Origin: Acidobacteriota bacterium
Lineage (GTDB): Bacteria; Acidobacteriota; Polarisedimenticolia; Gp22-AA2
DNA: 64,000 bases
Assembly: GCA_046758905.1 (NCBI GenBank)
Contig: JBHIBC010000007.1
Span: 2,290 to 66,289 of the forward strand
Reading direction: 5' to 3'
Below are positions 1 to 64,000 of this stretch, piece by piece. Below the pieces are notes generated by a model. That model saw nothing but the letters and a program-made list of their open reading frames with translations, was not told where the DNA came from and did no database searches. The position numbers and the translations under genes are program-made. Each line of letters starts with the position of its first letter. Position 1 is the first letter of the stretch.

Positions 1-1295
1 ACGTAGTACCACCGCGCGAAGCGGTCGTTGAGGTCCCTGGAGAGGGAGCTGCCCCTGTCCACCTTGCGACGCCATTCCTCGTGCGCGTCGTGCAGCTCCT
101 TGTTCCTGCGGTCGGCGTCGGTCCATTCGTCCTCGGGCCGGGTCTGGAAGTCGAGGTTCGCGGGCCGCCGCGGCTCGGGGAAGAGGTCGGGGTCGAACCG
201 GGTGGTGATGAAAAGATAGCGGTTCTCGCCCGGGGCTCCCGTCTGGTCGTCGTCCGATCCGGTCCCGGCGGTCACCGCCTCGCCGCGCCCGTAGACGATC
301 TCGCCGAACCGCATGGTGTAAACGACCCCGTCGGTGGTGCGGACTTCCAGCTCGCCCTCGTTGGAGACCAGCCGCCCGTCGCGCGTGAAGTAGAAGCCCT
401 TGCTGCGCAGCGATCGGATCTCGGACTGCGACACCTTGAGCCCGTCCTCCACCCGACGGAGCCCCTCAGTCAGGCCGGCGGGCTTGGGGCGGACGCCGAC
501 GATCGACAGCTCGTCGATGGCGGTCAGCAGGGCGCTCATCCTGGCCTCATCCACCTCCCGGCCGGACGACGTCCGGTTGGCCGACCAGCGGCCGTCCCTC
601 CTGGTCAGGACGACCGTGTCCCGATTGTCCAGGAGGCCCGTGCGCTCGTCGATCGAGTAGTCCCTGAGGACCACCTGATCGATGGCGGCCCGGTCGACGC
701 GGAGGAGGTCCCGATCGATCCAGTCCTCGAACCTCGAGGAGATGTCGATGTCCATCTTCGCCACGTATACACGTTTCTGGTCGGGCAGCCGCACGAAGCG
801 GAACCCGGGACGATCCTCCAGCTCCCTGCCGACGATGAAGTCGGCTAGGACCTGGCCGTTCTGGCCGCGGATCGTGACCCGCTTGCCCCGTCCCTTCAGC
901 GTGGCCACCCCCTCGTCGAGCGGGTCGATCACGCCGCACGCCTCGTGGTCGGCGACGTTGTCGGTCCGAAAATCGTCCTTGGTGATCCCGATAACCCCGG
1001 CGGCGGTGCGCGCCAGGCGGTCGCGGGCGTCCGCCGGATAGTCGTGGTGGGAGGGGATGGTCCAGCGGCCGTCCTTGAAGGTCACCTTGAAAGGACGGCC
1101 GGTCGCCGTCTCCTCGTCGAACTCGATCACCTCCAGCGTGGTCGCGGCGTTCGGGTCGCTGAAGTCGGGGAAGAACTGCTCGCCGCGATCGAGAAAGGCG
1201 TCGGGCGTCACCCTTCGGGGCGAGGTGAGCAGGGCGACGATCGCGAGGGCCACGGCGGCGGCGGCGAAGGTGATCGTCCTCCTGGTCTCGCTCAC
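1..1295 (-). CDS. DUF4340-type protein associated with Gld-like ABC system (partial, runs off left edge)
   Basis: Not in ORF track. Read manually from GTG at 1295, 2 nt after the upstream stop: MSETRRTITFAAAAVALAIVALLTSP...DGRWTIPSHHDYPAD...DFIVGR...RFVRLPDQKRVY...RFEDWIDRDL; the left edge reads DLNDRFARWYYV in the same frame. N-terminal TM anchor and position after GldG fit DUF4340. Confidence 0.8.
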   Translation of the reverse strand, partial: MSETRRTITFAAAAVALAIVALLTSPRRVTPDAFLDRGEQFFPDFSDPNAATTLEVIEFDEETATGRPFKVTFKDGRWTIPSHHDYPADARDRLARTAAGVIGITKDDFRTDNVADHEACGVIDPLDEGVATLKGRGKRVTIRGQNGQVLADFIVGRELEDRPGFRFVRLPDQKRVYVAKMDIDISSRFEDWIDRDLLRVDRAAIDQVVLRDYSIDERTGLLDNRDTVVLTRRDGRWSANRTSSGREVDEARMSALLTAIDELSIVGVRPKPAGLTEGLRRVEDGLKVSQSEIRSLRSKGFYFTRDGRLVSNEGELEVRTTDGVVYTMRFGEIVYGRGEAVTAGTGSDDDQTGAPGENRYLFITTRFDPDLFPEPRRPANLDFQTRPEDEWTDADRRNKELHDAHEEWRRKVDRGSSLSRDLNDRFARWYY

Positions 1296-1297
1296 GG

Positions 1298-3967
1298 TCA
1301 GGACCTCAGCCGCCGGGCCGCGGCCGCGCCCTGGCGCTCCCGCCGCTGCCGGCGTACGAAGATCGCCACGCCCAGCACGAAGACCGGGATCGGCGGCAGC
1401 AGGACCGCGAAGGTCCGGATCCCCCTCTGGATGCGGCGGACCTGCGCCTCCATGTTCTCCTTGCTGGCCTGGATCTTGGCTTCCTTCTGGTTCTCGATGT
1501 TGGCCCGGAGGACGTCGAGCCTGCGGTTCTCCACCTCCTCGAGATTGCGGGCCATGATCTGCTTGGTCTGCTCGTCGAGATCGGGCCGCTGGCGCACCTC
1601 GTTGACCCGCTCGGTGAGGCGTCTCTGGGCCTCGGACAGCGCCCGCTCCGCCTCCGCCTCCGCCTCGCGCTCCTCCTCCGCGCGCCGCTCGATGAACCGG
1701 CTGGTCTGCTCCTCGACCCTCCGCAGGGTGCGGTGGCGGACGCGCCGCTTGCGGAGCTCGATGAACGACTCATCGCCGATCAGGACATCCATGCAGTTCA
1801 AGAAAAAAGTCACGTTGTCGAAGATCAGGTTCGGCGGTCCGATCTTGCGCAGGTCGAAGAACTGCTGCGAGACGAAGTCCAGATCCGCCACGACGATGAG
1901 GTTCAGCGGATCGGGACGCGACTCCTGCTCCTCCTCCGACTCGCCGCCGCGCCGCACGTGGGCCGCCACCACGTAGTCCCGCGGATCGGGGTGATGGGGG
2001 AGGTTGTGGTTCAGCGTTGCGCCGAACAGCCCGCGCCGGACGATCTGGAAGTAGCTGAGCCGTCCCGAGAGGCGTCCCGTCCTGAGCAGCGGCCGGAAGT
2101 CGAAGCCGCCGTCGGCCGCCGCCTCGAGCCCGCCGGGGTAGAGGAAGACCAGCTCCTGCAGGCCGGCCGTGGCCGGGTCGTGGGGGTTGAACGCCGCCTC
2201 GGTCTCGTTGCCGGCGCCGATGAAGACCACCTCCGGAGGGAGGTGGGCGAGGTCCGGGTGGGGGTTGTAGGTGTCCCAGACCACCCGTGCCGCGTCCCAG
2301 CGCACGCCCAGACGGGTCAGCATCTGCTGGATGTTCCCCTTCGGCTTGGGCGGCGACGGTTGCTGCAGGAAGGGGTTGCGACCGGCCCCCGGCCGCTCGG
2401 AGGGGGCCAGCCCGATGTCGACCACCGGAACCGGGTCGATCAGGAGCAGCGCCGGGTGCCCCTGCTCGATGTAGGCGAGGACATTGTCCATCTCGGGCTG
2501 AGACAGCGATGACGGGAGTGCCACCAGCAGCCCGTCCAGCTCCTCGGTGATCGGGTTGGCGGGCTCGATCTGGATCACCTCGTACTGCTTCCTCAGCTCC
2601 TCGACCACCGGCCAGGGCGGCGTGGAGCGGAACGTCTGGAAGTCCATCCCCCCGAACAGACGCACCCCCGTATTCACCACCCCGACTCTCTTGCGCTCGG
2701 TCCGGGCGACCATGCGGATGCTGCGGACGATCTCGTACTCGGCCGGCAGGCCCCGGTCGAAGAAGGGGATCACCTGCTCCTCCGCGCCGCAGGTGAACGC
2801 GACTCCCAGGAAGACATCGGAGAACCCGGCCCGGGCGCTGCTCAGGTTGGGGATCTGTCGCGGGGTGATCCCGAACCTCTCGCGGGCCTCGCGGGCCACC
2901 TCCGTGTAGGGCTCGGCGTCCTCGATCAGGACCTGAACGCCGGCGCCGGACACGGCGTCGATCTCGCTCAGGATGTTCAGCAGGTCGTTCCGCGTCTGTA
3001 CGTACTGCTCCGGGACCTCCGGGCTGATGAAGGCCCGGATGAAGACGGGGCGGGCGGCGGGGAGACCATCGAGCAGGCGCAACGTCTCGTCGCTGAGAGA
3101 GTGCAGCCGCTCGGCCGTGGCGTCCAGCCGCAGTCCGGCGCGCCCGACGACCGCGGTCACGCTGATCAGGGCGACGGCCGTCGCCGACGCCCGGACGGCA
3201 TGGTGCAACCACGTCGGGAGGCCGTCGGCCTTCGGCGGCCAGTGCCGCCGCCCGATCAGCAGGACATTGAGATACAGCAGCAGGCCGGCGACCGAGGCGA
3301 AGTACAGGATGCCCCTGAGGCTGACGACGCCCCGGGCGAAGTCCTTGAAGTGGGCCACGGCTCCCAGCGGGGCCAGGAGGCGTCCGAGGTCCTGGCTGAA
3401 GACCGAAGCGAGCGTGTCGAGAAACACGAGCGTCGAGCACAGGAGCGCCCCCAGGATGTAGGCGATGGTGGCGTTGGAGGTCAGCAGCGAGCCCAGCATC
3501 CCGACGGCGATCAGGGCGGCGCCGATCAGCCAGTAGCCGAGGTAATTGCCCATCATCAGGCCGAGGTCGGGACTGCCCAGCCAGAACAGGACCAGGAGGT
3601 GGCTGAGCGACAGGATCAGGGCCACCGTGTAGATCCCGAGGGTGGCCAGATACTTGCCGAGCACCACCTCCACGTCGGTGGCCGGCAGCGTCAGGAGCAG
3701 CTCGTCGGTCCCCTGCTTCTTCTCCTCGGACCAGACGGCCATGGTCAGGGCCGGCACGAAGAATAGGAGCAGGTACGGGAACAGCCGGTTGAGCTGGTCG
3801 AGATTGGCCAGGTTGTTGAGGAAGAACCGGTCCTGCCAGAACGCGGCGGCCGCGCTGAGGAAGATGAACAGGGTGATGAAGACGTATCCCGTGGGGTTGC
3901 TGAAGTACATCCACAGGTCCCGCTTCACCAGCGCCCGGACGAACCGGAGATCGATTCCCGTCCTCAC
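1298..3967 (-). CDS. GldF-like ABC permease fused to GldG-like periplasmic domain (889 aa)
   Basis: GTG at 3967 overlaps the ATPase stop (GTGA). Contains KRDLWMYFSNPTGY, MAVWSEEKKQGTDELLLTLP, GVVSLRGILYF (GldF), then RLDATAERLHSLSDET, VVADLDF and NCMDVLIGD (GldG), a coiled coil and a C-terminal TM. Confidence 0.88.
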   Translation of the reverse strand: MRTGIDLRFVRALVKRDLWMYFSNPTGYVFITLFIFLSAAAAFWQDRFFLNNLANLDQLNRLFPYLLLFFVPALTMAVWSEEKKQGTDELLLTLPATDVEVVLGKYLATLGIYTVALILSLSHLLVLFWLGSPDLGLMMGNYLGYWLIGAALIAVGMLGSLLTSNATIAYILGALLCSTLVFLDTLASVFSQDLGRLLAPLGAVAHFKDFARGVVSLRGILYFASVAGLLLYLNVLLIGRRHWPPKADGLPTWLHHAVRASATAVALISVTAVVGRAGLRLDATAERLHSLSDETLRLLDGLPAARPVFIRAFISPEVPEQYVQTRNDLLNILSEIDAVSGAGVQVLIEDAEPYTEVAREARERFGITPRQIPNLSSARAGFSDVFLGVAFTCGAEEQVIPFFDRGLPAEYEIVRSIRMVARTERKRVGVVNTGVRLFGGMDFQTFRSTPPWPVVEELRKQYEVIQIEPANPITEELDGLLVALPSSLSQPEMDNVLAYIEQGHPALLLIDPVPVVDIGLAPSERPGAGRNPFLQQPSPPKPKGNIQQMLTRLGVRWDAARVVWDTYNPHPDLAHLPPEVVFIGAGNETEAAFNPHDPATAGLQELVFLYPGGLEAAADGGFDFRPLLRTGRLSGRLSYFQIVRRGLFGATLNHNLPHHPDPRDYVVAAHVRRGGESEEEQESRPDPLNLIVVADLDFVSQQFFDLRKIGPPNLIFDNVTFFLNCMDVLIGDESFIELRKRRVRHRTLRRVEEQTSRFIERRAEEEREAEAEAERALSEAQRRLTERVNEVRQRPDLDEQTKQIMARNLEEVENRRLDVLRANIENQKEAKIQASKENMEAQVRRIQRGIRTFAVLLPPIPVFVLGVAIFVRRQRRERQGAAAARRLRS

Positions 3968-4743
3968 TCCCCGCTGCCCTCCGGATCGGTCGCGTCGTCC
4001 GCGGCTGGAGGACGGCCCCGGTTGGTCAGGCGGTAGAACGGCTCTTCCAGCGAGCCGTTCTCTTTCAGATCGTCCGGCGTCCCGTCGAAGATCAGCCGGC
4101 CGGCGTGCACCAGCAGCACGCGGTCGGCGACCGCCTCCACCTCGCGGAGGATGTGCGTCGAGATCAACACGGTCTTGGTCCTGCCCAGCCTCTGGATGTT
4201 GACCCGGAACTCCCGGATCTGATTCGGATCCAGCCCGGCCGTGGGCTCGTCCATGATCAGGACGTCGGGATCGTGCAGGAGCGCCTGCGCCAGTCCCACC
4301 CGCTGGCGGTATCCCCTGGACAGCTTGCCGATCGGACGGTCCAGGACCTCGTGGAGGAAGCACTGCTCGGTCACGGCCCCGATCCGATCCTCTCGGCTCC
4401 GACCGTCCATTCCCCGGGCCTCGCCGACGAAACGCAGCAGCTCGTGGGGCGTCATGTTGGGGTAGAGGGGGCCGTTCTCGGGCAGGTAGCCGAGCCTCCG
4501 CGAGGCGCCGAGCCGGTCGGTGCCGATGTCGACTCCGGCGATCATCGCGCTGCCGGCGCTCGGCGCCAGGTACCCGGTCAGGACCTTCATGGTGGTGCTC
4601 TTGCCGGCGCCGTTCGGGCCGAGGAAAGCGACGATCTGCCCCGCGGGGATCGAGAACGAGATGTCCTGGATCGCCACGAACGGGCCGTAGTACTTCGTCA
4701 ACCCCCTCGCCTCGATCATCGGCCTGGAGGCGCCGTTGCGCAT
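3964..4743 (-). CDS. GldA-like ABC transporter ATP-binding protein
   Basis: Walker A GPNGAGKS, signature LSRGYRQR, Walker B LIMDEP, H-loop STH. Alternative ATG at 4719. Confidence 0.93.
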   Translation of the reverse strand: MRNGASRPMIEARGLTKYYGPFVAIQDISFSIPAGQIVAFLGPNGAGKSTTMKVLTGYLAPSAGSAMIAGVDIGTDRLGASRRLGYLPENGPLYPNMTPHELLRFVGEARGMDGRSREDRIGAVTEQCFLHEVLDRPIGKLSRGYRQRVGLAQALLHDPDVLIMDEPTAGLDPNQIREFRVNIQRLGRTKTVLISTHILREVEAVADRVLLVHAGRLIFDGTPDDLKENGSLEEPFYRLTNRGRPPAADDATDPEGSGE

Positions 4744-4888
4744 GCCTGTCCGCGACCTCGGGTCTGCTGTGTGGACTCCCGCGGCGGTTCGGTGTGCTTG
4801 GCCGGCTCGCCGCCGGCCCGCCGGGGTGACGTCCGGAGCATGTAATCATGCAACAACCGGGGGCGCTTGGCAAATGGGTCGGGAGTAT

Positions 4889-5626
4889 TCAGCGGGCTCG
4901 GGCGGCGCGCATCCGGCGGAGCTCGGCCAGGACCGGCATCTCCTTGAGGGCCGCGGCCGGGAGCGCCTCCCAGTCCACGCCGCGCGGAGGCGGGGGCGGA
5001 TCCTCGACCCGGATCAGCTCCTCCGGCGTGGCGATCCAGGTGACCGGCAGGTCGTGGCGTTCGCGCGGGAGCCCCTCCACGATCTGCAGGCGGTGCACGG
5101 TGGTGGCCACCGGGGCCGGGCCGTGGCCGAGCTCGCGCAGGATCGCGTACTCGATGTCGCCGTACCCGTGCCCCTTTCCGCACCGGCCTCCCGCTCTCGT
5201 CACCGCCACCGAACCGGTCACGATCAGATCCATCCGCGGGAGCTCCGACAGAGGCACCTCGACGCTCCACCGGCCGCCGCGGGACAGGCTCGCAGCCTCC
5301 GCGAGCCGATCGCGCGGGATCGCGGAGGGGTCGAGCCGCCTGAAGCCGCCGCGCAGGCGTGGGGCCGGGACGAAGAGCACCATTCCCCGGCGGAGGGCCT
5401 CCAGCCGGAGCGGGCGCTGCGGCGCGTCGGGGTTCACTTTGATCAGCCGGGCCGAGGCGAAGGCCGGCCCGTCGAGGAGTCTGCGCGCCGCCGCCCCGGC
5501 TCCGGCGAAGTTGGGGATCCGGCCGTGGGGCGGAAAGGGGAAGCGGGCGGCCCCCTCGCGCTCGAGCGCGTCCCACACCGCCCTGCGGGCGGCATCCTTG
5601 GTGGCGAACGGCCCCGCCCCTCTCAC
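4889..5626 (-). CDS. 5-formyltetrahydrofolate cyclo-ligase family protein (COG0212/MTHFSD-like paralog)
   Basis: Motifs HGRIPNFAGA, IKVNPDAPQ, VTGSVAV, GKGHGYGDIEY, HDLPV. Start placed at GTG 5626, 7 nt after a TAGGAT -10 box. Confidence 0.85.
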   Translation of the reverse strand: MRGAGPFATKDAARRAVWDALEREGAARFPFPPHGRIPNFAGAGAAARRLLDGPAFASARLIKVNPDAPQRPLRLEALRRGMVLFVPAPRLRGGFRRLDPSAIPRDRLAEAASLSRGGRWSVEVPLSELPRMDLIVTGSVAVTRAGGRCGKGHGYGDIEYAILRELGHGPAPVATTVHRLQIVEGLPRERHDLPVTWIATPEELIRVEDPPPPPRGVDWEALPAAALKEMPVLAELRRMRAARAR

Positions 5627-5810
5627 GCCGCCGATCCTAACGCGGACCGTGTCCCGCCCGCTCGGCCGCCCGGGGTGAGGGCGCCGAATAATGCCCCCGC
5701 CGGGGCTGTTCCCGATCCCCGGGCGACCGCTGCGAGAGCTCGTCGCCCCCCAGGATCTGGTTGCGCGGGCCGGCCGGTGGCGGTATGACTGCGGCACCCG
5801 AGGGGCGCTC

Positions 5811-6860
5811 ATGCGTGGAGCGGGATCGTACATCCCCCTGTTGATTGTGGCGGCGGGCGTGGCGGGCAGCGCCCGCCCGGCGGGCGCGGCGACGGCGGTC
5901 CTCGCGCCCGTGAAGGACAACACCCTCTACGAGACCAGCGACGGCTCGCTGAGCAACGGCGCCGGGCAGCATCTCTTCGCCGGCAACAACGGCCTCGGCG
6001 AGACGCGCAGGGGGTTGATCGCCTTCGACATCGCCGGCGGCATCCCGCCCGGCGCGACCATCACCGGCGCGAGTCTAACCCTGAGCATGTCCCGGACGCG
6101 GGCGGGCCCGGAGCCGGTGTCGCTGCATCGCGTTCTGGCGGACTGGGGCGAGGGGACCTCGGTCGCCGGCCGAGGGGAGGGGATCGGCGCCCCGTCCACC
6201 CCCGGCGACGCCACTTGGATCCATAGGTTCTTCAGCGAGCTCCGGTGGGCCGCCGCCGGCGGCGATTTCGACCCGACGCCGAGCGCCACCATCATGGTCG
6301 GCGGGATCGGCCTCTACACCTGGATCTCCACGCCGGCGCTGGTGGCGGACGTCCAGTTGTGGCTCGACGCGCCGGGGATGAATTCCGGCTGGATCCTGAT
6401 CGGGAACGAGCTGGGCAGCGCGACCGCGAAGCGGTTCGACTCGAGGGAGAACATCTCCGCCGCCTCCCGACCGATGCTCTCGGTGGAGTTCACATCCGGC
6501 GCCACGTCCGCCGGCCGGGTGCCGAACGGCGCGGACGCGCCCGGGCAGCCGCTGACGGCGCAGCTCGAGCCGGCGAGCGGCTCGCTGCGGCTGAGCTGGG
6601 GCCGCTCCTGCCTTCCCGGCGACACGGACTTCGAGATCTACGAGGGACGGATCGGCGAGTTCACGGGCCATGTCCCGATCGCCTGCAGCACCGGGGGCGC
6701 CACCTCGGCGGCCATCACGCCCGCCCCGGGCGATCGGTACTACCTGATCGTGCCGAGGAACCCGAGCCGGGAGGGCTCGTACGGGGTCGACAGCAGGGGC
6801 GCCGATCGGGGCGCCAGCCCCGACGCCTGTCTCCCCCAGAGCGTGGCCGCCTGCCCTTAG
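5811..6860 (+). CDS. Secreted DNRLRE-domain protein with extra C-terminal domain
   Basis: Signal peptide, VKDNTLYE, RRGLIAFD, ATAKRFDSRE and RPMLSVEF, then a Cys-containing C-terminal domain of about 110 aa. GAGGGG RBS upstream. Confidence 0.75.
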   Translation: MRGAGSYIPLLIVAAGVAGSARPAGAATAVLAPVKDNTLYETSDGSLSNGAGQHLFAGNNGLGETRRGLIAFDIAGGIPPGATITGASLTLSMSRTRAGPEPVSLHRVLADWGEGTSVAGRGEGIGAPSTPGDATWIHRFFSELRWAAAGGDFDPTPSATIMVGGIGLYTWISTPALVADVQLWLDAPGMNSGWILIGNELGSATAKRFDSRENISAASRPMLSVEFTSGATSAGRVPNGADAPGQPLTAQLEPASGSLRLSWGRSCLPGDTDFEIYEGRIGEFTGHVPIACSTGGATSAAITPAPGDRYYLIVPRNPSREGSYGVDSRGADRGASPDACLPQSVAACP

Positions 6861-7050
6861 GGACGCCCGAGGGGCGGGGTGACCCGAGAGGCGGCGCGCC
6901 ATCTCACGGACGGATATAATGAACGGCCCCCGAACGAGGCGCGCGCGGCCGCGCGGACGGCACCCGGACTCTCCGTCGGCGCGAGGGCCCGGCTCCCGAT
7001 CGAACGGTTCGACCGGCGCTGCCGGCCGCGCACAACCTCGGGGAGCGACC

Positions 7051-7935
7051 ATGGAGAGAGCGCACGTCGGGTTCATCGGGCTGGGGATCATGGGGCGTCC
7101 CATGGCGGGACACATCCTGAAGGCCGGGTTCCCGCTCACGGTCTTTAACCGCACGCGTCGGAGGACGAAGGAGCTGAGTTCGGCCGGCGCCCGCGTGGCC
7201 GACTCGCCCGCTGCGCTCGCCTCCGAATCGGAGATCGTCATCACCATGGTCTCCGACTCGCCCGACGTGGAGCAGGTCGTGGCCGGCGCGGGCGGGGTTC
7301 TCGAGGGCATCCGGCCCGGGTCGGTGGTCGTCGACATGAGCACCATCTCCCCGGCGGTGGCGTGCCGACTCGACGCGAGGCTGCGGAAGCTCCGGTGCGC
7401 GCTGGTGGACGCCCCGGTGTCCGGGGGCGACGTCGGAGCCAGGGAGGCCACCCTGGCGATCATGGCCGGAGGCGACCGGGAGGCGGTCGAGCGGGTCCGG
7501 CCGGTGCTCGAGACCATGGGACGCAGCGTCACCTACTGCGGCCCGGCCGGTTCCGGGCAGCTCACCAAGCTGTGCAACCAGATCCTGGTGTCGGTGACGC
7601 TGCTCGGCGTCAGCGAGGCGATCGCCCTCGCGCGGCGCGCCGGCCTCGACCCACGCGCCATGATCGGAGCGGTGGCGCCGGGGGCCGCCGGGAGCTGGCA
7701 GCTCGAGAACCTCGGGCCGAGGATCCTGGAGCGCGACTTCGCGCCCGGGTTCACGATCGACCTGATGCAGAAAGACCTGCGGCTGGTGCTGGAGGCCGCT
7801 GCGGAGTCCGGCGCGGCGCTCCCGGCGACCGCCCTGGTCCACCAGCTGTTCCGTTCCGCGCAGTCGAGCGGGGACGGAGGTCGGGGGACGCAGGCGCTGG
7901 CGCGAGTGCTGGAGCGGCTGGCGGCCCTGGGGTGA
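7051..7935 (+). CDS. NAD(P)-dependent beta-hydroxyacid dehydrogenase (3-hydroxyisobutyrate/2-hydroxy-3-oxopropionate reductase family)
   Basis: VGFIGLGIMG Rossmann motif, DAPVSGG, catalytic KLCNQ, FAPGF. GGGAG RBS before ATG 7051. Confidence 0.92.
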   Translation: MERAHVGFIGLGIMGRPMAGHILKAGFPLTVFNRTRRRTKELSSAGARVADSPAALASESEIVITMVSDSPDVEQVVAGAGGVLEGIRPGSVVVDMSTISPAVACRLDARLRKLRCALVDAPVSGGDVGAREATLAIMAGGDREAVERVRPVLETMGRSVTYCGPAGSGQLTKLCNQILVSVTLLGVSEAIALARRAGLDPRAMIGAVAPGAAGSWQLENLGPRILERDFAPGFTIDLMQKDLRLVLEAAAESGAALPATALVHQLFRSAQSSGDGGRGTQALARVLERLAALG

Positions 7936-8725
7936 GCACGCCCGGGCTCGCGATGACCAGGGCCCGAACCGTTCCCGGCTCCGGCGGCCAGGGGAGGATC
8001 AGGCCCCTCCCGACCCCCCGGGCGACATCGTCGCCGTACAGGTGGGCGACCAGGTACATCGCCACCTCGTAGCTCCTCGCGCCCCCCTCGGAAGTGAGCG
8101 TCGCGCCGTCGTGGACGAAGCTGAAGCCGCGCCGCAGGTCCAGGGACGGGAACATCGCGGCGAAGCGATCCTGGTCGGAGGGGAAGGTCGTGCAGGCGCG
8201 TCCGTCCAGCAGGCCTGCCGCCGCGAGGACGAACGCGCCGTCGCACAGGGACACCACGAAGCGCGCCCCGCCCCCGGCCCGCCGCACCCAGTCGATGAGA
8301 GCCCCGTCCCGCAGGTCGCGATCCATGCTCCCCTCGGCGCTCGGGACCACCAGGATGTCGATCCCGGGGGCGTCGTCGAACGAGTAGTGCGGGATCAGCC
8401 GCAGACCCTCGAAGGTGGTGACCGGGCGGCCGTCGGGGGAGATGGTGAACACCTCGATGCCCGGGACGGTCCCGGTGTGGAAGACCGTGTGCTGGAGGAC
8501 ATCGTACGGGGCCATCAGCTCGGTGTTGAACACGCCGTCCACGACCAGGAATCCGGCGCGCAGCGCGCGGTCGCGCGGCAGGTCGGCCGGGCGGGGCGGG
8601 GCCGGCCACCCGCGGCCGACCGCGGCCACCGGGCCGGAGGAGCGATCCCGGCAGGCCGGGGACCCTAGCGCCGCCGACAGGAGGATCAGCGCGAGCCGCC
8701 GGCAGCGGGTCGTGCGCGTCGTCAC
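7751..8725 (-). CDS. DJ-1/PfpI family protein, probably exported or a lipoprotein
   Basis: TELMAPYDVL, DILVVP, nucleophile elbow SLCDGAFVL, ACTT, TSEGGA. GTG start immediately after the pcrA stop. Low-complexity C-terminal tail overlaps the convergent gene. Confidence 0.82.
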   Translation of the reverse strand: MTTRTTRCRRLALILLSAALGSPACRDRSSGPVAAVGRGWPAPPRPADLPRDRALRAGFLVVDGVFNTELMAPYDVLQHTVFHTGTVPGIEVFTISPDGRPVTTFEGLRLIPHYSFDDAPGIDILVVPSAEGSMDRDLRDGALIDWVRRAGGGARFVVSLCDGAFVLAAAGLLDGRACTTFPSDQDRFAAMFPSLDLRRGFSFVHDGATLTSEGGARSYEVAMYLVAHLYGDDVARGVGRGLILPWPPEPGTVRALVIASPGVLTPGPPAAPALAPAPASPDLRPRSTARNGTAGGPGRSPGAPRRTPQRPPAPAAGLSASGRS

Positions 8726-8726
8726 C

Positions 8727-10955
8727 TCAGATCCTCTCCAGCGGCGCGTAGCGCGGGAGGAATTTCTTCGAGCCGTACATGGAGAACGACACCGTCAGCT
8801 TCAACGTGTCCCCTCGCCCCTCGACGCCGATCACGGTCCCGACCCCGTACTCGGGGTGATGGACCTTGCACCCGAGGGTGTATGCGTCCTGCCCGTCCGC
8901 GCCCGCGTCGTCCTGCGGTCCCTCGGAGAGGAGCCCCGCCCCGGGCGGGCGGGCTCCCGACGCCCGGCCCGCGCGCCGTCGCCCGGCACGGCGCCGCGCG
9001 ACCTCTCCGCCCGCGCCCGGCGACGCGCCCCACGAGGCGTCCTCGAGGTCCTCCCGGAGGAGGCGCGCCGGGATCTCCCGCAGGAAACGGGACGGCTCGG
9101 TCGGCCGGGGCTCCCCGAACAGGCGCCGCGACAGCGCCCGGCTCAGTATGAGCCGTCGGCCGGCGCGCGTCATGCCGACGTAGAACAGCCGCCGTTCCTC
9201 CTCGAGGTCGTCGTGCTCCTCCGCCGATCGGGCGTGCGGGAACAGGTCCTCCTCCAGCCCGACGACGAACACCACCGGGAACTCCAGGCCCTTGGCCGAG
9301 TGCAGCGTCATGAGGTTCATGCCCGGGCTGCCGCGCGCGTTCTCGGTCTCCGACAGCAGTGCGGCCCGGTCGAGGAAGGCCTGCAGGCCGGCCTCCAGGC
9401 CGTCGTATGCCGACACGGCGTTCACCAGCTCCTCCAGGTTCTCGACCCGGGCGGCGGCATCGCCGGGCGAGGTCGCCTCCAGGTAGGCGTCGAGCCGGGT
9501 GCGCCGGATGATCGCCGCGACCAGGCGGCTCGGTCCCAGCCGGCCCGCGTCGCCCCGGAGATCGGACATCAGATCCAGGAATGAGCGCAGGGCCCTCGAG
9601 GCCCGGGCGCCGACCCGTCCCTGCTCGACGCTCCTGCGGATCGCCTCCTCGAGCCCGAGGCCGCCCTCGCGGGCGACCTCGGAGACGGTCTCGAGCGTCG
9701 CCCTGCCGATGTCGCGCGGGGGCACGTTGACGATGCGGCGGAGGCTCACGTCGTCGCGCGGGTTGACGATCGCCCGCAGGTAGGCCAGCAGGTCGCGGAT
9801 CTCGCGCCGGTCGTAAAAGCGTGTCCCGCCGACGATCAGGTAGGGGAGGCCGGCCCGGGCCAGGGTCTCCTCGAGGGCGCGCGACTGCGCGTTGGTCCGG
9901 TAGAGGACCGCCATCTCCTGCAGGTCGTAGTCGCGGCGCAGCCCGATCGCCCGCCGGACGACGCGGTCCGCCTCGTGCCGCTCGTCGGCGGCGACCATCA
10001 GCTCGACCGGCTCCCCGGCCGGCGCGTCGCACCAGAGGCTCTTATCGATGCGGCTCACGTTGTTGCGGATCACCGCGGTGGCGGCCTGGAGGATGTTGCC
10101 GGTGGAGCGGTAGTTCTGCTCCAGCTTGATGACCCGGGTGCCGGGGAAGTCCTTCTCGAACGACAGGATGTTGTTGATATCGGCGAACCGGAAGCGGTAG
10201 ATCGACTGGTCAGGGTCCCCGACCGCGCAGACGTTGCCGTGCGCCGCCGCCAGGGCGCGGATCAGGCGATACTGCGGCGGGTTGGTGTCCTGGTACTCGT
10301 CGACCATCAGGTAACGCACCCGCGAGGCCACCTCGCGGGCGACGTCGGCGTGCGAGCGGAACAGCTCGAGGACCTGCCCGATCAGGTCGTCGAAGTCCAT
10401 CGCGTTGCAGTCCCGCAGCCGCTGCTGATAGAGCGCGTAGATCTTCGAGATGACCTCGTCCCGGAAGCTGTCGGAGGAGCGCTCGAGCGCGGCGGGGGTG
10501 AGCCCGCGGTTCTTGGCGTCGCTGATCCGGTGCCGGAGCATGCGCGGCGGGAAGGAGCCGTCGTCGAGCTTCAGCTCGGCGAGGCACGCCTTGAGGAGCG
10601 CGGTCTGGTCGGCCTCGTCGTAGACCTGGAAGTCGGCGCCGTAGCCGAGGAGGGGCGCCCGGACGCGCAGCAGCCTCAGGCACCAGGAATGGAAGGTGGA
10701 CACGTGCGCGCCGCCGTGATGCGCTCCGACCAGCGCGTCCACCCGCTCCTTCATCTCGCCGGCCGCCTTGTTGGTGAAGGTGACCGCCACCACCTCGTGC
10801 GCCGGCGCCAGGCGGCGGTCGAGGATGTAGGCCAGGCGGTGCACGATCACCCGGGTCTTTCCGGACCCCGCGCCGGCCACGATCAGCAGCGGCCCCTCGG
10901 TCTGCTCCACCGCCTCGCGCTGGGGCGGATTGAGCGGCTCGAGCACTCGATCCAT
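8727..10955 (-). CDS. pcrA: ATP-dependent DNA helicase PcrA/UvrD
   Basis: AGAGSGKT, TFTNKAA, VDEYQDTN, VGDPDQSIY, LEQNYRST, TLHSAKGLEF, EEERRLFYVGMTRA, and C-terminal Tudor-like HPEYGVG. Confidence 0.97.
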   Translation of the reverse strand: MDRVLEPLNPPQREAVEQTEGPLLIVAGAGSGKTRVIVHRLAYILDRRLAPAHEVVAVTFTNKAAGEMKERVDALVGAHHGGAHVSTFHSWCLRLLRVRAPLLGYGADFQVYDEADQTALLKACLAELKLDDGSFPPRMLRHRISDAKNRGLTPAALERSSDSFRDEVISKIYALYQQRLRDCNAMDFDDLIGQVLELFRSHADVAREVASRVRYLMVDEYQDTNPPQYRLIRALAAAHGNVCAVGDPDQSIYRFRFADINNILSFEKDFPGTRVIKLEQNYRSTGNILQAATAVIRNNVSRIDKSLWCDAPAGEPVELMVAADERHEADRVVRRAIGLRRDYDLQEMAVLYRTNAQSRALEETLARAGLPYLIVGGTRFYDRREIRDLLAYLRAIVNPRDDVSLRRIVNVPPRDIGRATLETVSEVAREGGLGLEEAIRRSVEQGRVGARASRALRSFLDLMSDLRGDAGRLGPSRLVAAIIRRTRLDAYLEATSPGDAAARVENLEELVNAVSAYDGLEAGLQAFLDRAALLSETENARGSPGMNLMTLHSAKGLEFPVVFVVGLEEDLFPHARSAEEHDDLEEERRLFYVGMTRAGRRLILSRALSRRLFGEPRPTEPSRFLREIPARLLREDLEDASWGASPGAGGEVARRRAGRRRAGRASGARPPGAGLLSEGPQDDAGADGQDAYTLGCKVHHPEYGVGTVIGVEGRGDTLKLTVSFSMYGSKKFLPRYAPLERI

Positions 10956-11027
10956 GGCGTGGATTATCGCACAGCGCTCCGCGGGGCGCGGCTCTCGGCC
11001 TTCGGCGTCGCGAGGGAGGCGGCCCGC

Positions 11028-12866
11028 CTACTCGACCGTGACCGACTTGGCGAGGTTGCGCGGCTGGTCGACGTCGCAGCCGCGCCGCAGGGCGATGTGG
11101 TAGGCGAGGAGCTGGAGCGGCACGGCGGCGAGGATCGGCGTGAGGAGGTCGGAGGTGCGCGGGACCCCGATGACGGTCGGGAAGCGGCGCGTCGCCTCCT
11201 CGGTGCCCTCGTGGGTCACCAGGATGACGGTGCCGTCCCGGGCCTGCACCTCCTCGATGTTGGCCATCATCTTGTCGTAGAGCATGTCGCCGAACACCAG
11301 CGCGACCACCGGCATGCTCCGGTCGATCAGGGCGATCGGCCCGTGCTTCATCTCGCCGGCGGGGTAGCCCTCCGCGTGGATGTAGGAGATCTCCTTCAGC
11401 TTGAGGGCCCCCTCGAGCGCGATCGGGTAGTTGATGCCGCGGCCGAGGTAGAGGAAGTCCCCGGCCCGGTAGAAGTCCTTGGCGATCTCCTCGACCTTCG
11501 CATCGAGCGCCAGGGCCTGCTCGACCTGGTTCGGGATGCGCAGCAGAGCCTCGATCTGCCGCCGGCACTCGTCCGGCGGGAGCGTCCCGCGGATCAGCCC
11601 CGCGTGCAGCGCGAACAGATGCAGCGCCGCGATCTGCGCGGTGAACGCCTTGGTCGAGGCCACGCCGATCTCCGGCCCCGCGTGCGTGTGGATCACCCCC
11701 TGCGCCTCCCGCGTCACCATCGAGCCGACCACGTTGCAGATGGCCAGGGTCTTCACCCCGCGTCGGATCGCTTCGCGCTGCGCGGCCAGCGTATCCGCCG
11801 TCTCTCCCGACTGGCTGATCACCATGACCAGGTGGTCCTCCTCCAGGATGGGATCCCGATAGCGGAACTCGGAGCCTATGTCCACCTCCACCGGCAGCCG
11901 CGCGAGCCTCTCGATCATGAACTTGCCGACCAGGGCCGCGTGCCAGGAGGTCCCGCAGGCGACCAGGTGTAGCTTGCGGCAGCGGCGGAACTCCCGGTCG
12001 CTGATCTCCATCTCGTCCAGGAAGATCCGGCCGGTCTCCTGCGACACGCGCCCGAGGAGGGTGTCGCGGATCGCCCGCGGCTGCTCGTAGATCTCCTTCA
12101 GCATGAAATGCTTGAACCCGGCCTTCTCGGCCATGATCGGGTCCCAGGTGATGCGCTGGATGGTCTTGGAGACCGGCGATCCGGCCTGGTCGGTGATCAT
12201 CACGCCGCCTTCGGTGACCACCGCCAGCTCCCGATCGTCCAGGAAGAACATGTCGCGCGTGTGGTGCAGGATGGCGGGGATGTCGGAGGCCACGAAGTAC
12301 TCGTCCTTGCCCAGACCGACGACCAGCGGAGGACCGTTGCGGGCCGCGACGATCTTCTGCGGGTCGCGCGACGACACCGCCGCGAAGGCGTAGGAACCCT
12401 GCAGCCTGGGGACCGCCCGGCGCACGCCCTCCTCCAGCGGCAGTGCCAGCGACGTACGCGCCTGCTCGATGAGGTGGGCGATCACCTCGGTGTCGGTCTC
12501 AGTCTTGAACTTGTGGCCCGCGGCCGAAAGCTCCCGCTTGAGGTCCTTGTAGTTCTCGATGATCCCGTTGTGGACGACGACCAGGGACCCGGTGCAATCG
12601 CGATGGGGGTGGGCGTTCTCCTCCGTGGGCCGGCCGTGCGTCGCCCAGCGGGTGTGCCCCAGGCCGAACGACCCGTCGAGGTCCGTGAGCCGCAGGCTCT
12701 CCTCGAGGTCCCGCAGCTTGCCGGCGCTGCGGACCACGTTGATGTCCGACCCGTCGATGACCGCGATTCCGGCGGAGTCGTAGCCGCGGTACTCCAGACG
12801 CCGCAGCCCGTCCAGCAGGACGGTGCTCACGTTCTGGTGTCCGATGTATCCGATGATCCCGCACAT
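11028..12866 (-). CDS. glmS: Glutamine--fructose-6-phosphate transaminase (isomerizing)
   Basis: N-terminal [38 protein letters not shown]-terminal [11 protein letters not shown]. Confidence 0.98.
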
Positions 12867-12971
12867 GTCCGTCTCGAATATAAGCCGGGTGGGCCCTGCC
12901 CGCCAAGCCGTCCCTCGCGGGGGGCGCCGGCGGCGGGGACGCGCCGCCGGGAGGGGGCCCGGAGCGCGCCC

Positions 12972-14867
12972 TCAGTCTCGGCCCGGCCGGGACTTGTTCC
13001 TGCGTGCTAAGGGGCCGAACCGCCGGGCCCAGTCCTCCTTCATCTCCTGGCGGCCGCGGGCGATCGCCAGCGCATGGGCGGGAACATCCTTGGTGATGGT
13101 CGACCCCGCGGCGACGAAGGCGCCGCGCCGCAGGCGCACCGGGGCGACCAGCTGGGTATCGCTGCCGATGAAGACCTCGTCCTCGATCACGGTGCGGTGC
13201 TTGGACACGCCGTCGTAGTTGCAGGTGATCGTCCCGGCGCCGATGTTCGCGTCCCGACCGACCTCGACGTCCCCGAGGTAGGCGAGGTGGTTCGCCTTGC
13301 TGCCGCGACCGATCCGCGCCTTCTTGGTCTCGACGAAGTTGCCGATGCGCGCCGACTCCTCCAGCAGGGTCTCGGGCCGCATGTGAGCGAACGGGCCGAC
13401 CCGGCAGGACCTGCCGATCTGCGCCTCCGTAATGACCGAATAGGGAAGGATGACCGTCCCATCTCCCACCGACGATCCCGCGATCCGGCAGCCGGTCCCG
13501 ATGAGCACGCCCTCGCCGATGCCGGTCCGGCCTAGGAGCAGGACGCCGGGCTCGATGACGGTGTCGCGGCCGACGCGCACGTCCGCGTCGACATACGTGG
13601 TCTCCGGGTCGAGCAGCGTCACCCCGGACGCCATCAGCGACTCGGCCTTGCGCCGGTACAGGGCCCGCGATGCGGTCGCGAGCTCCCGCCGGTCGTTGAC
13701 GCCGAGCACCTCGGTCGGCTCGCAATGCCGGTACGCCGCGACCTTGCGCCCCTCGCGCCTCAGGATCTCCACCAGGTCGGTGAGGTAGATCTCCCGCTGG
13801 GCGTTGTCGCGCGTGGCGCGCCGGAGCGGTCGGAACAGGTGCTGGGCGTCGATGCAGTAGATGCCGCAGTTGATCTCCTGCGTGGCCCGCTCCTCGAGGG
13901 TGGCGTCGGGCTCCTCGACGATGCGCGAGAGGTCGCCGGCGTAGTTCCGGAGCACCCGGCCGTATCCGGTCGGGTCGTCGACGACGGTCGTCAGCAGGCT
14001 CATCGGGGCGCCCGAGTCCCGGTGGAACTCGAGGAAGGCCTTCAGGGTCTCCGGGCGCAGGGCCGGAAGGTCGCCGTTCAGGATCAGCACGTGACCCTGG
14101 TGGCCGTGGAGCTGCCGCTCGGCGGCGAGCACGGCATGGCCCGTGCCGTGCTGGTCCTTCTGGAACGCGAAGGCGATCGACTTGTCGTCCTCGCCCACCG
14201 CGCGCCGCACCTCGTCGGCCTGGTTGCCGATGACGACGACCGTGCGCGCAGCCCCCGCCGTCCTGGAGGTCTCAACCACGTGCCGCACCATCGGCCGGCC
14301 GGCGATGATGTGCAGCAACTTGGAGGTGCGGGACCGCATCCGCTTGCCTAGGCCCGCCGCCAGGATCACCGTGCAGACCTCCCGGGTCCTGGCGGGGGCG
14401 GCGACCCGCCTTCCGGCCTCGTTCGCCGTCGGCGGGATCGGCGCGACGGGCCGGAGGGGATAGGGGGTCGGGGGGGATCCGGGGGCCGTCGGCCTGGTGC
14501 CCATCCGGAGAGGGCCGTTGCCCGGGCCTCCGGCGGCGGCTCCCGGCCCGGGCCCCGGCCGCGGGTCGGGCGGCCTGCGGGAGTTCGCGCGCCCCTGATA
14601 GGTCCGGAAGATGGGCCTGAGCGGAGGCGGTGCCGGATTCGGGCGCCCGGCCGCCCCGAGCGGCAGGCGGGCGGTCCGTCTCGCGGCGGCCCGGCGTCCG
14701 GCGGCTGGCGCCCGCTTCGCTGACGCTCTCCGGCGGGCGCGCGGGACCGGCCTCCTCGGCCGGGCCCGGGCCGGGCGGCGACGACGCCTCGGCTTCCCGC
14801 CCGTCGGGCGGCGGGACCTCCTCCGGGCGCCCTTCCCGGCCACTGTGCGGCGTCGTCTCGCGCTCAC
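12972..14867 (-). CDS. glmU: Bifunctional UDP-GlcNAc pyrophosphorylase/GlcN-1-P acetyltransferase, with possible Arg/Pro-rich N-terminal extension
   Basis: Core starts near 14381: VILAAGLGKRM, GTGHA, GYGR, EINCGIY, GVNDR, hexapeptide repeats, KANHLAYLGD, NYDG. The start is uncertain: GTG 14867 has a GGGGAG RBS, ATG 14504 has none. Confidence 0.93.
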   Translation of the reverse strand: MSARRRRTVAGKGARRRSRRPTGGKPRRRRRPARARPRRPVPRARRRASAKRAPAAGRRAAARRTARLPLGAAGRPNPAPPPLRPIFRTYQGRANSRRPPDPRPGPGPGAAAGGPGNGPLRMGTRPTAPGSPPTPYPLRPVAPIPPTANEAGRRVAAPARTREVCTVILAAGLGKRMRSRTSKLLHIIAGRPMVRHVVETSRTAGAARTVVVIGNQADEVRRAVGEDDKSIAFAFQKDQHGTGHAVLAAERQLHGHQGHVLILNGDLPALRPETLKAFLEFHRDSGAPMSLLTTVVDDPTGYGRVLRNYAGDLSRIVEEPDATLEERATQEINCGIYCIDAQHLFRPLRRATRDNAQREIYLTDLVEILRREGRKVAAYRHCEPTEVLGVNDRRELATASRALYRRKAESLMASGVTLLDPETTYVDADVRVGRDTVIEPGVLLLGRTGIGEGVLIGTGCRIAGSSVGDGTVILPYSVITEAQIGRSCRVGPFAHMRPETLLEESARIGNFVETKKARIGRGSKANHLAYLGDVEVGRDANIGAGTITCNYDGVSKHRTVIEDEVFIGSDTQLVAPVRLRRGAFVAAGSTITKDVPAHALAIARGRQEMKEDWARRFGPLARRNKSRPGRD

Positions 14868-14889
14868 GGCGATCGCTCCCCCGGCGGGG

Positions 14890-15444
14890 CTAGACCTCCT
14901 CGGGGTAGATCAGGTCCTGAAAAGCCTCGTCATCCCGCAGCGGCTCGAAGTCGGGGTCGTTTCGCGCGTAGATCCGGTTGATGGGATTGAGCTCCACCGC
15001 CTCGTGGAGGTGCTTGAGGGCCTCTTGACGCTCCCCTTTGAGCGCCAGCGTGGAGGCCATGACGTACAGGACCTTCTCGTCCCTTGGATTGCCCTGCAGG
15101 GCCTTGCCCAAAAAGCCCACCGCCCCGTCGTAGTCGGCCTCGTTGGCCCGCATCACCCCGTGGTAGAAGAGCTCGTGAGGCTTCCTGGGCTGCACCGCGT
15201 TCTTATCGAGCTGTCCCCGGCAAACGCGGATGTAGATGTTGGCCCGGTCGACGAGCTCCTTCTCGCGCGGGTGGGATCTGGCTATCCCCTGAAATCTCTC
15301 CAGCGCCTCCGAATAGTTCCGGCGATGCAGGAAGCCCAGAGCGCGCTCGAAGTCCTTGAGAGCCCTGTCCTCGATGTCCCAGGCGTTGCTGCTCTTCAGC
15401 GCGACCCCGCGCGTCTTACCCGATTTCCTGGCTGGCTTTTTCAT
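14890..15444 (-). CDS. Tetratricopeptide-repeat protein
   Basis: Helical TPR-like repeats (YSEALERF, YDGAVGFLGKAL, EALKHLHEAVELNP) and C-terminal ARNDPDFEPLR. GGAG RBS. Confidence 0.8.
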   Translation of the reverse strand: MKKPARKSGKTRGVALKSSNAWDIEDRALKDFERALGFLHRRNYSEALERFQGIARSHPREKELVDRANIYIRVCRGQLDKNAVQPRKPHELFYHGVMRANEADYDGAVGFLGKALQGNPRDEKVLYVMASTLALKGERQEALKHLHEAVELNPINRIYARNDPDFEPLRDDEAFQDLIYPEEV

Positions 15445-15557
15445 GGATCTCCGTTCGCTACCCGGCCGCGAAACTCCGGTGGGCGGCTGCGGACCCTTCC
15501 GCAGCGGTTCGGAAGAAGTTGAAACCTCCAGGGAGGATAATGACTTACGAGGAGAGG

Positions 15558-15587
15558 ATGGTAGCAGATGGTATCTTAGGGTGTCAA
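15558..15587 (-). promoter_or_regulatory. Sigma70-type promoter for TPR-glmU
   Basis: Minus strand TTGACA-18 nt-TACCAT. Confidence 0.55.
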
Positions 15588-15703
15588 CGCGCGCGCCTGA
15601 AGGAGCCCGTCCGGGGCTCGGCCAGGCCGGACAGGCCTGGGGCGGCTCGGGATGCGGCCCCCCCGCCGCCGCGAGGGAGGGACGATCCCCACGCTGTCAT
15701 GCC

Positions 15704-15728
15704 CAAGTCATTGAATATAAGAGACTTG
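15704..15728. promoter_or_regulatory. AT-rich inverted repeat / IHF-like site
   Basis: CAAGTC-13 nt-GACTTG. CAAGTCATTGAAT matches YAANNNNTTGATW with one mismatch. Confidence 0.45.
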
Positions 15729-15754
15729 TTTGCAGTCCCGTGAGCGAGCCCGAG

Positions 15755-16255
15755 ATGGTGTTCATCGGCCTAGGCTCGAACCTCGGAGACCGGAGCGGCT
15801 CGCTGCGGGCCGCGATCGGGGCCCTGGAGGCGGTGGGGGTGCGCTCCCGCCTGAGGTCCTCCGTGTACCGAGCCGACCCGGTCGAGGTCTTGAACCAGGG
15901 GGAGTTCCTGAACCAGGTCATCGGCTGCGAGGCCGCGCGGCGCCCCGAGGACCTGCTGGAGATCTGCTCCTCGATCGAGCGCGCCATGGGGCGGGTTCGG
16001 AGGCGCAAGGGGGGTCCGAGGGTCATCGATCTCGACATCCTGCTGCAAGGCGACCTGGTGCGCAACGACGGCCAGCTCGTCCTGCCCCACCCAAGGATGC
16101 ACCTCCGGAGGTTCGTCCTGCTGCCGCTTGCCGAGATCGCGCCGGGCGTCCGGCACCCGATCCTGAAGCGGTCCGTCCGGGAGCTGCTGGAGCGTTGCCC
16201 GGACCGGTCGCGCGTCGAGCGGATCGTTGCGCCGTTCGGCCGGGGGCGGCTATAA
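15755..16255 (+). CDS. folK: 2-amino-4-hydroxy-6-hydroxymethyldihydropteridine diphosphokinase
   Basis: VFIGLGSNLG, FLNQV, GPRVIDLDILL, LPHPRMHLRRFVL. Alternative GTG at 15740. Confidence 0.96.
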   Translation: MVFIGLGSNLGDRSGSLRAAIGALEAVGVRSRLRSSVYRADPVEVLNQGEFLNQVIGCEAARRPEDLLEICSSIERAMGRVRRRKGGPRVIDLDILLQGDLVRNDGQLVLPHPRMHLRRFVLLPLAEIAPGVRHPILKRSVRELLERCPDRSRVERIVAPFGRGRL

Positions 16256-16256
16256 T
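16227..16256 (+). promoter_or_regulatory. Sigma70 promoter inside folK 3' end, for the kinase-pan genes
   Basis: TTGCGC-18 nt-TATAAT, with the -10 box overlapping the folK stop. Confidence 0.5.
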
Positions 16257-16283
16257 GCGCGCCTTTCCGTCGGACAGAGGGGG

Positions 16284-16943
16284 ATGAATTTCAAGTTCGT
16301 CGCCGTCGAGGGCGCTATCGGCGTCGGCAAGACGACGCTCGTCGATTTCCTCGCGGAGAGGCTGGACGCCCGCAAGGTGCTCGAGAACGTCGACAATCCC
16401 TTCCTGGAGGACTTCTATCAGGACCGTCCCGGGGCGGCCTTCCAGTGCCAGCTGTTCTTCCTGCTCAGCCGTTTCCGCAGGCAGCAGGAGATGGCCCAGG
16501 GCAATCTGTTCAGGCAGTGTCTGGTGTGCGACTACATCTTCGCCAAGGACAAGATCTTCGCCTACCTGAACCTGAACGACTCCGAGCTCATGCTCTATGA
16601 GAAGCTGTACGGCCTGCTGGAGGAGCAGGTTCCGCACCCGGACCTGGTGATCTACCTGCAGGCGAGGGATGAGGTCCTGATGGAGAGGATCCGCCGCCGC
16701 CGGAGGGACTACGAGCGGGAGATCTCGGACGCCTATGTCCGCGAGCTGAACCGGGCCTATAATTACTTCTTCTTCCACTACAGCAGGACGCCGCTCCTGG
16801 TCATCGACACGTCGGACATCGATTTCGTGAAGAGCCGGGAGGACCTGGAGGAGGTGCTCCGCCAGATTCGGTCGATGCAGAGGGGCGTGCAGTACTACAA
16901 CCCGCTCGGATCCTCGAAGGGACCGGGATGGGCGCGATCGTAG
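16284..16943 (+). CDS. Deoxynucleoside kinase family protein
   Basis: AVEGAIGVGKTT, QLFFLLSR, DYIFAKD, PDLVIYLQA, YVRELNRAY. GAGGGG RBS. Confidence 0.93.
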   Translation: MNFKFVAVEGAIGVGKTTLVDFLAERLDARKVLENVDNPFLEDFYQDRPGAAFQCQLFFLLSRFRRQQEMAQGNLFRQCLVCDYIFAKDKIFAYLNLNDSELMLYEKLYGLLEEQVPHPDLVIYLQARDEVLMERIRRRRRDYEREISDAYVRELNRAYNYFFFHYSRTPLLVIDTSDIDFVKSREDLEEVLRQIRSMQRGVQYYNPLGSSKGPGWARS

Positions 16944-17023
16944 CCGCGCGCCGCTGACCTGCCCGCAGACCCGTTCCCCCTACCGGGGCCGGACCGTCCC
17001 CCGGAGGGGAGAAGGAGGTTCCC

Positions 17024-17908
17024 ATGAGCCACAGCCCGAGCGTCCCGCCCGCCTCTCCCGCGCCCGACAGGCCCGTGACCGTGCCCGACCTTCGCGCCGC
17101 CAAGTCCGGCGGCCGCCGGATCGTCATGCTGACCGCGTACGACCACCCCACGGCGCGGATCATAGACGCCGCCGGGGTCGATGTCCTGCTGGTCGGCGAC
17201 AGCGTGGCGAACAACGTCCTCGGCTATCCGAGCACCCTCCCCGTGACCATGGAGGAGATGCTGCACCATACGCGCGCCGTGGCCCGCGGCGCCCGGCGCG
17301 CCATGGTAGTGGCCGACATGCCCTACCTCTCCTATCAGACCGGGCGCCGGGACGCGATCCGCAACGCCGGCCGCTTCCTCAAGGAAGCCGGGGCGGCGGG
17401 GGTCAAGATCGAGGGAGGCCGCAGGCGCGCCGGCCTGGTGCGCGCCCTGGTGGGGGCGGAGATCCCCGTCATGGGGCACATCGGCCTCACCCCCCAGTCG
17501 CTCCACCTGATGGGCGGCTACCGGGTCCAGGGGAAGAGAGCCGAGGAGGCTCGGAGTCTGGTGGAGGACGCCCGCGCGCTCGAGGCGGCCGGCGCCTTCC
17601 TTCTGGTGCTGGAGGGGATGCCGGAGCCGGTCGGCCGCGCCGTGACCGAGGCGGTCCGGATCCCCACGGTCGGCATCGGAGCCGGACGTTACTGCGACGG
17701 CCAGGTGCTGGTCCTGCACGACCTGATCGGCCTGAGCCCGGGACCTTCGCCCCGGTTCGCGCGCCGCTACTGCGACGTCGGCGGGTCGATCGACGACGCC
17801 GTGCGCCGCTTCGCCCGGGACGTCCGGCAGGGCGCGTTCCCCTCCGAGTCGGAGGTGTACAGCGCGCCGTCCCCGCCCGGGCCTCGGGCCGGCCGGCCCG
17901 GTGGGTGA
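17024..17908 (+). CDS. panB: 3-methyl-2-oxobutanoate hydroxymethyltransferase
   Basis: MLTAYD, LVGDS, ADMPYLSY, VKIEGG, GHIGLTPQS, GIGAG, GQVLVLHD. Confidence 0.97.
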   Translation: MSHSPSVPPASPAPDRPVTVPDLRAAKSGGRRIVMLTAYDHPTARIIDAAGVDVLLVGDSVANNVLGYPSTLPVTMEEMLHHTRAVARGARRAMVVADMPYLSYQTGRRDAIRNAGRFLKEAGAAGVKIEGGRRRAGLVRALVGAEIPVMGHIGLTPQSLHLMGGYRVQGKRAEEARSLVEDARALEAAGAFLLVLEGMPEPVGRAVTEAVRIPTVGIGAGRYCDGQVLVLHDLIGLSPGPSPRFARRYCDVGGSIDDAVRRFARDVRQGAFPSESEVYSAPSPPGPRAGRPGG

Positions 17909-18761
17909 GCCGCAAGTGGAGATCGTCCGGACCCCGGCGCGGATGCGGGAGCGCTCCCGCGGCGCGCGCGCGGAGGGAAGACGGATCGCCCTGGTGCCCA
18001 CCATGGGCGCCCTGCACGACGGACACCTGTCCCTGGTGGCCCGCGCCCGCCGTGAGTGCGACCTCGTCGTCCTGAGCATCTACGTCAATCCCCTGCAGTT
18101 CGCCCCGTCGGAAGACTTCGACGCCTACCCGCGCGACCCGGCGCGCGACGCGGGGCTCGCCCGGGACGCGGGGGTCGGCATCGTGTTCGCGCCGGAGGAG
18201 GGCACGATCCACCTCCCGGATCACCGCACCTGGGTCGAGGTCGCGGGGATGCAGGACGCGCTGTGCGGGCGGGCCCGCCCGGGCCACTTCCGGGCGGTCA
18301 CCACGGTCGTCGCCAAGCTCCTGGCGATCGTCCGGCCGCACGCCGCGTACTTCGGCGAGAAGGACGCGCAGCAGCTGCGGATCATCCGACGCATGGCGCG
18401 CGACCTGCACGAGGAGGCGGCCATCGTCGCGTGCCCGACCGTGCGCGCCCCGGACGGGCTGGCGCTGTCGTCGCGCAACGCCTACCTGAGCCCGGAGGAG
18501 AGGCGCGCCGCCCCGGTGGTCTACCGCGCCCTGTGCGCGGCCGCCGACAGGGCCCGCGCGGGCGAGACCGACGCGCGTCGCGTGGAGCGGATCGCGCGGG
18601 AGATGATCGAGGCCGAGCCGCTCGCGCGGCTGGAGTACGTCGAGGCGGTGGACGACGCCACGCTCGAGCCGGTGCGCGATCTGAGGGGGCGGACGCTGCT
18701 GGCCGCGGCCGCGCGGTTCGGCCGCGCCCGGCTCATCGATAACGTGGTCCTCGGGGCCTGA
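17901..18761 (+). CDS. panC: Pantoate--beta-alanine ligase
   Basis: VPTMGALHDGHLSL, SIYVNPLQF, RPGHFRAV, FGEKDAQQ, GLALSSRN, RLIDN. Confidence 0.97.
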   Translation: MGEPQVEIVRTPARMRERSRGARAEGRRIALVPTMGALHDGHLSLVARARRECDLVVLSIYVNPLQFAPSEDFDAYPRDPARDAGLARDAGVGIVFAPEEGTIHLPDHRTWVEVAGMQDALCGRARPGHFRAVTTVVAKLLAIVRPHAAYFGEKDAQQLRIIRRMARDLHEEAAIVACPTVRAPDGLALSSRNAYLSPEERRAAPVVYRALCAAADRARAGETDARRVERIAREMIEAEPLARLEYVEAVDDATLEPVRDLRGRTLLAAAARFGRARLIDNVVLGA

Positions 18762-18770
18762 GACGCGGCC

Positions 18771-19460
18771 TCACGGGGCGACCGCCAGCGCCTGCAGGTC
18801 GAGCTGGAGGTGTCGGAAGACCTCGCGGGAGCGCGTCTCCGTGCGCGCGAAGCCGGCGGTCGTGTCGATCGCGTAGTGCGCGACGCGCAGCTTCTCCCCG
18901 GTGGGCATCTGGGCCGCCACCCGGGCCCTGGCCTCGTCCGGGGCCAGATCGTCCCGGGCCACGATCCGCTCGAGCTGCGCGTCGGGCGCACAGTGCACCA
19001 CCACCACGCGGTGGTAGTCGCGGTAGGCGCCGGTCTCGATCAGCAGAGCCGCGTTGGTGACGGCGATCCGGCCCTGGCCGATCGAGGTGAGGGTGGTCAC
19101 CAGCCGCGCTTCCTCCTCGCGGATCCGCGGGTGGAGGATCGACTCGAGGAGGGCCCGCTTCACGGGCTCCCCGAACACGATCTGCCCCAGTCGGCGCCGG
19201 TCGATCGACCCGTCCCGTCGCAGGATCCCGGGGCCGAACTCCCGCACCACGCGCTCGTACGCGGGCGCGCCTTTCTCGATCAGGCGGTGGGCGATCTCGT
19301 CGGCGTCCAGGACGGTGGCGCCGAGGCTCTGGAAGATGCGCGCCACGCTCGACTTCCCGGTGGCGATCCCGCCCGTGAGGCCGACCCTGAGGACGAAAGG
19401 CCGGAACGGCGCCGCGGATCCGTGTCGGTGGGCGGCGCGGTCGCGGCCCCCACCGATCAT
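18771..19460 (-). CDS. coaE: Dephospho-CoA kinase
   Basis: VGLTGGIATGKS, DADEIAH, IDRRRLGQIVF, LHPRI, AQMP. ATGA overlap with the folD stop. Confidence 0.95.
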   Translation of the reverse strand: MIGGGRDRAAHRHGSAAPFRPFVLRVGLTGGIATGKSSVARIFQSLGATVLDADEIAHRLIEKGAPAYERVVREFGPGILRRDGSIDRRRLGQIVFGEPVKRALLESILHPRIREEEARLVTTLTSIGQGRIAVTNAALLIETGAYRDYHRVVVVHCAPDAQLERIVARDDLAPDEARARVAAQMPTGEKLRVAHYAIDTTAGFARTETRSREVFRHLQLDLQALAVAP

Positions 19461-20404
19461 GCTCGGCGGACCCCGCCGGCGACCCCCTCTCGGCGGATCC
19501 GGGCGGCGCGCAGGGTGTTGCGCAGCAGGCAGGCGATCGTGAGGGGGCCGATCCCTCCGGGGACCGGCGTGAGGTGTCCGGCCAGCCGCTCGGCTTCCAG
19601 AGGGTGGACGTCACCCACCAAGGCGTAGCCCCGCGCGCGCGCGCGCGCCGCGCGGGCGGAGTCGGGCCCGAAGATCTCCGCCACCCGCCGGTGATCGACC
19701 ACCCGGTTGATCCCCACGTCGATCACGGTTGCGCCCGGACGGATGTGTCCGGCCCGGACGAACGCCGGCCTCCCGACGGCTGCGATCAGCAGGTCCGCCT
19801 GGCGGGTGATGGCGGGGAGGTCCCTCGTCTTCGAATGACAGAGCGTGACGGTGGCGTCCCGATGGGTCAGCATCTGGGCCAGGGGCCGGCCGACGATGTC
19901 GCTGCGGCCGATGATGACCGCGCGCTGTCCCGCGATCGGCAGGCCCGACCGATCCAAAAGATCGATGATCCCGGTTGGAGTGCAGGGAGCCGGCGCGTCA
20001 AGCCGCATCATCAACCGCCCGGCGTTCAGCGGGTGGAGTCCGTCGACGTCCTTGGCCGGGTCGATCTCGAGGATGACGGGGACCCGATCATCCGGCCGGG
20101 GCAGGGGCAGCTGCACGAGGATGGCGTCGAGATCGTCGTCGGCGTTGCACCTGCGGACCGCCTCCAGGATCTCGTCGCGGCCGGCGTCCGCCGGCAGGCG
20201 GATCGCCTCCGAGCGGATCCCCACCGCCGAGCAGGATGCGATCTTGTTCCTCACGTAGACCCTCGAGGCGGGGTCGTCCCCGACGAGGATCGCCGCCAGG
20301 CGCGGCGCGGCGCCCGCCCGGTCCCTGAGCGCCGCCACCTCGCCCGCCACCTCCGCACGGATGGCGCCGGCCACCGCCTCGCCGTCGAGCCGTCTCGCCG
20401 TCAA
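19457..20404 (-). CDS. folD: Bifunctional methylenetetrahydrofolate dehydrogenase/cyclohydrolase
   Basis: LVGDDPASRVYVRNK, ILVQLPLP, KDVDGLHP, GRSDIVGRP, VIDVGIN, TPVPGGIGPLT. TTG start. Confidence 0.96.
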   Translation of the reverse strand: MTARRLDGEAVAGAIRAEVAGEVAALRDRAGAAPRLAAILVGDDPASRVYVRNKIASCSAVGIRSEAIRLPADAGRDEILEAVRRCNADDDLDAILVQLPLPRPDDRVPVILEIDPAKDVDGLHPLNAGRLMMRLDAPAPCTPTGIIDLLDRSGLPIAGQRAVIIGRSDIVGRPLAQMLTHRDATVTLCHSKTRDLPAITRQADLLIAAVGRPAFVRAGHIRPGATVIDVGINRVVDHRRVAEIFGPDSARAARARARGYALVGDVHPLEAERLAGHLTPVPGGIGPLTIACLLRNTLRAARIRREGVAGGVRRA

Positions 20405-20410
20405 CGGGCC

Positions 20411-21055
20411 TCACCCTTTCTTCGCGTGTCTGTGGAACGGGAACGACAGGGAGTGGGGCTCCGATCCGATCTCCACGAATCCCAGCGTGAGCCGGAACTC
20501 CCGCCACTTGTCCGGGAAGGCCCCGAAGACGAGCATCCGCGACTCCCCGGCGCCGGCCGGGATCTCGACGCTGGAGTCGTAGATCACCGGGGCGATGCGA
20601 TTCATCGCGGCCTCGGGGTCGGGCAGGCCGCCCCGCGAGGCCACCAGGTAGAGGTCGGTCAGGTCGATCGGGAAGGCCCGCTCGCCGCGGTCGGTCACCA
20701 CGAACGCGTGACCGGGCTGGAAGACGAGGTCCGCGGACGAGCGATTCTCGAAGGTGATGCGGAAGGCGTGGTAGCGCTCGGGCCGGCCCGGGGCCACCGC
20801 GAACGGGTCGCGAAGCCCCGCGGAGATGCTGGCGACAAACGCGGCCCTGTCCGCCGGCTCGAGATACTGGACCGCGACCACCACTTCGTTCAGGACGTAG
20901 CGGACCGGCCCGGGGCGAGGGGGGTGCTCGGCCTTCTTCGTGTCGAAGCGGCCGGGGTGGATGCGGTACGGGTCCGCCGGCCCGGCCGCGAGGAGCGTGG
21001 CGGCGGCGAACAGGAGGAGCGACGAGACCTGGAGGGAGCGGTCCGGGGGACGCAT
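20411..21055 (-). CDS. Hypothetical secreted protein (214 aa)
   Basis: Signal-like LLLFAAATLLAAG and a beta-rich body (FRITFENRS, RMLVF). Sits directly upstream of folD. Confidence 0.65.
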   Translation of the reverse strand: MRPPDRSLQVSSLLLFAAATLLAAGPADPYRIHPGRFDTKKAEHPPRPGPVRYVLNEVVVAVQYLEPADRAAFVASISAGLRDPFAVAPGRPERYHAFRITFENRSSADLVFQPGHAFVVTDRGERAFPIDLTDLYLVASRGGLPDPEAAMNRIAPVIYDSSVEIPAGAGESRMLVFGAFPDKWREFRLTLGFVEIGSEPHSLSFPFHRHAKKG

Positions 21056-21155
21056 CGGCCGGTAAATTACCACACCGCGAGGACACGAAAAAGGCGGCGC
21101 TCGGGCCGCCTGCTCGGTCGGGAGTCCGCTCGGCGGTCGCGCCCGCCGATGCGAC

Positions 21156-21374
21156 TCAGTGGTTCGTCTCGAGGATCTTCGGGGAGGCCTTGATGATGAA
21201 CACCTCCTCGCTGCCGTCCGGGTTCACCTTCACGACACGGTGGAGGAGCACCCTCTTGTCGTCCTTCACGGCGACGATGCTGTTCACGAAGATATCCTCC
21301 GACAGAGGCTCGTCCTTGGATTGCTGCGTCAGCCGCGGCTTGAGCGGTTTGACGTTCCATCCATGAAGCTTCAT
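21156..21374 (-). CDS. Small hypothetical protein (72 aa)
   Basis: MKLHGWNVKPLKPRL...FIIKASPKILETNH. GGAGGA RBS, its own promoter, and genome-typical codon usage. Confidence 0.75.
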   Translation of the reverse strand: MKLHGWNVKPLKPRLTQQSKDEPLSEDIFVNSIVAVKDDKRVLLHRVVKVNPDGSEEVFIIKASPKILETNH

Positions 21375-21415
21375 CGTCCTGGCGTCCTCCTCCGGACGGC
21401 ATGCAACCACTGCTC

Positions 21416-21444
21416 TATATACCTCAGGCCCGATCCCCAGTCAA
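21416..21444 (-). promoter_or_regulatory. Sigma70 promoter of the 72-aa gene
   Basis: TTGACT-17 nt-TATATA on the minus strand. Confidence 0.65.
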
Positions 21445-21550
21445 GGTCGATATCGTAAGCAAATCCTTAACGTCACCGTGGATCGCGAACCCGAACCACC
21501 GCGGCGAGCAACCCTGATATACTCGCCGCGTTCCGCGAGGAGGATCCTCC

Positions 21551-22732
21551 ATGCACAAGGCGGTCATCGTCGGTGCCTGTCGAACTCCCGTCGGGAAGTT
21601 CCTCGGGGCTCTCAAGAAGCTCACCGCCCCCGAGCTCGGGGCCATCGTCGTGAGGGAGGTCGTCCGGAGGGCCGGGGTCCGTCCCGAGGAGGTGGACGAG
21701 GTCATCATGGGCAACGTGCTCACGGCGGGGCTGGGACAGAACCCGGCGCGCCAGGCGGCGCTCGGGGGCGGGCTCCCGGCGGAGGTGGCGGCCCTCACGG
21801 TGAACAAGGTCTGCGGGTCGGGCCTGAGGGCGGTGTCGCTCGCGGCTCAGGCGGTCCGCCTGGGCGACCACGACGTCGTGGTTGGGGGAGGCATGGAGTC
21901 GATGAGCAACGCGCCCTTCCTCGTCCGGGGCGCGCGCGAGGGTCTGCGGCTCGGACACGGCGAGCTGGTCGACTCGATGATCCACGACGGGCTGTGGGAC
22001 GCGTACGAGAACTTCCATATGGGCTGCTGCGGGGAGCTCGTCGCCGAGAGGTACGACATCACCCGGCAGGCCCAGGACCAATACGCGGTCGAGAGCCATC
22101 GGAAAGCGATCGCCGCCATCGACGCCGGCAAGTTCAGGGCCGAGATCGTTCCGGTTCAGGTCCCCCAGAGGAAGGGTCCGCCGATCGCCGTGGAGGTGGA
22201 CGAGGCGCCCCGGCGGGAGACCACCCTGGAGGCGCTGGCACGCCTGAGGCCGGCTTTCAAGGAGGGGGGCACGGTCACCGCCGGCAACGCGCCGGGCGTC
22301 AACGACGGTGCGGCCGCAGTCCTGGTGATGTCCGAGTCGAGGGCGGCGAGGGGAGGACATCGGCCGCTGGCCGAGATCGTGGCGCACGCCAGCAGCGGCA
22401 TCGAGCCCAGGATGGTCATGATGGCGCCGGTCGAATCGGTGCGCAAGGTGCTGGCGAGGGCGGGCTGGGTCCCGGACGAGGTGGACCTGTTCGAGCTCAA
22501 CGAGGCTTTCTCGGCGCAATCGATCGCCCTGATCAGGGAGCTCAGGCTGCGGCCCGAGCGGGTCAACGTGCACGGGGGAGCGGTGGCCCTGGGGCACCCG
22601 ATCGGCTGCAGCGGCGCCCGCATCCTGAACACCCTGATCTTCGCGCTGCGGGACCGCGGGACGCAGAAAGGGGTCGCGGCGCTCTGCCTGGGGGGCGGGA
22701 ACGGCGTGGCGATGGCGATCCGCGCTCTTTGA
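21551..22732 (+). CDS. atoB: Acetyl-CoA C-acetyltransferase (thiolase)
   Basis: [50 protein letters not shown]. Confidence 0.95.
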
Positions 22733-22915
22733 CGGCCGCCGGGTGCCGGTCGTTTCCCCCGAGCGCGACGAGCTGTCGCGCCCGGAGCGGGGCCGTACAC
22801 GCGCGAGCGCCGGGGCCGCCTGCGGATCGACCCGGACGGCCTGGTCGAGCGTCTCGTCGCCGCCCGCCGTTTCCTCTAACAGGGAGCCCGCCGCGCGGCG
22901 GGCGTTGAGGGCGTC

Positions 22916-23791
22916 ATGGCCGACGAGCCGGTGAGGGTCCTCGGTGTCGTGGGAGCGGGCCAGATGGGGCGGGGCATCGCCCAGGTCAGCCTGATGGCCG
23001 ACCTCGAGGTGCTGCTCCTCGATCGCGAGTCGGCGATCGTGGAGTCGGCGCGGCGGGGCATCGACGGGAGCCTGCAGTCCCGTGTCGACAGGGGGAAGCT
23101 GTCGCAGGCCGACAAGAGCGCCGCGATGCGGCAGCTGCGCGCGACGACCGATCTCCGCGACCTGGCCGCCTGCGACTTCGTGGTCGAGGCTGTCCAGGAG
23201 GAGCTCGACCTGAAGCTGCGGATCTTCGCGGACCTGGACGGGATCTGTCGTCCTGACGTCATCCTGGCGAGCAATACCTCGTCGCTGTCGATCACGCGGA
23301 TCGGCGCGGCCACCCACCGTCCCGAGCGGGTGATCGGCATGCACTTCATGAATCCAGTGCCGGCGATGGCGCTGGTGGAGCTGGTGGCCGGGCAGCGGAC
23401 GTCGGGGGAGACCCTGGAGCGCACCCGGGCCCTCGCGGTCCGGCTCGGCAAGGCGCCGGTGCGATCGCAGGACCTGCCCGGATTCATCTCCAACCGGGTG
23501 CTGATGCCGATGATCAACGAGGCGATCTTCGCCCTCCACGAGGGAGTCGGCAGCCGCGAGGACATCGATGCGGTCATGACGCTCGGGATGCGCCACCCGA
23601 TGGGCCCGCTGGCCCTCGCCGACTTCATCGGGCTCGACACGTGCCTCGCGATCCTGGAGGTCCTCCAGGGGGGCCTCGGCGACCCGAAGTACCGCCCCTG
23701 CCCGCTCCTGCGGCGGATGGTCGAGGCGGGGTGGCTGGGACGCAAGTCGGGACGCGGGTTCTACGAGTATGACGCGGGGAAGCGGCGGTGA
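22916..23791 (+). CDS. hbd: 3-hydroxybutyryl-CoA dehydrogenase
   Basis: GAGQMGRG, ASNTSSL, GMHFMNP, PGFISNR, HPMGPL, GRKSGRGFY. Confidence 0.94.
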   Translation: MADEPVRVLGVVGAGQMGRGIAQVSLMADLEVLLLDRESAIVESARRGIDGSLQSRVDRGKLSQADKSAAMRQLRATTDLRDLAACDFVVEAVQEELDLKLRIFADLDGICRPDVILASNTSSLSITRIGAATHRPERVIGMHFMNPVPAMALVELVAGQRTSGETLERTRALAVRLGKAPVRSQDLPGFISNRVLMPMINEAIFALHEGVGSREDIDAVMTLGMRHPMGPLALADFIGLDTCLAILEVLQGGLGDPKYRPCPLLRRMVEAGWLGRKSGRGFYEYDAGKRR

Positions 23792-26700
23792 GCCTGTCGA
23801 CCGAGAGGCGGAGCCGGGCTCGGACCTCCTCCCGCCCGGGACCGGGCGCGGCCCGCGCCGCGCCCCGAGCGCGCCCGGGGGCGCCGCGCCGCCCCGCGGA
23901 CGTCCCGTCCATCCCCGGGCTGATCGAGCGCATCCGGCGCTCCGAGAAGCTGGGCGCGGAGGTCGTCCACGTCGCCTCGCTGCCGGCCCGCCCGTCGTCG
24001 TACGGGGATCTCGAGCGACCGCTCCCGCCTCCCCTGGGGAGGGGGCTCGAGGATCTGGGGATCTCCCGGCTGTACTCCCATCAGGCGGAGGCGATCGACC
24101 GCTGCCGCTCCGGGGAGGACGTCCTGGCGGTCACGCCGACCGCGAGCGGCAAGAGCCTGGTCTATCTCGTGCCGACCCTGGAGGCGGCCCTGATACGGCC
24201 CGGGGCACGGGCTCTGTACCTCTTCCCCTACAAGGCGCTCGCCCAGGACCAGCTCCAGGGCCTCCGGGAGCTGGCGGCGGCCGCGGCGCGGCACGGCGGC
24301 CTGCTCCCGGGGCCGGGCGCTCTGCCCGGGTCGGGGCGTCCGGTGAGCGCCGCCATCTACGACGGCGACACGCCCGACGCGCAGCGGCGCCGGATCAAGT
24401 CTGACCCGCCGGACGTGCTGATCACCAATCCCGACATGCTGCATCTGGGGATCCTCGCGCACCACGACGACTGGCGCGCCTTCTTCGAGAACCTCGACTG
24501 CGTGGTCGTCGACGAGCTGCACGTCTACAAGGGGATCTTCGGATCCCACGTGCACCACATCCTGCGGCGCCTGCTGAGGATCGCGGCGTCCCACGGGCGA
24601 CGCCCGCGGATCATCGCCTCCTCCGCGACCATCGCCAATCCGGGCTGGCTGGGGGAGGCGCTCACCGGTCGGCGGTTCTCCCTCGTCGACCGGAGCGGCG
24701 CCCCGCGGGCCGAGAAGCACCTCATGTTCCTCAATCCCCGCTCGAGCCCTTACACCGCGGCCACCCACCTGCTGGCGTGGTCGATGGACCACGGGTTCCG
24801 GTCGATCGCCTTCACCCGGGCCCGCAAGATCACCGAGCTGCTGCACTCCTGGCTGCTGCAGTCGGCGCCGCGCTATCGCGGCCGCGTGAGCGCCTACCGC
24901 TCGGGCTATCTGCCGGAGGAGCGGCGGGAGATCGAGAGGCGCCTCGTCGACGGCACGCTGCGCGGCGTCATCGCGACCAGCGCCCTCGAGCTGGGCGTCG
25001 ACATCGGCGGTCTCGACGTCTGCCTGCTGGTCGGCTATCCGGGGAGCATCGTCTCCTCCTGGCAGAGGATCGGCCGCGTGGGCCGGGAGGATCGGCCGGC
25101 GCTGACCGTCCTGGTGGCGATGCCGGACGCGCTCGACCAGTACTTCATGGCACACCCGATGGAGCTGCTGGAGCGGGGGTTCGAGGAGGCGGTCTTCGAT
25201 CCGGACAACCCCGTGATCGCGCGCGCGCACCTGGTATGCGCCGGGGCGGAGATCCCCCTCTCGGAGGAGGCGGACGCCGAGTTCTACGACGACAGCGCCT
25301 TCGCCGTCGCCCGCGACCTGGAGAGGGAGGGAGCGCTGGCCCGGGACGCGGAGGGCGGGCGCTGGTTCACGCTCCGGCGCAGGCCGCAGCGCGACGTCAA
25401 CATCCGGTCGATCGGCGCGACCTACACCATCATCGACGAGGCGGCGGCCCGGGTCGTGGGCACCATCGACGGGGTGCGCGCCTTTCACGAGACGCACGAG
25501 GGCGCGATCTACCTCCATCACGGGCAGCAGTATCTCGTCCGCGAGCTGGCGATCGGATCGCGCCGCGTGCGGGCCGTCCCGGTCGACGTCGATTACTACA
25601 CCGAGGTCCGCGCGGAGAAGGAGACCGAGATCCTGGAGGTCCTCGACACGCGCGCGGTCGGGGCCCTCCGGGTCAGCCTGGGCCGGATCAGGGTGACCGA
25701 GAGGATCACCGGCTACGAGAAGCGGCGGCTGTTCGGCCGCGACCCGCTGGGCCTGTTCGACCTGTCGCTCCCGGCCCTCAGCTTCGAGACCGTCGGCTTC
25801 TGGATGCTGCTGCCCGACGCCCTGCGCGACATGGTGCTGGCGCGGGAGGGGCACTTCATGGGCGGGATCCACGCGGTGGAGCACGCCCTGATCGCGCTGT
25901 TCCCCCTGTTCGCCATCTGCGACCGGGGCGATATCGGCGGCATCTCCTACCCCCTGCACCCGCAGGTCGGGCGGCCGGCGATCTTCATCTATGACGGCCA
26001 TCCCGGCGGCGTCGGGCTGGCGGCGAAGGGATACGCGGAGATCGGCGGGCTCCTGAGCCGCACGGCGGAGCTGCTCGCCGCGTGCCCCTGCGACGCGGGA
26101 TGCCCCTCATGCGTCCAGTCGCCGAAGTGCGGCAACGGGAACCACCCGCTCGATAAGTCGGCCGCGCGCCTGGTCCTGGAAGTGCTGGCCGGCCGGCGCC
26201 CGCTGGAAGGGGCGGGACCGGAGGCCGACCCGCAGCCCGTGAGGCCTGCCGCCCCGCCCCGGGACTCGACGCTCCTGGGGGCCTGCCGCGTGGCATCAGA
26301 ACAGCCTGCCGCCCCGCCCCGGGACTCGACCCCCGGCCCGGCGCCGGACCGCGCTCCGATCCGCGCCATGGGGCGGGGGGAGGAACACGAGCCGCCCCCG
26401 GCGACGTACCGGCGCGGAGCGGGCGACGCGGGAAAGGCTCGCGAGCAGACGCTGTTCTTCGACCTGGAGACGCAGAGGAGCGCGGAGGACGTGGGCGGCT
26501 GGCAGAACGTCGGGGAGATGAAGCTGGCGCTGGCGGTGACGTACGACGACGTGAACGCTCGATTCCGGACCTACTACGAGAAGGACGTCGACCGCCTGCT
26601 GCTCGACCTGGTGATGGCCGATCGGGTGGTCGGTTACAACATCGACCGGTTCGACCTGGTGGTCCTCGGGGCGTACACCGACTGGGACCTGTCCCACATC

Positions 26701-26976
26701 CGCTCCTTCGACATGCTGGCCGACATCTACCGGAAGCTGGGGTTCCGGCTGAAGCTCGCCGATGTCGCCGGGGCGACGCTGCGCATCGGCAAGAGCGCCG
26801 ACGGGCTGCAGTCGCTGCGGTGGTGGAAGGAGGGGCGCGTCGATCTGGTCGAGCAGTACTGCCGGCGGGACGTGGAGGTGACCCGGGACCTCTTCCTGTT
26901 CGGCGCCAATAACGGGTACATCCTCTACTCCGATCGCGACGGGAGGACGCTCCGCCTGCCGGTCGATTGGAAGTGA
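23788..26976 (+). CDS. DEAD/DEAH helicase with DUF1998 (MrfA/YprA-like) fused to RNase H-like exonuclease (MrfB/YprB-like)
   Basis: TPTASGKS, DELH, ASSAT, TSALELGVDIG, QRIGRVGR, DUF1998 Cys cluster CPCDAGCPSC, then FFDLETQ, GYNIDRFD and YCRRDV (RNase_H_2-type acidic motifs). Confidence 0.92.
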   Translation: MSLSTERRSRARTSSRPGPGAARAAPRARPGAPRRPADVPSIPGLIERIRRSEKLGAEVVHVASLPARPSSYGDLERPLPPPLGRGLEDLGISRLYSHQAEAIDRCRSGEDVLAVTPTASGKSLVYLVPTLEAALIRPGARALYLFPYKALAQDQLQGLRELAAAAARHGGLLPGPGALPGSGRPVSAAIYDGDTPDAQRRRIKSDPPDVLITNPDMLHLGILAHHDDWRAFFENLDCVVVDELHVYKGIFGSHVHHILRRLLRIAASHGRRPRIIASSATIANPGWLGEALTGRRFSLVDRSGAPRAEKHLMFLNPRSSPYTAATHLLAWSMDHGFRSIAFTRARKITELLHSWLLQSAPRYRGRVSAYRSGYLPEERREIERRLVDGTLRGVIATSALELGVDIGGLDVCLLVGYPGSIVSSWQRIGRVGREDRPALTVLVAMPDALDQYFMAHPMELLERGFEEAVFDPDNPVIARAHLVCAGAEIPLSEEADAEFYDDSAFAVARDLEREGALARDAEGGRWFTLRRRPQRDVNIRSIGATYTIIDEAAARVVGTIDGVRAFHETHEGAIYLHHGQQYLVRELAIGSRRVRAVPVDVDYYTEVRAEKETEILEVLDTRAVGALRVSLGRIRVTERITGYEKRRLFGRDPLGLFDLSLPALSFETVGFWMLLPDALRDMVLAREGHFMGGIHAVEHALIALFPLFAICDRGDIGGISYPLHPQVGRPAIFIYDGHPGGVGLAAKGYAEIGGLLSRTAELLAACPCDAGCPSCVQSPKCGNGNHPLDKSAARLVLEVLAGRRPLEGAGPEADPQPVRPAAPPRDSTLLGACRVASEQPAAPPRDSTPGPAPDRAPIRAMGRGEEHEPPPATYRRGAGDAGKAREQTLFFDLETQRSAEDVGGWQNVGEMKLALAVTYDDVNARFRTYYEKDVDRLLLDLVMADRVVGYNIDRFDLVVLGAYTDWDLSHIRSFDMLADIYRKLGFRLKLADVAGATLRIGKSADGLQSLRWWKEGRVDLVEQYCRRDVEVTRDLFLFGANNGYILYSDRDGRTLRLPVDWK
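26244..26330 (+). repeat. 27-bp direct repeat, period 60, in the helicase-exonuclease linker
   Basis: gcctgccgccccgccccgggactcgac at 26244-26270 and 26304-26330, encoding PAAPPRDST twice. Confidence 0.9.
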
Positions 26977-26985
26977 CCGCGGCGC

Positions 26986-27014
26986 TTGATCGCCCGGAGC
27001 GGACGTGATACAAG
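26986..27014 (+). promoter_or_regulatory. Sigma70 promoter of HU gene
   Basis: TTGATC-17 nt-TACAAG with an extended TG. Confidence 0.5.
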
Positions 27015-27079
27015 GTCGCGGCCCCGGCCGCCCGCGGTGCGGGGGGAGCCGAGTCGACAATCACAAGGGGAGATCCCGA

Positions 27080-27355
27080 ATGAACCGCACGGAGTTGATC
27101 GAAGCGATCGCCCGCGAGACCGACACCGACAGAAAGCAGGCCAAGACCTTCCTCGAAGGGTTCACGCGCATCGTCGAGAGCGAGATCAGGAAGGAAGGGG
27201 AGGTCCCCCTCTCGGGCCTCGGGAAGTTCAAGGTGGTGAAGCGCGCCGCCCGCACCGGCCGCAACCCCGCCACGGGCGAGCCGATCCAGATCCCCGCGAA
27301 GACCGTGGTGAAGTTCACCGTCGCCAAGGCGCTCAAGGACCTGATCAGGCGCTAA
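27080..27355 (+). CDS. hup: DNA-binding protein HU
   Basis: MNRTELIEAIA, GLGKFKV, RTGRNPATGEPIQIPA. GGGGAG RBS. Confidence 0.96.
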   Translation: MNRTELIEAIARETDTDRKQAKTFLEGFTRIVESEIRKEGEVPLSGLGKFKVVKRAARTGRNPATGEPIQIPAKTVVKFTVAKALKDLIRR

Positions 27356-27483
27356 CGGCCGGCCGCCTCGCGCGCGGGAGGGGACGGCGCCCGGACCTGC
27401 CCCGTCGCCGGGCTCGCCGGCTCCGCGTGCGGGCATTACGCTTCCGGGCAGCCGCATCGGGCCCGCGTCGAACCACCCCGGAG

Positions 27484-27942
27484 ATGACCGGCGACGCCAC
27501 CCGAACCCGCCGCCTGCAGCAGGAGCTGTTCCTTCAGGAGCTGGTGACGGCCGTCTACCGCGTCTACGCGGAGCGCATCGACGACGCCGGCGGGCGCGGG
27601 ATCCTCGAGGACTACCTGCGCCGCGAGTCGCAGAGGCGGCGTCAGCTGCAGGGCATCGGGCCGAGGCCGCCCGGGGCGGCGGCGCGGGTCGGAGCCCTGT
27701 TCGCCGCCGCCGGCCGTCTCTACGGTCGGGTGAGCGCGCTGCTCGGGACGCGGGTCATGCTGCGCATCGTGCTCTCCTCCAGTCGCCGCGCCGCGCGCCG
27801 GGCGTGCGCCGAGGCCGATCGGGCCCGGCGATCCGCCCGGCCCGATCGGCGACAGCTCGCCCTGATGCGCGCGCGAGCCGAGGGCGATCTGTGCGACGCT
27901 CTGGAGCGACACCTGATCGACACGACGCGTCGAGGCGGGTGA
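27484..27942 (+). CDS. Hypothetical helical protein (possibly degenerate ferritin-like)
   Basis: GGAG immediately upstream of the ATG. Fills the gap between hup and mtaB and has a helical pattern. Confidence 0.55.
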   Translation: MTGDATRTRRLQQELFLQELVTAVYRVYAERIDDAGGRGILEDYLRRESQRRRQLQGIGPRPPGAAARVGALFAAAGRLYGRVSALLGTRVMLRIVLSSSRRAARRACAEADRARRSARPDRRQLALMRARAEGDLCDALERHLIDTTRRGG

Positions 27943-27964
27943 GGGGAGGCGCCGCCTTCTCCCC

Positions 27965-29308
27965 TCAGATCGTCCGCGCCAGGGTGTGGGTCTCCGAGGC
28001 GCTCGTGATCCGCAAGGCGACGAGCCGGTTGGAGAGGGCGTCGGCGTCCCGGCCGTCGAGGTCGACCCCGACGTCGATGAAATTGTCGGTCAGGGCGCGA
28101 AGACGTCCGTCCGGGCGGACCTCGCGCAGGGTGAGCGCCGGGAGATCGCGGCCGACGAACGATTCGCGGAAGCGCAGGGATATGCGTCGCGCCAGAGCGC
28201 GGAGCCTCGCGCCGCGCTCGGCGATGAGCCGCGGGTGGACCTGCCCCGGGAGGGCGGCCGCGCTCGTCCCGGGCCGGGGGGAGTACGGGAAGACGTGCAA
28301 GTAATTCAACGGCGAGGAGGCGACGAAGCGCAGCGTCGCCGCGAAGTCGGCCTCGGTCTCGCCCGGGAAGCCGACGATCACGTCGGCCCCCAGGCCGATC
28401 TCGGGCACGGCGGCGCGCAGGTCCTCGACCACGCGGGCGTAATCGGCGATCCTGTAAGGGCGTCGCATCCGGGACAGAACGGCATCGCTCGCCGACTGCA
28501 GGGGGACCTGCAGGTGCCGGGCGAGACGCCCTCCGCAAGAGGCCAGCAGGGAGCGGATCCGGGGGGTGACGGTCCTAGGCTCCAGCGAGTTGAGCCGCAG
28601 TCTCCCGAGCGCGGATCGCCGCAGCGCCCGGTCGAGCAAGTCGTGCAGCCGCAGCGGCGGATCCAGGTCCCTCCCATAGTCGCCGGTGTTGACGCCCGTG
28701 AGCACCATCTCGCGGTAGCCGGCGGCGGCGAGGCGCTCGATCCGCTCCAGAACCCGTTCGGGCGGCAGGCTCCGGCTCCGGCCGCGCACCGCGGGGATGA
28801 CGCAGTAGGAGCAGCGCAGATCGCAGCCGTCCTGGACCTTCAGGTAGGCGCGCGTCCGCTCGAGCGGTTCGGCCGGAGCCTCGCACCCCTCCGTCGCCCC
28901 GCACGGCCCGAGGTTGCGCCGCGCGGGATCGGGGCGGAGGCCGAAGGCCGCCGCCGCGATGGCCTCGATTCGCCCGGCCTGATCCTCCGTCCCCACGACG
29001 TGATCGATTGCGGCGGCGGCGCGCAGGGCGTCGGAGTCCCGCTCGGCGTAGCACCCGCTCGCGATCAGCAGCGCGCCCGGGTGAGCCCGCCTGAGGCGCC
29101 GGGCGATCTGGCGGGCCTCCCGGTCGGCGCCGGCGGTCACGGTGCAGGTGTTGAGGACGACCAGATCGACGGCCCCCGCGGACCCCGCGGCGACCGCCGC
29201 CGGGGGAGCGGCGCGGGCCATCCCGAGGGAGCGGAGCCGACCCTCCAGGGCGGCGGAATCGGCCTGGTTCAGCTTGCAGCCGAGCGTGACGATGCGATAG
29301 GTGGGCAC
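27965..29308 (-). CDS. mtaB: tRNA t6A37 methylthiotransferase MtaB (radical SAM)
   Basis: TLGCKLNQAD, NTCTVT, SGCYA, KVQDGCDLRCSYC (CxxxCxxC), GADVIVGFPGE, HVFPYSPRPGT. Confidence 0.93.
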   Translation of the reverse strand: MPTYRIVTLGCKLNQADSAALEGRLRSLGMARAAPPAAVAAGSAGAVDLVVLNTCTVTAGADREARQIARRLRRAHPGALLIASGCYAERDSDALRAAAAIDHVVGTEDQAGRIEAIAAAAFGLRPDPARRNLGPCGATEGCEAPAEPLERTRAYLKVQDGCDLRCSYCVIPAVRGRSRSLPPERVLERIERLAAAGYREMVLTGVNTGDYGRDLDPPLRLHDLLDRALRRSALGRLRLNSLEPRTVTPRIRSLLASCGGRLARHLQVPLQSASDAVLSRMRRPYRIADYARVVEDLRAAVPEIGLGADVIVGFPGETEADFAATLRFVASSPLNYLHVFPYSPRPGTSAAALPGQVHPRLIAERGARLRALARRISLRFRESFVGRDLPALTLREVRPDGRLRALTDNFIDVGVDLDGRDADALSNRLVALRITSASETHTLARTI

Positions 29309-29396
29309 GAACGGCGGCCTCCGCGGCGCATCACGGGAGGAGGCGATTGTAGCAGAGGCCGGATTCCCGACCGGCGGGGGAAGGCCGCTCGGGAGC

Positions 29397-29654
29397 TCAG
29401 GCGGCGTCGGGTCTCGGGCTCGGGCGGATCGGCTCCTCGCACACGCAGCGCTCGAGGAGGCGGTTGCACGCGAAGCAATAACCGTTCCTCGCGAAATAGT
29501 CGGCCATCTCCTCCTGCCAGGCGTCGATGAACCCGACCTTCTCGTAGTCCGTCATGTCGCTCATTTCGATGAGCAGGCGGATGTTCTCGCGCGACCTGTG
29601 GTAGGCGCGCAGGAGATCGAAGATCCTCTTCGCCCGCGACTCGGCGGCCCTCAC
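29397..29654 (-). CDS. Small hypothetical protein with C-terminal CxxC-x6-CxC motif (85 aa)
   Basis: GGGGAGG upstream of the GTG. Contains YCFACNRLLERCVC. Lies between purD and mtaB on the same strand. Confidence 0.7.
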   Translation of the reverse strand: MRAAESRAKRIFDLLRAYHRSRENIRLLIEMSDMTDYEKVGFIDAWQEEMADYFARNGYCFACNRLLERCVCEEPIRPSPRPDAA

Positions 29655-29758
29655 GATCCTCCCCTGCGACGGGGTTTCATGCTAGCACGGCCCGCCGTCC
29701 CGGGCAGGCGCCGCCGTGCCGGCCGCGCGGTGGCGGTGCAGCGGGGAGGGGGAGACGG

Positions 29759-31048
29759 TCAGCCTCTGCGCGCCGCCGCCTCCACCGCGTCGCGGGCGAT
29801 GTCGGTGCGGAAGTGCATGCCCTCGAAGCGGATCGTCCGCGCCGCGTCGTAGGTCCGCTGCGCCGCCTGGGCGAACGTCCCCCCGAGGGCGGTCACGGTG
29901 AGGACCCGCCCCCCGGCGGTGACCACCCCTCCGCCGTCGGGACGCGTGCCGGCGTGGAACACCTCCACCCCTTCCATCCCCGCCGCCGCGCCGAGGCCGC
30001 TGATGGGCTTGCCGGTCTCGGTCGGCCAGGGATAGCCGGCCGACGACAGGACGACGCAGACCGACCGTGCCCTGAGCCAGTCGATCCTGGCCTCCTCCAG
30101 ACGGCCCGCGAGGGTTGCCTGCAGGGCCGGGACGATATCGCTCTTCATGCGGACGGCGATCAGCTGGGCCTCGGGGTCGCCGAAACGGGCGTTGAACTCA
30201 AGGACCCTGGGGCCCTGCCCGGTAAGCATCAGGCCGGCGTACAGGACGCCGCGGTAGGGACGCCCCTCCTCCGCCATGCCGCTCACCGTGGGGATCAGGA
30301 TCGTGTCCAGGATGGTGCGGAAGGTATCGGCGTCGATGTTGACGGAAGGGGAGTAGCCTCCCATCCCGCCGGTGTTGGGGCCGACGTCGCCGTCCAGGAG
30401 CCTCTTGTAGTCCTGGCAGGTGACCAGGGGGAGGACGCGCTCGCCGTCGGAGAGGGCGAAAAGCGAGGCCTCGGTCCCCTCGAGGCGGTCCTCGATCACG
30501 ACGCGGTCGCCCGCCGATCCGTAGCGGCGCTCGACCAGCATCGCCTCGACCGCCGCGTCCGCCTCCTTCCGATTCGCGGCCACCGTGACACCCTTCCCTC
30601 CGGCCAGCCCGTCCACCTTGAGCACCACAGGACCGTCCGTCCGCTTCTTGAGGATCGCGCGCGCCTGCGCCGCGTTCGAGGCGACGGCGAATCTGGCGGT
30701 CGGGATCTTCCGCCGGGCCATGAACTCCTTCGCGAAGACCTTGCTGCCCTCGAGCTCCGAGGCGGCCCGGGAGGTCCCGAAGATCGGGAGGTTGCGCTTC
30801 TCGAACTCGTCCACGATGCCGAGCGTGAGCGGCAGCTCCGGGCCGACGAGCGTCAGGTCGATCCTGAGGGTGGCGGCGAAGTCGGCGAGCTCGACGATCG
30901 AGGAAGCGTCTATCGGGACGCAATCCCCGAGGGCCGCCATCCCGGCGTTGCCGGGCGCGCAGTAGAGCTCGCGGACGAGGGGGCTCTGGCGGATCTTCCA
31001 GGCGAGGGCGTGCTCGCGGGCGCCGCTACCGACGAGGAGGACCTTCAT
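29759..31048 (-). CDS. purD: Phosphoribosylamine--glycine ligase
   Basis: MKVLLVGSGAREHALAWK, APGNAG, LEGSKVFAK, DGLAGGKGV, GPNTGGMG, EFNARFGDPE, GGRVL. Confidence 0.97.
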   Translation of the reverse strand: MKVLLVGSGAREHALAWKIRQSPLVRELYCAPGNAGMAALGDCVPIDASSIVELADFAATLRIDLTLVGPELPLTLGIVDEFEKRNLPIFGTSRAASELEGSKVFAKEFMARRKIPTARFAVASNAAQARAILKKRTDGPVVLKVDGLAGGKGVTVAANRKEADAAVEAMLVERRYGSAGDRVVIEDRLEGTEASLFALSDGERVLPLVTCQDYKRLLDGDVGPNTGGMGGYSPSVNIDADTFRTILDTILIPTVSGMAEEGRPYRGVLYAGLMLTGQGPRVLEFNARFGDPEAQLIAVRMKSDIVPALQATLAGRLEEARIDWLRARSVCVVLSSAGYPWPTETGKPISGLGAAAGMEGVEVFHAGTRPDGGGVVTAGGRVLTVTALGGTFAQAAQRTYDAARTIRFEGMHFRTDIARDAVEAAARRG

Positions 31049-31253
31049 GTCTCCCGAGACGGCGGACCGGGTGGGTCGCTCTGCTCCACCGGCCGGGCCG
31101 CGAACTGGTTGGCCGGCGCCCCGCGGCACCGGAGCGGGCATTGTTTCATACGCGTTTCCGGGGCGTCAAGAACGGACGGGCCGTCGGGCCGGCCCCGCGG
31201 CCGCTGCGGGTATAATGACACGCCCGTCCGGGGCCGAAGATGGAGGTTTCGTG

Positions 31254-32558
31254 GTGACGCGAAGAAGGCTGTGCGCCGGCGTGTCGCTCCTGGTCGTGGC
31301 GCTGCTCGGGGCCGGCCCCGCCCGCGCGGTCGATGCCCCGGGTGGGGTCCGCCTCGCCGAGTCGCCGTCCGGGATCGAGCCCCCGGCGCTGATCGAGGGC
31401 GCCCTGGACGGCATCCCCGAGGACGAGCCCGAGATGGAGGCTTACTCCCACGGCAACTATGCCCTGTTCCTCGTCGGGTCGCTCTGGTCGATCGCCCTGC
31501 TGTGTCTGGTCGTGTTCACCGGCTTCGCCGGCACCCTGCAGCGGCTCGCGGAGCGCGTGGCGCGCGGCGCCAACCTCAAGGTGGCGCTGTACGCGGTCCT
31601 GCTCACGCTGGTGATGTTCCTGGGATCCTTCCCGCTCTCTCTCTACGGCGGGCTCCTGCGCGAGAGGAGCTACGGCTTCGCCAACCAGACTTTGTTCGAG
31701 TGGCTGGGAGACCAAGGGAAGGGTCTGATGGTGAGCGCCGTCCTATGGTCGATCCTCTGGACGGCGGTCTATTTCACGATCCGCAGGATGCCCCGGAGGT
31801 GGTGGCTGGCCGGCGCGGCCATCGGCATCGTCTTCATGATCGTGGCGCTCGCCGTCGCTCCGGTATTCATCGCCCCGCTGTTCAATACCTTCGAGCCGCT
31901 GAAGGACGAGGCCCTCAAGGACGACATCCTGGCGATGGCGCGCGCGCAGGGGATTCCCGCCGATGAAGTCTACCAGGTCGACGCGAGCCGGCAGTCGGAG
32001 CACAACAACGCGTACGTGGCGGGGCTGCTCGGGACCCAGCGGATCGTGCTGTACGACACCACGCTGCGGCGCTTCTCGCCGCGGGAGATCCGCTTCGTGA
32101 TGGGCCACGAGATGGGGCACTACGTGCTTCACCACATCTGGAGATTCGTCGCCTTCTTCTCGGTCGTCATCGTCTTCGCGTTCCTGCTCGTGGACCGCGC
32201 CGCCCGTCGGCTGATCGCCGTCCGGCCCGGGCTCGGGATCGCGAGCCTCGCCGAGCCGGCCTCGCTGCCGGTGATGATGCTGATGTTCAACCTGCTCTTC
32301 TTCGTGATGACGCCGGCGGTCGCGTCCTTCAGTCGCGTTCAGGAGCGCCAAGCCGACCAGTTCGCCCTCGAGGTCACCGGGGACCCGCTCGCCGGCGCCT
32401 CCTCGTTCATCAAGTTCGCCCGCCACGACCTGGGCGAGTACCAAGTCCACCCGTGGATCGAGACGCTGCTCTACACCCACCCCAGCCTCGGGAGCCGCAT
32501 CCGCCACGCGCAGGACTACGCGCGGGCGAGGGGTCTGGAGGGCGGGAGGGCGCGGTAA
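31254..32558 (+). CDS. M48 family (Ste24/HtpX-like) membrane metalloprotease
   Basis: Multiple TMs, NAYVAG, HEMGH zinc motif, ERQADQF, THPSLGSRI. GGAGG RBS and TATAAT at 31211. Confidence 0.92.
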   Translation: MTRRRLCAGVSLLVVALLGAGPARAVDAPGGVRLAESPSGIEPPALIEGALDGIPEDEPEMEAYSHGNYALFLVGSLWSIALLCLVVFTGFAGTLQRLAERVARGANLKVALYAVLLTLVMFLGSFPLSLYGGLLRERSYGFANQTLFEWLGDQGKGLMVSAVLWSILWTAVYFTIRRMPRRWWLAGAAIGIVFMIVALAVAPVFIAPLFNTFEPLKDEALKDDILAMARAQGIPADEVYQVDASRQSEHNNAYVAGLLGTQRIVLYDTTLRRFSPREIRFVMGHEMGHYVLHHIWRFVAFFSVVIVFAFLLVDRAARRLIAVRPGLGIASLAEPASLPVMMLMFNLLFFVMTPAVASFSRVQERQADQFALEVTGDPLAGASSFIKFARHDLGEYQVHPWIETLLYTHPSLGSRIRHAQDYARARGLEGGRAR

Positions 32559-32579
32559 GAGGACGCCGCCCGGCTCGGG

Positions 32580-34397
32580 CTATCGGTTCCCGGCGCGAAG
32601 CCGGACGGAGGTGGGGGGTCGTGCACCTCCGTAGTACCGCTGCAGGGCGTCAACATACGCGTCGGCCACCTTCTGGCGGTAGGTGGGAGATGCGAGCGAG
32701 CGGCTGTCGGCGCGGTTGCTCAGGTTGCTGACCTCGATCAGGACCTCCACGGGCACCTGGTTGCAGCGCAGGACGGCCGGGACGAAGGAGCGGCCCCTGC
32801 GGACGATGCGCTCGCGAACCGGTCCGTACGGATGGACCCTCACGCCGCGCCGGCGGAACTCTCGGACCACCGCACGGGCGAACTGGCGCGACAGACCCTC
32901 GGATCGCTCGCGCTCCGACCTGGTGAAGGAGACGTAGCGCTGCTCGCGTACCTCGCGGTGTCTGCTGTAGACGGTGCCCCTGTGACCGTACCGGCCGCGC
33001 CGGTACTCCTCGCCCGGGACGTACACCATGGCGCCGCCCACCGACGGATGCCGGGCGTCCGCGTGCAGGCTCGTGAAGACGATCTTCAAGGGGTCGAACC
33101 CCTCGGCGACCAGCCTGCGGTAGTATGAGTTCGCCAGATACCAGCGCAGGTTGACGCTCGCGGTCCGGTGCCGGAGACGGTAGGGCGGCGTCGTGAGCAG
33201 CACCTCGGCCCCGCTGCGGGGCAGTCGCCTCCGCTCGTAGATGCGGTAGCCCTCCTTCCGGTCCTTGATCGTCGTGAGGACCTTCGCGCCGGTCTCCCTC
33301 TCCAGGCGGGCCTTGATCCGGGCCATGACGTCGTAGACATAATCGTGCTCCCAGATGCCGTTGTGCGAGGTGCCGATGTCGCGGCCCCCGTGGCCGGCGT
33401 CCAGGATGACCGCCACCCCCTTCAAGTTCCGGCTCCGGGCCCGGTTGGTGTAACGGGCCACCTCGGCCCGGCCGCGCTCCCAGGCCTGGCGGCGCGGGTG
33501 GTCCTCCGGCAGGTACTGAGGCAGCAGGTGCTGCAGGGGGATCTTGACCCGAAAGCCGACCGGGATGTCGGTGACGTCGCGGATGCCGCTGCGGCGGGCG
33601 ATGGCGCGGGCCAGGTCGTTCACCTCGGCCGCGTCGACGACGCCCGTGTACCGCACGACCACCGCCGAGTAGAGCGCTTCCCCGCGCCGCAGCCGGTAGA
33701 TGGCGAAGCGGCCCCGGGTGTCCGCCCCGTAGGTGAGCCGCTCGGCCCCTTCCGCCGGCGGCAGCCGGACGGCGGGCGCCGGCCCGGACCCTTCCGCGCC
33801 CCGGTCCTCCGCGGGCGGCGCGCCGCGGGTCACGGTCTTCAGTCCGGCCAGGCGCGCGAACGGGGGCAGCAGGATCTCACCCGGGATGAGGATCTCCTCC
33901 CCGGCGGGCGGGCTCAGGTCGGGCAGGCCGTTGCGGTCGGCCAGGATCTCGAAGTTCTCCCCGCGCCCCGTGAACCAGAGGGCCAGGTGCCACAGGCTCT
34001 CCTCGGCCGCCGGGATCCGGCCTTTCCCGACGCGGTGCATCCAGTTCCCGGAACGCGGGACGTCCTCGGGAAACAGGTCCCCGATCACCCTGACCTTGTA
34101 GTCGTCGTTGAGCGAGGCGTACGGGATCCGGATCCAGCGTCCGGCCTCCGGCGGCGAGTCGCCGTTGAGCGAGCGGACGGCGCGGAGCTCGCGCAGATCG
34201 ATGAGGTAGCGCTGTCCGATCGAGGCGTAGGTCTGCTGAAAGCCCACGCGCACCTCGAGGAAGAGATCCCCTTCCGCACTGACCGAGGCGCGCTCGTCCG
34301 GGGGGAGGGTGGGCGCGAGCGCGAGGAGGGCGAGCCCGAGGGCCGCGCCCGGGAGGATCGCGCGTCGGTCCGAGGCATCGCCGAAGAGCGCGTTCAC
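32580..34397 (-). CDS. N-acetylmuramoyl-L-alanine amidase (Amidase_3) with N-terminal LysM-like repeats
   Basis: [16 protein letters not shown] and VLIEVSNL zinc-amidase motifs. Three LysM-like segments end in WIRIP, ILIP and VKIP. Confidence 0.88.
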
Positions 34398-35878
34398 GCT
34401 TCGGCGCCGGCGGCGGCGAGCGGCGGCCGGAGCTCGCGCAGCCCCAGCTCCGCCTCGAGCGACGCGGCGACGCGCAGAACCGTCTCCTCGTCGAACCGTC
34501 GCCCTACGATCTGCACCCCGACGGGGAGCTGCGCCCGGGTCAGGCCGCAGGGGATGGAGATCCCGGGGAGGCCCGCGAGGTTGAGGGTCACGGTGAAGAT
34601 GTCGGACAGGTACATCGACAACGGATCGTCCACCTTCTCTCCCAGCCGGAAGGCGGGGGTCGGGGAGGTGGGGGTGAGAATCGCATCCACCTCCTGGAAG
34701 GCCCGCTCGAAGTCGCCGCGGATCAGGGTGCGCACCTTCTGGGCCTTCAGGTAGTAAGCGTCGTAGTACCCGGCCGAGAGCACGTAGGTCCCGAGCATGA
34801 TCCGCCGCTTGACCTCCGCGCCGAACCCCTCGCCGCGCGTCCGGACGTAGAGGGCGGCCAGATCGTCATCGCCGTCCGCGCGGCGCCCGTAGCGCACCCC
34901 ATCGTAGCGCGCCAGGTTGCTGCTCGCTTCGGCCGTCGCGACGATGTAGTAGTCGGGGATGGCGTACCGGGTGTGCGGCAGCGAGATCTCCACGATCCGG
35001 CTGCCGGCCCTCTCCGCCGCCCGCAGGGCGGAGCGCACCGACGCCTCGACCTCCGGGTCGATGCCGCCCGAGAAGTACTCGCGCGGCACCCCGATGCGCA
35101 GCCCGCCGATCCCGCGCCCCAGGGGGGCCAGGTAATCCGGCACGGCCAGCGCCGCCGATGTGGCGTCGCGCGCGTCCCGGCCGGCGATGACCTGCAGGAC
35201 GCGCGCCGCGTCCTCCACGGTGCGCCCCAGCGGCCCCACCTGGTCGAGGGAAGACGCGAAGGCGACCAGGCCGAAGCGGGAGACCCGGCCGTAGGTCGGC
35301 TTCATGCCGACGACGCCGCACAACGACGCCGGCTGGCGGATCGATCCGCCGGTGTCGGTGCCGAGGGCCGCCGGGGCCTCCGCGGCCGCCACGGCCGCGG
35401 CCGATCCGCCGCTCGACCCGCCCGGAACGCGACCGAGGTCCCAGGGGTTGCGCGTCGTCTCGAAGGCCGAGTTCTCCGTGGAGGAGCCCATGGCGAACTC
35501 GTCCATGTTGGTCTTCGACACGATCACGGCTCCGGCGGCGCGCAGCCTCTCCACGCATGTGGCGTCGAACCCGGGCACGAACCCCTCGAGCAGGCGCGAG
35601 GCGCACGTGGTCCTCGAGCCGCGCGTGCACAGGGCGTCCTTGACCGCGATCGGGACGCCGGCGAGGGGGCCGAGGGGTCGGCCGGCCCGGCGGTCCCGGT
35701 CGATGCGGGCGGCGGCCTCGAGGGCTTCGTCCTCAAGCAGCAGGCGGCAGGCGCGGACCTTCGGCTCGACCCGGCGCGCGCGGTCCAGGTGGGCGCGGCA
35801 GACCTCGACGGCGCTGACCTCCCCCGAGCACACCAGGGACCGGATCTCCCCGACGCTGCGTTCGATAAGGAGGCTCAC
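34394..35878 (-). CDS. gatA: Asp/Glu-tRNA amidotransferase subunit A
   Basis: [52 protein letters not shown]. Confidence 0.97.
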
Positions 35879-36162
35879 CCGATGACCCTGGGGACCTTGA
35901 AGTAGCCGCGGGCCGATTCCGGCGCGTTGGCCAGCGCCTCCTCGTGAGGCAGCGAGTCGCGCACGCGATCGTCGCGCAGCGGGGGCTCTCCACCGTCGAG
36001 GTGCGATGTGGGCTCGATCGAGTCGGTGTCGAGCCGCTCGAGCTGCGCCACGTAATCGAGGATGGAGTTGAGCTGCCGCGTGAAGCGCTCGTACTCCTCA
36101 TCGCTGAACTCGAGGTTCGCCAGTCGGGCGATGTGGCGGACCTCGTCTCTGGAGATCGGCAC
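35875..36162 (-). CDS. gatC: Asp/Glu-tRNA amidotransferase subunit C
   Basis: [45 protein letters not shown]; coupled to gatA. Confidence 0.95.
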
Positions 36163-36220
36163 GCCGGTCCTCCGCGCCCGGGGATTATACCCGACGGTCG
36201 TTGTGGTAGCCTGTCGGCGC

Positions 36221-37192
36221 ATGGGGTGCTCTGCCTCCGCGCGGCCGGGAAGCATCGGGGCGCTGGTCGCCTGCCTGCTTGTCGCCACCCCGGGGGGCGC
36301 CACGGACCGCGACGGGGGGCGCGGCGCCCCTTCGGGCGACGGCGCCCGCCTCGTGACCGCGCGGCGCGTGTCGGTGGAGACCATCGCCGTCGACCGTCGG
36401 GGCACGCGGAGCGTCGGCGCCGACGAGGCGGACATCTTCCCCGGGGACACCGGCGTGCTGCGGAAGGTGGTGACGCTCGCGGGCGGGCGCGGCCCGGCCG
36501 CGCCCCCGGAGCGGGTCGGGGTGACGGCCCGGATCACGCCCGAGGTTCGCGGAGACGGCGCCTGCATGCTGAGGGTCGAGACCGTGGCCCGCCATCTCCC
36601 CTCGGCGCCGAGCGGGCCGACGTCCGTCCCCGACCGGAGGGTCGCGTCGTTCGTCCTGAGCGGCCCCGAGGATCGTCTGATCGAGGCCTACTCGTCCGAC
36701 GTCACGGGCGGCCGCGTGAAGCTGCGGATCCGCTGCGCGGCTTCACCTCCGGGGCTCCCGGAGGCGCTGCGCTTCGTCGACATCGTGCTGTCGATCTCGC
36801 GGGCCGAGGGGATTCGGGGCGAGTGGACGCCCCTCAAGAGCAATGTGCTGCGCGCCGTCCTCGGCCGGGAGGCGAGCAACTCCTTCTCCTTCAACGTGCC
36901 GCTGCCGGAGGCCGGGGAGGGGGGAAAGCGCTACCGCCGCGAGAGGCTCGAGGTCCGCATCGCCCCGCAGGTCGAGTCGGGCGGGCGGCTTCAGATGGAC
37001 CTCGCGGTCGACGGCGAGATCGCCACCGTGTCGAGCCTCGAGCCGACGGTGAGCCATCCGGTCGGATACGCGGAGACGATCGTGCTCGCGCGGGGCGGGG
37101 GTCACACGGTCGATCTGAGCGTCCTGTCCTCTTCGCCGGCGGAAGGCTGGTCCGGGGTGCGCTACCGACTTCGGGTGACGGCCCGGTTCTGA
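36221..37192 (+). CDS. Exported beta-rich hypothetical protein with two secretin-like segments
   Basis: Hydrophobic N-terminus. VGVTARITPEVRGDG and LEVRIAPQVESGGRLQMDL resemble the secretin beta-hairpin. Ends in Phe. Confidence 0.6.
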   Translation: MGCSASARPGSIGALVACLLVATPGGATDRDGGRGAPSGDGARLVTARRVSVETIAVDRRGTRSVGADEADIFPGDTGVLRKVVTLAGGRGPAAPPERVGVTARITPEVRGDGACMLRVETVARHLPSAPSGPTSVPDRRVASFVLSGPEDRLIEAYSSDVTGGRVKLRIRCAASPPGLPEALRFVDIVLSISRAEGIRGEWTPLKSNVLRAVLGREASNSFSFNVPLPEAGEGGKRYRRERLEVRIAPQVESGGRLQMDLAVDGEIATVSSLEPTVSHPVGYAETIVLARGGGHTVDLSVLSSSPAEGWSGVRYRLRVTARF

Positions 37193-37199
37193 GCCGGGG

Positions 37200-37940
37200 A
37201 TGCGGTCGCGCTCGGCCTGGGTCCACCTTCCTTATTACCGGGCCCTGCTGCGGGCCTACGGCCCCCAGGGGTGGTGGCCCGCGCGCACGCGCTTCGAGGT
37301 GGTCGTGGGCGCCATCCTGACCCAGAACGTCTCCTGGACGAACGTCGAGAAGGCCCTCGCGGCGCTGCGCCGCGAGGGACTGCTGAGCCCGGACAGGATG
37401 CGCCGCGCGCCGCTCCGTCGGATCGCGCGGCTGATCCGTCCGGCGGCGTACTTCAACCAGAAGGCGCGCGGGTTGCGCGCCTTCCTCGAGATGGTCGAGC
37501 GCGACAGCGGCGGGCGCCTGGGCCGACTCCTGGCGCTGCCCGCCCCCGAGCTCAGGGAGCGCCTCCTGGCGGTGTCCGGGATCGGGCCGGAGACGGCCGA
37601 CTCGATCCTGCTGTACGCAGCGGCCCGACCGGTGTTCGTGGCGGACGCGTACAGCCGCAGGCTGTTCGCGCGCCACGCCGTCCTGGACGCCGAGGAGGGG
37701 TACGAAGAGGCCCGCCGCCTGCTGGGATCGGGCCTGCCGGCGGACCCGGTCCTGCTGGGGGAGTATCATGCGCTGCTCGTGAGGGTCGGCAAGGAGCGCT
37801 GTCTGAGGCGGGAGCCCCGGTGCCGCGGCTGTCCCCTGGAGACGCTCCTCCCCTCCGGGGGCCCGAGGCCGCTCCGTTGCGCGAGACGTCCAAGCCGCCG
37901 TACGCGCCGTGCCGGTCGGGGTCGGCACCGGGCCGATTGA
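37200..37940 (+). CDS. HhH-GPD (endonuclease III-like) DNA glycosylase family protein
   Basis: YGPQGWWP, GAILTQNVSWTNVEKA, GIGPETADSILLY, EYHALLV, CxxxxPxCxxCPL. Confidence 0.9.
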   Translation: MRSRSAWVHLPYYRALLRAYGPQGWWPARTRFEVVVGAILTQNVSWTNVEKALAALRREGLLSPDRMRRAPLRRIARLIRPAAYFNQKARGLRAFLEMVERDSGGRLGRLLALPAPELRERLLAVSGIGPETADSILLYAAARPVFVADAYSRRLFARHAVLDAEEGYEEARRLLGSGLPADPVLLGEYHALLVRVGKERCLRREPRCRGCPLETLLPSGGPRPLRCARRPSRRTRRAGRGRHRAD

Positions 37941-38042
37941 CTTCAGGCCCCTGAGTCGGCTAGCGTAAGCGCCGCTCGTCGGCCCGAGCGCCCTTCGGGT
38001 TCAGGTCCCGGGGTTCGGAAAAATGGACGCGGAGGACGGCCC

Positions 38043-40127
38043 ATGAGTTTCAGGACCCCGATCGTCGCGGCGGCGCTGGCGGCGCTGATGGGGTCGGGCG
38101 CCGCGTCGGGGACCGCCCTCGCACGGACCTACCGGACTCTCACCGGCCGCGTCGTGGACGGCGAGGGAGAGGGCATCGGGGGCGCGAATGTCATCGTCAC
38201 GCCGATCGCGCCCCGCCACCCCAACCTGCTCCTGCTGTTTACGGCCGGCTCGCCGGCCTCCGGCCGCTTCAGCGCGGTGCGCAGCCGGCCGGACGGAGGC
38301 TTCTCGGCCCTCCTTCCCGAAGGTCGATACAGCGTGGCGGCCTATAAGAACGGGTACGACGTCGCCCTGAGCGCGGTGAACACCCGGGCCCGGGCCTTCC
38401 TGGAGCTCGAGCTGCAGCGGGCGGCGAGGATCGTCCTGGGGGATCTCCCCGTCGGATCTGCGGGGCAGGAGCTCGGCCTCAGCTGGATCCTCAGGCGTTC
38501 GACGGGGGGCGTGCTGCACGAGCGGGAGGAGTCTGTCGCCGGGCCGCCGGTGGCGTCGCGGGCAGCGCACTCCGGATGGCTGGGCGAGGTCCTCGGCCCC
38601 GTGGACGGAGAGTTTCGGCAGCGGTTCAGCGGTGCGGCCCGGCCGGGAGGGGAAGATGCGGCGATCGGCGACACGGCGGGCCGCACGACGGCGCTGGCCC
38701 TAAGCGGCGCCATCGAGGGGCTCGGCACCTGGCGCTTCCTGGGCCGCTCCGGGAAGGCGGTCGCCACGCTGCGCGGCGGTGCCGTGCGCCGGGATCGCAG
38801 CTCCGATCTCATGCGGGCGGGCGTCGACCTCGATCTCGGCGCGGCGGACGCGCTGACGGCGGAGATCGAGTACGGCACGCATCGTTTCGTGGTCGATTCC
38901 CGGGAGGAGGCGGTGGGGTCGACCGACCAGGAGCAGCGGACGATCGGCTTGCGCTCGCGCTGGGACCGGCGTCTGGGAGGGGTCACGCGCCTGTTCGTGG
39001 ACGCGGCCTATTTCGAGACCGGGGTGCGGGTGCCGCAGGCAGGGGCTCCGCTGGCGCCCGCGGACGGCACCGAGATCGGTCGGCTCACCGACCGCTCCTG
39101 GCTGGCCACCGCCGGCATGGCCATCGATTCCGGCGACCATCGGCTCGACTTCGCTCTGCGCACCTCGAGCTATCGCTACGACCTTCGGGATCTCGGGGTG
39201 ATGCTCAATCGGCCCGGTCCCGGACCGACGCTCGCGGAGCCCGGCACGCGGGGAAACGCACTGAGCCTGTTCGCGGGGGACGACTGGCGGGTGGCGGACG
39301 GATACGTGGTCAACTACGGTTTCGGCTACCACGCCAACCTGTCCGCCGGGGGCACCTACATCGTGCCCCGGATCGGGCTGACCCGGAGGCTGTCGGAGGA
39401 CGGCGCGACACTGCTGCGCTCGATGGTGATGTTCCGCCTGAACGATGCGGGACGGGCCGCGGGAGAGCTCCGCGCGGGCGCGGGCGGCTCCGTCGACCGG
39501 GATCGGGCCGGCCGGGTGGGATACCTGATCGCGCTCGAGCGCCGGAGCGGGGACCGGCTGCGGCTGTCCGCGACGTTTCGCTACCAGCCGTTCGAGGAGG
39601 GGCTGGAGTCGGGCGGGCCGCACGGAGCGGCGGGCGAGTGGGGCGACGCCCTGCCGTTGCTGACCGACGGCGCAGCCGGCCGGCGGGAGTTCGACCTCGA
39701 GCTGGCCCACGCGATCGGGGATTTCCGCGGCAGCATCTCGGGCAGCGTCGGGAGAGTGAGGGGCCGGCTGACCCCGGCCGTGGAGGAGGCGCCGGTCCAG
39801 ATCCTGATGCCCGCGGAGCTGCGCTACTACGCCACCCGCCTGCGCGCGGTCTACGCCCCCACGGAGACGGAGCTGCAGGTCGGATACCAGTGGATGATGG
39901 CCGAGGACCGCGGTGATCCACTGACCGGGTCCGGCGAGATCGACTTCAGGCGTCTCGATCTGGTGATCTACCAGGACCTGCCGTGGCTCCAGGACACCTG
40001 GAATGCCGACTGGAAGGTCCTGATGGCCTACCAGGACCTCGCCTACGGCACGCTCTTCGACGGGTCGGGCCGCGCCGTCCCCGTATCGGCGTCCCGCCTG
40101 ACCGGCGGCGTCGACATCCGCTTCTGA
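38043..40127 (+). CDS. Outer-membrane beta-barrel protein with N-terminal carboxypeptidase-regulatory-like domain
   Basis: Signal peptide, LTGRVVDGEGEGIGGANV...GRYSVAAYKNGY, alternating beta-strands, terminal GGVDIRF. Confidence 0.75.
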   Translation: MSFRTPIVAAALAALMGSGAASGTALARTYRTLTGRVVDGEGEGIGGANVIVTPIAPRHPNLLLLFTAGSPASGRFSAVRSRPDGGFSALLPEGRYSVAAYKNGYDVALSAVNTRARAFLELELQRAARIVLGDLPVGSAGQELGLSWILRRSTGGVLHEREESVAGPPVASRAAHSGWLGEVLGPVDGEFRQRFSGAARPGGEDAAIGDTAGRTTALALSGAIEGLGTWRFLGRSGKAVATLRGGAVRRDRSSDLMRAGVDLDLGAADALTAEIEYGTHRFVVDSREEAVGSTDQEQRTIGLRSRWDRRLGGVTRLFVDAAYFETGVRVPQAGAPLAPADGTEIGRLTDRSWLATAGMAIDSGDHRLDFALRTSSYRYDLRDLGVMLNRPGPGPTLAEPGTRGNALSLFAGDDWRVADGYVVNYGFGYHANLSAGGTYIVPRIGLTRRLSEDGATLLRSMVMFRLNDAGRAAGELRAGAGGSVDRDRAGRVGYLIALERRSGDRLRLSATFRYQPFEEGLESGGPHGAAGEWGDALPLLTDGAAGRREFDLELAHAIGDFRGSISGSVGRVRGRLTPAVEEAPVQILMPAELRYYATRLRAVYAPTETELQVGYQWMMAEDRGDPLTGSGEIDFRRLDLVIYQDLPWLQDTWNADWKVLMAYQDLAYGTLFDGSGRAVPVSASRLTGGVDIRF

Positions 40128-40143
40128 GGGGAACGAGGGCGAC

Positions 40144-42957
40144 GTGAGACGGACGCTGGCGGTGACGTTCACGGCCCTGCTGCTCGCCTGGGGCGCCCTT
40201 TCGTTTCACTCGCAGGTCAACAAGGTCGCGCCCGAGACCGGCGTCGAGTGGGTCGATACTCCGCGCGGGCCGCTCGCCGGCTGGGTGATCCCCGGAGCGC
40301 CGGCATGGAAGGCGGGACTCAGGCCGGACGACCGCCTCCGGGCAGTCGAGGGCAGGCCGGTCGACTCGGCGGTGGCGGCCGAGGACGCGCCGTGGCGGGT
40401 CCCGAGGGGGCAGACGATCGCCTACCTGGTCGAGCGGCACGGCGAGCAGCTCGAGTTCCGCGTCCGGCCCGCCTGGGTCGGCGGCGGCGCCCCGGTCTAC
40501 TACTACTTGTCGATCGTCGGCCTGACCTTCCTGGGCGTGGGGCTCGTCGTCTGGCTGCGGGCCACGCGCGCGCGGGCGGCCGTGCCGTTCGCCCTCCTCT
40601 GCCAGGCGATGTTCCTCCTCTTGGTCATGGACCCGACCGGGGAGGCCACCGTGCTCGACTGGTCCGCCTACTGGGGAGACCTGGCGGGCTGTCTGCTGGC
40701 GCCGGCCCTGTTCCTGCACATCAATTTCGCCCTGGAGGAGGAGAATCGCGGCAGCGCACGGAAGCGGCTCCGCAGGAGCCTGGCGATCTATCTACCGCCA
40801 TTCCTGCTGCTGCTCTACAACCTTTACCTGATTCCGTTCAAGGGGGTGTATCGCTTCTCGGACCCTCTGACGGCGATCCGTTTCAAGAACCGACTGGAGG
40901 AGCTGTACATCGCCGTCTACCTCATCTACGGGATCGTCAAGGCGGTGCGCGCCTACCTGTCGGCCGAGCGGCTGCCGACGCGCTGGCAGATGAAGTGGAT
41001 GGCCTGGGGCAGCCTGGTCGGTTTCCTGCCGGCGGCCCTCTTCTACCTGGCGCCGCGGGCCCTCAACATCCGCATCGGCGGGTGGAGCGAGCTGGCCGTC
41101 CTGTCGATCTCGGTGGTGCCGCTCGCCTTCGCGGCGGCGATCGTCCGATACCGTCTGCTCGATCTCGACATCTTCCTCAAGCGCGGCATCGTCGCGACCG
41201 GTCTGGTCCTGACCGCGGCCGCGACCTACGCGGCCTGCTACGTGATCATGGAGAGGGCGGCCGGCGGCATCAACCCGGCCGGCCTCAACCTCGCCCTGAT
41301 CCTGGCGACATTCCTCATGGCGATCTTCTACCCGCGGCTTCACCGGCGCCTGAAGGCCTCCGTGGATCAGTTCTTCTACCGCGAGCGCTACGACTACCGC
41401 CGGACCCTGACGGAGTTCGGGGAGGCGCTCAACAGGGAGCTGAGCCTTCCGGTCCTGCGGCGCAAGTTCACGGCCCGGGTCGAGAGGACCTTCGGCCTGG
41501 AGAGGGCGCTGGTCTTCGTCCGCCACGGCGAGCGGGGCGAGTTCGCGGCCGATCCCCCCGGCCACGGGATTCGCCCGGACGACCCGGTCGTCGGCCTGCT
41601 GCAGCGGGTCGACTACCTGCCCCTCCGGGACCATCCGGGGGTGCATCAGATGGAGACCGGCGCCTACCTGATCGAGGGCCTAGGGCTCGAGTACCTGCTG
41701 CCGATGACCGTCGAGGGGGAGATCGTGGCGATCCTCGGCGTCGGGACCTCGCACCGAGGCGAGCCCCTGACCAGCGAGGACCTTCAGCTTTTGGTCTCCT
41801 TCTGCCGGCACGCCGCGGTGGCGTTCGAGGGGGCGCGCCTGTACAGCGCCGTCGCGGAGAAGGTGCGCGAGGTGGAGGCCCTGAAGGAGTTCAACGAGAG
41901 CATCCTGGAGAGCAGCCGGGTCGGCATCCTGGTGGCCGACCTGCGGGGGCGGGTGGTCGGTGTCAACGGCGCGTTCGAGACCCTGTTCGCCGCGCCGCGC
42001 GCCGAGATCCTGGGGCGGCCGCTGTCGGACATCCTGCCTGCCGGCTGCTTCACGGCGGGTGACGGGGCGGATGGGTCCCGGCGCGGCGCCGCCCTCCCTG
42101 AGGAAGGGATCAGGATGTACCGATCGACTCTGGTCACGCGCGATGCCCGCCGGCTGCTGGTCAATCTGTCGCAATCGGCTCTCCGTGGGCCGGACGGCCA
42201 GCCGTGCGGCCGGGTCATCGTGGTGGACGACGTCACCGACGAGGTGAAACGGGAGGAGGAGCTGAGACGGCGCGAGCACCTAGCGTCGATCGGGTTGTTG
42301 GCCTCGGGGATCGCGCACGAGGTGAACACGCCCCTCACGGGAATCGCCTCCTACGCGCAGCTCCTCCTCGAGGGCAGGCGCCAGGGCGATCCGGAATACC
42401 CCCTTCTCAAGAAGATCGAGCAGCAGGCGTTTCGAGCGGCCGGGATCGCCTCCAGCCTCCTCAATTTCTCCCGCCAGCGGGACGGTGATTACCAGCGTCT
42501 CGACGTCCGGGACATGGTCCGGGAGACGCTTGACCTGTTCGAGCCGCACCTGCGGGGGAAGCGCGTCCGGATCGAGCGCCGCATCGATGAGCGGCTGCCT
42601 CCCGTCGTCGGGAACCGCGGCAGGCTGCAGCAGGTATTGATGAACCTGCTGCTGAACGCCGTCGACGCCATGCCGCGGGGAGGCTCCCTGAGGGTGGAGG
42701 CCCTGTCGGTCGCCGACCGCGTGCGCATCGAGGTGTCGGACACGGGCGTCGGAATCCCGCAGGACCAGATCGACAGGATCTACGACCCGTTCTTCACCAC
42801 CAAGCCGCGCGGCCGGGGGACCGGTCTGGGGCTCTCGGTCTCCTACGGGATCGTGAAGGAGCATGCCGGCACGCTGGTGGCCGAGAGCATCCCCGGGGAG
42901 GGGACCCGCTTCCGGGTCAGCCTGCCGGTCGCCGACCGGAGGCGCGCCTCGGCATGA
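40144..42957 (+). CDS. Membrane sensor histidine kinase (PDZ, multi-TM, GAF, PAS, HisKA, HATPase)
   Basis: PAWKAGLRPDD (PDZ), about 8 TMs, IAHEVNTPL (H-box), NLLLNAVDA, DTGVGI, PFFTTK, GTGLGL. Confidence 0.93.
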   Translation: MRRTLAVTFTALLLAWGALSFHSQVNKVAPETGVEWVDTPRGPLAGWVIPGAPAWKAGLRPDDRLRAVEGRPVDSAVAAEDAPWRVPRGQTIAYLVERHGEQLEFRVRPAWVGGGAPVYYYLSIVGLTFLGVGLVVWLRATRARAAVPFALLCQAMFLLLVMDPTGEATVLDWSAYWGDLAGCLLAPALFLHINFALEEENRGSARKRLRRSLAIYLPPFLLLLYNLYLIPFKGVYRFSDPLTAIRFKNRLEELYIAVYLIYGIVKAVRAYLSAERLPTRWQMKWMAWGSLVGFLPAALFYLAPRALNIRIGGWSELAVLSISVVPLAFAAAIVRYRLLDLDIFLKRGIVATGLVLTAAATYAACYVIMERAAGGINPAGLNLALILATFLMAIFYPRLHRRLKASVDQFFYRERYDYRRTLTEFGEALNRELSLPVLRRKFTARVERTFGLERALVFVRHGERGEFAADPPGHGIRPDDPVVGLLQRVDYLPLRDHPGVHQMETGAYLIEGLGLEYLLPMTVEGEIVAILGVGTSHRGEPLTSEDLQLLVSFCRHAAVAFEGARLYSAVAEKVREVEALKEFNESILESSRVGILVADLRGRVVGVNGAFETLFAAPRAEILGRPLSDILPAGCFTAGDGADGSRRGAALPEEGIRMYRSTLVTRDARRLLVNLSQSALRGPDGQPCGRVIVVDDVTDEVKREEELRRREHLASIGLLASGIAHEVNTPLTGIASYAQLLLEGRRQGDPEYPLLKKIEQQAFRAAGIASSLLNFSRQRDGDYQRLDVRDMVRETLDLFEPHLRGKRVRIERRIDERLPPVVGNRGRLQQVLMNLLLNAVDAMPRGGSLRVEALSVADRVRIEVSDTGVGIPQDQIDRIYDPFFTTKPRGRGTGLGLSVSYGIVKEHAGTLVAESIPGEGTRFRVSLPVADRRRASA

Positions 42958-44384
42958 ACCCACCGCGCGTGGCGGCGTTCGAGAGTGAGGACTCGCGCGA
43001 GCGCGCGGTGGGGAGCGGCCGGATCCTGGTGATCGACGACGAGCCCATCGTCCGGGAGGTGCTGGGGGACGTCCTCTCCCGGTCGGGGCATTCCATCTCG
43101 GGCTGCGGGGACGCCGAGGAGGGCCTCGAGGCCCTGGGCTCCGGGGGCTTCGACCTCGTGATCCTCGACCTGATGCTGCCGGGCATGGGGGGTCTGGAGG
43201 CTCTCAGGGAGATCAAGAAGCGGGACCCCGACCAGCTGGTGGTGATGATCACCGCCTACGGCTCGGTGGAGACGGCGGTGCAGGCGATGCGGATGGGGGC
43301 GCACGACTACCTCACGAAGCCGTTCAAGAACGAGGACGTCCTGCGCACCCTCGGGAACGCGCTCCGACACCGACGCCTCCTCCGCGAGAACCGCAGTCTC
43401 CGGCGGGCCCTGCAGGGCCGGAGCCGGCTCGGGGGGCTGGTGGGGAAGAGCCGGGAGATGCGGGAGCTGTATCGGCTGATCGAGCAGGTCGCCCCTAGCC
43501 GCTCCACCGTGCTGATCCAGGGCGAGAGCGGCACCGGGAAGGAGCTGGTCGCCCAGGCGGTGCACCGTCACTCCGGACGTCCCGCGGAAGCCTTCGTGGT
43601 GGTCAATTCGGGGAGCATGCCGGCCGATCTGCTTGAGAGCAACCTGTTCGGGCACATCCGTGGAGCGTTCACGGGGGCGGTGCACACCAAGAAGGGGCTC
43701 TTCGAGGTGGCCAGCGGAGGCTCGATCTTCTTCGACGAGATCAGCACGATCAAGCCCGAGGTGCAGGCCAAGCTGCTCCGGGTGATCCAGGAGAAGGAGT
43801 TCCTGCCGTTAGGCGCGATCCAGAGCGTCCAGGTGGACGTGCGGATCATCGCGGCCACGAACATCGACCTGCAGGAGCTGGTCCGGCGGGGCGAATTCCG
43901 GGAGGACCTGTACTACCGGCTGAACGTCATCACCCTCAACCTGCCCCCGCTGCGCGACCGGCGGGAGGATATCCCGCTGCTGGTGGAACACTTCGTGGCC
44001 CTTTACGCGGCCGAGAACGGCAAGGAGATCCGCGGCCCGACCTCGGAGGCGATGGCGCTGATGCTCGACTACCACTGGCCGGGCAACGTCCGGGAGCTCG
44101 AGAACGTCATCGAGCGGGCCGTCGTGCTGGCGTCGACGCCCGATCTGGACGTCGAGCTGCTGCCCGAAGCGCTGCGCCGCCAGGGGATCCGCCTGCCGAC
44201 CCCCGCCGCCCTGATGGAGGGACGCTTCTCCTTCTACGAGACGATGGAGCGGTTCGAGAGGGAGATCATCCTGGAGAGCCTCAAGAGGGTGAACGGGGTG
44301 CAGCGTCGGGCCGCCGAGCTGCTGGGGCTCAAGGCGACGACGCTGAACGAGAAGATCAAACGGCTCAGGATCGACCTCCCTTAA
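42954..44384 (+). CDS. Sigma-54-dependent Fis-family response regulator (NtrC/AtoC type)
   Basis: Receiver LDLMLP, GESGTGKE, GAFTGA, EDLYYRLNV, WPGNVRELEN, C-terminal HTH. ATGA overlap with the kinase. Confidence 0.95.
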   Translation: MNPPRVAAFESEDSRERAVGSGRILVIDDEPIVREVLGDVLSRSGHSISGCGDAEEGLEALGSGGFDLVILDLMLPGMGGLEALREIKKRDPDQLVVMITAYGSVETAVQAMRMGAHDYLTKPFKNEDVLRTLGNALRHRRLLRENRSLRRALQGRSRLGGLVGKSREMRELYRLIEQVAPSRSTVLIQGESGTGKELVAQAVHRHSGRPAEAFVVVNSGSMPADLLESNLFGHIRGAFTGAVHTKKGLFEVASGGSIFFDEISTIKPEVQAKLLRVIQEKEFLPLGAIQSVQVDVRIIAATNIDLQELVRRGEFREDLYYRLNVITLNLPPLRDRREDIPLLVEHFVALYAAENGKEIRGPTSEAMALMLDYHWPGNVRELENVIERAVVLASTPDLDVELLPEALRRQGIRLPTPAALMEGRFSFYETMERFEREIILESLKRVNGVQRRAAELLGLKATTLNEKIKRLRIDLP

Positions 44385-44443
44385 GCACGGGAGCCCCCGC
44401 CCGCCCGCTGCATAGACTCCGCACGGCCCGCCTCAGGATCCGG

Positions 44444-44471
44444 TTGACAGGCCAGCACTTGGCGGTAGAAT
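44444..44471 (+). promoter_or_regulatory. Sigma70 promoter P1 upstream of the TonB-dependent receptor
   Basis: TTGACA-16 nt-TAGAAT. Confidence 0.7.
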
Positions 44472-44588
44472 TACGACCGCAGGTGTCGCCGCCGAATACC
44501 GCTGAGGTCCCGTACGCCCGGCACCGGACGGTCCGGGGGAGCGGAGGAGGGATGGGGGCAGAGTCACGAGGGGGCCGACGGGCCATCC

Positions 44589-44618
44589 TTGACAGGCTCG
44601 ACGCCGTTCCCCTACACT
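44589..44618 (+). promoter_or_regulatory. Sigma70 promoter P2 upstream of the TonB-dependent receptor
   Basis: TTGACA-18 nt-TACACT. Confidence 0.6.
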
Positions 44619-44712
44619 CCGGGCGACCCGCGCACAGCTGCGACTCCGACGGAAGGCCGGTGCCTTGACAGGGGCTGCGCACCACCCGAGCCGAGCCCGG
44701 AGGTTCGAACCG

Positions 44713-47700
44713 ATGGTCGTGAAGAGAGCCCTGCCCATCCTGTTGAGCGGTGTTCTGGCCCTCGCCCTGTCCCTCCCCGGGGCAGCGCTCGCCCAGACGG
44801 CCTCGGGCATCCGCGGGCTGGTCGTGGACAAGGACGGCGAGCCGATCGTCGCAGCCACGGTTCTGGTGGAGAACCGCGACCTGGGCATCTCCCAGCAGGG
44901 CACGGTCACCGACGCCCGGGGGCAGTTCCGCGTCGCGCCCCTGCCTCCCGGGCGCGGCTACACCGTGACGGTCTCCTTCCCCGGCATGGCCACGGTGATC
45001 CTGTCCGACATCGAGGTGCGCGGCAGCGGGTTCACCAGCGTTCCGGTGACGCTGCGCCCCGACAAGGAGATGCGGGAGAGGGTGAGGGTCACGGCGGTGA
45101 CGGACGTGGTGGACACCGCCTCGACGACGACGCAGACGAGCTTCTCCGACGAGTTCATCGACGCCCTGCCGATCCTGGGGCGGAACTACCAGGACGTGTT
45201 GTCCCTGGCGCCCGGGGTGACGGATGTCGACGGGGACGGCAACCCGAACATCCTCGGCGCCCGCGACACCGACACCATCACCCTGGTGGACGGGGTGTCG
45301 ACGGTCGACCCGCTCACGGGGCAGCGGGGTCAGGAGCTGAACATCGAGTCGATCGCCGAGATCGAGGTGAAGACGTCGGGCGCCTCGGCCGAGTTCAGCC
45401 GCGGCCAGGGCGGCTTCGTCAACATCATCACCAAGTCGGGCGGCAACGACTTCCAGGGCCGGTTCTCGTTCTTCTGGAGGAGCAACATATTCGACGGCGA
45501 CGGCGCCGGCCTGGACGACCCGAAGCTGCACGGCGGGCTGGGGGAGCTGGGGCTGCGCGACCTGGACTTCAATGACTTCAGGCCGTTCCTGTCCCTGAGC
45601 GGGCCGATCAGGAAGGACAAGGCCTGGTACTTCTTCAGCGCGCAGTACATCCAGGAGGAGGTTCCCGTCAACGCGCTGACGCAGGCGTTCGTGCGCGGCC
45701 ACGAGGAGTTCCGGGTCTTCGGGAAGCTCAGCTGGGACATCAACCCGAACAATAAGCTCAGCTTCACGGTCAACATCGATCCGCAGCAGTTCAACAACCT
45801 CGGCCTCAACTCGTTCACGCAGCTCGAGAGCGGCTACACGGTGGACGCGGGCGCCACCAACCTGGTCCTCACCGAGACCTCGGTGTTCAACCCGAACGTC
45901 TTCCTCGAGACCAGGCTCCAGTACTGGACCTCCACCCCGGAGCTGTTCCCCACCCTCGATCCCGACACCAACGGCAACGGCGTCCTGTTCATCGACCGGA
46001 ACGGGGACGGCTTCATCGACGGGACCGAGCGCGACCCGGGGGAGGACTTCGACCGGGACGGGCGCTTCGACGTCTTCGAGGACCGCAACGGCAACAAGGT
46101 GCTGGACGAGGGCGAGGACCTGGACGGGGACGGGAGGCTCACGGCGCCGGGCGCGTGCGAGGGCGCCAACCGCGAGGACATCGACTGCGACGGACATCTC
46201 GACTTCATCAACGAGGATCAGGACGGCGACGGCAAGCTGGACCCCGGCGAGGACCTGGACGGGGACGGTCGTCTCGACGACGGGACCGAGGACCGCAACG
46301 GCAACCAGCTGCTCGACGACCGTCCGTTCGTCGCCCCCGACGATTTCTTCGTGGACGAGAAGGGCAACGTGAACCCGACCTACCCCTACGGGTCGCTCAA
46401 CCCGCTCCCGAACGACCTGGACTACTCGCAGGACCAGCGCACCCTCCGGATCAGCGGCCCCTACTACTTCACCATCAACCAGGACGAGAGCCGCGTCACC
46501 CTGCGGGAGGACCTGACGGTCTTCGTCCCGGACTGGTTCGGCCAGCACGACCTGAGACTGGGCGCCGTCATCGAGAAGGAGGACTACAAGCAGGCGACGG
46601 ACGCGCGCAACTTCCTGTTCCCGAACGCGTCGCCCCCGACCTCCAGCACCATCCTGCCCACCACCGCGGTGCGGCTTCCTTCGGAGAACCGCATCTTCAA
46701 CGAGGCGAACAACACGACCTTCGGGGCTTACTTCAACGACGTCTACAAGCCCCTGCCCAACCTGACCCTGGGCATCGGCCTCCGGTTCGATCGGGAGGCG
46801 ACCGACTCGTTCGGCTTCACGCAGTTCGACCCCGCGGAGCAGCGGCGGCAGTTCGACACCATCTTCAACCTGGGGGGCGGAGAGCAGAACGTCACCGACG
46901 AGAGCCAGATCGGCAACAACGACGGGATCATCAGCCAGGGCTTCTGCGGGGATCCGATCTTCAGCCAGAACACCGGCGTGGGCGGCAACGTCTGCACCAA
47001 CTTCACGATCAAGGATGAGGAGGGTGCGCCCCACGGCGAGGCGGTGGTCCGGGACCACAACAGCCTCAGGCTCCTGGCGGCCTCCCGGCTCACCCAGCAC
47101 CACATCTCCACCACGCTCGTCGCCGAGACTCTGGCGCAGCTCTTCCCCGAGGCCGTGGACCCGAACACCGGCGAGATCAACCGCGATATCCTGCGGGAGA
47201 AGGGGAACGCCACCTTCCAGGAGCGGGAGTCCTTCCGCCTGACCAACAACAACCTGGCGCCGCGGCTGTCGATCTCGTGGGACCCCTGGGCGGACGGCAA
47301 GACCAAGCTGTTCGCCAACTGGAGCCGTTTCTACGACAAGCTGTTCCTCGCGACGGTGATCCCGGAGGAGGGGCCGGACTTCATCTACCGCTATTATCGG
47401 AAGGACCAGGACGGCGTGACGGGGGCGGGCGTCCCGAACAACCAGCTCGGCGCCGCCCTCTCCAAGGCCCCGCCGGACGCCAGCCAGGTGGACCGGGGCC
47501 TGGAGACCCCATTCACGGATGAGCTGTCGATCGGGTTCGAGCGCGAGCTGGCGCCGGAGCTCTCCCTCAGGGTCACCTTCATCGACAGGAAGGGTCGCAA
47601 CGGGCTCCAGGACCTGGACATCAACCACGAGATCCGCTGCTGCGAGCCGAACGCCAACAGACCGGGCGAGGAGCGCCCGATCGACGTCCTGGGGAGGCTC

Positions 47701-48435
47701 GTCCAGGGCAGCGGGGCCGCCACCGGCGGCGGGGCGAGCGTCCGTCAGCAGGACTTCCGTCCCGACCTTTACAACCGCAACTTCTTCTTCAACCGGATCT
47801 TCCGGATCGGGAACTTCAACACGTCCCGCTACAAGTCGATCCAGCTGCAGGTGACCAAGAGGCTGAGCCGCAAGTGGCAGATGGATGCCTCGTACACCTA
47901 CTCGCGGGCTCGCGGAGACGCGGAGAACTTCGCGTCGCTGCTCGGGGACGATCCCGCGACCACCGCCCTCGAGTTCGGATACCTGGACTTCGACCAGCGA
48001 CACGTCGTGAAGTTCAACGCGGTCACCTTCCTGCCGGGCGACTGGGAGCTGGGCGGCACGCTGCAGTGGAGCTCGGGCCTCCCGTTCTCGGAGGTCGATT
48101 TCTTCACGTCGGCCGACAACTTCGACTACTTCTCTTTCCGGAGGCTCCTCGGGCGCGTGGTCAGGGGCGACAAGGAGCCGGAGTTCATCCCCATCCGGCG
48201 CAACTCGCTGCGCAACGACGCGGTCTACAACATCGACGTCCGGGCCTCGAAGGCGTTCGTCCTCGGACGCTTCAACGCAAAGGCGTTCGTGACGGTGCAG
48301 GACCTGCTCAACACGGACGACCTGCGGATCTCGTTCTTCCTGCCTGACAACCCGAACCGCGGCGGCGCGTTACAGCTCATCTCGGAGCGTCAGTTCGGCC
48401 GGCGCTTCGAGGTCGGGTTCCAGTTCGACTTCTAG
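44713..48435 (+). CDS. Oar-like TonB-dependent receptor (1240 aa) with Asp-rich Ca-binding repeat insert
   Basis: GGAGG RBS, signal peptide, carboxypeptidase-regulatory-like domain, plug (LPILGRNYQDVLSLAPGV, GGFVNIITKSG), barrel ending FEVGFQFDF, nine Dx[DN]xDG-like motifs at about 45958-46340. Confidence 0.93.
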   Translation: MVVKRALPILLSGVLALALSLPGAALAQTASGIRGLVVDKDGEPIVAATVLVENRDLGISQQGTVTDARGQFRVAPLPPGRGYTVTVSFPGMATVILSDIEVRGSGFTSVPVTLRPDKEMRERVRVTAVTDVVDTASTTTQTSFSDEFIDALPILGRNYQDVLSLAPGVTDVDGDGNPNILGARDTDTITLVDGVSTVDPLTGQRGQELNIESIAEIEVKTSGASAEFSRGQGGFVNIITKSGGNDFQGRFSFFWRSNIFDGDGAGLDDPKLHGGLGELGLRDLDFNDFRPFLSLSGPIRKDKAWYFFSAQYIQEEVPVNALTQAFVRGHEEFRVFGKLSWDINPNNKLSFTVNIDPQQFNNLGLNSFTQLESGYTVDAGATNLVLTETSVFNPNVFLETRLQYWTSTPELFPTLDPDTNGNGVLFIDRNGDGFIDGTERDPGEDFDRDGRFDVFEDRNGNKVLDEGEDLDGDGRLTAPGACEGANREDIDCDGHLDFINEDQDGDGKLDPGEDLDGDGRLDDGTEDRNGNQLLDDRPFVAPDDFFVDEKGNVNPTYPYGSLNPLPNDLDYSQDQRTLRISGPYYFTINQDESRVTLREDLTVFVPDWFGQHDLRLGAVIEKEDYKQATDARNFLFPNASPPTSSTILPTTAVRLPSENRIFNEANNTTFGAYFNDVYKPLPNLTLGIGLRFDREATDSFGFTQFDPAEQRRQFDTIFNLGGGEQNVTDESQIGNNDGIISQGFCGDPIFSQNTGVGGNVCTNFTIKDEEGAPHGEAVVRDHNSLRLLAASRLTQHHISTTLVAETLAQLFPEAVDPNTGEINRDILREKGNATFQERESFRLTNNNLAPRLSISWDPWADGKTKLFANWSRFYDKLFLATVIPEEGPDFIYRYYRKDQDGVTGAGVPNNQLGAALSKAPPDASQVDRGLETPFTDELSIGFERELAPELSLRVTFIDRKGRNGLQDLDINHEIRCCEPNANRPGEERPIDVLGRLVQGSGAATGGGASVRQQDFRPDLYNRNFFFNRIFRIGNFNTSRYKSIQLQVTKRLSRKWQMDASYTYSRARGDAENFASLLGDDPATTALEFGYLDFDQRHVVKFNAVTFLPGDWELGGTLQWSSGLPFSEVDFFTSADNFDYFSFRRLLGRVVRGDKEPEFIPIRRNSLRNDAVYNIDVRASKAFVLGRFNAKAFVTVQDLLNTDDLRISFFLPDNPNRGGALQLISERQFGRRFEVGFQFDF

Positions 48436-48498
48436 ACGGATCGGCTTGGATGGCCGAGGGCCCGTACCCCGTTCGCGGGCGTGGTCTTCGCAGCCTCG

Positions 48499-48527
48499 TT
48501 GACAGCGCGGGGATCGGACGCTAGACT
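48499..48527 (+). promoter_or_regulatory. Sigma70 promoter of cysS
   Basis: TTGACA-17 nt-TAGACT. Confidence 0.7.
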
Positions 48528-48549
48528 CGCCCCCTGCCGCACGAGGCTC

Positions 48550-49947
48550 ATGGGACTGCGCGTCTACAACACGCTGACCAGGAGAGTCGAGGATTTCGTC
48601 CCGTTGACGCCGGGAGAGGCGCGCCTGTACACCTGCGGGCCGACGGTGTACGACTACGCGCATATCGGGAACTTCCGGACCTACGTCTGGGAGGACCTGC
48701 TCCGCCGGTATCTCAGGTTCCGGGGCTTCCGCGTCGTCCAGGTGATGAACCTCACCGACGTGGACGATAAGACGATCGCCAACTCCTTGAAGGCGGGCCT
48801 CAACCTGGACGATTACACGCGACGCTACGTCGACGCCTTCTTCGAGGACATCGACGCGCTGGGGATAGAGCGGGCGGAGCACTATCCCCGCGCCACCCGG
48901 CACATCGACGAGATGGTGGCTCTCGTCCGCCGCCTCCGGGACAACGGTCACCTCTATGAAAGCCGCGGATCGCTGTATTTCCGCATCACCACCTTCCCCC
49001 GTTACGGCCGTCTGGCCCGCATCGACCCCGGGGCCGCATCGGGCCACGCGCGGATCGATTCGGATGAGTACGAGAAGGACGACCCGCGTGACTTCGCGGT
49101 CTGGAAGGCGCGCCGGGACGACGAGCCCTACTGGACGACGGAGATCGGTGAGGGACGCCCGGGATGGCACCTGGAGTGCTCGGCCATGTCGATGAAGTAC
49201 CTCGGCGAATCGTTCGACATCCACACCGGCGGCGTGGACAACATCTTCCCCCACCACGAGAACGAGATCGCCCAGAGCGAGGGAGCGACCGGCAGGCCGT
49301 TCGTGCGCTACTGGATGCATGCGGCCCACCTGATCGTCGACGGTCAGAAGATGTCGAAGTCGCTGGGGAACTACTACACCCTGCGCGACCTGCTGGGGCG
49401 GGGGTTCGATCCGCGCTCCATCCGCTACCTGCTGCTGTCGGCGCACTACCGCAGCCCCCTGAATTTCACCTTCGAGGCTCTCTCTCGGAGCGGGGCCTCG
49501 CTCGAGCGACTGGACGACCTGGCCCGTCGGCTCCGCGAGGCGTCGCTTCCGCCCGGCAGCGACCGGTCCCTCCGTAAGAGGATCGCCGCCGCGCGGGCCG
49601 GCTTCGTGGAGGCGCTGGACTCCGATCTCAACACGGCCGGGGCCCTCGGCCATCTCTTCGTCCTGGTGCGGGAGGCCCATACGGCCCTCGACGAGGGCAG
49701 GGCCGGCTCGGACGACGCGCGGGAGGTGCTCGACCTCCTGCGGACCTTCGAGTCGGTTTTCGGGGTCCGGGTCGGGCGGGTGGAGGCGCTCGACCGGGAG
49801 GTCGAGGAGATGATCCGCCGCAGGTCCGAGGCCCGAGCCCGCAAGGACTACGCGGAGGCCGACCGGATCCGGGACGCGCTCTCGACTCAGGGGATCGTTC
49901 TGGAGGACACCCCCCGGGGTGTGAGGTGGAAACGCCGGGGAGCCTGA
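48550..49947 (+). CDS. cysS: Cysteine--tRNA ligase
   Basis: YTCGPTVYDYAHIGN, GRPGWHLECSAM, FPHHENE, KMSKSLGN. Confidence 0.97.
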   Translation: MGLRVYNTLTRRVEDFVPLTPGEARLYTCGPTVYDYAHIGNFRTYVWEDLLRRYLRFRGFRVVQVMNLTDVDDKTIANSLKAGLNLDDYTRRYVDAFFEDIDALGIERAEHYPRATRHIDEMVALVRRLRDNGHLYESRGSLYFRITTFPRYGRLARIDPGAASGHARIDSDEYEKDDPRDFAVWKARRDDEPYWTTEIGEGRPGWHLECSAMSMKYLGESFDIHTGGVDNIFPHHENEIAQSEGATGRPFVRYWMHAAHLIVDGQKMSKSLGNYYTLRDLLGRGFDPRSIRYLLLSAHYRSPLNFTFEALSRSGASLERLDDLARRLREASLPPGSDRSLRKRIAAARAGFVEALDSDLNTAGALGHLFVLVREAHTALDEGRAGSDDAREVLDLLRTFESVFGVRVGRVEALDREVEEMIRRRSEARARKDYAEADRIRDALSTQGIVLEDTPRGVRWKRRGA

Positions 49948-49984
49948 GGGTCCCCGGCTCCGCCGGCGGCCGGCGTCCCGGCTC

Positions 49985-50012
49985 TAAACCGCACCCCGCC
50001 GCGTGCGGTCTA
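49985..50012 (+). promoter_or_regulatory. Candidate ECF-type autoregulatory promoter
   Basis: TAAACC-16 nt-GGTCTA just upstream of the ECF gene, resembling the AAC/GTC ECF promoter layout. Confidence 0.4.
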
Positions 50013-50030
50013 TCCCGTGCAGAGGAAGCG

Positions 50031-50606
50031 ATGGAGGCCGCCACCGAGACGATGGACACCGATGAGAGCCTGGTGGCCCGGTTCCGGTCCGGCGACGAGT
50101 CGGCCTTCGACGCGCTGGTCGCGCGGCACCGCCGCGACCTCTACGGGCTGGCCTACAGGCTGACCGGCTGTCACGAGGACGCGGACGATCTGTCGCAGGA
50201 GGCGTTCATGAGGGCTCATCGGGGGCTGCGGAAGTTCCGGGGCGAGGCGCAGTTCCGAACCTGGATGACGCGGATCGTCGTCAACCTGGCGCTGAATCTC
50301 CGGCGCGTCCGCCGGCTGCGGGCGGTGCCGTTGGATGAGGCGGTGGGCCTGCGGGGCGCGAGCCCGGAGGGGCCGGACTCGGTGCTCCGGCGGCAGGTGC
50401 GGGAGATGATCGGGACCCTGCCTCCGCGCCAGAGGCAGGTACTCAATCTCAAGGTTTACGAGGAGATGAGCTTTGTCGAGATCGCCGAGGCCGCGGGCAT
50501 GGCCGTCGGGACCGCCAAGGCGACCTTCTTCCAGGCGGTCCAGGGGCTGCGCAGCCGTCTGGCGGCGGCCGCCCGCGGGCGCGACACGGAGGAGGTGGGA
50601 GCATGA
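50031..50606 (+). CDS. ECF RNA polymerase sigma factor
   Basis: AFDALV, ADDLSQEAF, FRTWMTRIVVN, LPPRQRQVL, SFVEIAE, GTAK. Confidence 0.93.
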   Translation: MEAATETMDTDESLVARFRSGDESAFDALVARHRRDLYGLAYRLTGCHEDADDLSQEAFMRAHRGLRKFRGEAQFRTWMTRIVVNLALNLRRVRRLRAVPLDEAVGLRGASPEGPDSVLRRQVREMIGTLPPRQRQVLNLKVYEEMSFVEIAEAAGMAVGTAKATFFQAVQGLRSRLAAAARGRDTEEVGA

Positions 50607-51178
50607 TGCGCTGCGAGGAGGCCCGGCAGGCGGTGGCCCGTCGTCTGGCGGGGGAGTTGGATCCGACCGGCTCCAGAGCCCTCGGGGAGCATCTGCGCGC
50701 CTGCGGGGCCTGCGGCGCGGAGGCCGCGCGTCTGCAGGCGGCGCTCGATTCGCTGGGACGCCGGGAGGTCCCGGACCCCGGGCCGGAGTACTGGGCGAGC
50801 TACACGGATCGGCTGCGCGGCCGCCTCGCGAGGGCCGACGCCCGCCGGCGCAGCGTCGGAGCCGCCGCCGCGCTCGCCGCCGCGGCCGCGTTGGTCGTCT
50901 CGGTGGCGCTGCTCACCGCCCGGATGCCGAGGCCGCTCGCCCCGAGGCCGAATCCGATCGCGGAGGCGGACGCTTCGGCCGGCGGAGACGATCCGGAGGC
51001 CCGGTTCGAGGCCATCCTCCAGAGGGCGGCCGGTGTGGAGACGGGGCGCCGCGCACTCCTGAGGGTCCTCGATGAGATGACCTTAGGGGATCCCCTGGAG
51101 ATCGAGGATTCGCTCGAACGTCTCACGCCGGAGGAGACTGAAGCGCTAGGCCGTGAGCTGAGCCGGCTGCAGGGCTAG
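50603..51178 (+). CDS. Zinc-finger (zf-HC2/ZAS) anti-sigma factor
   Basis: HLRACGAC (HxxxCxxC) followed by one TM. ATGA overlap with the sigma gene. Confidence 0.88.
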   Translation: MMRCEEARQAVARRLAGELDPTGSRALGEHLRACGACGAEAARLQAALDSLGRREVPDPGPEYWASYTDRLRGRLARADARRRSVGAAAALAAAAALVVSVALLTARMPRPLAPRPNPIAEADASAGGDDPEARFEAILQRAAGVETGRRALLRVLDEMTLGDPLEIEDSLERLTPEETEALGRELSRLQG

Positions 51179-51197
51179 GGGAAGGAGGGAGATCGCG

Positions 51198-51854
51198 ATG
51201 ATTTCGGTCGGTCGGGTGGTGCGAATCGCGGCGGGAGTTCTAGGGGTGCTGCTGGTCGCGAGCGGGGGGTTGCGGGCGGCCCCGGTGCAGGGGCCGCCGC
51301 GCGGCGACCGGCCCAGGCCAGCCGCGCCCGGAGGGGAGCCTCCGGTCACGCCGGAGGAGGTGCGCGAGGCGATGGAGTACCTGATGATCGCCCGCATGAA
51401 ACGTGTCCTGCAGCTGACGCCGCGGCAGGAGGAGCAGGTGATCCCGCAGATGCAGCAGCTGCTCGATGCCAGGCGCCGGTTCGCCGAGCAGCGGCGCGCG
51501 CGGCTGCGGTCGCTCCGCGCCCTGCTGCGCGACCCGTCCGCCGGCGACGCCGCGATCGAACGGCTCCTCGCGGAGATCCGGGAGGGCGAGAGCGCGTATC
51601 GCCGGAGGGAGATGGAGCTGCGCGGTGGGATCGCCGCCGAGCTGGGGCCTCGGCAGCAGGCTCGACTCTTGTTCTTCGAGCGACGGTTCCACGGCGCCAT
51701 GCAGCGGCGTCTACGCGAGGCCTTTCGCCGGGGGATAGGCCCGCGGCCGCATCCGCTCGGCGGGCCCGGTCCGGGGCGTCCTCCGGGGCCGGCCGACCGC
51801 CCGGGCGCCCACGATGACCCTCTGGACGACCTCGACCCGTGGGAGGAGGAATGA
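51198..51854 (+). CDS. Periplasmic Spy/CpxP-like helical protein
   Basis: Signal peptide, LQLTPRQ and LGPRQQARL (LTxxQ-like motifs), Pro/Gly-rich termini. Confidence 0.7.
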   Translation: MISVGRVVRIAAGVLGVLLVASGGLRAAPVQGPPRGDRPRPAAPGGEPPVTPEEVREAMEYLMIARMKRVLQLTPRQEEQVIPQMQQLLDARRRFAEQRRARLRSLRALLRDPSAGDAAIERLLAEIREGESAYRRREMELRGGIAAELGPRQQARLLFFERRFHGAMQRRLREAFRRGIGPRPHPLGGPGPGRPPGPADRPGAHDDPLDDLDPWEEE

Positions 51855-52294
51855 TGAGGTCGGAGGCCCTCTCGGTCGCCGAGCGGAGGCGATCCTATCG
51901 CCCGGCGCGCCCCCCGCCGCGGCCGGGCGCGGCGCGCACCTGCCTCGGGCGGGCGGGAGAGGAGGCGGCGGCAGCGCACCTGGCCGCCCTGGGGTTCCGG
52001 ATCCTCGCCCGCAGGTTCAGGACGCACGCCGGGGAGATCGATCTGGTGGCCGAGGAGGGCGGCACCCTGGTCTTCGTCGAGGTCAAGTCACGTTCGTCCC
52101 TCGCCTGCGGGCGCCCCGCGGAGGCGGTCGACAGGAGGAAAAGGGACCGGCTGCTGCGCGCCGCCGGGATCTATCTGGCGTCCGTCGGCCGGAGCCGGCC
52201 GCGCTCCTGTCGGTTCGACGTGGTGGAGGTGATCGCGCCGGGCGACGCACCTGTCGGGATCACCCTTATCCGCGACGCCTTCCAGGCCTCCTGA
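51851..52294 (+). CDS. yraN: YraN family (UPF0102) putative endonuclease
   Basis: GRAGEEAA, GEIDLVA, LVFVEVK, CRFDVV. Confidence 0.9.
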   Translation: MMRSEALSVAERRRSYRPARPPPRPGAARTCLGRAGEEAAAAHLAALGFRILARRFRTHAGEIDLVAEEGGTLVFVEVKSRSSLACGRPAEAVDRRKRDRLLRAAGIYLASVGRSRPRSCRFDVVEVIAPGDAPVGITLIRDAFQAS

Positions 52295-52322
52295 CCTGCC
52301 CGCACGAGGACCCCGCACGACC

Positions 52323-52351
52323 TTGACAGTGCGGCTGCACGCCGATATAGT
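52323..52351 (+). promoter_or_regulatory. Sigma70 promoter of tRNA-Gly
   Basis: TTGACA-17 nt-TATAGT. Confidence 0.8.
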
Positions 52352-52378
52352 CGTGCGCTGCCCGCGGACAGCGGGCGG

Positions 52379-52453
<75 letters not shown>

Positions 52454-52463
52454 GACCTCATCT

Positions 52464-52501
52464 CCGCCGGCTCGACTCGTTCCATCGGGGGCCGGCGGTT
52501 T
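52464..52501 (+). terminator. Possible intrinsic terminator or hairpin between the tRNAs
   Basis: CCGCCGGC...GCCGGCGG stem followed by TTT. Confidence 0.4.
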
Positions 52502-52544
52502 CGCGTTCGGGCGGAACCTCGCGCCGGAGCCGGCCCCGGTTTCG

Positions 52545-52573
52545 TTGACAGCCCCGAGATGCCCCGGTATCAT
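52545..52573 (+). promoter_or_regulatory. Sigma70 promoter of tRNA-Cys
   Basis: TTGACA-17 nt-TATCAT. Confidence 0.8.
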
Positions 52574-52609
52574 GCGCCCGAGCAGGACAGGACCCGTGCA
52601 ACCCGGCCA

Positions 52610-52684
52610 GGCGGCGTAGCCAAGCGGTAAGGCAGAGGTCTGCAAAACCTCCATACATCGGTTCGATTCCGATCGCCGCCTCCA
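52610..52684 (+). tRNA. tRNA-Cys (GCA)
   Basis: GGCGGCG/CGCCGCC acceptor stem, GAGGT-CTGCAAA-ACCTC anticodon arm, GTTCGATTC T-loop, encoded CCA. Confidence 0.98.
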
Positions 52685-52796
52685 GCCCCCCGTTCCCCGT
52701 CGGCACTCCCCCGGACCCCACTCACGCTCTGATGATCAACGTCGGCGCGCCGGACAGGATCTCGGCGGGTTCCCGCCCCGCGGCGGGCGGCCGGGA

Positions 52797-54167
52797 TCAG
52801 TCGACCTCGGAGAAGGCGGCATCGAGGATCGAGACCGCCTTGTCGACGTCGGATCGGGTGGCGACCAGCGGGGGCGACAGGCGGATGGTCGAGGCTCCGC
52901 AGGGGAGAGTCAGCAGGCCCCGCTCGAAGGCCCTCCTGATGACGGAACCCCTGGCCTCGGGGTCCGGCGCGCGGCTCTGCCGGTCGGCGACCACCTCGAT
53001 GCCGACCATCAGCCCGAGCCCGCGCACCTCGCCGATGCGCGGGTGCTTCTCCTGGAGCTGTCGCAGCGTCCGGATCAGATGCGCCCCCACCGAGCGGGCG
53101 TTGTCGATCAGCCCTGCCCCGAGCAGCCGGAGCGTGGCGAGCGCCGACGCGCATGACACCGGGTTGCCGCCGAACGTCGACCCGTGTCCTCCGTCGTTCC
53201 ACTTCATCACGTCGTCCCGTGCGATCACCGCGGCGATCGGCATCCCCGAGGCGATCCCCTTGGCGAGCAGGATCATGTCCGGGTCGATCCCGTAGTGCTC
53301 CAGGGCGAACATCCGGCCGGTGCGTCCCATGCCGCTCTGTACCTCGTCGGCGATCAGGAGGATGCCGTGGCGGCGACACAGCTCCTGCAGCTTCGGGAGG
53401 AAATCCCTGTGGGGCGGGATGAAACCTCCCTCCCCCTGGATCGGCTCGACGATCACCGCCGCCACCTCGGCGGGGTCGGTCGTGGTGCGGAGGTGCGTCT
53501 CGGAGAGAAGGTTCAGGCACTCGACCGAGCAGCTCTCGGGTCTGCGGTTGACCGGGCAGCGGTAGCAGTAGGAGTAATGGGTGTGGAGGATATCGGGCAC
53601 GAGGGGGCCGTACCCGGTCCTCTGGACGGTCTTGCTCGCCGTCAGCGTCATCGCGCCGTAGGTGCGGCCGTGGAACGCTCCGAAGAACCCCACGATCTTC
53701 TGCCGTCCGGTCCGCACCCGCGCGAGCTTGACCGCGGTCTCCACCGCCTCGGCGCCCGAGTTGGCCAGAAACACGCGCTTGCTCCCTCTCATCGGGGCGA
53801 TGCGGGCCAGCTCCTCGCACAGCTCGAGGTAGATCGGGTAATAGAAGTCGGTGTAGCAGATGTGGATGAGCGACTCCGCCTGCCTCGCCACCGCCTCGAC
53901 CACTTCCGGGTGGCAGTGGCCGGTGGAGACGGTGGAGATCCCGGCGGCGAAGTCCAGGAACCGGTTCCCGTCCACGTCCTCCACCACCATGCCCCCGGCG
54001 CGCCCGACGACTAGCGGCACGTCCTTGGAGAGGTTCTGGGAGACCGATCGGGCGTCCCGGGCGATGATCTCGCGCGCCCTCGGCCCGGGCGGCGGGGTCG
54101 TGATCCTGGGGTAGTCGTCGGACAGGTTGGGCGGGAAGGGCGAGGGGCGGCTCCGATTATTTCTCAT
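52797..54167 (-). CDS. Class III PLP aminotransferase (4-aminobutyrate/acetylornithine aminotransferase family)
   Basis: FLDFAAG, NSGAEAVE, AFHGRT, EPIQGEGG, DEVQSGMGRTG, LAKGIASG, STFGGNP. Confidence 0.93.
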   Translation of the reverse strand: MRNNRSRPSPFPPNLSDDYPRITTPPPGPRAREIIARDARSVSQNLSKDVPLVVGRAGGMVVEDVDGNRFLDFAAGISTVSTGHCHPEVVEAVARQAESLIHICYTDFYYPIYLELCEELARIAPMRGSKRVFLANSGAEAVETAVKLARVRTGRQKIVGFFGAFHGRTYGAMTLTASKTVQRTGYGPLVPDILHTHYSYCYRCPVNRRPESCSVECLNLLSETHLRTTTDPAEVAAVIVEPIQGEGGFIPPHRDFLPKLQELCRRHGILLIADEVQSGMGRTGRMFALEHYGIDPDMILLAKGIASGMPIAAVIARDDVMKWNDGGHGSTFGGNPVSCASALATLRLLGAGLIDNARSVGAHLIRTLRQLQEKHPRIGEVRGLGLMVGIEVVADRQSRAPDPEARGSVIRRAFERGLLTLPCGASTIRLSPPLVATRSDVDKAVSILDAAFSEVD

Positions 54168-54304
54168 TATGCAACATGAGCTCTATCGGCGAAGCGGGGA
54201 TCTTCGCCCATCGGGGTTCGGGATGTCAAGGAACGGTCGGCGCCGCCGTCCGATCGCGGCCCGGGCGGTGCCGGGTTTGACCCCGCTGCGAGGCGGGTGC
54301 TAGG

Positions 54305-55687
54305 ATGCCGGCCGCCTTGCTCCGCCGAACCTGCCCGATCCTGCTGGGCGCGCTGGCGCTTGCCGGATGCGCCGCTCCGGATCGCCCGAACATCCTTCTG
54401 ATCGTCATCGATACCGCGCGCGCCGACCGCTTCCCGTTCGCCGGATACGATCGCCCCACCGCGCCGTTCCTCCAGGCCGTGGCCCGCGAGGGGACGGTGT
54501 ACGAGCGGGCCTTCTCGCCGGCCCCCTGGACGGTGCCGGCCCACGCCAGCCTGTTCACAGGGCAGTACCCGTCGCTTCACGGGACCGATTGCGGATCGCT
54601 GCGGCTGCCGGAGGAGGCCGTGACCATCGCGGAGACGCTGCACGCGGCGGGGTATCGGACCGTGGGCTACACGGCCAACCCCTGGATCGGATCCGCCTAC
54701 AACTTCCAGCAGGGGTTCGACACCTACGGGGAGACCTGGAAGGAGGTCGCGGAGGACACGCGGGATACGGGGGCCGCGCTGACCAACGAGAAGGTCGCCC
54801 GGTTCGTCCGCTGGTGGCGACGCCATCCCGACTCCAGGCGCCGGCCCTTCTTCCTGTTCATCAACTACTTCGAGCCGCACCTGGCCTATCACCCGCCGGA
54901 GCCCGAGCGCTCGCGCCTGCTCCGCGACGGGATCGACCCGTCGCAGGTCGAGCGCCTAAGTCGCCTCGGACATCCGGAGGAGATGCGGTTCATCATGGGG
55001 GGGTCCGACCTGACCGGGGAGGACCTGAGGATCCTCAGCGATCTCTACGACGGCGAGATCGCCTACGTCGACCGCCGGATCGGGGAGGTGATCGAGCTGC
55101 TGCGCGAGACGGGGTTTCTGGACCGTACCGTGGTCGCGGTCACCGCCGATCACGGGGAGAACATCGGCGACCACGGACTGATGGACCACAAGATGAGCGT
55201 GCACGACACGCTGCTGCGGGTGCCGATGGTCCTGCGCTACCCCCCGCGGGTCGCCCGTGGGCGGGTGATCTCCGACCCGGTGCAGATGCACGACCTCTAC
55301 CCGACGCTGCTCGCCCTGGCCCGCGTCCCCCAGCCCGAAGGGGTGAAGGTGGAGGCCTATCTCCTTCCGGGCGCGGGTGTCGGCGGCCCGACGCGTCCGG
55401 CCGACGGACCGATCGTCGGCGAGTTCGCCGGTCCCCCCGTCGAGTTCCTGGAGGTGATGGAGGAGCTGTTCCCCGGACGCGACCTGTCGCGCTTCGACCG
55501 GACCCTCGTGGCGTTGCGCAGCGACGGGTACAAGATCCACTGGGGGTCGGACGGCCGACACGCCCTGTACCACGTGGAGGAGGACCCAGGCGAGACGCGG
55601 GACGTCGCCGGATCGGAGCCGGAGCGTCTCGAGCGGATGGCGGGGCAGGTGCGCGCCTGGCTGGAGCGTCCCGCGCGTCGTCGATGA
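54305..55687 (+). CDS. Sulfatase-like hydrolase (alkaline phosphatase superfamily) lipoprotein
   Basis: Lipobox LAGC, IDTARAD, WTVPAHASLFTG, ADHGE. TTGACC-18-TAGGAT (54277-54306) overlaps the ATG, so TTG 54317 is an alternative start. Confidence 0.88.
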   Translation: MPAALLRRTCPILLGALALAGCAAPDRPNILLIVIDTARADRFPFAGYDRPTAPFLQAVAREGTVYERAFSPAPWTVPAHASLFTGQYPSLHGTDCGSLRLPEEAVTIAETLHAAGYRTVGYTANPWIGSAYNFQQGFDTYGETWKEVAEDTRDTGAALTNEKVARFVRWWRRHPDSRRRPFFLFINYFEPHLAYHPPEPERSRLLRDGIDPSQVERLSRLGHPEEMRFIMGGSDLTGEDLRILSDLYDGEIAYVDRRIGEVIELLRETGFLDRTVVAVTADHGENIGDHGLMDHKMSVHDTLLRVPMVLRYPPRVARGRVISDPVQMHDLYPTLLALARVPQPEGVKVEAYLLPGAGVGGPTRPADGPIVGEFAGPPVEFLEVMEELFPGRDLSRFDRTLVALRSDGYKIHWGSDGRHALYHVEEDPGETRDVAGSEPERLERMAGQVRAWLERPARRR

Positions 55688-55708
55688 CGCCCGTGGTATA
55701 GTCCACCG

Positions 55709-57082
55709 ATGAAGCACGAAGAGCGCGTTTCACTGATAAAAACCACGCCCCCGGGCCCCGAGACCCGGCGCCTCATGCGGCGCGAGGCCGAGCTCCTCGC
55801 GCGCGGCGCTTACGGCGCCGAGGGGGAGCGGTTCTTCTTCAGCCGTCGGCAGCGGGGATCCCTCATCGAGGACGTCGATGGCAATCGCTTCATCGATTTC
55901 GGCTCTGGGTGGGCCACCAACAACGTCGGCAGCTGCAACCCCGAGGTCGTCGACGCCGCCAGAGACATGCTGCGCGAATCCGGGGTCGTCTGCTGGACGA
56001 GCAGCGCCAACAGCGTGCAACGGCTCGCCTTGGCGGAGAAGCTCCTGGAGGTCTGCCCGAAACGGACGGACCGCGTCGTCTTCCTGACCACCGGCACCGA
56101 GGCGGTCGAGGGGGCGCTCCGAATCATGCGGCGGGCTTCCGGCCGCCCCTTCGTGATCTCGTTCTACGGGCAGTACCACGGCCTGTCGTACGGCGCCATG
56201 TCGGTGGGACCGCTGCACGCCGCCTTGCGGGACGACGTGGCCCCGCTGGTCAACGGGGTCATCTTCGCGCCGTATCCGTACGCCTACCGGACCCTCCTCC
56301 GCTCGAGTTCGGGCGGAGAAGGCCGAGCGACGCTGGATTTCATCGAGCAGTATCTGCTGACCTACGAGGTCCCTGCATCGAGGATCGCGGGCGTCCTGGT
56401 GGAGCCGGTGGTGGGGGAGGGCGGGGTCTGGGTCCCCCCCGACGACTTCCTGCCGGGGCTGCGCGAGATCTGCGACAGACACGGCTGGTACCTGTGCATC
56501 GACGAGGTCCAGAGCGGCTTCGGGCGCTGCGGCCGGATGTGGGCCTTCGAGCACTGGGGCGTGGAGCCGGACCTGCTCGTCATCGGCAAGGGGCTGTCGG
56601 GCGGCTCGATGCCGATCGCGGCGGTCGCGGCCCGGGCCGACATCATGGATCTCGCCGAGGCGTTCGTCGCCGGGACCTACGCCGGTCATCCTGCGGCCTG
56701 CGCCGCCGCCATCAAGACCATCGAGATCATTCACAGGGATCGGCTCCTGGATCGCGCGAGCGAGCTCGGTGAGCATGGTCTCGGACGCCTCAGGCAGATG
56801 CAACACAGATACCCGGCCGTCGGTGATGTCCGCGGCAAGGGGCTGTGGCTCGCCGCCGAGTTCGTCAAGGATCGGAACACGCGCGAGAAGGACTTCGAGT
56901 TCGCGGACCTGGTCAATCGCGAGTGCCTGCGGCACGGGCTCTACCTCATCCACGACGACATCGCTTGGTTCGCCAGGATTCAGCCCCCCCTGAACATTGA
57001 GCGGTCCCTGTTCGACCAGGGTCTCGACATCCTGGACGACGCCATCCGTGCCCTCGGCGAGAGGCGCGCCCGGGGCGGGTAG
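55709..57082 (+). CDS. Class III PLP aminotransferase family protein
   Basis: FIDFGSG, TTGTEAVE, YHGLS, EPVVGEGG, DEVQSGFGR, IGKGLSGG, GTYAGHP. Confidence 0.92.
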   Translation: MKHEERVSLIKTTPPGPETRRLMRREAELLARGAYGAEGERFFFSRRQRGSLIEDVDGNRFIDFGSGWATNNVGSCNPEVVDAARDMLRESGVVCWTSSANSVQRLALAEKLLEVCPKRTDRVVFLTTGTEAVEGALRIMRRASGRPFVISFYGQYHGLSYGAMSVGPLHAALRDDVAPLVNGVIFAPYPYAYRTLLRSSSGGEGRATLDFIEQYLLTYEVPASRIAGVLVEPVVGEGGVWVPPDDFLPGLREICDRHGWYLCIDEVQSGFGRCGRMWAFEHWGVEPDLLVIGKGLSGGSMPIAAVAARADIMDLAEAFVAGTYAGHPAACAAAIKTIEIIHRDRLLDRASELGEHGLGRLRQMQHRYPAVGDVRGKGLWLAAEFVKDRNTREKDFEFADLVNRECLRHGLYLIHDDIAWFARIQPPLNIERSLFDQGLDILDDAIRALGERRARGG

Positions 57083-57243
57083 CCACGCGACCGCCTGGCG
57101 ACGGCGTGTCGCCGCCCGACCGCGGCCGTCGTCCCGACGCCTGCGTGCCACGTTCTGAAACGACAGCCCCCGGCGACCTGACGGACGGCCCTCCGACGGG
57201 CCGGTGCGCTGCCTAACTTTGAGGCTCATTTCAGGTTGTCCGG

Positions 57244-57272
57244 TTGACAGGAGAGCGGTTTCACCGTACATG
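57244..57272 (+). promoter_or_regulatory. Sigma70-type promoter of the giant subtilase
   Basis: TTGACA-17 nt-TACATG. Confidence 0.55.
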
Positions 57273-57473
57273 CCGATATCGGATGAACGTCGAGGGGGGG
57301 CGTGTCTGCGGGGCCCTGCGGCGGGCCCGCGGAACCGTCCGAGCCCGACGACCTTACAGACATCAACGATCGCAGGACGTGACTAGCGGACGCGATAAAA
57401 CGATCTGTCTCAGATCTCAACGCACTCCTGTCTTCATTTCGAGAACTCGGGGGCATGATTTCAGGGGGGAGCC

Positions 57474-60400
57474 ATGCATTCAAGCCTCAAGCGCCGAACC
57501 ATCCTGAGTGCTCTGTGCGCACTGCTGGTCGTCAGCGGTGCCCTGGCCACGCTCGGCCTGACGTCCGGACGGGGCCGGCACATGAGCGACGAGGAGCTGG
57601 CTCAGTACGCCGGCGATATCGAGTACAGCCGGCTGAACCGCAGGCCCGTGACGTTCGACCGCCGGCCGGGGATGAACCCGCTGGGGGATTTCCGGCCGAT
57701 GTGGAGCCAGACTGACCTGGCGGGCGGCCGGATGATCGAGACGCCTCTCGGGTTCGTCGACCCGGCGGAGATCGCGACGCTGCGGCAGCGCGTGCCGGCC
57801 CTGGCGGGGCGTCCGGGCCGGGGACTCCCCGAGGGAAAGCGCGGGGAGATGCGGGACGGCTTCAACGCCATTCAGCTGACGCAGCGCGCCGTCCGCGAGC
57901 GCGGGCTGCGGTCGATCCGGGAGGAGCTGGCGGCGCTCGGCGTGACGGTGCACGCGGTGATGCCGACGAACGCGCTGCTGGTGGAGGTGCCCGGGAGGGC
58001 GGTGCGGGAGCTGTCGGAGGCGGAGTTCCTGGCGGCGGCGATGCCGTGGGGCGCGCAGTTCCGCGTGCAGCCCTCCCTGGGGCGGCGACCGTTGCTGCAG
58101 CGGGACCGGGCGGCCAGCGAGGAGCTGCGGCTCCTGGTGCATCACTTCCCGGGGACGGACCCGGAAGAGGCGCGGGCGGCGCTGGCGCGGATCGCGGGCG
58201 AGGACAACGTGATCCCTTGGTCGGCCGTGAACCCGCTGTCGTTCGCGGTCCAGGCCCACTACTCGCGCTTACCCGCGATCGCCGGGCTGCCGCGGGTGAT
58301 GATGGTCGAGGAGGAGCCGGAGTACCTGCTGCAGTCGGTCGAGATCCCGACCACCGTCATGGTGGGGAACCTCAAGGAGAACCTCCCGTTCCAGAAGCCG
58401 TACCACGACGCGGGCGTGGACGGCGGCGGCGTCGACGGCGACGCCCTGGGGATCGCCGACGGCGAGCGGATCAACGACGGCAGCGACGTGGTGCCTCCGC
58501 AGATCGTGGCCGTGACGGACAACGGGGTGTCCTACGACTCGGTGGGATTCTCGCAGACGGGGACGCAGGCGATCACGCTGACCCGGCCGATCGGCCCGAG
58601 GCACAGGAAGGTCCACTCCATCCAGGCGGTGGAGGACACGGGAACGACCTGCGACGCGACCCTGTCGGGCGGCGGGACGCACGGCAACGTCGTGGCGGGG
58701 GTGATCGCGGGCGACGGATCGTCGGTAGGAGCTGCCGTCGACATCCACATCTACAACATCCGGGCCCGCGTCAATAAGCTGAGCATGGACGGGGTGGCGC
58801 GCGGAGCGCGAATCCTCATGCAGGACGCCGCGAGCGCCAGCCGCTGCACCATCGGCGCGCTCGTCGAGCAGGGCGGCAACGTCGCCCCCGGGGCGTTGCT
58901 GGATCGGCTCACCCTCGCGATCTGCCCGAGCGACGCCACCGGTACCGGGGCCTGCGCGGGACTGGTTGGAGGCGGCGAGGATGTCCACCTGCACGTCATG
59001 CCCTTCGGCGTGCCGAATTTCGGCGTGCAGCTCGAGTTCACCGACCAGGGGGACTACCCGCAGGACTCCCGGGACATCGATGCCTTCCTGGTGAATCACC
59101 GCGACTACATGGTCTTCGTCCCGGTCGGCAACGTCGGGACGCGGCTGCCCCAGGACTTCTCCCCCTTCCAGGGCGAGGTCCGCAGCCGCTACCCGGACCT
59201 GTTCAACGGCACGGCGCTGGACAACGACCCGAACGAGCCGAGCGGCCTGCAGATCGCGCCGCCGGCGACCGCGAAGAACATCGTCTCGGTGGGCAGCCAC
59301 TTCCAGGACACCCAGACGCAGTTCAGCTCGAACCTGGAGGAGAACCCGTCGAACTTCACCGCGAAGGGGCCCGCCACCTCCGCGTCGCTGCGGATGGCGC
59401 CGATGATCCTGAGCGTCGGCGGAGACGTGACCGGCTTCTTCTTCGGGCCGAACACCACCTCCGCGTCGGTGTGGCGCAGCATGGACAACGACAACAACAG
59501 CCCCGTCGAGGCCGTCCTGGACGGGATCAACTTCGGGACGTCGTACGCGGCGGCGGCGGTCGCCGGAGCCGCGGCGCTGGTGCGGGACTATTTCGCTCAG
59601 GGCTTCTATCCGACGGGGACCCGGGTCGACGGCGACCGGATCCCCAACGTGTCGGGGCCGATGGTGAAAGCGGCGATCGCGGCGTCGGCGAACTTCCTGG
59701 AGCAGATAGGGACGGACTACCCGACGCCGTCCGACCGCAGCGTGGCATTCGCGCGGGCGGTGAACCTGTCCATCGTGGCGGGATCGAACGTCGGCGTGAT
59801 CGGGAACAACGAACAGGGGTACGGACGCCCGGTCCTGACGTCCGTGCTGCCGCTGGCGAACTGGCCGACGGGCAAGGGGATCGGGTCCCCGGACACGGTG
59901 GAGTACCCGGCGGCGGGACTCATCGTGTACGACGAGCTGGCGACGGGGGAGCCGGCGATCCGCCACGAGACGCGGCCGGTGATCGAGCACGACTTCGTGG
60001 TCGACTCGGACAGCACGCTGCTGGTGCCGACGCCCGGGGGCACGGCGCGCGTGGTCTCGCGGGGCCAGTTGCGGGTGGCGCTGGCCTGGAGCGACGTGCC
60101 GGATCTGCTGGGGCCCGGGGGCCTGCTGATGAACGACCTGGACCTGGAGGTGGTGTCGCCGGGCCCGGACGCGGCGCTGGGGACCTCGGACGATATCGTC
60201 TATGACGGCAACGTGTACCATCTCGGGCAGGGGCTGAAACTGGGCCAGTGGAGCGTCGGCCGCGCGGCGGCGGAGCCGGACGTGTCCGACCGTCGCAACC
60301 CGATCGAGGCGGTGCACCTTTCGGCGGACCCGGACGGCGACGGGAATCCCCAGGACTCACAGCTGTTCACGGGGACGTGGCGCGTCCGAGTGAAGCAGGG

Positions 60401-63400
60401 CGCCGGCGGGGCCCTGCCGGGACAGATCGTGGTGCTGGATGGGCCGGATGAGGACGCCAACGGCAACGGGCGGCTGGACCCCGGGGAGGATCTGGATTCC
60501 GACGGGTTCCTGGATGCTGACGGGCAGCCGTACGGCCTGGTGGTCGCCGGTCCGGTGCTCGGGGTGGGAACCCAGACGACCGTGAACGGAACGATCGCGT
60601 TTCCGGGCAGCGCGGCGCGGCTGGAGAAGAGCCTGTACGGGTGCGCCGAGGACGTGGTTGCGACGGTGTTCGACATGGGCGTGACGGCCTCCGCGGTGTC
60701 GGCGGCGACGACGTTCGAGGTGGTCACGACCGACGGGCAGGTCGTGGACACCGAGTCGGGGATCGGGTTCAGCAACGGCGCCGCCAACTCGTTCACGTCG
60801 TCCGCGGTGCCGCTGCGGCAGGCGCGCGGCGGGGCGGTGAGCTACAACGGCGTTCTGGAGACGCGGGGCAACATTGCGGACGAGCCCTACTTCGTCCGGG
60901 CCCGGTACGCCGATACGCCGCGTGACGCGGTGGCCTCGTCGCGGATCTCCTGCGATCCGAACCTGCTGGCCTGGAGGTTCCTGATCGAGAACGAGAACGG
61001 GACGGACCAGGTGCTGATCGGCGGCGGGTGCGACCGGGACCAGTTCATGGATGCGGACGAGAACGTGACCTACTCGGTGACCTTCGTGAACTCGAACCGG
61101 GACCACGACCTGACGGACGTGCGGGCGTTCCTCGCGGCGTCGGGGCCGGGGGCGTCGGCGGTGCGGGTACTGAACTCGCCGCTGAACATGGGCCGGATCC
61201 CCGGCGGGCAGATCACGTCGGCCACCTTCTCCCTGCACATCGACGGCGCGGCGGTGGCGGCGCTGGCGGAGGCGGACCGCATCGTCAACATGACGCTGAC
61301 GCTGGAGGGGAACTCGGATCGGATCCAGCTGGATCGGCAGGTGTTCACCTTCAAGCATGCGCTGAACTCGGACTACGAGACGTTCCACTACTCGACCGAC
61401 TACCCGTTCGGCGGCCGCGAGATCCGCGACTTCAACAGGAATCTCCAGATCGACGCGGCGGACGTCTCCGACCCGTTCCTCGGCATCCAGTTGCCCGACG
61501 AGGATCTGATCTTCGATTCGATGTTCGTGCCGGGCACGGCCACCGGCCTGGTGACGAACACCCTGGGAGAGGACCTGAACGACAACGGCGTGCTCGACGG
61601 GGGCGAGCGGGACGTCATCCCGAACGGCATCCTGGACAGGGGGATCATCGCCGGCCCGACCCCGAGCAGCGCCGACAGGGCGCCGTTCCACTTCGACGCC
61701 AACGACGGCGGCTTCACGGGGCTGCGCCACCCGGCCAGCGTTCCGGGCGCCGCCTCCGGCGTGGCCTGGGAGTGGGTGCGCCGCGGCGTGTGCGGCTTCC
61801 AGACCGCCATTCAAGACAACAATGATTTCAATAATCTGGGGGCCGGCATCTGGCACACCGGGGACGGCAACCCGGCCACCCCGAGCGATGCGGCCTCGGC
61901 CTGCGACAGCCACGCCACGGCGTTCGACACCGCCACGCCCCCGGAGGTGGAGTTCTTCCAGGACTTCCTGGTGTCGCCGATCATCGCCAAGGTGCACCAG
62001 AAGCTCGATGCGCGCGGGCTGGAGTACAGCGCCGAGTTCCAGCGCATCGGCTTCAACCTCCAGATGCAGACGCAGGACGGTCTGACCGGCGGGTCGGTCA
62101 ACGTCGACAACAACGTCGACGACGACACCGGCAACTGTCTGCTGTGCCAGCCGTTCGATTTCACTTACGGCGGCATCGACTACCAGGTGGGCGACCTCGG
62201 CAGCAGCGGCTCCGGGGTCTTCCCGGGCGGGGTCGGCCTGCGCCAGCGGACCTTCGGGCCGCTGGAGGATCCGGACGGATCGTTCGCGGGTTGTCCGGGG
62301 GCGGGGCCCAACCTCAGCGGCGACGAGACGGGATTCACGGCCTGCACGCAGGACACCAACCCGAACAGCGGCAGCCCGATCCCCCTCGCGCCCGCCAATC
62401 TGCTGCCGTATCCGGTCCCCGACGCGCCCACGGTCCTGTCGTTCGAGAAGTCGTGCAGCGGCGACCCGCTGCGCCTGTGCGAGACCGACGCCGACTGCGA
62501 TCCGGGCGACACCTGCGAGAACAGGCCGTGGACCAATGATGTCGCCGGACCGGTGCGCAACCTGGAGTACACGCTGGTGACCTACGAGGCCGGCTTCATC
62601 TCGCTCATGGAGGGGCCGGGCGCGGACGAGACGGCGGCGGTCACCCCCTTCACGGTCAACCCCGGCAACCGCTGGCAGATCGCCATCGGCTTCTGGGACA
62701 TCGAGACGCTCGACAACCTGACCGACTACGGGATGGGCGTTGACGACGTGGTGTTCGAGTGGGACGAGCGGCACCCGGTGGACGAGGCGGCCCTCGGCCA
62801 CACCCCCGCCTGCCTGAGATTCGACCAGCCGGGGCAGGCGGCGGGACTGCAGTGCGGCTCCCTCTCGGTCGACCGCACCGCCCTGTTCGAGTGCGACGAG
62901 ACGCTGACCGTCACGGTCAACGACCCGAAGCGGGAAGGAGCGGGATCGGTGGCCGTGTTCGCCGCCTCCGACAGCGACGCCCGGCCGTTCAGCACCGGGG
63001 TGGTGACGGCGCTCCACCCGGTGAAGAGCTTCGAGCTGCCGGAGGTCGCCCCGGGTCTGTTCTCCGGGAACGTGACCATCACCCAGACCCTGAACACCGG
63101 CACGTCTCTGTTCGTCTCCACCCAGGACGACTCGATCCAGTTCTACTACCTCGACCCTCTGTGCGACGGGAACGGCAACGGGGTGCCGGGACAGACGGGG
63201 TTCGACAACCTGGACGGGGACGGGGTGATCTTCGACGCCGACAACTGCCCGTTCGACTACAACCCGGGCCAGGAGGACGCGGACGGCGACCTGCTGGGGG
63301 ACATCTGCGACAACTGCCCGAACAACGCCAACGCGGACCAGGCGGATTCCGACGGTGACGCGGTCGGCGACGTGTGCGACCTGGACGATATCGACTTCGA

Positions 63401-64000
63401 CGGAGTGGTGAACTCGCTGGACAACTGTCCGGACGTGTTCAACCCGCTGCAGACGCCCGCCGGCGGGGCCTCCGCAAGAGGGTCGGCATGCAACCAGAAC
63501 ACCGACCGGGACGCCGACGGCATCAACGACCGCCAGGACAACTGCGTGCGCACGCCGAACGCGGCCCAGACGGATCTGGACAGCGACGGCATCGGGGACG
63601 CCTGCGACGGCGACTGCGTCGGCGCGCGGGCCGATTCCCTTGCCACCGGCACCTGCAGCCGGTCGAGCGACATGCTCTGCGAGCTGGACACCGACTGTCC
63701 GACCTCCGGCGTCTGTCTCGAGGACCCGGAGACGGTCTGCACCGGCAGCGGTCCGCAGTGCACCTGCACGGACATCTCGCAGGAGACCTGCTCGCTGCTG
63801 GGGGTGGTCAACGAGGGCGCCTGCGGCAGCACCGACGACGACGTCGACATCGACGGGGTGACCGACGCCATCGACAACTGCCCGGTGGTCTTCAACGAGC
63901 CGATCGTCCCCGGGACGACCCGCCAGGCCGATTCCGATCGCGACGGCGTCGGAGACCAGTGCGACTCGATCTTCATGACGGACGGCGACAACAACGGGAT
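57474..64000 (+). CDS. Giant secreted S8 subtilase (KP-43/TagC-like) with Ca-binding, Cys-rich and thrombospondin type-3 repeats (partial, >=2175 aa)
   Basis: Not in ORF track; read manually with no stop to the window end. GGGGGAG RBS and signal peptide. Catalytic residues D349 (VTDNG), H403 (THGNVVAG), N553 (VGNVG), S690 (GTSYA). Also PATAKN, VRDYFAQGFYPTG, LRVALAWSD..NDLDL, and five DNC[PV] TSP3 units from about 63210. Confidence 0.92.
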   Translation, partial: MHSSLKRRTILSALCALLVVSGALATLGLTSGRGRHMSDEELAQYAGDIEYSRLNRRPVTFDRRPGMNPLGDFRPMWSQTDLAGGRMIETPLGFVDPAEIATLRQRVPALAGRPGRGLPEGKRGEMRDGFNAIQLTQRAVRERGLRSIREELAALGVTVHAVMPTNALLVEVPGRAVRELSEAEFLAAAMPWGAQFRVQPSLGRRPLLQRDRAASEELRLLVHHFPGTDPEEARAALARIAGEDNVIPWSAVNPLSFAVQAHYSRLPAIAGLPRVMMVEEEPEYLLQSVEIPTTVMVGNLKENLPFQKPYHDAGVDGGGVDGDALGIADGERINDGSDVVPPQIVAVTDNGVSYDSVGFSQTGTQAITLTRPIGPRHRKVHSIQAVEDTGTTCDATLSGGGTHGNVVAGVIAGDGSSVGAAVDIHIYNIRARVNKLSMDGVARGARILMQDAASASRCTIGALVEQGGNVAPGALLDRLTLAICPSDATGTGACAGLVGGGEDVHLHVMPFGVPNFGVQLEFTDQGDYPQDSRDIDAFLVNHRDYMVFVPVGNVGTRLPQDFSPFQGEVRSRYPDLFNGTALDNDPNEPSGLQIAPPATAKNIVSVGSHFQDTQTQFSSNLEENPSNFTAKGPATSASLRMAPMILSVGGDVTGFFFGPNTTSASVWRSMDNDNNSPVEAVLDGINFGTSYAAAAVAGAAALVRDYFAQGFYPTGTRVDGDRIPNVSGPMVKAAIAASANFLEQIGTDYPTPSDRSVAFARAVNLSIVAGSNVGVIGNNEQGYGRPVLTSVLPLANWPTGKGIGSPDTVEYPAAGLIVYDELATGEPAIRHETRPVIEHDFVVDSDSTLLVPTPGGTARVVSRGQLRVALAWSDVPDLLGPGGLLMNDLDLEVVSPGPDAALGTSDDIVYDGNVYHLGQGLKLGQWSVGRAAAEPDVSDRRNPIEAVHLSADPDGDGNPQDSQLFTGTWRVRVKQGAGGALPGQIVVLDGPDEDANGNGRLDPGEDLDSDGFLDADGQPYGLVVAGPVLGVGTQTTVNGTIAFPGSAARLEKSLYGCAEDVVATVFDMGVTASAVSAATTFEVVTTDGQVVDTESGIGFSNGAANSFTSSAVPLRQARGGAVSYNGVLETRGNIADEPYFVRARYADTPRDAVASSRISCDPNLLAWRFLIENENGTDQVLIGGGCDRDQFMDADENVTYSVTFVNSNRDHDLTDVRAFLAASGPGASAVRVLNSPLNMGRIPGGQITSATFSLHIDGAAVAALAEADRIVNMTLTLEGNSDRIQLDRQVFTFKHALNSDYETFHYSTDYPFGGREIRDFNRNLQIDAADVSDPFLGIQLPDEDLIFDSMFVPGTATGLVTNTLGEDLNDNGVLDGGERDVIPNGILDRGIIAGPTPSSADRAPFHFDANDGGFTGLRHPASVPGAASGVAWEWVRRGVCGFQTAIQDNNDFNNLGAGIWHTGDGNPATPSDAASACDSHATAFDTATPPEVEFFQDFLVSPIIAKVHQKLDARGLEYSAEFQRIGFNLQMQTQDGLTGGSVNVDNNVDDDTGNCLLCQPFDFTYGGIDYQVGDLGSSGSGVFPGGVGLRQRTFGPLEDPDGSFAGCPGAGPNLSGDETGFTACTQDTNPNSGSPIPLAPANLLPYPVPDAPTVLSFEKSCSGDPLRLCETDADCDPGDTCENRPWTNDVAGPVRNLEYTLVTYEAGFISLMEGPGADETAAVTPFTVNPGNRWQIAIGFWDIETLDNLTDYGMGVDDVVFEWDERHPVDEAALGHTPACLRFDQPGQAAGLQCGSLSVDRTALFECDETLTVTVNDPKREGAGSVAVFAASDSDARPFSTGVVTALHPVKSFELPEVAPGLFSGNVTITQTLNTGTSLFVSTQDDSIQFYYLDPLCDGNGNGVPGQTGFDNLDGDGVIFDADNCPFDYNPGQEDADGDLLGDICDNCPNNANADQADSDGDAVGDVCDLDDIDFDGVVNSLDNCPDVFNPLQTPAGGASARGSACNQNTDRDADGINDRQDNCVRTPNAAQTDLDSDGIGDACDGDCVGARADSLATGTCSRSSDMLCELDTDCPTSGVCLEDPETVCTGSGPQCTCTDISQETCSLLGVVNEGACGSTDDDVDIDGVTDAIDNCPVVFNEPIVPGTTRQADSDRDGVGDQCDSIFMTDGDNNG

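Follow-up and report, generated by a model that had tools for sequence, protein, structure and literature searches.

Gram-negative bacteria take up scarce or bulky nutrients mainly through TonB-dependent transporters (TBDTs), whose extracellular loops determine which molecules are captured. The 64,000-nucleotide stretch of acidobacterial DNA analyzed here (the window) encodes a receptor of this type with a chain of EF-hand-like motifs in its barrel. The locus raises the question of what such a chain is, where it lies with respect to the membrane, and what it might do for the transporter. The case deserves attention as one in which a transporter loop is replaced by an autonomous domain, predicted to bind several calcium ions, that has no significant Pfam, PDB-sequence or fold match. 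All sampled genomes of one uncultured and little-known acidobacterial order retain this domain, which exported proteins employ as well.

Results

The gene encodes an Oar-type receptor

The receptor gene is preceded by a GGAGG sequence 9 nt 5′ of its ATG, and its coding letters (44713-48432, + strand) specify a 1240-amino acid product. The same protein, identical throughout, is also encoded on an independent public Logan contig. Pfam recognizes the N-terminal CarboxypepD_reg extension, the plug (PF07715 on residues 138-234, 27.8 bits for a cut-off of 23.9) and the barrel (PF25183, OMP_b-brl_4, E 1.2e-41). The AF2 model of the full receptor (pLDDT 84.3, pTM 0.80) matches more than 40 TBDT structures in Foldseek with a probability of 1.00, TM-scores on target ranging from 0.61 to 0.78 for siderophore and vitamin receptors. 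TonB_C-domain genes are also present in the genome. Because of these domains, the model, its structural matches and the TonB_C genes, the product is, as judged from sequence and prediction, a TonB-dependent transporter of the Oar subclass, as the preliminary description had proposed. The plug end aligns with FepA 117-153. The putative TonB box was picked by eye only, at a position that is kept in the family consensus (ExVxVxA).

Myxococcus xanthus Oar (PF13620 + PF07715 + PF25183) and the present receptor have the same domain order, described for Oar in PMC6434023: signal peptide, CarboxypepD_reg, TonB-box-like motif, plug, large barrel and C-terminal Phe. Oar helps to export; the receptor is placed in its subclass by domains, transport direction apart. 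The best solved matches, both structural and by profile (E 1e-14), are the protein-importing TBDTs FusA and YddB (4zgv, 6ofr; Foldseek E 2e-35 for FusA 4zgv and 1e-31 for YddB). However, identity to these proteins is only about 10-11% and their loops are without a Ca-loop domain; the ranking of matches among TBDTs is weak evidence as a pointer to substrate class.

Table 1. Features of the receptor locus (positions in the window; residues of the 1240-aa product)
Feature	Position	Strand	Basis
Sigma-54-dependent response regulator, upstream, syntenic with the receptor in orthologous loci	42954..44384	+	ORF
Three copies of TTGACAGG in the 330-bp leader of the receptor gene	44444..44672	+	Pattern search
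Receptor gene, Oar-type TonB-dependent transporter, 1240 aa	44713..48435	+	ORF and translation; stop codon included
Predicted Sec signal peptide, residues 1-27, MVVKRALPILLSGVLALALSLPGAALA/Q	44713..44793	+	Read directly from sequence
CarboxypepD_reg N-terminal extension, residues 33-114	44809..45054	+	Pfam PF13620, E 7.5e-17
TonB-box-like ERVRVTAV, residues 122-129, between N-terminal extension and plug	45076..45099	+	By eye
Plug domain, residues 138-240, ending in GGFVNIITK	45124..45432	+	Pfam PF07715 above cut-off; FepA 117-171 alignment
Predicted extracellular loop L4 with inserted Ca-loop domain, residues 414-585	45952..46467	+	AF2 DSSP, between strand 7 (396-413) and strand 8 (586-607)
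Nine tandem EF-loop-type motifs, residues 418-538	45964..46326	+	Regex table and family conservation
Core module, residues 443-575, loops 3-9 and YPYG tail, common to exported non-receptor proteins	46039..46437	+	BLASTP
Cys482 and Cys492 (CEG...REDxDCDG), presumed disulfide stapling loops 5 and 6	46156..46188	+	Invariant in 83/83 homologues
Predicted extracellular loop L6, residues 703-837, partly helical, with Cys745 and Cys761	46819..47223	+	AF2 helices, pLDDT 55-80

The motif array occupies loop L4

The array had been described as sitting between barrel strands, and this is borne out by both the AF2 strand list and the Pfam barrel profile, which skips from position 246 to 281 across the insert. 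L4 measures 172 amino acids here and 125-215 in insert-bearing proteins, as against 33-71 in 25 insert-free relatives at 31-39% identity. In the full model the loop is without regular secondary structure, at a pLDDT of 83-90; the domain modeled in isolation is likewise all coil (pLDDT 78.6, pTM 0.66). From sequence and models, the predicted fourth extracellular loop (L4) of this transporter has given way to a strongly acidic domain of some 170 residues that forms a unit of its own.

The side of the membrane was judged from strand parity, loop lengths and a FepA anchor, the C-terminal strand count being ambiguous. GGFVNIITKSGGNDFQGRFSFFWR of the receptor aligns with FepA GGVVNIITKKGSGEWHGSWDAYF, fixing strand 1 at 248-257, and the family profile matches 1fep and 5fr8 (E 1e-7 and 7e-13, respectively). 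In the AF2 strand list, turns of 2-3 residues alternate with longer loops of 29, 4, 11, 172, 12 and 135 residues. The insert comes after strand 7, on the same side as every long loop, and is thus predicted to face the cell exterior; structure prediction had been put forward as the means to settle this point.

The loop of 135 residues is L6, in which the preliminary description saw a second large, Cys-paired insert at about 46860-47200. The loop is present and its two cysteines are kept in 74 of 83 sequences, but it is not a specific insertion, since L6 is long (66-160 aa) in all relatives.

Nine conserved EF-type loops

A regular expression recovered each of the nine Dx[DN]x[DN]G motifs given at the outset, and the coordinates assigned to the array (45958-46340) are correct. 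The series reads DTNGNG, DRNGDG, DFDRDG, DRNGNK, DLDGDG, DIDCDG, DQDGDG, DLDGDG and DRNGNQ, starting at residues 418, 428, 445, 457, 469, 489, 502, 514 and 527. Spacing varies from 10 to 20 residues and is mostly 12-13, in keeping with an EF-hand loop pattern. Four of the nine loops (428, 445, 457 and 502) have the complete D1-[DN]3-[DN]5-G6-hydrophobic8-D9-E12 set; loops 489 and 514 come close, with Glu at position 13. The linkers noted previously are real (LDEGED, LDPGED and LDDGTED), with near-invariant E-D junctions. Residues 416-543 contain 25% Asp and 16% Gly and carry a net charge of -30, whereas Asp makes up 7.7% of the remainder of the protein. The only cysteines among the nine loops are Cys482 and Cys492, a pair retained in the non-receptor modules too.

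Across 83 aligned homologous receptors, conservation is complete or at least 90% at the chelating Asp/Asn/Glu positions, at the E-D junctions and at both cysteines. Given this conservation of chelating positions and cysteines, the nine-motif array is, on sequence grounds, neither a chance occurrence nor the product of low-complexity drift. The L4 domain is under strong purifying selection. In the closest relatives, the domain is conserved about as well as the whole protein (69% vs 70%; 60% vs 61%). Loop number differs among paralogues: the 1285-1300-aa forms have three to four more, and one protein (P0113) has three fewer. Recent slippage or an assembly artefact was considered as the origin of the array and ruled out by the absence of a DNA-level tandem repeat (Tandem Repeats Finder detected no 36-39-nt period) and by the identical protein on the independent Logan contig.

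Comparison with known calcium-binding families

Pfam run on the insert alone returned EF-hand_5 only, below threshold (E 0.004, 17 bits, cut-off 25.9); none of the thrombospondin, dockerin, RTX, cadherin and FG-GAP models came up with any weight. A PDB sequence search with the domain profile gave no match (best E 1.3, unrelated), and Foldseek with the isolated domain model returned nothing at E < 6. Among the Foldseek rows, sequence identity was notable for 3vdz alone, a lanthanide-binding tag (42% over 26 columns), non-significant at E 9.1.

Each insert loop resembles a canonical EF-hand in its 12-residue frame, with D1, [DN]3, [DN]5, G6, a hydrophobic residue at 8, D9 and E12. Unlike in EF-hands, however, the loops abut directly and both AF2 models are devoid of helices in 414-585. 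There is also a formal likeness to thrombospondin type 3 (TSP3) repeats. In the "calcium wire" of TSP3 and COMP, Ca2+ and disulfides hold together a chain that has hardly any secondary structure; the insert similarly has tandem DxDxDGxxDxx[DE] loops and is confidently predicted as coil. The two differ in that every TSP3 repeat contains Cys and the insert has one pair per nine loops. Homology was rejected: hhalign against the canonical TSP3 repeats of protein P0004 gave a probability of 9.4%, PF02412 did not come up for the insert at E <= 10, and the best PF02412 stretch of P0004 (residues 948-977) falls outside its modules (at about 130-400).

The insert does not appear to be a common, described trait of Oar receptors. 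The Pfam barrel profile and the receptors at 31-39% identity are without the L4 domain, the Oar paper (PMC6434023) makes no mention of calcium or of an extracellular-loop feature, and literature searches found no description of such an insert in Oar receptors.

Distribution of the module

BLASTP with the core module aligned it to protein P0018 with 60% identity over 141 aa (E 1e-40), and to a second copy at 57%. Exported Kelch/TSP3 proteins, and proteins of 700 aa without Pfam match, each contain two copies of the module in colinear form. The census of this insert that had been suggested was carried out: the module is universal in one acidobacterial order, being present in 34/34 genomes and 20/20 genera, with 1-15 matches per genome (a range from which copy number can be read only approximately). 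Nine of 401 sampled genomes of the phylum carry the module and all nine belong to that order; it is absent from all other genomes in the sample. Two of the three Oar-type barrels in the 2.9-Mb genome bear the module, and within the source genome it is found in the two receptors only, with no matching partner protein.

These comparisons show the insert to be, at the sequence level, a discrete and modular domain that spans about 130-170 aa and, in the genomes sampled, does not occur outside one acidobacterial order. The initial view of a repeat array of some 130 residues thus held as regards insertion in a barrel loop; what it took for a loose array is a discrete domain found in exported non-receptor proteins as well.

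Genomic context and habitat

The order CarboxypepD_reg outer membrane protein, PDZ/PAS kinase, sigma-54 regulator, receptor and cysS recurs on two other metagenome contigs. A subtilase gene lies downstream of the receptor gene. The gene context of the paralogue is unrelated. In the neighborhoods of the orthologues and the paralogue alike, there is no conserved partner of the peptidase, glycosidase or lipoprotein type. The sequence was found only in DNA runs, from a hydrothermal vent metagenome.

Discussion

A calcium-ordered lid as the favored reading

We consider it reasonably probable that the L4 domain serves the TonB-dependent transporter as a surface lid or dock, strongly acidic and ordered by Ca2+. 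The nine EF-hand-type loops of 12-13 residues (D-x-[DN]-x-[DN]-G-x-hydrophobic-D-x-x-E) would be set head to tail via Glu-Asp junctions, with the Cys482-Cys492 disulfide stapling the domain and the YPYG tail closing it and returning the chain to strand 8. In calcium-rich marine vent water each loop might chelate one Ca2+, so that an unstructured polyanionic chain would condense into a rigid helix- and sheet-free "calcium wire" atop the barrel. Remaining unfolded until contact with Ca2+, the chain could pass outward easily through the Bam machinery. Calcium binding is here read from the sequence pattern, in AF2 models built without ions and with the full canonical ligand set in four of nine loops.

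The wire could then serve as a docking lid for a ligand or partner, by analogy with BtuB on a much larger scale. In BtuB, acidic extracellular loops are ordered by Ca2+ and set substrate affinity, a two-Ca2+ aspartate cage raising that for cobalamin about 1000-fold (PMC7360065). The difference is that BtuB holds two Ca2+ in a five-Asp cage of ordinary loops and the receptor would use an autonomous, nine-loop domain of about 170 aa in which calcium binding is predicted. Since the genes beside the paralogues include no conserved ligand, partner or substrate-processing gene, a docking role is proposed by analogy only. A bolder version, decidedly unlikely as it stands, sees in the domain an "EF-loop wire", that is, an uncatalogued, order-specific, helix-free fold of abutting Ca sites. 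It would form a portable, Ca2+-dependent surface-interaction unit making ligand capture or partner docking by the transporter depend on external Ca2+, possibly by homotypic contacts, bridged by Ca, between the transporter and the module-bearing exported Kelch/TSP3 proteins.

If the favored reading is true, a compact Ca-only fold would be added to the known repertoire, the order would gain a sequence marker, and a 170-residue soluble domain would offer a tractable system for calcium control of ligand capture at the outer membrane. Should calcium binding fail, the finding would amount to a lineage-specific loop elaboration.

Competing explanations

The Ca-loaded domain might instead serve for anchoring, bridging the transporter via shared Ca2+ to LPS, capsule, S-layer or minerals, as an adhesin or tether devoid of a substrate site, in line with the adhesion role suggested in the preliminary description. 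This explanation, unlikely in our estimate, draws on the vent or sediment habitat, on the resemblance of the module-bearing Kelch/TSP3-type proteins to surface or adhesive proteins, and on a weak likeness to the gliding adhesin CglD in its Ca-repeat region (NCBIfam NF033765, E 0.014). The latter match, however, scores 13 bits, far under the cut-off of 400, and the domain resides in a transporter loop, L4, of a protein whose plug is intact and which has a TonB-box-like motif, in a genome whose two module-bearing receptors have no counterpart among other proteins. Alternatively, the domain could have no specific function and be an acidic loop, folding with Ca or disordered, that is simply tolerated, for instance as a lineage-specific expansion that shields the barrel from phages or bacteriocins. 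TBDT loops do often vary by lineage, and loop number varies among the paralogues; yet the chelating residues, E-D junctions and Cys pair are kept across 83 sequences and two protein architectures, the domain is conserved about like the whole protein in closest relatives, and AF2 confidence is high for the coil region, all of which makes this improbable.

Rather than build a lid, the array could itself be the device that gathers the substrate, concentrating hard cations such as Ca2+ or lanthanides at the barrel mouth for import. EF-loop chains bind lanthanides tightly, as in lanmodulin and lanthanide-binding tags, and the net charge of -30 and the 3vdz row, non-significant as it is, go in the same direction. 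But no XoxF/MxaF-type PQQ alcohol dehydrogenase scores over the family cut-off in the genome, so that there is no known lanthanide enzyme to supply and the lanthanide idea is demoted. Moreover, Ca is abundant in seawater, making energized uptake unneeded, and the module also occurs in non-transporter proteins; we regard cation capture as quite improbable. Lowest in our ranking, and highly improbable, is a periplasmic insert, located in one of the turns instead of a loop, with an inner-side role such as signaling to the adjacent PDZ kinase. The synteny of the PDZ/PAS histidine kinase and sigma-54 regulator with orthologues speaks in its favor. Against it, the FepA alignment fixes strand 1, leaving seven strands before the insert, and the insert alternates with 2-3-residue turns like all known TBDT extracellular loops. 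The surface lid or dock remains the preferred reading.

The leader of the receptor gene

A sigma-54 promoter was considered for the receptor and rejected: inspection of 44385-44712 by eye revealed no GG-N10-GC, and sigma-70-like hexamers were seen instead. The TTGACAGG pattern has four matches in the window vs 0.57 expected, three of which are in the leader. The first copy lies 16 nt 5′ of TAGAAT, a sigma-70-like promoter.

The receptor and its nine-loop array

The sole coherent reading frame spanning the insert (44713-48435, plus strand; window G+C approximately 70%) starts at an ATG with GGAGG 9 nt upstream and encodes a 1240-residue protein, P0002, ending in phenylalanine. Its Pfam domains, together with Foldseek matches of the receptor model to TonB-dependent transporter (TBDT) structures (probability 1.00; best hits ferredoxin importer FusA, 4zgv, E 2e-35, and YddB), bear out its initial assignment as a TonB-dependent receptor; NCBIfam TBDT matches were all below threshold. 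An independent public contig encodes the identical protein, and the sequence occurs only in DNA runs of a hydrothermal vent metagenome. A later loop carries a vicinal Cys-Cys (RCCEPN; residues 976-977, window 47638-47643) that only 15 of the 83 family members have; Tyr/Phe and Asp are usual there.

Features of P0002 and of its leader region
Feature	Position	Length or match
Sec signal peptide	residues 1-27	
CarboxypepD_reg	residues 33-114	Pfam E 7.5e-17
TonB-box-like ERVRVTAV	residues 122-129	
Plug	residues 138-234	Pfam, above cut-off
OMP_b-brl_4, Oar-type barrel		Pfam E 1.2e-41
Barrel strand 1	residues 248-257	
L1		29 residues
T1		3 residues
L2		4 residues
T2		2 residues
L3		11 residues
T3		2 residues
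L4 (insert)	residues 414-585	172 residues
Loop motif starts	residues 418, 428, 445, 457, 469, 489, 502, 514, 527 (window 45964-46326)	
T4		2 residues
L5		12 residues
T5		2 residues
L6	residues 703-837	135 residues
TTGACAGG, receptor leader (330 bp)	44444-44451, 44589-44596, 44665-44672	
TTGACAGG, fourth copy	57244-57251	upstream of giant subtilase gene at about 57474

A regular-expression scan recovered all nine Dx[DN]x[DN]G-type motifs of the preliminary description, their starts lying 10-20 (mostly 12-13) residues apart. The repeat unit, D-x-[DN]-x-[DN]-G-x-[LIF]-D-x-x-E, matches the pattern of an EF-hand loop, with Asp1 of each next loop directly following Glu12 of the preceding one. Four of the nine loops are complete, and in two more the Glu falls one position later; loop 5 leads into a CEG...RED-x-DCDG element holding Cys482 and Cys492. 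The array segment is 25% Asp, with a net charge of -30 over 128 residues. Tandem Repeats Finder detected no 36-39-nt DNA period in the array, which is therefore old and kept by selection rather than a product of slippage.

Topology was read from the strand list of an AF2 model of residues 120-1240 (mean pLDDT 84.3, pTM 0.80), computed with an alignment of 83 homologous receptors (A1) as input. The plug end and first strand were anchored through the alignment of GGFVNIITKSGGNDFQGRFSFFWR with FepA GGVVNIITKKGSGEWHGSWDAYF, and the family profile backs this anchor (1fep, E 1e-7; PirA 5fr8, E 7e-13). The FepA barrel starts at residue 154. Seven strands precede the insert, and loops alternate with tight turns. 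As every solved TBDT shows this arrangement, we infer, with good support, that the insert is extracellular loop L4, an assignment that is very probable rather than certain because the strand count from the C-terminus was ambiguous.

Conservation and modularity of the insert

Residues 380-600, used as query in a word-seeded HMMER search, retrieved 468 proteins. The majority of the best 120 are receptors of 1200-1300 residues that share the Pfam domains of P0002 and align over the full region at 46-67% identity. Across A1, conservation is complete or reaches at least 90% at the chelating Asp/Asn positions, the E-D junctions, T477, C482, C492 and the closing YPY. Loop number varies slightly: paralogues of 1285-1300 residues have three to four extra loops C-terminal to loop 8, and the paralogue P0113 has three fewer. 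A public protein, P0085 (1333 residues), spans the whole insert region at 48% identity; its N-terminal extension consists of VIT and von Willebrand A domains replacing CarboxypepD_reg, an unusual TBDT architecture.

An exhaustive phmmer search of 1.84 billion cluster representatives yielded 14,317 relatives. Few 50%-identity clusters align unbroken across the insert region, and the alignments of many relatives of 1050-1100 residues are split at the insert. When the query was aligned with insert-bearing clusters and relatives lacking the insert, the segment between strands 7 and 8 (172-174 residues in the query) measured 125-215 residues in four insert-bearing clusters versus 33-71 in 25 relatives at 31-39% identity. 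The Pfam barrel profile skips from position 246 to 281 at this point, in agreement with an insertion within the barrel that is not general to Oar receptors. The second Cys-paired insert proposed earlier does exist as a loop (L6, with Cys745/Cys761) but is not specific: its counterpart measures 66-160 residues in all relatives, identifying it, in these alignments, as a general long loop of the receptor clade.

About one quarter of the best HMMER matches are non-receptors, either exported proteins of 1280-1370 residues with Kelch propellers and canonical TSP3 repeats, or proteins of about 700 residues without any Pfam match. Each carries two copies of a colinear module (FDVFED, GDGRLT, CEG..RED.DCDG pair, three further loops, LDDRP, YPYG tail). 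BLASTP with composition-based statistics aligned the insert to P0018, one such protein, at 60% identity over 141 residues (E 1e-40) and 57% over 135, the common core being residues 443-575. Judged from these alignments, the insert is a domain, more than a repeat tract. In the exported P0004, P0025 and P0018, a small beta domain lies between the tandem copies; in long forms of such carriers, the Kelch propeller and TSP3 repeats follow them.

The module is uncatalogued. Pfam gave only EF-hand_5, below cut-off, on the insert and no match on P0018, and no PDB sequence matched the domain profile; the insert qualifies as a candidate new domain family. Membership in the TSP3 family was rejected: hhalign against canonical TSP3 repeats gave a probability of 9.4%, and the best PF02412 stretch of P0004 (948-977) falls outside its modules (approximately 130-400). 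Modelled in isolation, the domain is all coil (AF2 pLDDT 78.6, pTM 0.66) and has no Foldseek match. A confident prediction without secondary structure is expected of an ion-organised chain, making the thrombospondin "calcium wire" the nearest analogue despite the lack of kinship.

Distribution

Nearly all public species genomes with the receptor carry one of the labels Candidatus Polarisedimenticolia, Acidobacteriota and "Acidobacteria gp22"; four or more paralogues occur in several of them. A few carrier MAGs bear the labels Patescibacteria, Verrucomicrobiia, Binatia or Dongiaceae, probably in error. SMAG-series MAGs with the NCBI label Patescibacteria group hold four paralogues of the Polarisedimenticolia-type receptor (L002, L009, L027, L059), as do those labelled Verrucomicrobiia (L019, L031, L042, L053); one or more occur under the labels Binatia (L006, L025), Dongiaceae (L029) and Cryosericum (L021). 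All these labels, Cryosericum included, are probably wrong.

The domain profile matched 9 of 401 genomes spread over the phylum, all nine in the window's own order. Within the order it was found in 34 of 34 sampled genomes and 20 of 20 genera, with 1-15 matches each, counts that only approximate copy number because some proteins give more than one match. The window's own genome (2.9 Mb, 98.5% complete) has three Oar-type barrels, two of which bear the domain (P0002 and a 57%-identical paralogue on contig 24); the profile identified no non-receptor carrier there. The third barrel (contig 10, L082 1465-3897; frame open for about 1288 residues) is without the L4 domain. Its one DDDGDG motif lies elsewhere in the protein, and this barrel offers a useful internal control.

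Possible role of the L4 domain

We find, in L4 of a transporter and on its extracellular side, a polyanionic, modular and selectively maintained domain of EF-type loops; the same genome encodes TonB. The insert is predicted from its motifs to bind multiple Ca2+ ions, which we regard as likely. At seawater-level Ca2+ each loop would take up one ion, and the loaded chain would condense into a rigid, disulfide-stapled body above the barrel mouth, making or positioning a site for a ligand or partner. Unfolded without Ca2+, the 170-residue loop might pass more easily during barrel assembly. A precedent for such ordering is BtuB, where two Ca2+ in an Asp cage order loops and shift cobalamin affinity about 1000-fold (PMC7360065). 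By this analogy a docking role is putative and somewhat doubtful when taken alone; the combined reading of extracellular location, multiple Ca2+ binding and docking is moderately favoured.

Among the alternatives, anchoring to the envelope or matrix appears unlikely, as the transporter that bears the domain in L4 is intact and its own genome lacks a partner carrier. A tolerated shield, or a segment without specific role, is less likely still, given the invariance of chelating residues, junctions and Cys pair. Capture of cations or lanthanides ranks slightly lower, no XoxF-type enzyme above the family cut-off having been found in the genome, and a periplasmic location is highly improbable in view of the FepA anchor and strand parity.

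Both calcium-dependent TBDT loops and Ca-wire repeats have precedents. Nothing relevant emerged when the literature was searched for TBDTs whose loop inserts are of thrombospondin, EF-hand or DxDxDG type, and the Oar paper (PMC6434023) mentions neither calcium nor extracellular loops; an insert of this kind is thus not a commonly described Oar feature. What appears new is a predicted self-contained Ca-loop domain with nine sites that is inserted into L4, specific to the order and also present in exported proteins. The domain is clearly defined and open to testing; its function is putative and the host organism uncultured.

Gene context and leader region

On two other metagenome contigs the receptor orthologue lies in the same gene order (CarboxypepD_reg outer-membrane protein, PDZ/PAS histidine kinase, sigma-54 response regulator, receptor, cysS), an arrangement suggesting that receptor and two-component system belong together as a unit. 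The conserved block covers 38043-49947 of the window and 378-12391 of locus L085, with receptor identity of about 57-64%. One receptor paralogue sits in an unrelated context, and among the compared loci no peptidase, glycosidase or surface lipoprotein is conserved that would point to a substrate. No sigma-54 promoter was seen in the 330-bp leader. The octamer TTGACAGG occurs four times in the 64-kb window versus 0.57 expected, and may represent a shared promoter or operator. Its first copy lies 16 nt upstream of TAGAAT, and 13 nt at the fourth copy (TCCGGTTGACAGG) are identical to the first.

Follow-up and report, generated by a model that had tools for sequence, protein, structure and literature searches.

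KP-43 of Bacillus sp. KSM-KP43 (1WMD) and SubHal of Bacillus halmapalus (5FAX) are two-domain subtilases of ~43 kDa, in which an S8 core is followed by an adjoining jelly-roll and by nothing further. Much larger multidomain S8 enzymes are known as well, such as lactocepin PrtP of lactic acid bacteria and the streptococcal C5a peptidase, which carry a prodomain, are exported by a signal peptide, are attached to the cell surface through beta-sandwich (Fn-like) domains at the C-terminus and cut extracellular proteins. The gene described here encodes a subtilase of 2,935 aa that departs from the two-domain plan: the core and the jelly-roll both align with KP-43 and SubHal, but ~1,900 aa more follow, and the protein differs further from the two Bacillus enzymes by ~125 aa of core insertions, extra Asp-rich loops in the jelly-roll and a ~270-aa pro-region.

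The gene runs off the end of the window, the whole 64,000-nt stretch of DNA that we analysed. An ATG at 57474 opens a +1 frame that is free of stop codons to the window end, and the gene was absent from the ORF track because the default ORF list omits frames running off the source. The preliminary description had recognised a giant ORF (>2175 aa) and proposed retrieval of the full gene, without giving its true length. The parent contig yields the complete 2,935-aa frame (C7:59763-68570; L009:4764-13571) with the stop codon 2,281 nt past the window end, so that 760 further residues are encoded there. The protein has a computed mass of ~305 kDa, a pI of 4.2, 9.8% Asp and 61 Cys, many of them invariant among relatives. 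The control elements and the N-terminal part are as follows.

57244..57272, + strand: promoter-like element, TTGACA, 14 nt, CCG, TACATG, with a 17-nt spacer
57464..57476, + strand: Shine-Dalgarno GGGGGGAG and ATG, the ORF start, in columns conserved in clade A
57474..57569, + strand: signal peptide, aa 1-32, with KRR in the n-region, then 24 uncharged residues as the core, and small residues at -3 and -1
57570..58373, + strand: pro-region, aa 33-300, presumed propeptide, the least conserved part of the protein
58374..59843, + strand: S8 subtilase catalytic domain, aa 301-790, with the Peptidase_S8 match and the triad
58518-58520, + strand: Asp349, VTDNG motif
58680-58682, + strand: His403, GGTHGN motif
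59130-59132, + strand: Asn553, VPVGN motif, aligned with the Asn of KP-43 'AAGNEG'
59541-59543, + strand: Ser690, GTSYA motif
59844..60593, + strand: KP-43-type jelly-roll with Asp-rich (DxDxDG-like) loops, aa 791-1040, matched by the KP-43/SubHal profile

The promoter-like element lies ~230 nt upstream of the ATG. Its strict pattern, TTGACA-N14-CCGTA, occurs five times in the 2.9 Mb genome, four of them upstream of the four giant paralogs that the genome encodes, and the element was found upstream of 21 of 31 orthologs with all four clades of the family represented. In the clade-A alignment the promoter block is invariant and the GGGAGG-like and ATG columns are kept, whereas the leader downstream of the promoter is not conserved. 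Under a relaxed form of the pattern, the element belongs to the general sigma70-like promoter type of the organism. The giant paralogs are predicted to share a strong, near-consensus promoter that is conserved across the copies. A search for RNA runs containing the gene found none. Each copy stands alone amid unrelated housekeeping genes and the copies are not co-located; we found no partner genes common to the four paralog loci and no immunity-like or toxin-like genes adjoining them.

The N-terminal signal proposed earlier is conserved across relatives, whose N-termini show an RR n-region, 24-26 uncharged aa, (T/A/S)-W-A and then G/A-R, a pattern suggesting that the signal peptide is cleaved. 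There is no second hydrophobic segment anywhere in the protein, its C-terminus included. For the proposed ~300-aa propeptide, position and lower conservation (identity 0.41 inside clades, 0.27 from clade to clade) fit, but no I9 or other Pfam family was matched in 16 members and no PDB relative was found by profile, the search returning a faint match to the Tk-subtilisin propeptide (E 1.4). Aligned by hhalign with the propeptide of subtilisin BPN', the region matches at the expected alpha2-beta4 position, non-significantly (E 0.04, probability 1%).

The catalytic domain scores 53.7 bits against Peptidase_S8 (PF00082; cut-off 21.8) over aa 344-739, and the threshold is also passed by 12 of 16 relatives. 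The match covers 269 model positions, which gives the ~125 aa of insertions and bears out the large insertions noted earlier; the Asp, His, Asn and Ser motifs with their atypical contexts are likewise all in place. Asp349, His403 and Ser690 are invariant in 114/114 and 118/118 relatives across four clades, so the domain is not dead; a dead domain would have spoken against the preliminary description. The oxyanion position is more variable. Clade A has Asn there in 36 of 38 members, as in Asn553, and Ser takes its place in 32 of 38 members of clade B and in 12 of 39 of clade C, so that some paralogs may be weak enzymes. The assignment to KP-43-like subtilases held: KP-43 (1wmd, 1.6e-11) and SubHal (5fax) are the only PDB matches of the family profile, and the similarity, although remote (E 1e-11 by profile, 0.02 by single sequence), places Asn553 on the Asn of 'GN.G' in both enzymes. 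The match extends from the core into the C-terminal barrel, confirming the jelly-roll. Profile positions 562-602 ('LRVALAWsD.P...NDLDLEV') align to KP-43 residues 341-381, and the alignment includes the strand pair 'L+-sL.WsD.P...NDLDL'. DxDxDG-like loops occur in the jelly-roll region at aa 952, 992 and 1006, and hhalign relates this loop region to aa 1355-1391 of the linker (94%).

Past the jelly-roll the protein continues within the window with six further segments.

60594..60968, + strand: first 'YxC...TVFD' beta-domain (IgA), aa 1041-1165, motif at aa 1048-1067 (nt 60615)
60969..61373, + strand: repeat domain copy A, aa 1166-1300, previously called 'CARDB-like'
61374..61673, + strand: conserved linker with an Asp-rich loop, aa 1301-1400, identity between clades 0.58
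61674..62843, + strand: S4 beta-sandwich (AF2 model), aa 1401-1790, ending in GMGVDDVVFEWDE
62844..63158, + strand: second 'FEC...TVTVND' beta-domain (IgB), aa 1791-1895, 'YxC-x-E/D...TVxD' start at aa 1797 (nt 62862), motif at aa 1798-1817
63159..63998, + strand: TSP3 repeats and Cys-rich insert, aa 1896-2175, where the window breaks off

Beyond the window the protein is completed by five more.

L009:11319-11723: repeat domain copy B, aa 2186-2320, homologous to copy A
Beyond the window: linker, aa 2321-2400
L009:11964-12878: 'DWHxHCP' beta-sandwich (AF2 model), aa 2401-2705
Beyond the window: T1 domain, aa 2706-2815
L009:13209-13568: FN3-like Cys-Pro end domain, aa 2816-2935

Pfam recognises only Peptidase_S8 and TSP_3 in the whole protein, and ~60% of each paralog (~1,800 aa) matches no described domain family. 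TSP_3 (PF02412) scores 50-57 bits against a threshold of 25 over 4-7 stretches at aa ~1910-2170, and it is matched in 16/16 relatives, in full agreement with the TSP3 repeats named in the preliminary description. Besides these, the protein has 14 DxDxDG-like loops, and the repeats and Asp-rich loops together would bind Ca2+. Two 'YxC-x-E/D...TVxD' domain starts had also been reported. Both are where they were said to be and their cysteines (Cys1057 and Cys1807) are invariant among relatives; the profile-profile similarity of IgA to IgB (aa 1790-1900) is weak (58%, E 1e-4), and IgA has no Pfam match in 16 members and no PDB profile match. Two other domain labels could not be confirmed across the family. 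CARDB (PF07705) gave no match among 16 members with E allowed up to 0.05, nor was there a PDB profile match; the region is instead a true internal duplication of a ~135-aa domain, aa 1165-1300 against aa 2185-2320 (hhalign 96%, E 2.8e-9, 95 columns). MAM (PF00629) had no Pfam match in 16 members either, and the region concerned is the S4 beta-sandwich.

S4 is conserved to the same degree as the catalytic domain and has no sequence relative in the PDB. Its AF2 model is mostly beta (pLDDT 68.8, pTM 0.74), and Foldseek against the PDB ranks legume lectins, ConA-like folds and MAM highest, none of them significant (E > 0.1). The 'DWHxHCP' model (pLDDT 75, pTM 0.79) is best matched by InhA2 (E 9e-3, TM 0.24), with CBM and MAM folds next, again non-significantly. 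For the two large beta-sandwiches the best fold matches are thus the accessory MAM-like domain of InhA2 (4YU6), the neuropilin-1 MAM, CBM and legume lectins (E 9e-3 to > 0.1, TM 0.2-0.27, non-significant), the neuropilin MAM match (E 0.4-4, TM 0.18-0.26) being a general beta-sandwich resemblance only. No Pfam CBM or lectin family was matched in 16 members. The strand-end motifs 'DDVVFEW' and 'GWWVDDI' do resemble MAM-type domain ends, and a similar 'GWYVDN' end occurs in an M4 protease (C99) of the same genome. Unlike the folds they recall, the sandwiches are 300-390 aa long with large inserts and have invariant His, Cys and Trp without counterpart there. The end domain aligns with the FN3 of chitinase A1 (1k85; E 1.7e-4, 53 columns) with no Pfam fn3 match; it finishes in Cys2934 and Pro2935, invariant among relatives, and the same domain forms the C-terminus of at least 14 further secreted proteins encoded by this genome, including an M4 protease.

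More than 120 full-length relatives of 44-66% identity and constant length (2,890-3,160 aa) were found, all confined to the class Polarisedimenticolia, uncultured Acidobacteriota of sediments and vents. They fall into four orthogroups (SH-aLRT 100) with one copy each from this genome, and single MAGs are represented in every clade. They represent four ancient sister genes of identical architecture, kept in each genome. The paralogs, the restriction to one class and the common Cys-Pro end domain had all gone unseen in the preliminary description. The gene is already represented in databases under generic annotations ('thrombospondin type 3 repeat-containing protein', 'S8 family serine peptidase' or 'hypothetical'). 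That the architecture itself is undescribed, as suspected from the start, stood up: the protein has no NCBIfam equivalog, the PDB gives only KP-43 and SubHal, and our literature search found no paper on it, nor did any characterised protein match.

We lean, with slightly better than even confidence, towards an extracellular protease that is stabilised by Ca, associates with particles or cells, and acts like the lactococcal cell-envelope proteinases. The S8/KP-43 homology, the invariant triad, the N-terminal signal, the acidic composition rich in Cys and Ca loops and the full-length conservation, accessory domains included, support this reading, as do the beta-sandwich folds, the four orthogroups, the solitary position of each copy behind its conserved promoter and the presence of the end domain on other secreted proteins. 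We infer that the protein would be exported by Sec and fold with Ca2+ and many disulfides, that its pro-region would be removed autocatalytically and that the mature enzyme would work outside the cytoplasm, on cells or particles, feeding a protein-degrading bacterium. It could be tethered to substrate, matrix or cell surface by its Ca repeats and by the beta-sandwiches that recall lectin, MAM or CBM folds, with the common end domain as a targeting or attachment module; what sets the four paralogs apart is probably their substrate, partner or activity. A protein-degrading way of life, with many secreted peptidases, has been predicted for Polarisedimenticolia (PMC8528874).

Strict length and four 1:1 orthogroups would nevertheless be unusual for simple nutritional proteases, and a structural or assembly role fits them at least equally. 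One possibility, which we hold to be rather unlikely, is that the four paralogs serve as structural subunits of an envelope layer or extracellular matrix stabilised by Ca2+, in which the subtilase mainly matures or cuts itself or its sisters. Besides the constant length and full-length conservation, the very acidic composition rich in Ca loops and Cys would suit such a scaffold, and the common C-terminal domain could dock many proteins onto one structure. Strong promoters followed by long leaders, an arrangement predicted here with the promoter conserved, are typical of abundant envelope proteins. The change of the oxyanion Asn to Ser in most clade-B members suggests relaxed catalytic demand in some paralogs, but all four clades keep the triad without exception, even those with the Ser. 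The paralogs are moreover scattered in the genome, and neither the protein nor 16 relatives matched SLH, S-layer or any other lattice family.

Still more doubtful, and in our opinion improbable, is a factor of adhesion, cell cohesion or antagonism, whose TSP3 repeats and beta-sandwiches bind cells, mineral or host surfaces while the protease modifies the bound target, in MtsC-like cohesion or contact-dependent attack. A particle-attached vent or sediment lifestyle is plausible for the source, lectin/MAM/CBM-like folds are present, and the TSP3 block shares its paired Cys/Asp pattern with MtsC, the MYXO-CTERM cohesion protein (NF047638). The MtsC score of 109.7 bits is however far under the cut-off of 350 and is accounted for by the TSP3 repeats alone, which make up ~10% of a protein otherwise unrelated to MtsC; the protein has neither a MYXO-CTERM nor another anchor, and the neighbours lack immunity-like or toxin-like genes. 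Adhesins usually vary in repeat number and sequence, whereas this family is rigid: the accessory domains are conserved like the catalytic domain (identity within clades 0.62-0.65, catalytic domain 0.67; identity between clades 0.51-0.54, catalytic domain 0.54) and lengths are constant, which argues against a variable adhesin stalk. The 'protease-adhesin' and 'autoprocessing surface scaffold' first put forward both stay at the level of proposals, and neither an adhesin family nor an anchor nor a processing site was identified. Finally, an annotation artefact (a long frame in 70% GC DNA with no true gene) or a dead pseudo-protease is effectively refuted. Long spurious ORFs do arise in high-GC genomes, and several opposite-strand ORFs of 600-1,400 aa overlap the gene, but GC3 is 0.94 against a GC2 of 0.49 in the frame, the full-length homologs are numerous, promoter and Shine-Dalgarno are conserved and the triad is invariant.

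Returning to the extracellular protease that we favour, a mycosin was rejected (TIGR03921, 28.2 against a cut-off of 278.75), and no anchor, adhesin or carbohydrate-binding family was detected by Pfam in the protein and 16 relatives. The same search detected no PA insert in the catalytic domain; a different protease encoded by this genome does have a PA match. The giant subtilase has no LPXTG, wall-spanning region or C-terminal hydrophobic segment. By analogy, the cell-envelope proteinases would be its closest functional counterpart. It is no member of that group: its accessory domains are unrelated to theirs, it exceeds them in length by ~1,000 aa, it exists as four anciently diverged copies, and its host is a Gram-negative-type acidobacterium.

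The giant subtilase gene begins with an ATG at position 57474, and its frame has no stop in the remainder of the window, which covers C7:2290-66289 (C numbers denote contigs of the same assembly). On the contig the frame continues to a stop at C7:68570 and encodes a product of 2,935 aa, confirming the preliminary description of a giant subtilase ORF overlooked by the ORF track. The gene was absent from that track because the default ORF listing drops frames that run off the source. Its codon-position GC of 0.66/0.49/0.94 marks the frame as coding, and the long ORFs on the opposite strand are GC artefacts. The source assembly (2.9 Mb, ~70% GC, 98.5% complete) comes from a hydrothermal-vent metagenome.

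Public data hold more than 120 full-length relatives of 2,890-3,160 aa, with 44-66% identity over ~100% coverage, under the names ‘thrombospondin type 3 repeat-containing protein’, ‘S8 family serine peptidase’ or ‘hypothetical’. The named genomes that carry them belong to Acidobacteriota subdivision 22, Candidatus Polarisedimenticolia. This class, also called subdivision 22/Mor1, is widespread in marine sediments, is thought to live off protein degradation and to our knowledge has no cultured member. A survey of 401 sampled Acidobacteriota genomes found full-length matches in 7/7 genomes of the same family (source included) and 2/2 of the same order, and remoter giant subtilases (ORFs of 2,200-3,500 aa) in 22 of the 30 other genomes of the class; outside the class none of 362 genomes had one. 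The remote members retain the order S8, TSP3, DWHxHCP domain. The source genome itself contains four full-length copies (C7, C30, C4 and C24), which are 44-52% identical. A maximum-likelihood tree places them in four separate clades, each with SH-aLRT 100 and the gene of the window in clade A, and single MAGs supply one member per clade. The duplications are therefore older than the diversification of the group, and all four copies were retained with the same architecture. Clustering of flanking ORFs from 51 loci together with GC3-based calls around the four copies revealed no shared operon or partner genes; the neighbours differ (LepA, RuvA/RuvC, cytochrome oxidase, aminotransferases) and each copy stands singly among housekeeping genes. 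One MAG series with relatives is labelled Dongiaceae, Verrucomicrobiia, Cryosericum, Patescibacteria or Binatia (database loci L010, L012, L014, L019, L041 and others). Its orthologs nest among Polarisedimenticolia sequences, L012 being nearly identical to L028, and these labels are probably wrong.

Pfam matched two families only, in the giant protein as well as in 16 diverse relatives: Peptidase_S8 (aa 344-739, 53.7 bits against a cut-off of 21.8) and TSP_3 repeats (aa ~1910-2170). NCBIfam added sub-threshold TSP3 and mycosin matches and nothing else. We aligned 32 orthologs over aa 290-1045 and searched the resulting profile against PDB sequences. It matched just KP-43 (1wmd, 1.6e-11) and SubHal (5fax), and the match takes in the oxyanion region (‘GN.G’), the region around the Ser and the strands of the C-terminal jelly-roll. 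The earlier assignment as KP-43-like with a jelly-roll was therefore correct. We found Asp349, His403 and Ser690 invariant in 114/114 full-length database relatives and, with the in-genome paralogs, in 118/118. Judged by these residues the protease is not dead, and we exclude that the gene is an artefact or encodes a dead enzyme. Asn553 is conserved in clade A (36/38). The oxyanion-hole position is Ser in 32/38 clade-B and 12/39 clade-C members, clades that the copy at C4:50072-58867 exemplifies in this genome, and the triad is invariant throughout. This exchange may reflect catalytic subfunctionalisation among the paralogs.

N-termini across the family combine a K/R-R-R n-region, an uncharged core of 24-26 residues and a (T/A/S)-W-A then G/A-R junction compatible with the -3/-1 rule. 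No second hydrophobic segment was found in the whole 2,935 aa. The mature protein would have ~305 kDa and a pI of 4.2, with 9.8% Asp, 0.9% Lys, 61 Cys of which many are invariant and 14 DxDxDG-like loops. Together the signal and this composition point to an exported, disulfide-bonded protein with predicted Ca-binding. The pro-region aligns with the subtilisin propeptide at the expected place, although non-significantly, and a PDB sequence-profile search gave it no significant relative.

About 1,800 residues of the giant protein (~60%) belong to no described family. The two large unassigned domains, S4 (aa 1400-1790) and DWHxHCP (aa 2395-2710), show identities of 0.62-0.65 within clades against 0.67 for the S8 core, and 0.51-0.54 between clades against 0.54. 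This region is thus conserved to the same degree as the catalytic core. AF2 models from 32-sequence alignments (pLDDT 69 and pTM 0.74 for S4; 75 and 0.79 for DWHxHCP) present both as predicted beta-sandwiches. In Foldseek S4 gave only weak fold matches (legume lectin, ConA-like, MAM; E > 0.1). For DWHxHCP the best E was 9e-3 (TM 0.24), with InhA2, CBMs and the MAM domain of neuropilin as the top matches. PDB sequence-profile searches with S4, DWHxHCP, the Ig/repeat segment and the pro-region found nothing meaningful, their phycobilisome-linker and ribosomal matches being chance. The label ‘MAM-like’ is therefore valid solely as a general beta-sandwich fold class. S4 is not detectably related to the DWHxHCP domain (hhalign probability 0.2%). 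BLAST self-comparison of the giant protein detected no internal repeats, so profiles were needed to see them. These gave a ‘CARDB-like’ region without Pfam support but with a true internal duplication (aa 1165-1300 with aa 2185-2320; 96%, E 3e-9), recurring Asp-rich loops (94%) and the two ‘YxC...TVxD’ domains, which are present as flagged but only weakly related to each other (58%, E 1e-4).

The DWHxHCP domain carries an invariant cluster of His and Cys residues (DWHxHCP...HWGxH...HETMC). In MopE and CorA, copper is bound via a Trp-x-His arrangement. A copper site of this type is unlikely here, as the W-H-I-H sequence departs from that arrangement and the Foldseek match to CorA is no better than chance (E 0.12, probability 0.13). 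Among 1.84 billion proteins, 453 cluster representatives from public metagenomes carry the domain, which has no Pfam family. It occurs in the giants and in proteins of 550-1,400 aa, whose only co-occurring domains, TSP3 and PD40, are uninformative. Two shorter secreted proteins of this genome, C4:~1-2266(-) (a 755-aa ORF running off the contig end) and C82:9973-12090(-) (706 aa), share the repeat-domain/Ca-loop/DWHxHCP module (giant aa 2193-2710) at ~40% identity, in both cases followed by MopE-type ‘putative metal-binding motif’ repeats.

Over its last ~110 aa the giant protein is similar to an FN3 domain (1k85, E 1.7e-4), and its two final residues, Cys-Pro, are invariant. This end domain, for which there is no Pfam model, follows the motif ‘L.W...Y.V.RG...C...A.[FY]Y.V[RG]...G.[ST]S.G..R...C-P-stop’ and closes 14-19 ORFs of the genome, nearly always at the extreme C-terminus. 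A terminal Cys-Pro was found in 11/2,099 ORFs against ~1-2 expected.

Carriers of the Cys-Pro end domain in the source genome
C2:31396-32550, + strand, end-domain carrier
C3:61357-62730, + strand, end-domain carrier
C23:26634-29240, - strand, end-domain carrier
C86:8897-10372, - strand, end-domain carrier
C82:9973-12090, - strand, end-domain carrier
C99:5197-8544, - strand, end-domain carrier
C14:27738-30452, - strand, end-domain carrier
C17:8487-11201, - strand, end-domain carrier
Further carriers: the four giant genes

The cargo (an M4 protease with a PA domain, a CxxCH protein, FG-GAP/beta-propeller proteins, subtilases) is mutually unrelated. This variety and the nearly constant C-terminal position would suit a candidate lineage-specific module for targeting/sorting or attachment.

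All four copies have a promoter of the form TTGACA-N14-CCG-TAnnnG ~160-330 nt upstream, which recurs upstream of 21/31 orthologs and forms an invariant island amid diverged intergenic DNA. The strict TTGACA-N14-CCGTA motif occurs at five sites in the genome, four of them at giant genes; the fifth, C2:64407(+), precedes an ORF of 2,025 aa with many TSP3 repeats. A relaxed TTGAC-N17-TAnnn(T/G) search gave 25 genome sites. Unrelated genes are among them, and we rejected a special regulon or ECF-type promoter. As the relaxed pattern is the ordinary sigma70-type layout of the organism, we read the element as a putative strong, conserved housekeeping promoter with no private regulon. The leader had no Rfam match to a leader RNA or riboswitch and is not conserved among orthologs. 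The 13-mer TCCGGTTGACAGG at 57239-57251 truly recurs within window positions 44439-44475. There, at 44439, a 16-nt spacer and TAGAAT come after it, making a strong sigma70-type promoter of the same type ahead of a TonB-receptor-like gene also with Asp-rich Ca loops. Promoters of this type are common, and the sharing does not indicate that the two genes are specifically co-regulated. An ECF-type sigma factor with an adjoining anti-sigma-like gene, read by eye from the translation, lies at 49926-51178, ~6 kb upstream of the giant gene.

Two conclusions appear secure: this is a secreted, catalytically competent KP-43-type subtilase within a rigidly conserved giant multidomain protein, and it occurs specifically in Polarisedimenticolia, where it is present as four ancient paralogs. 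The S8 kind itself is known; the gene encodes an uncharacterised multidomain secreted member, and our literature search found no paper describing its architecture. Its dark domains stand out, as do the four-fold ancient paralogy and the candidate module for C-terminal sorting. The four 300-kDa subtilases take ~1.2% of the DNA of each genome and were retained since before the lineage diversified, so they are probably central to how these bacteria meet their environment. Once resolved, the dark parts could yield new binding or metal domains, a possible new protein-sorting signal and better markers of extracellular proteolysis in sediments and vents.

The most likely role would be extracellular, surface- or particle-associated proteolysis for nutrition, which agrees with the prediction that members of the class live by degrading protein (PMC8528874). 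Given how rigid the sequence is and that the paralogs occur 1:1:1:1, a self-processing structural assembly is a serious alternative; a role in adhesion or cohesion is less likely. The protease-adhesin or autoprocessing scaffold of the preliminary description is thus partly supported as an interpretation, its underlying observation being confirmed. A further reading, which we think rather improbable though worth stating, is that Polarisedimenticolia alone possess a Ca2+-dependent surface assembly with proteolytic activity, built from the four paralogs as co-expressed subunits. The dark beta-sandwiches would then be new binding or metal-dependent modules and the Cys-Pro FN3-like domain an unrecognised C-terminal sorting/attachment signal. 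That signal would bring at least 14 secreted proteins (subtilases, M4 protease, multihaem protein, FG-GAP proteins) to the structure. Among known systems the lactococcal cell-envelope proteinases are analogous to the proposed nutritional role of the giant subtilase, and if such an assembly existed the role of its end domain would resemble that of the T9SS CTD or PEP-CTERM.
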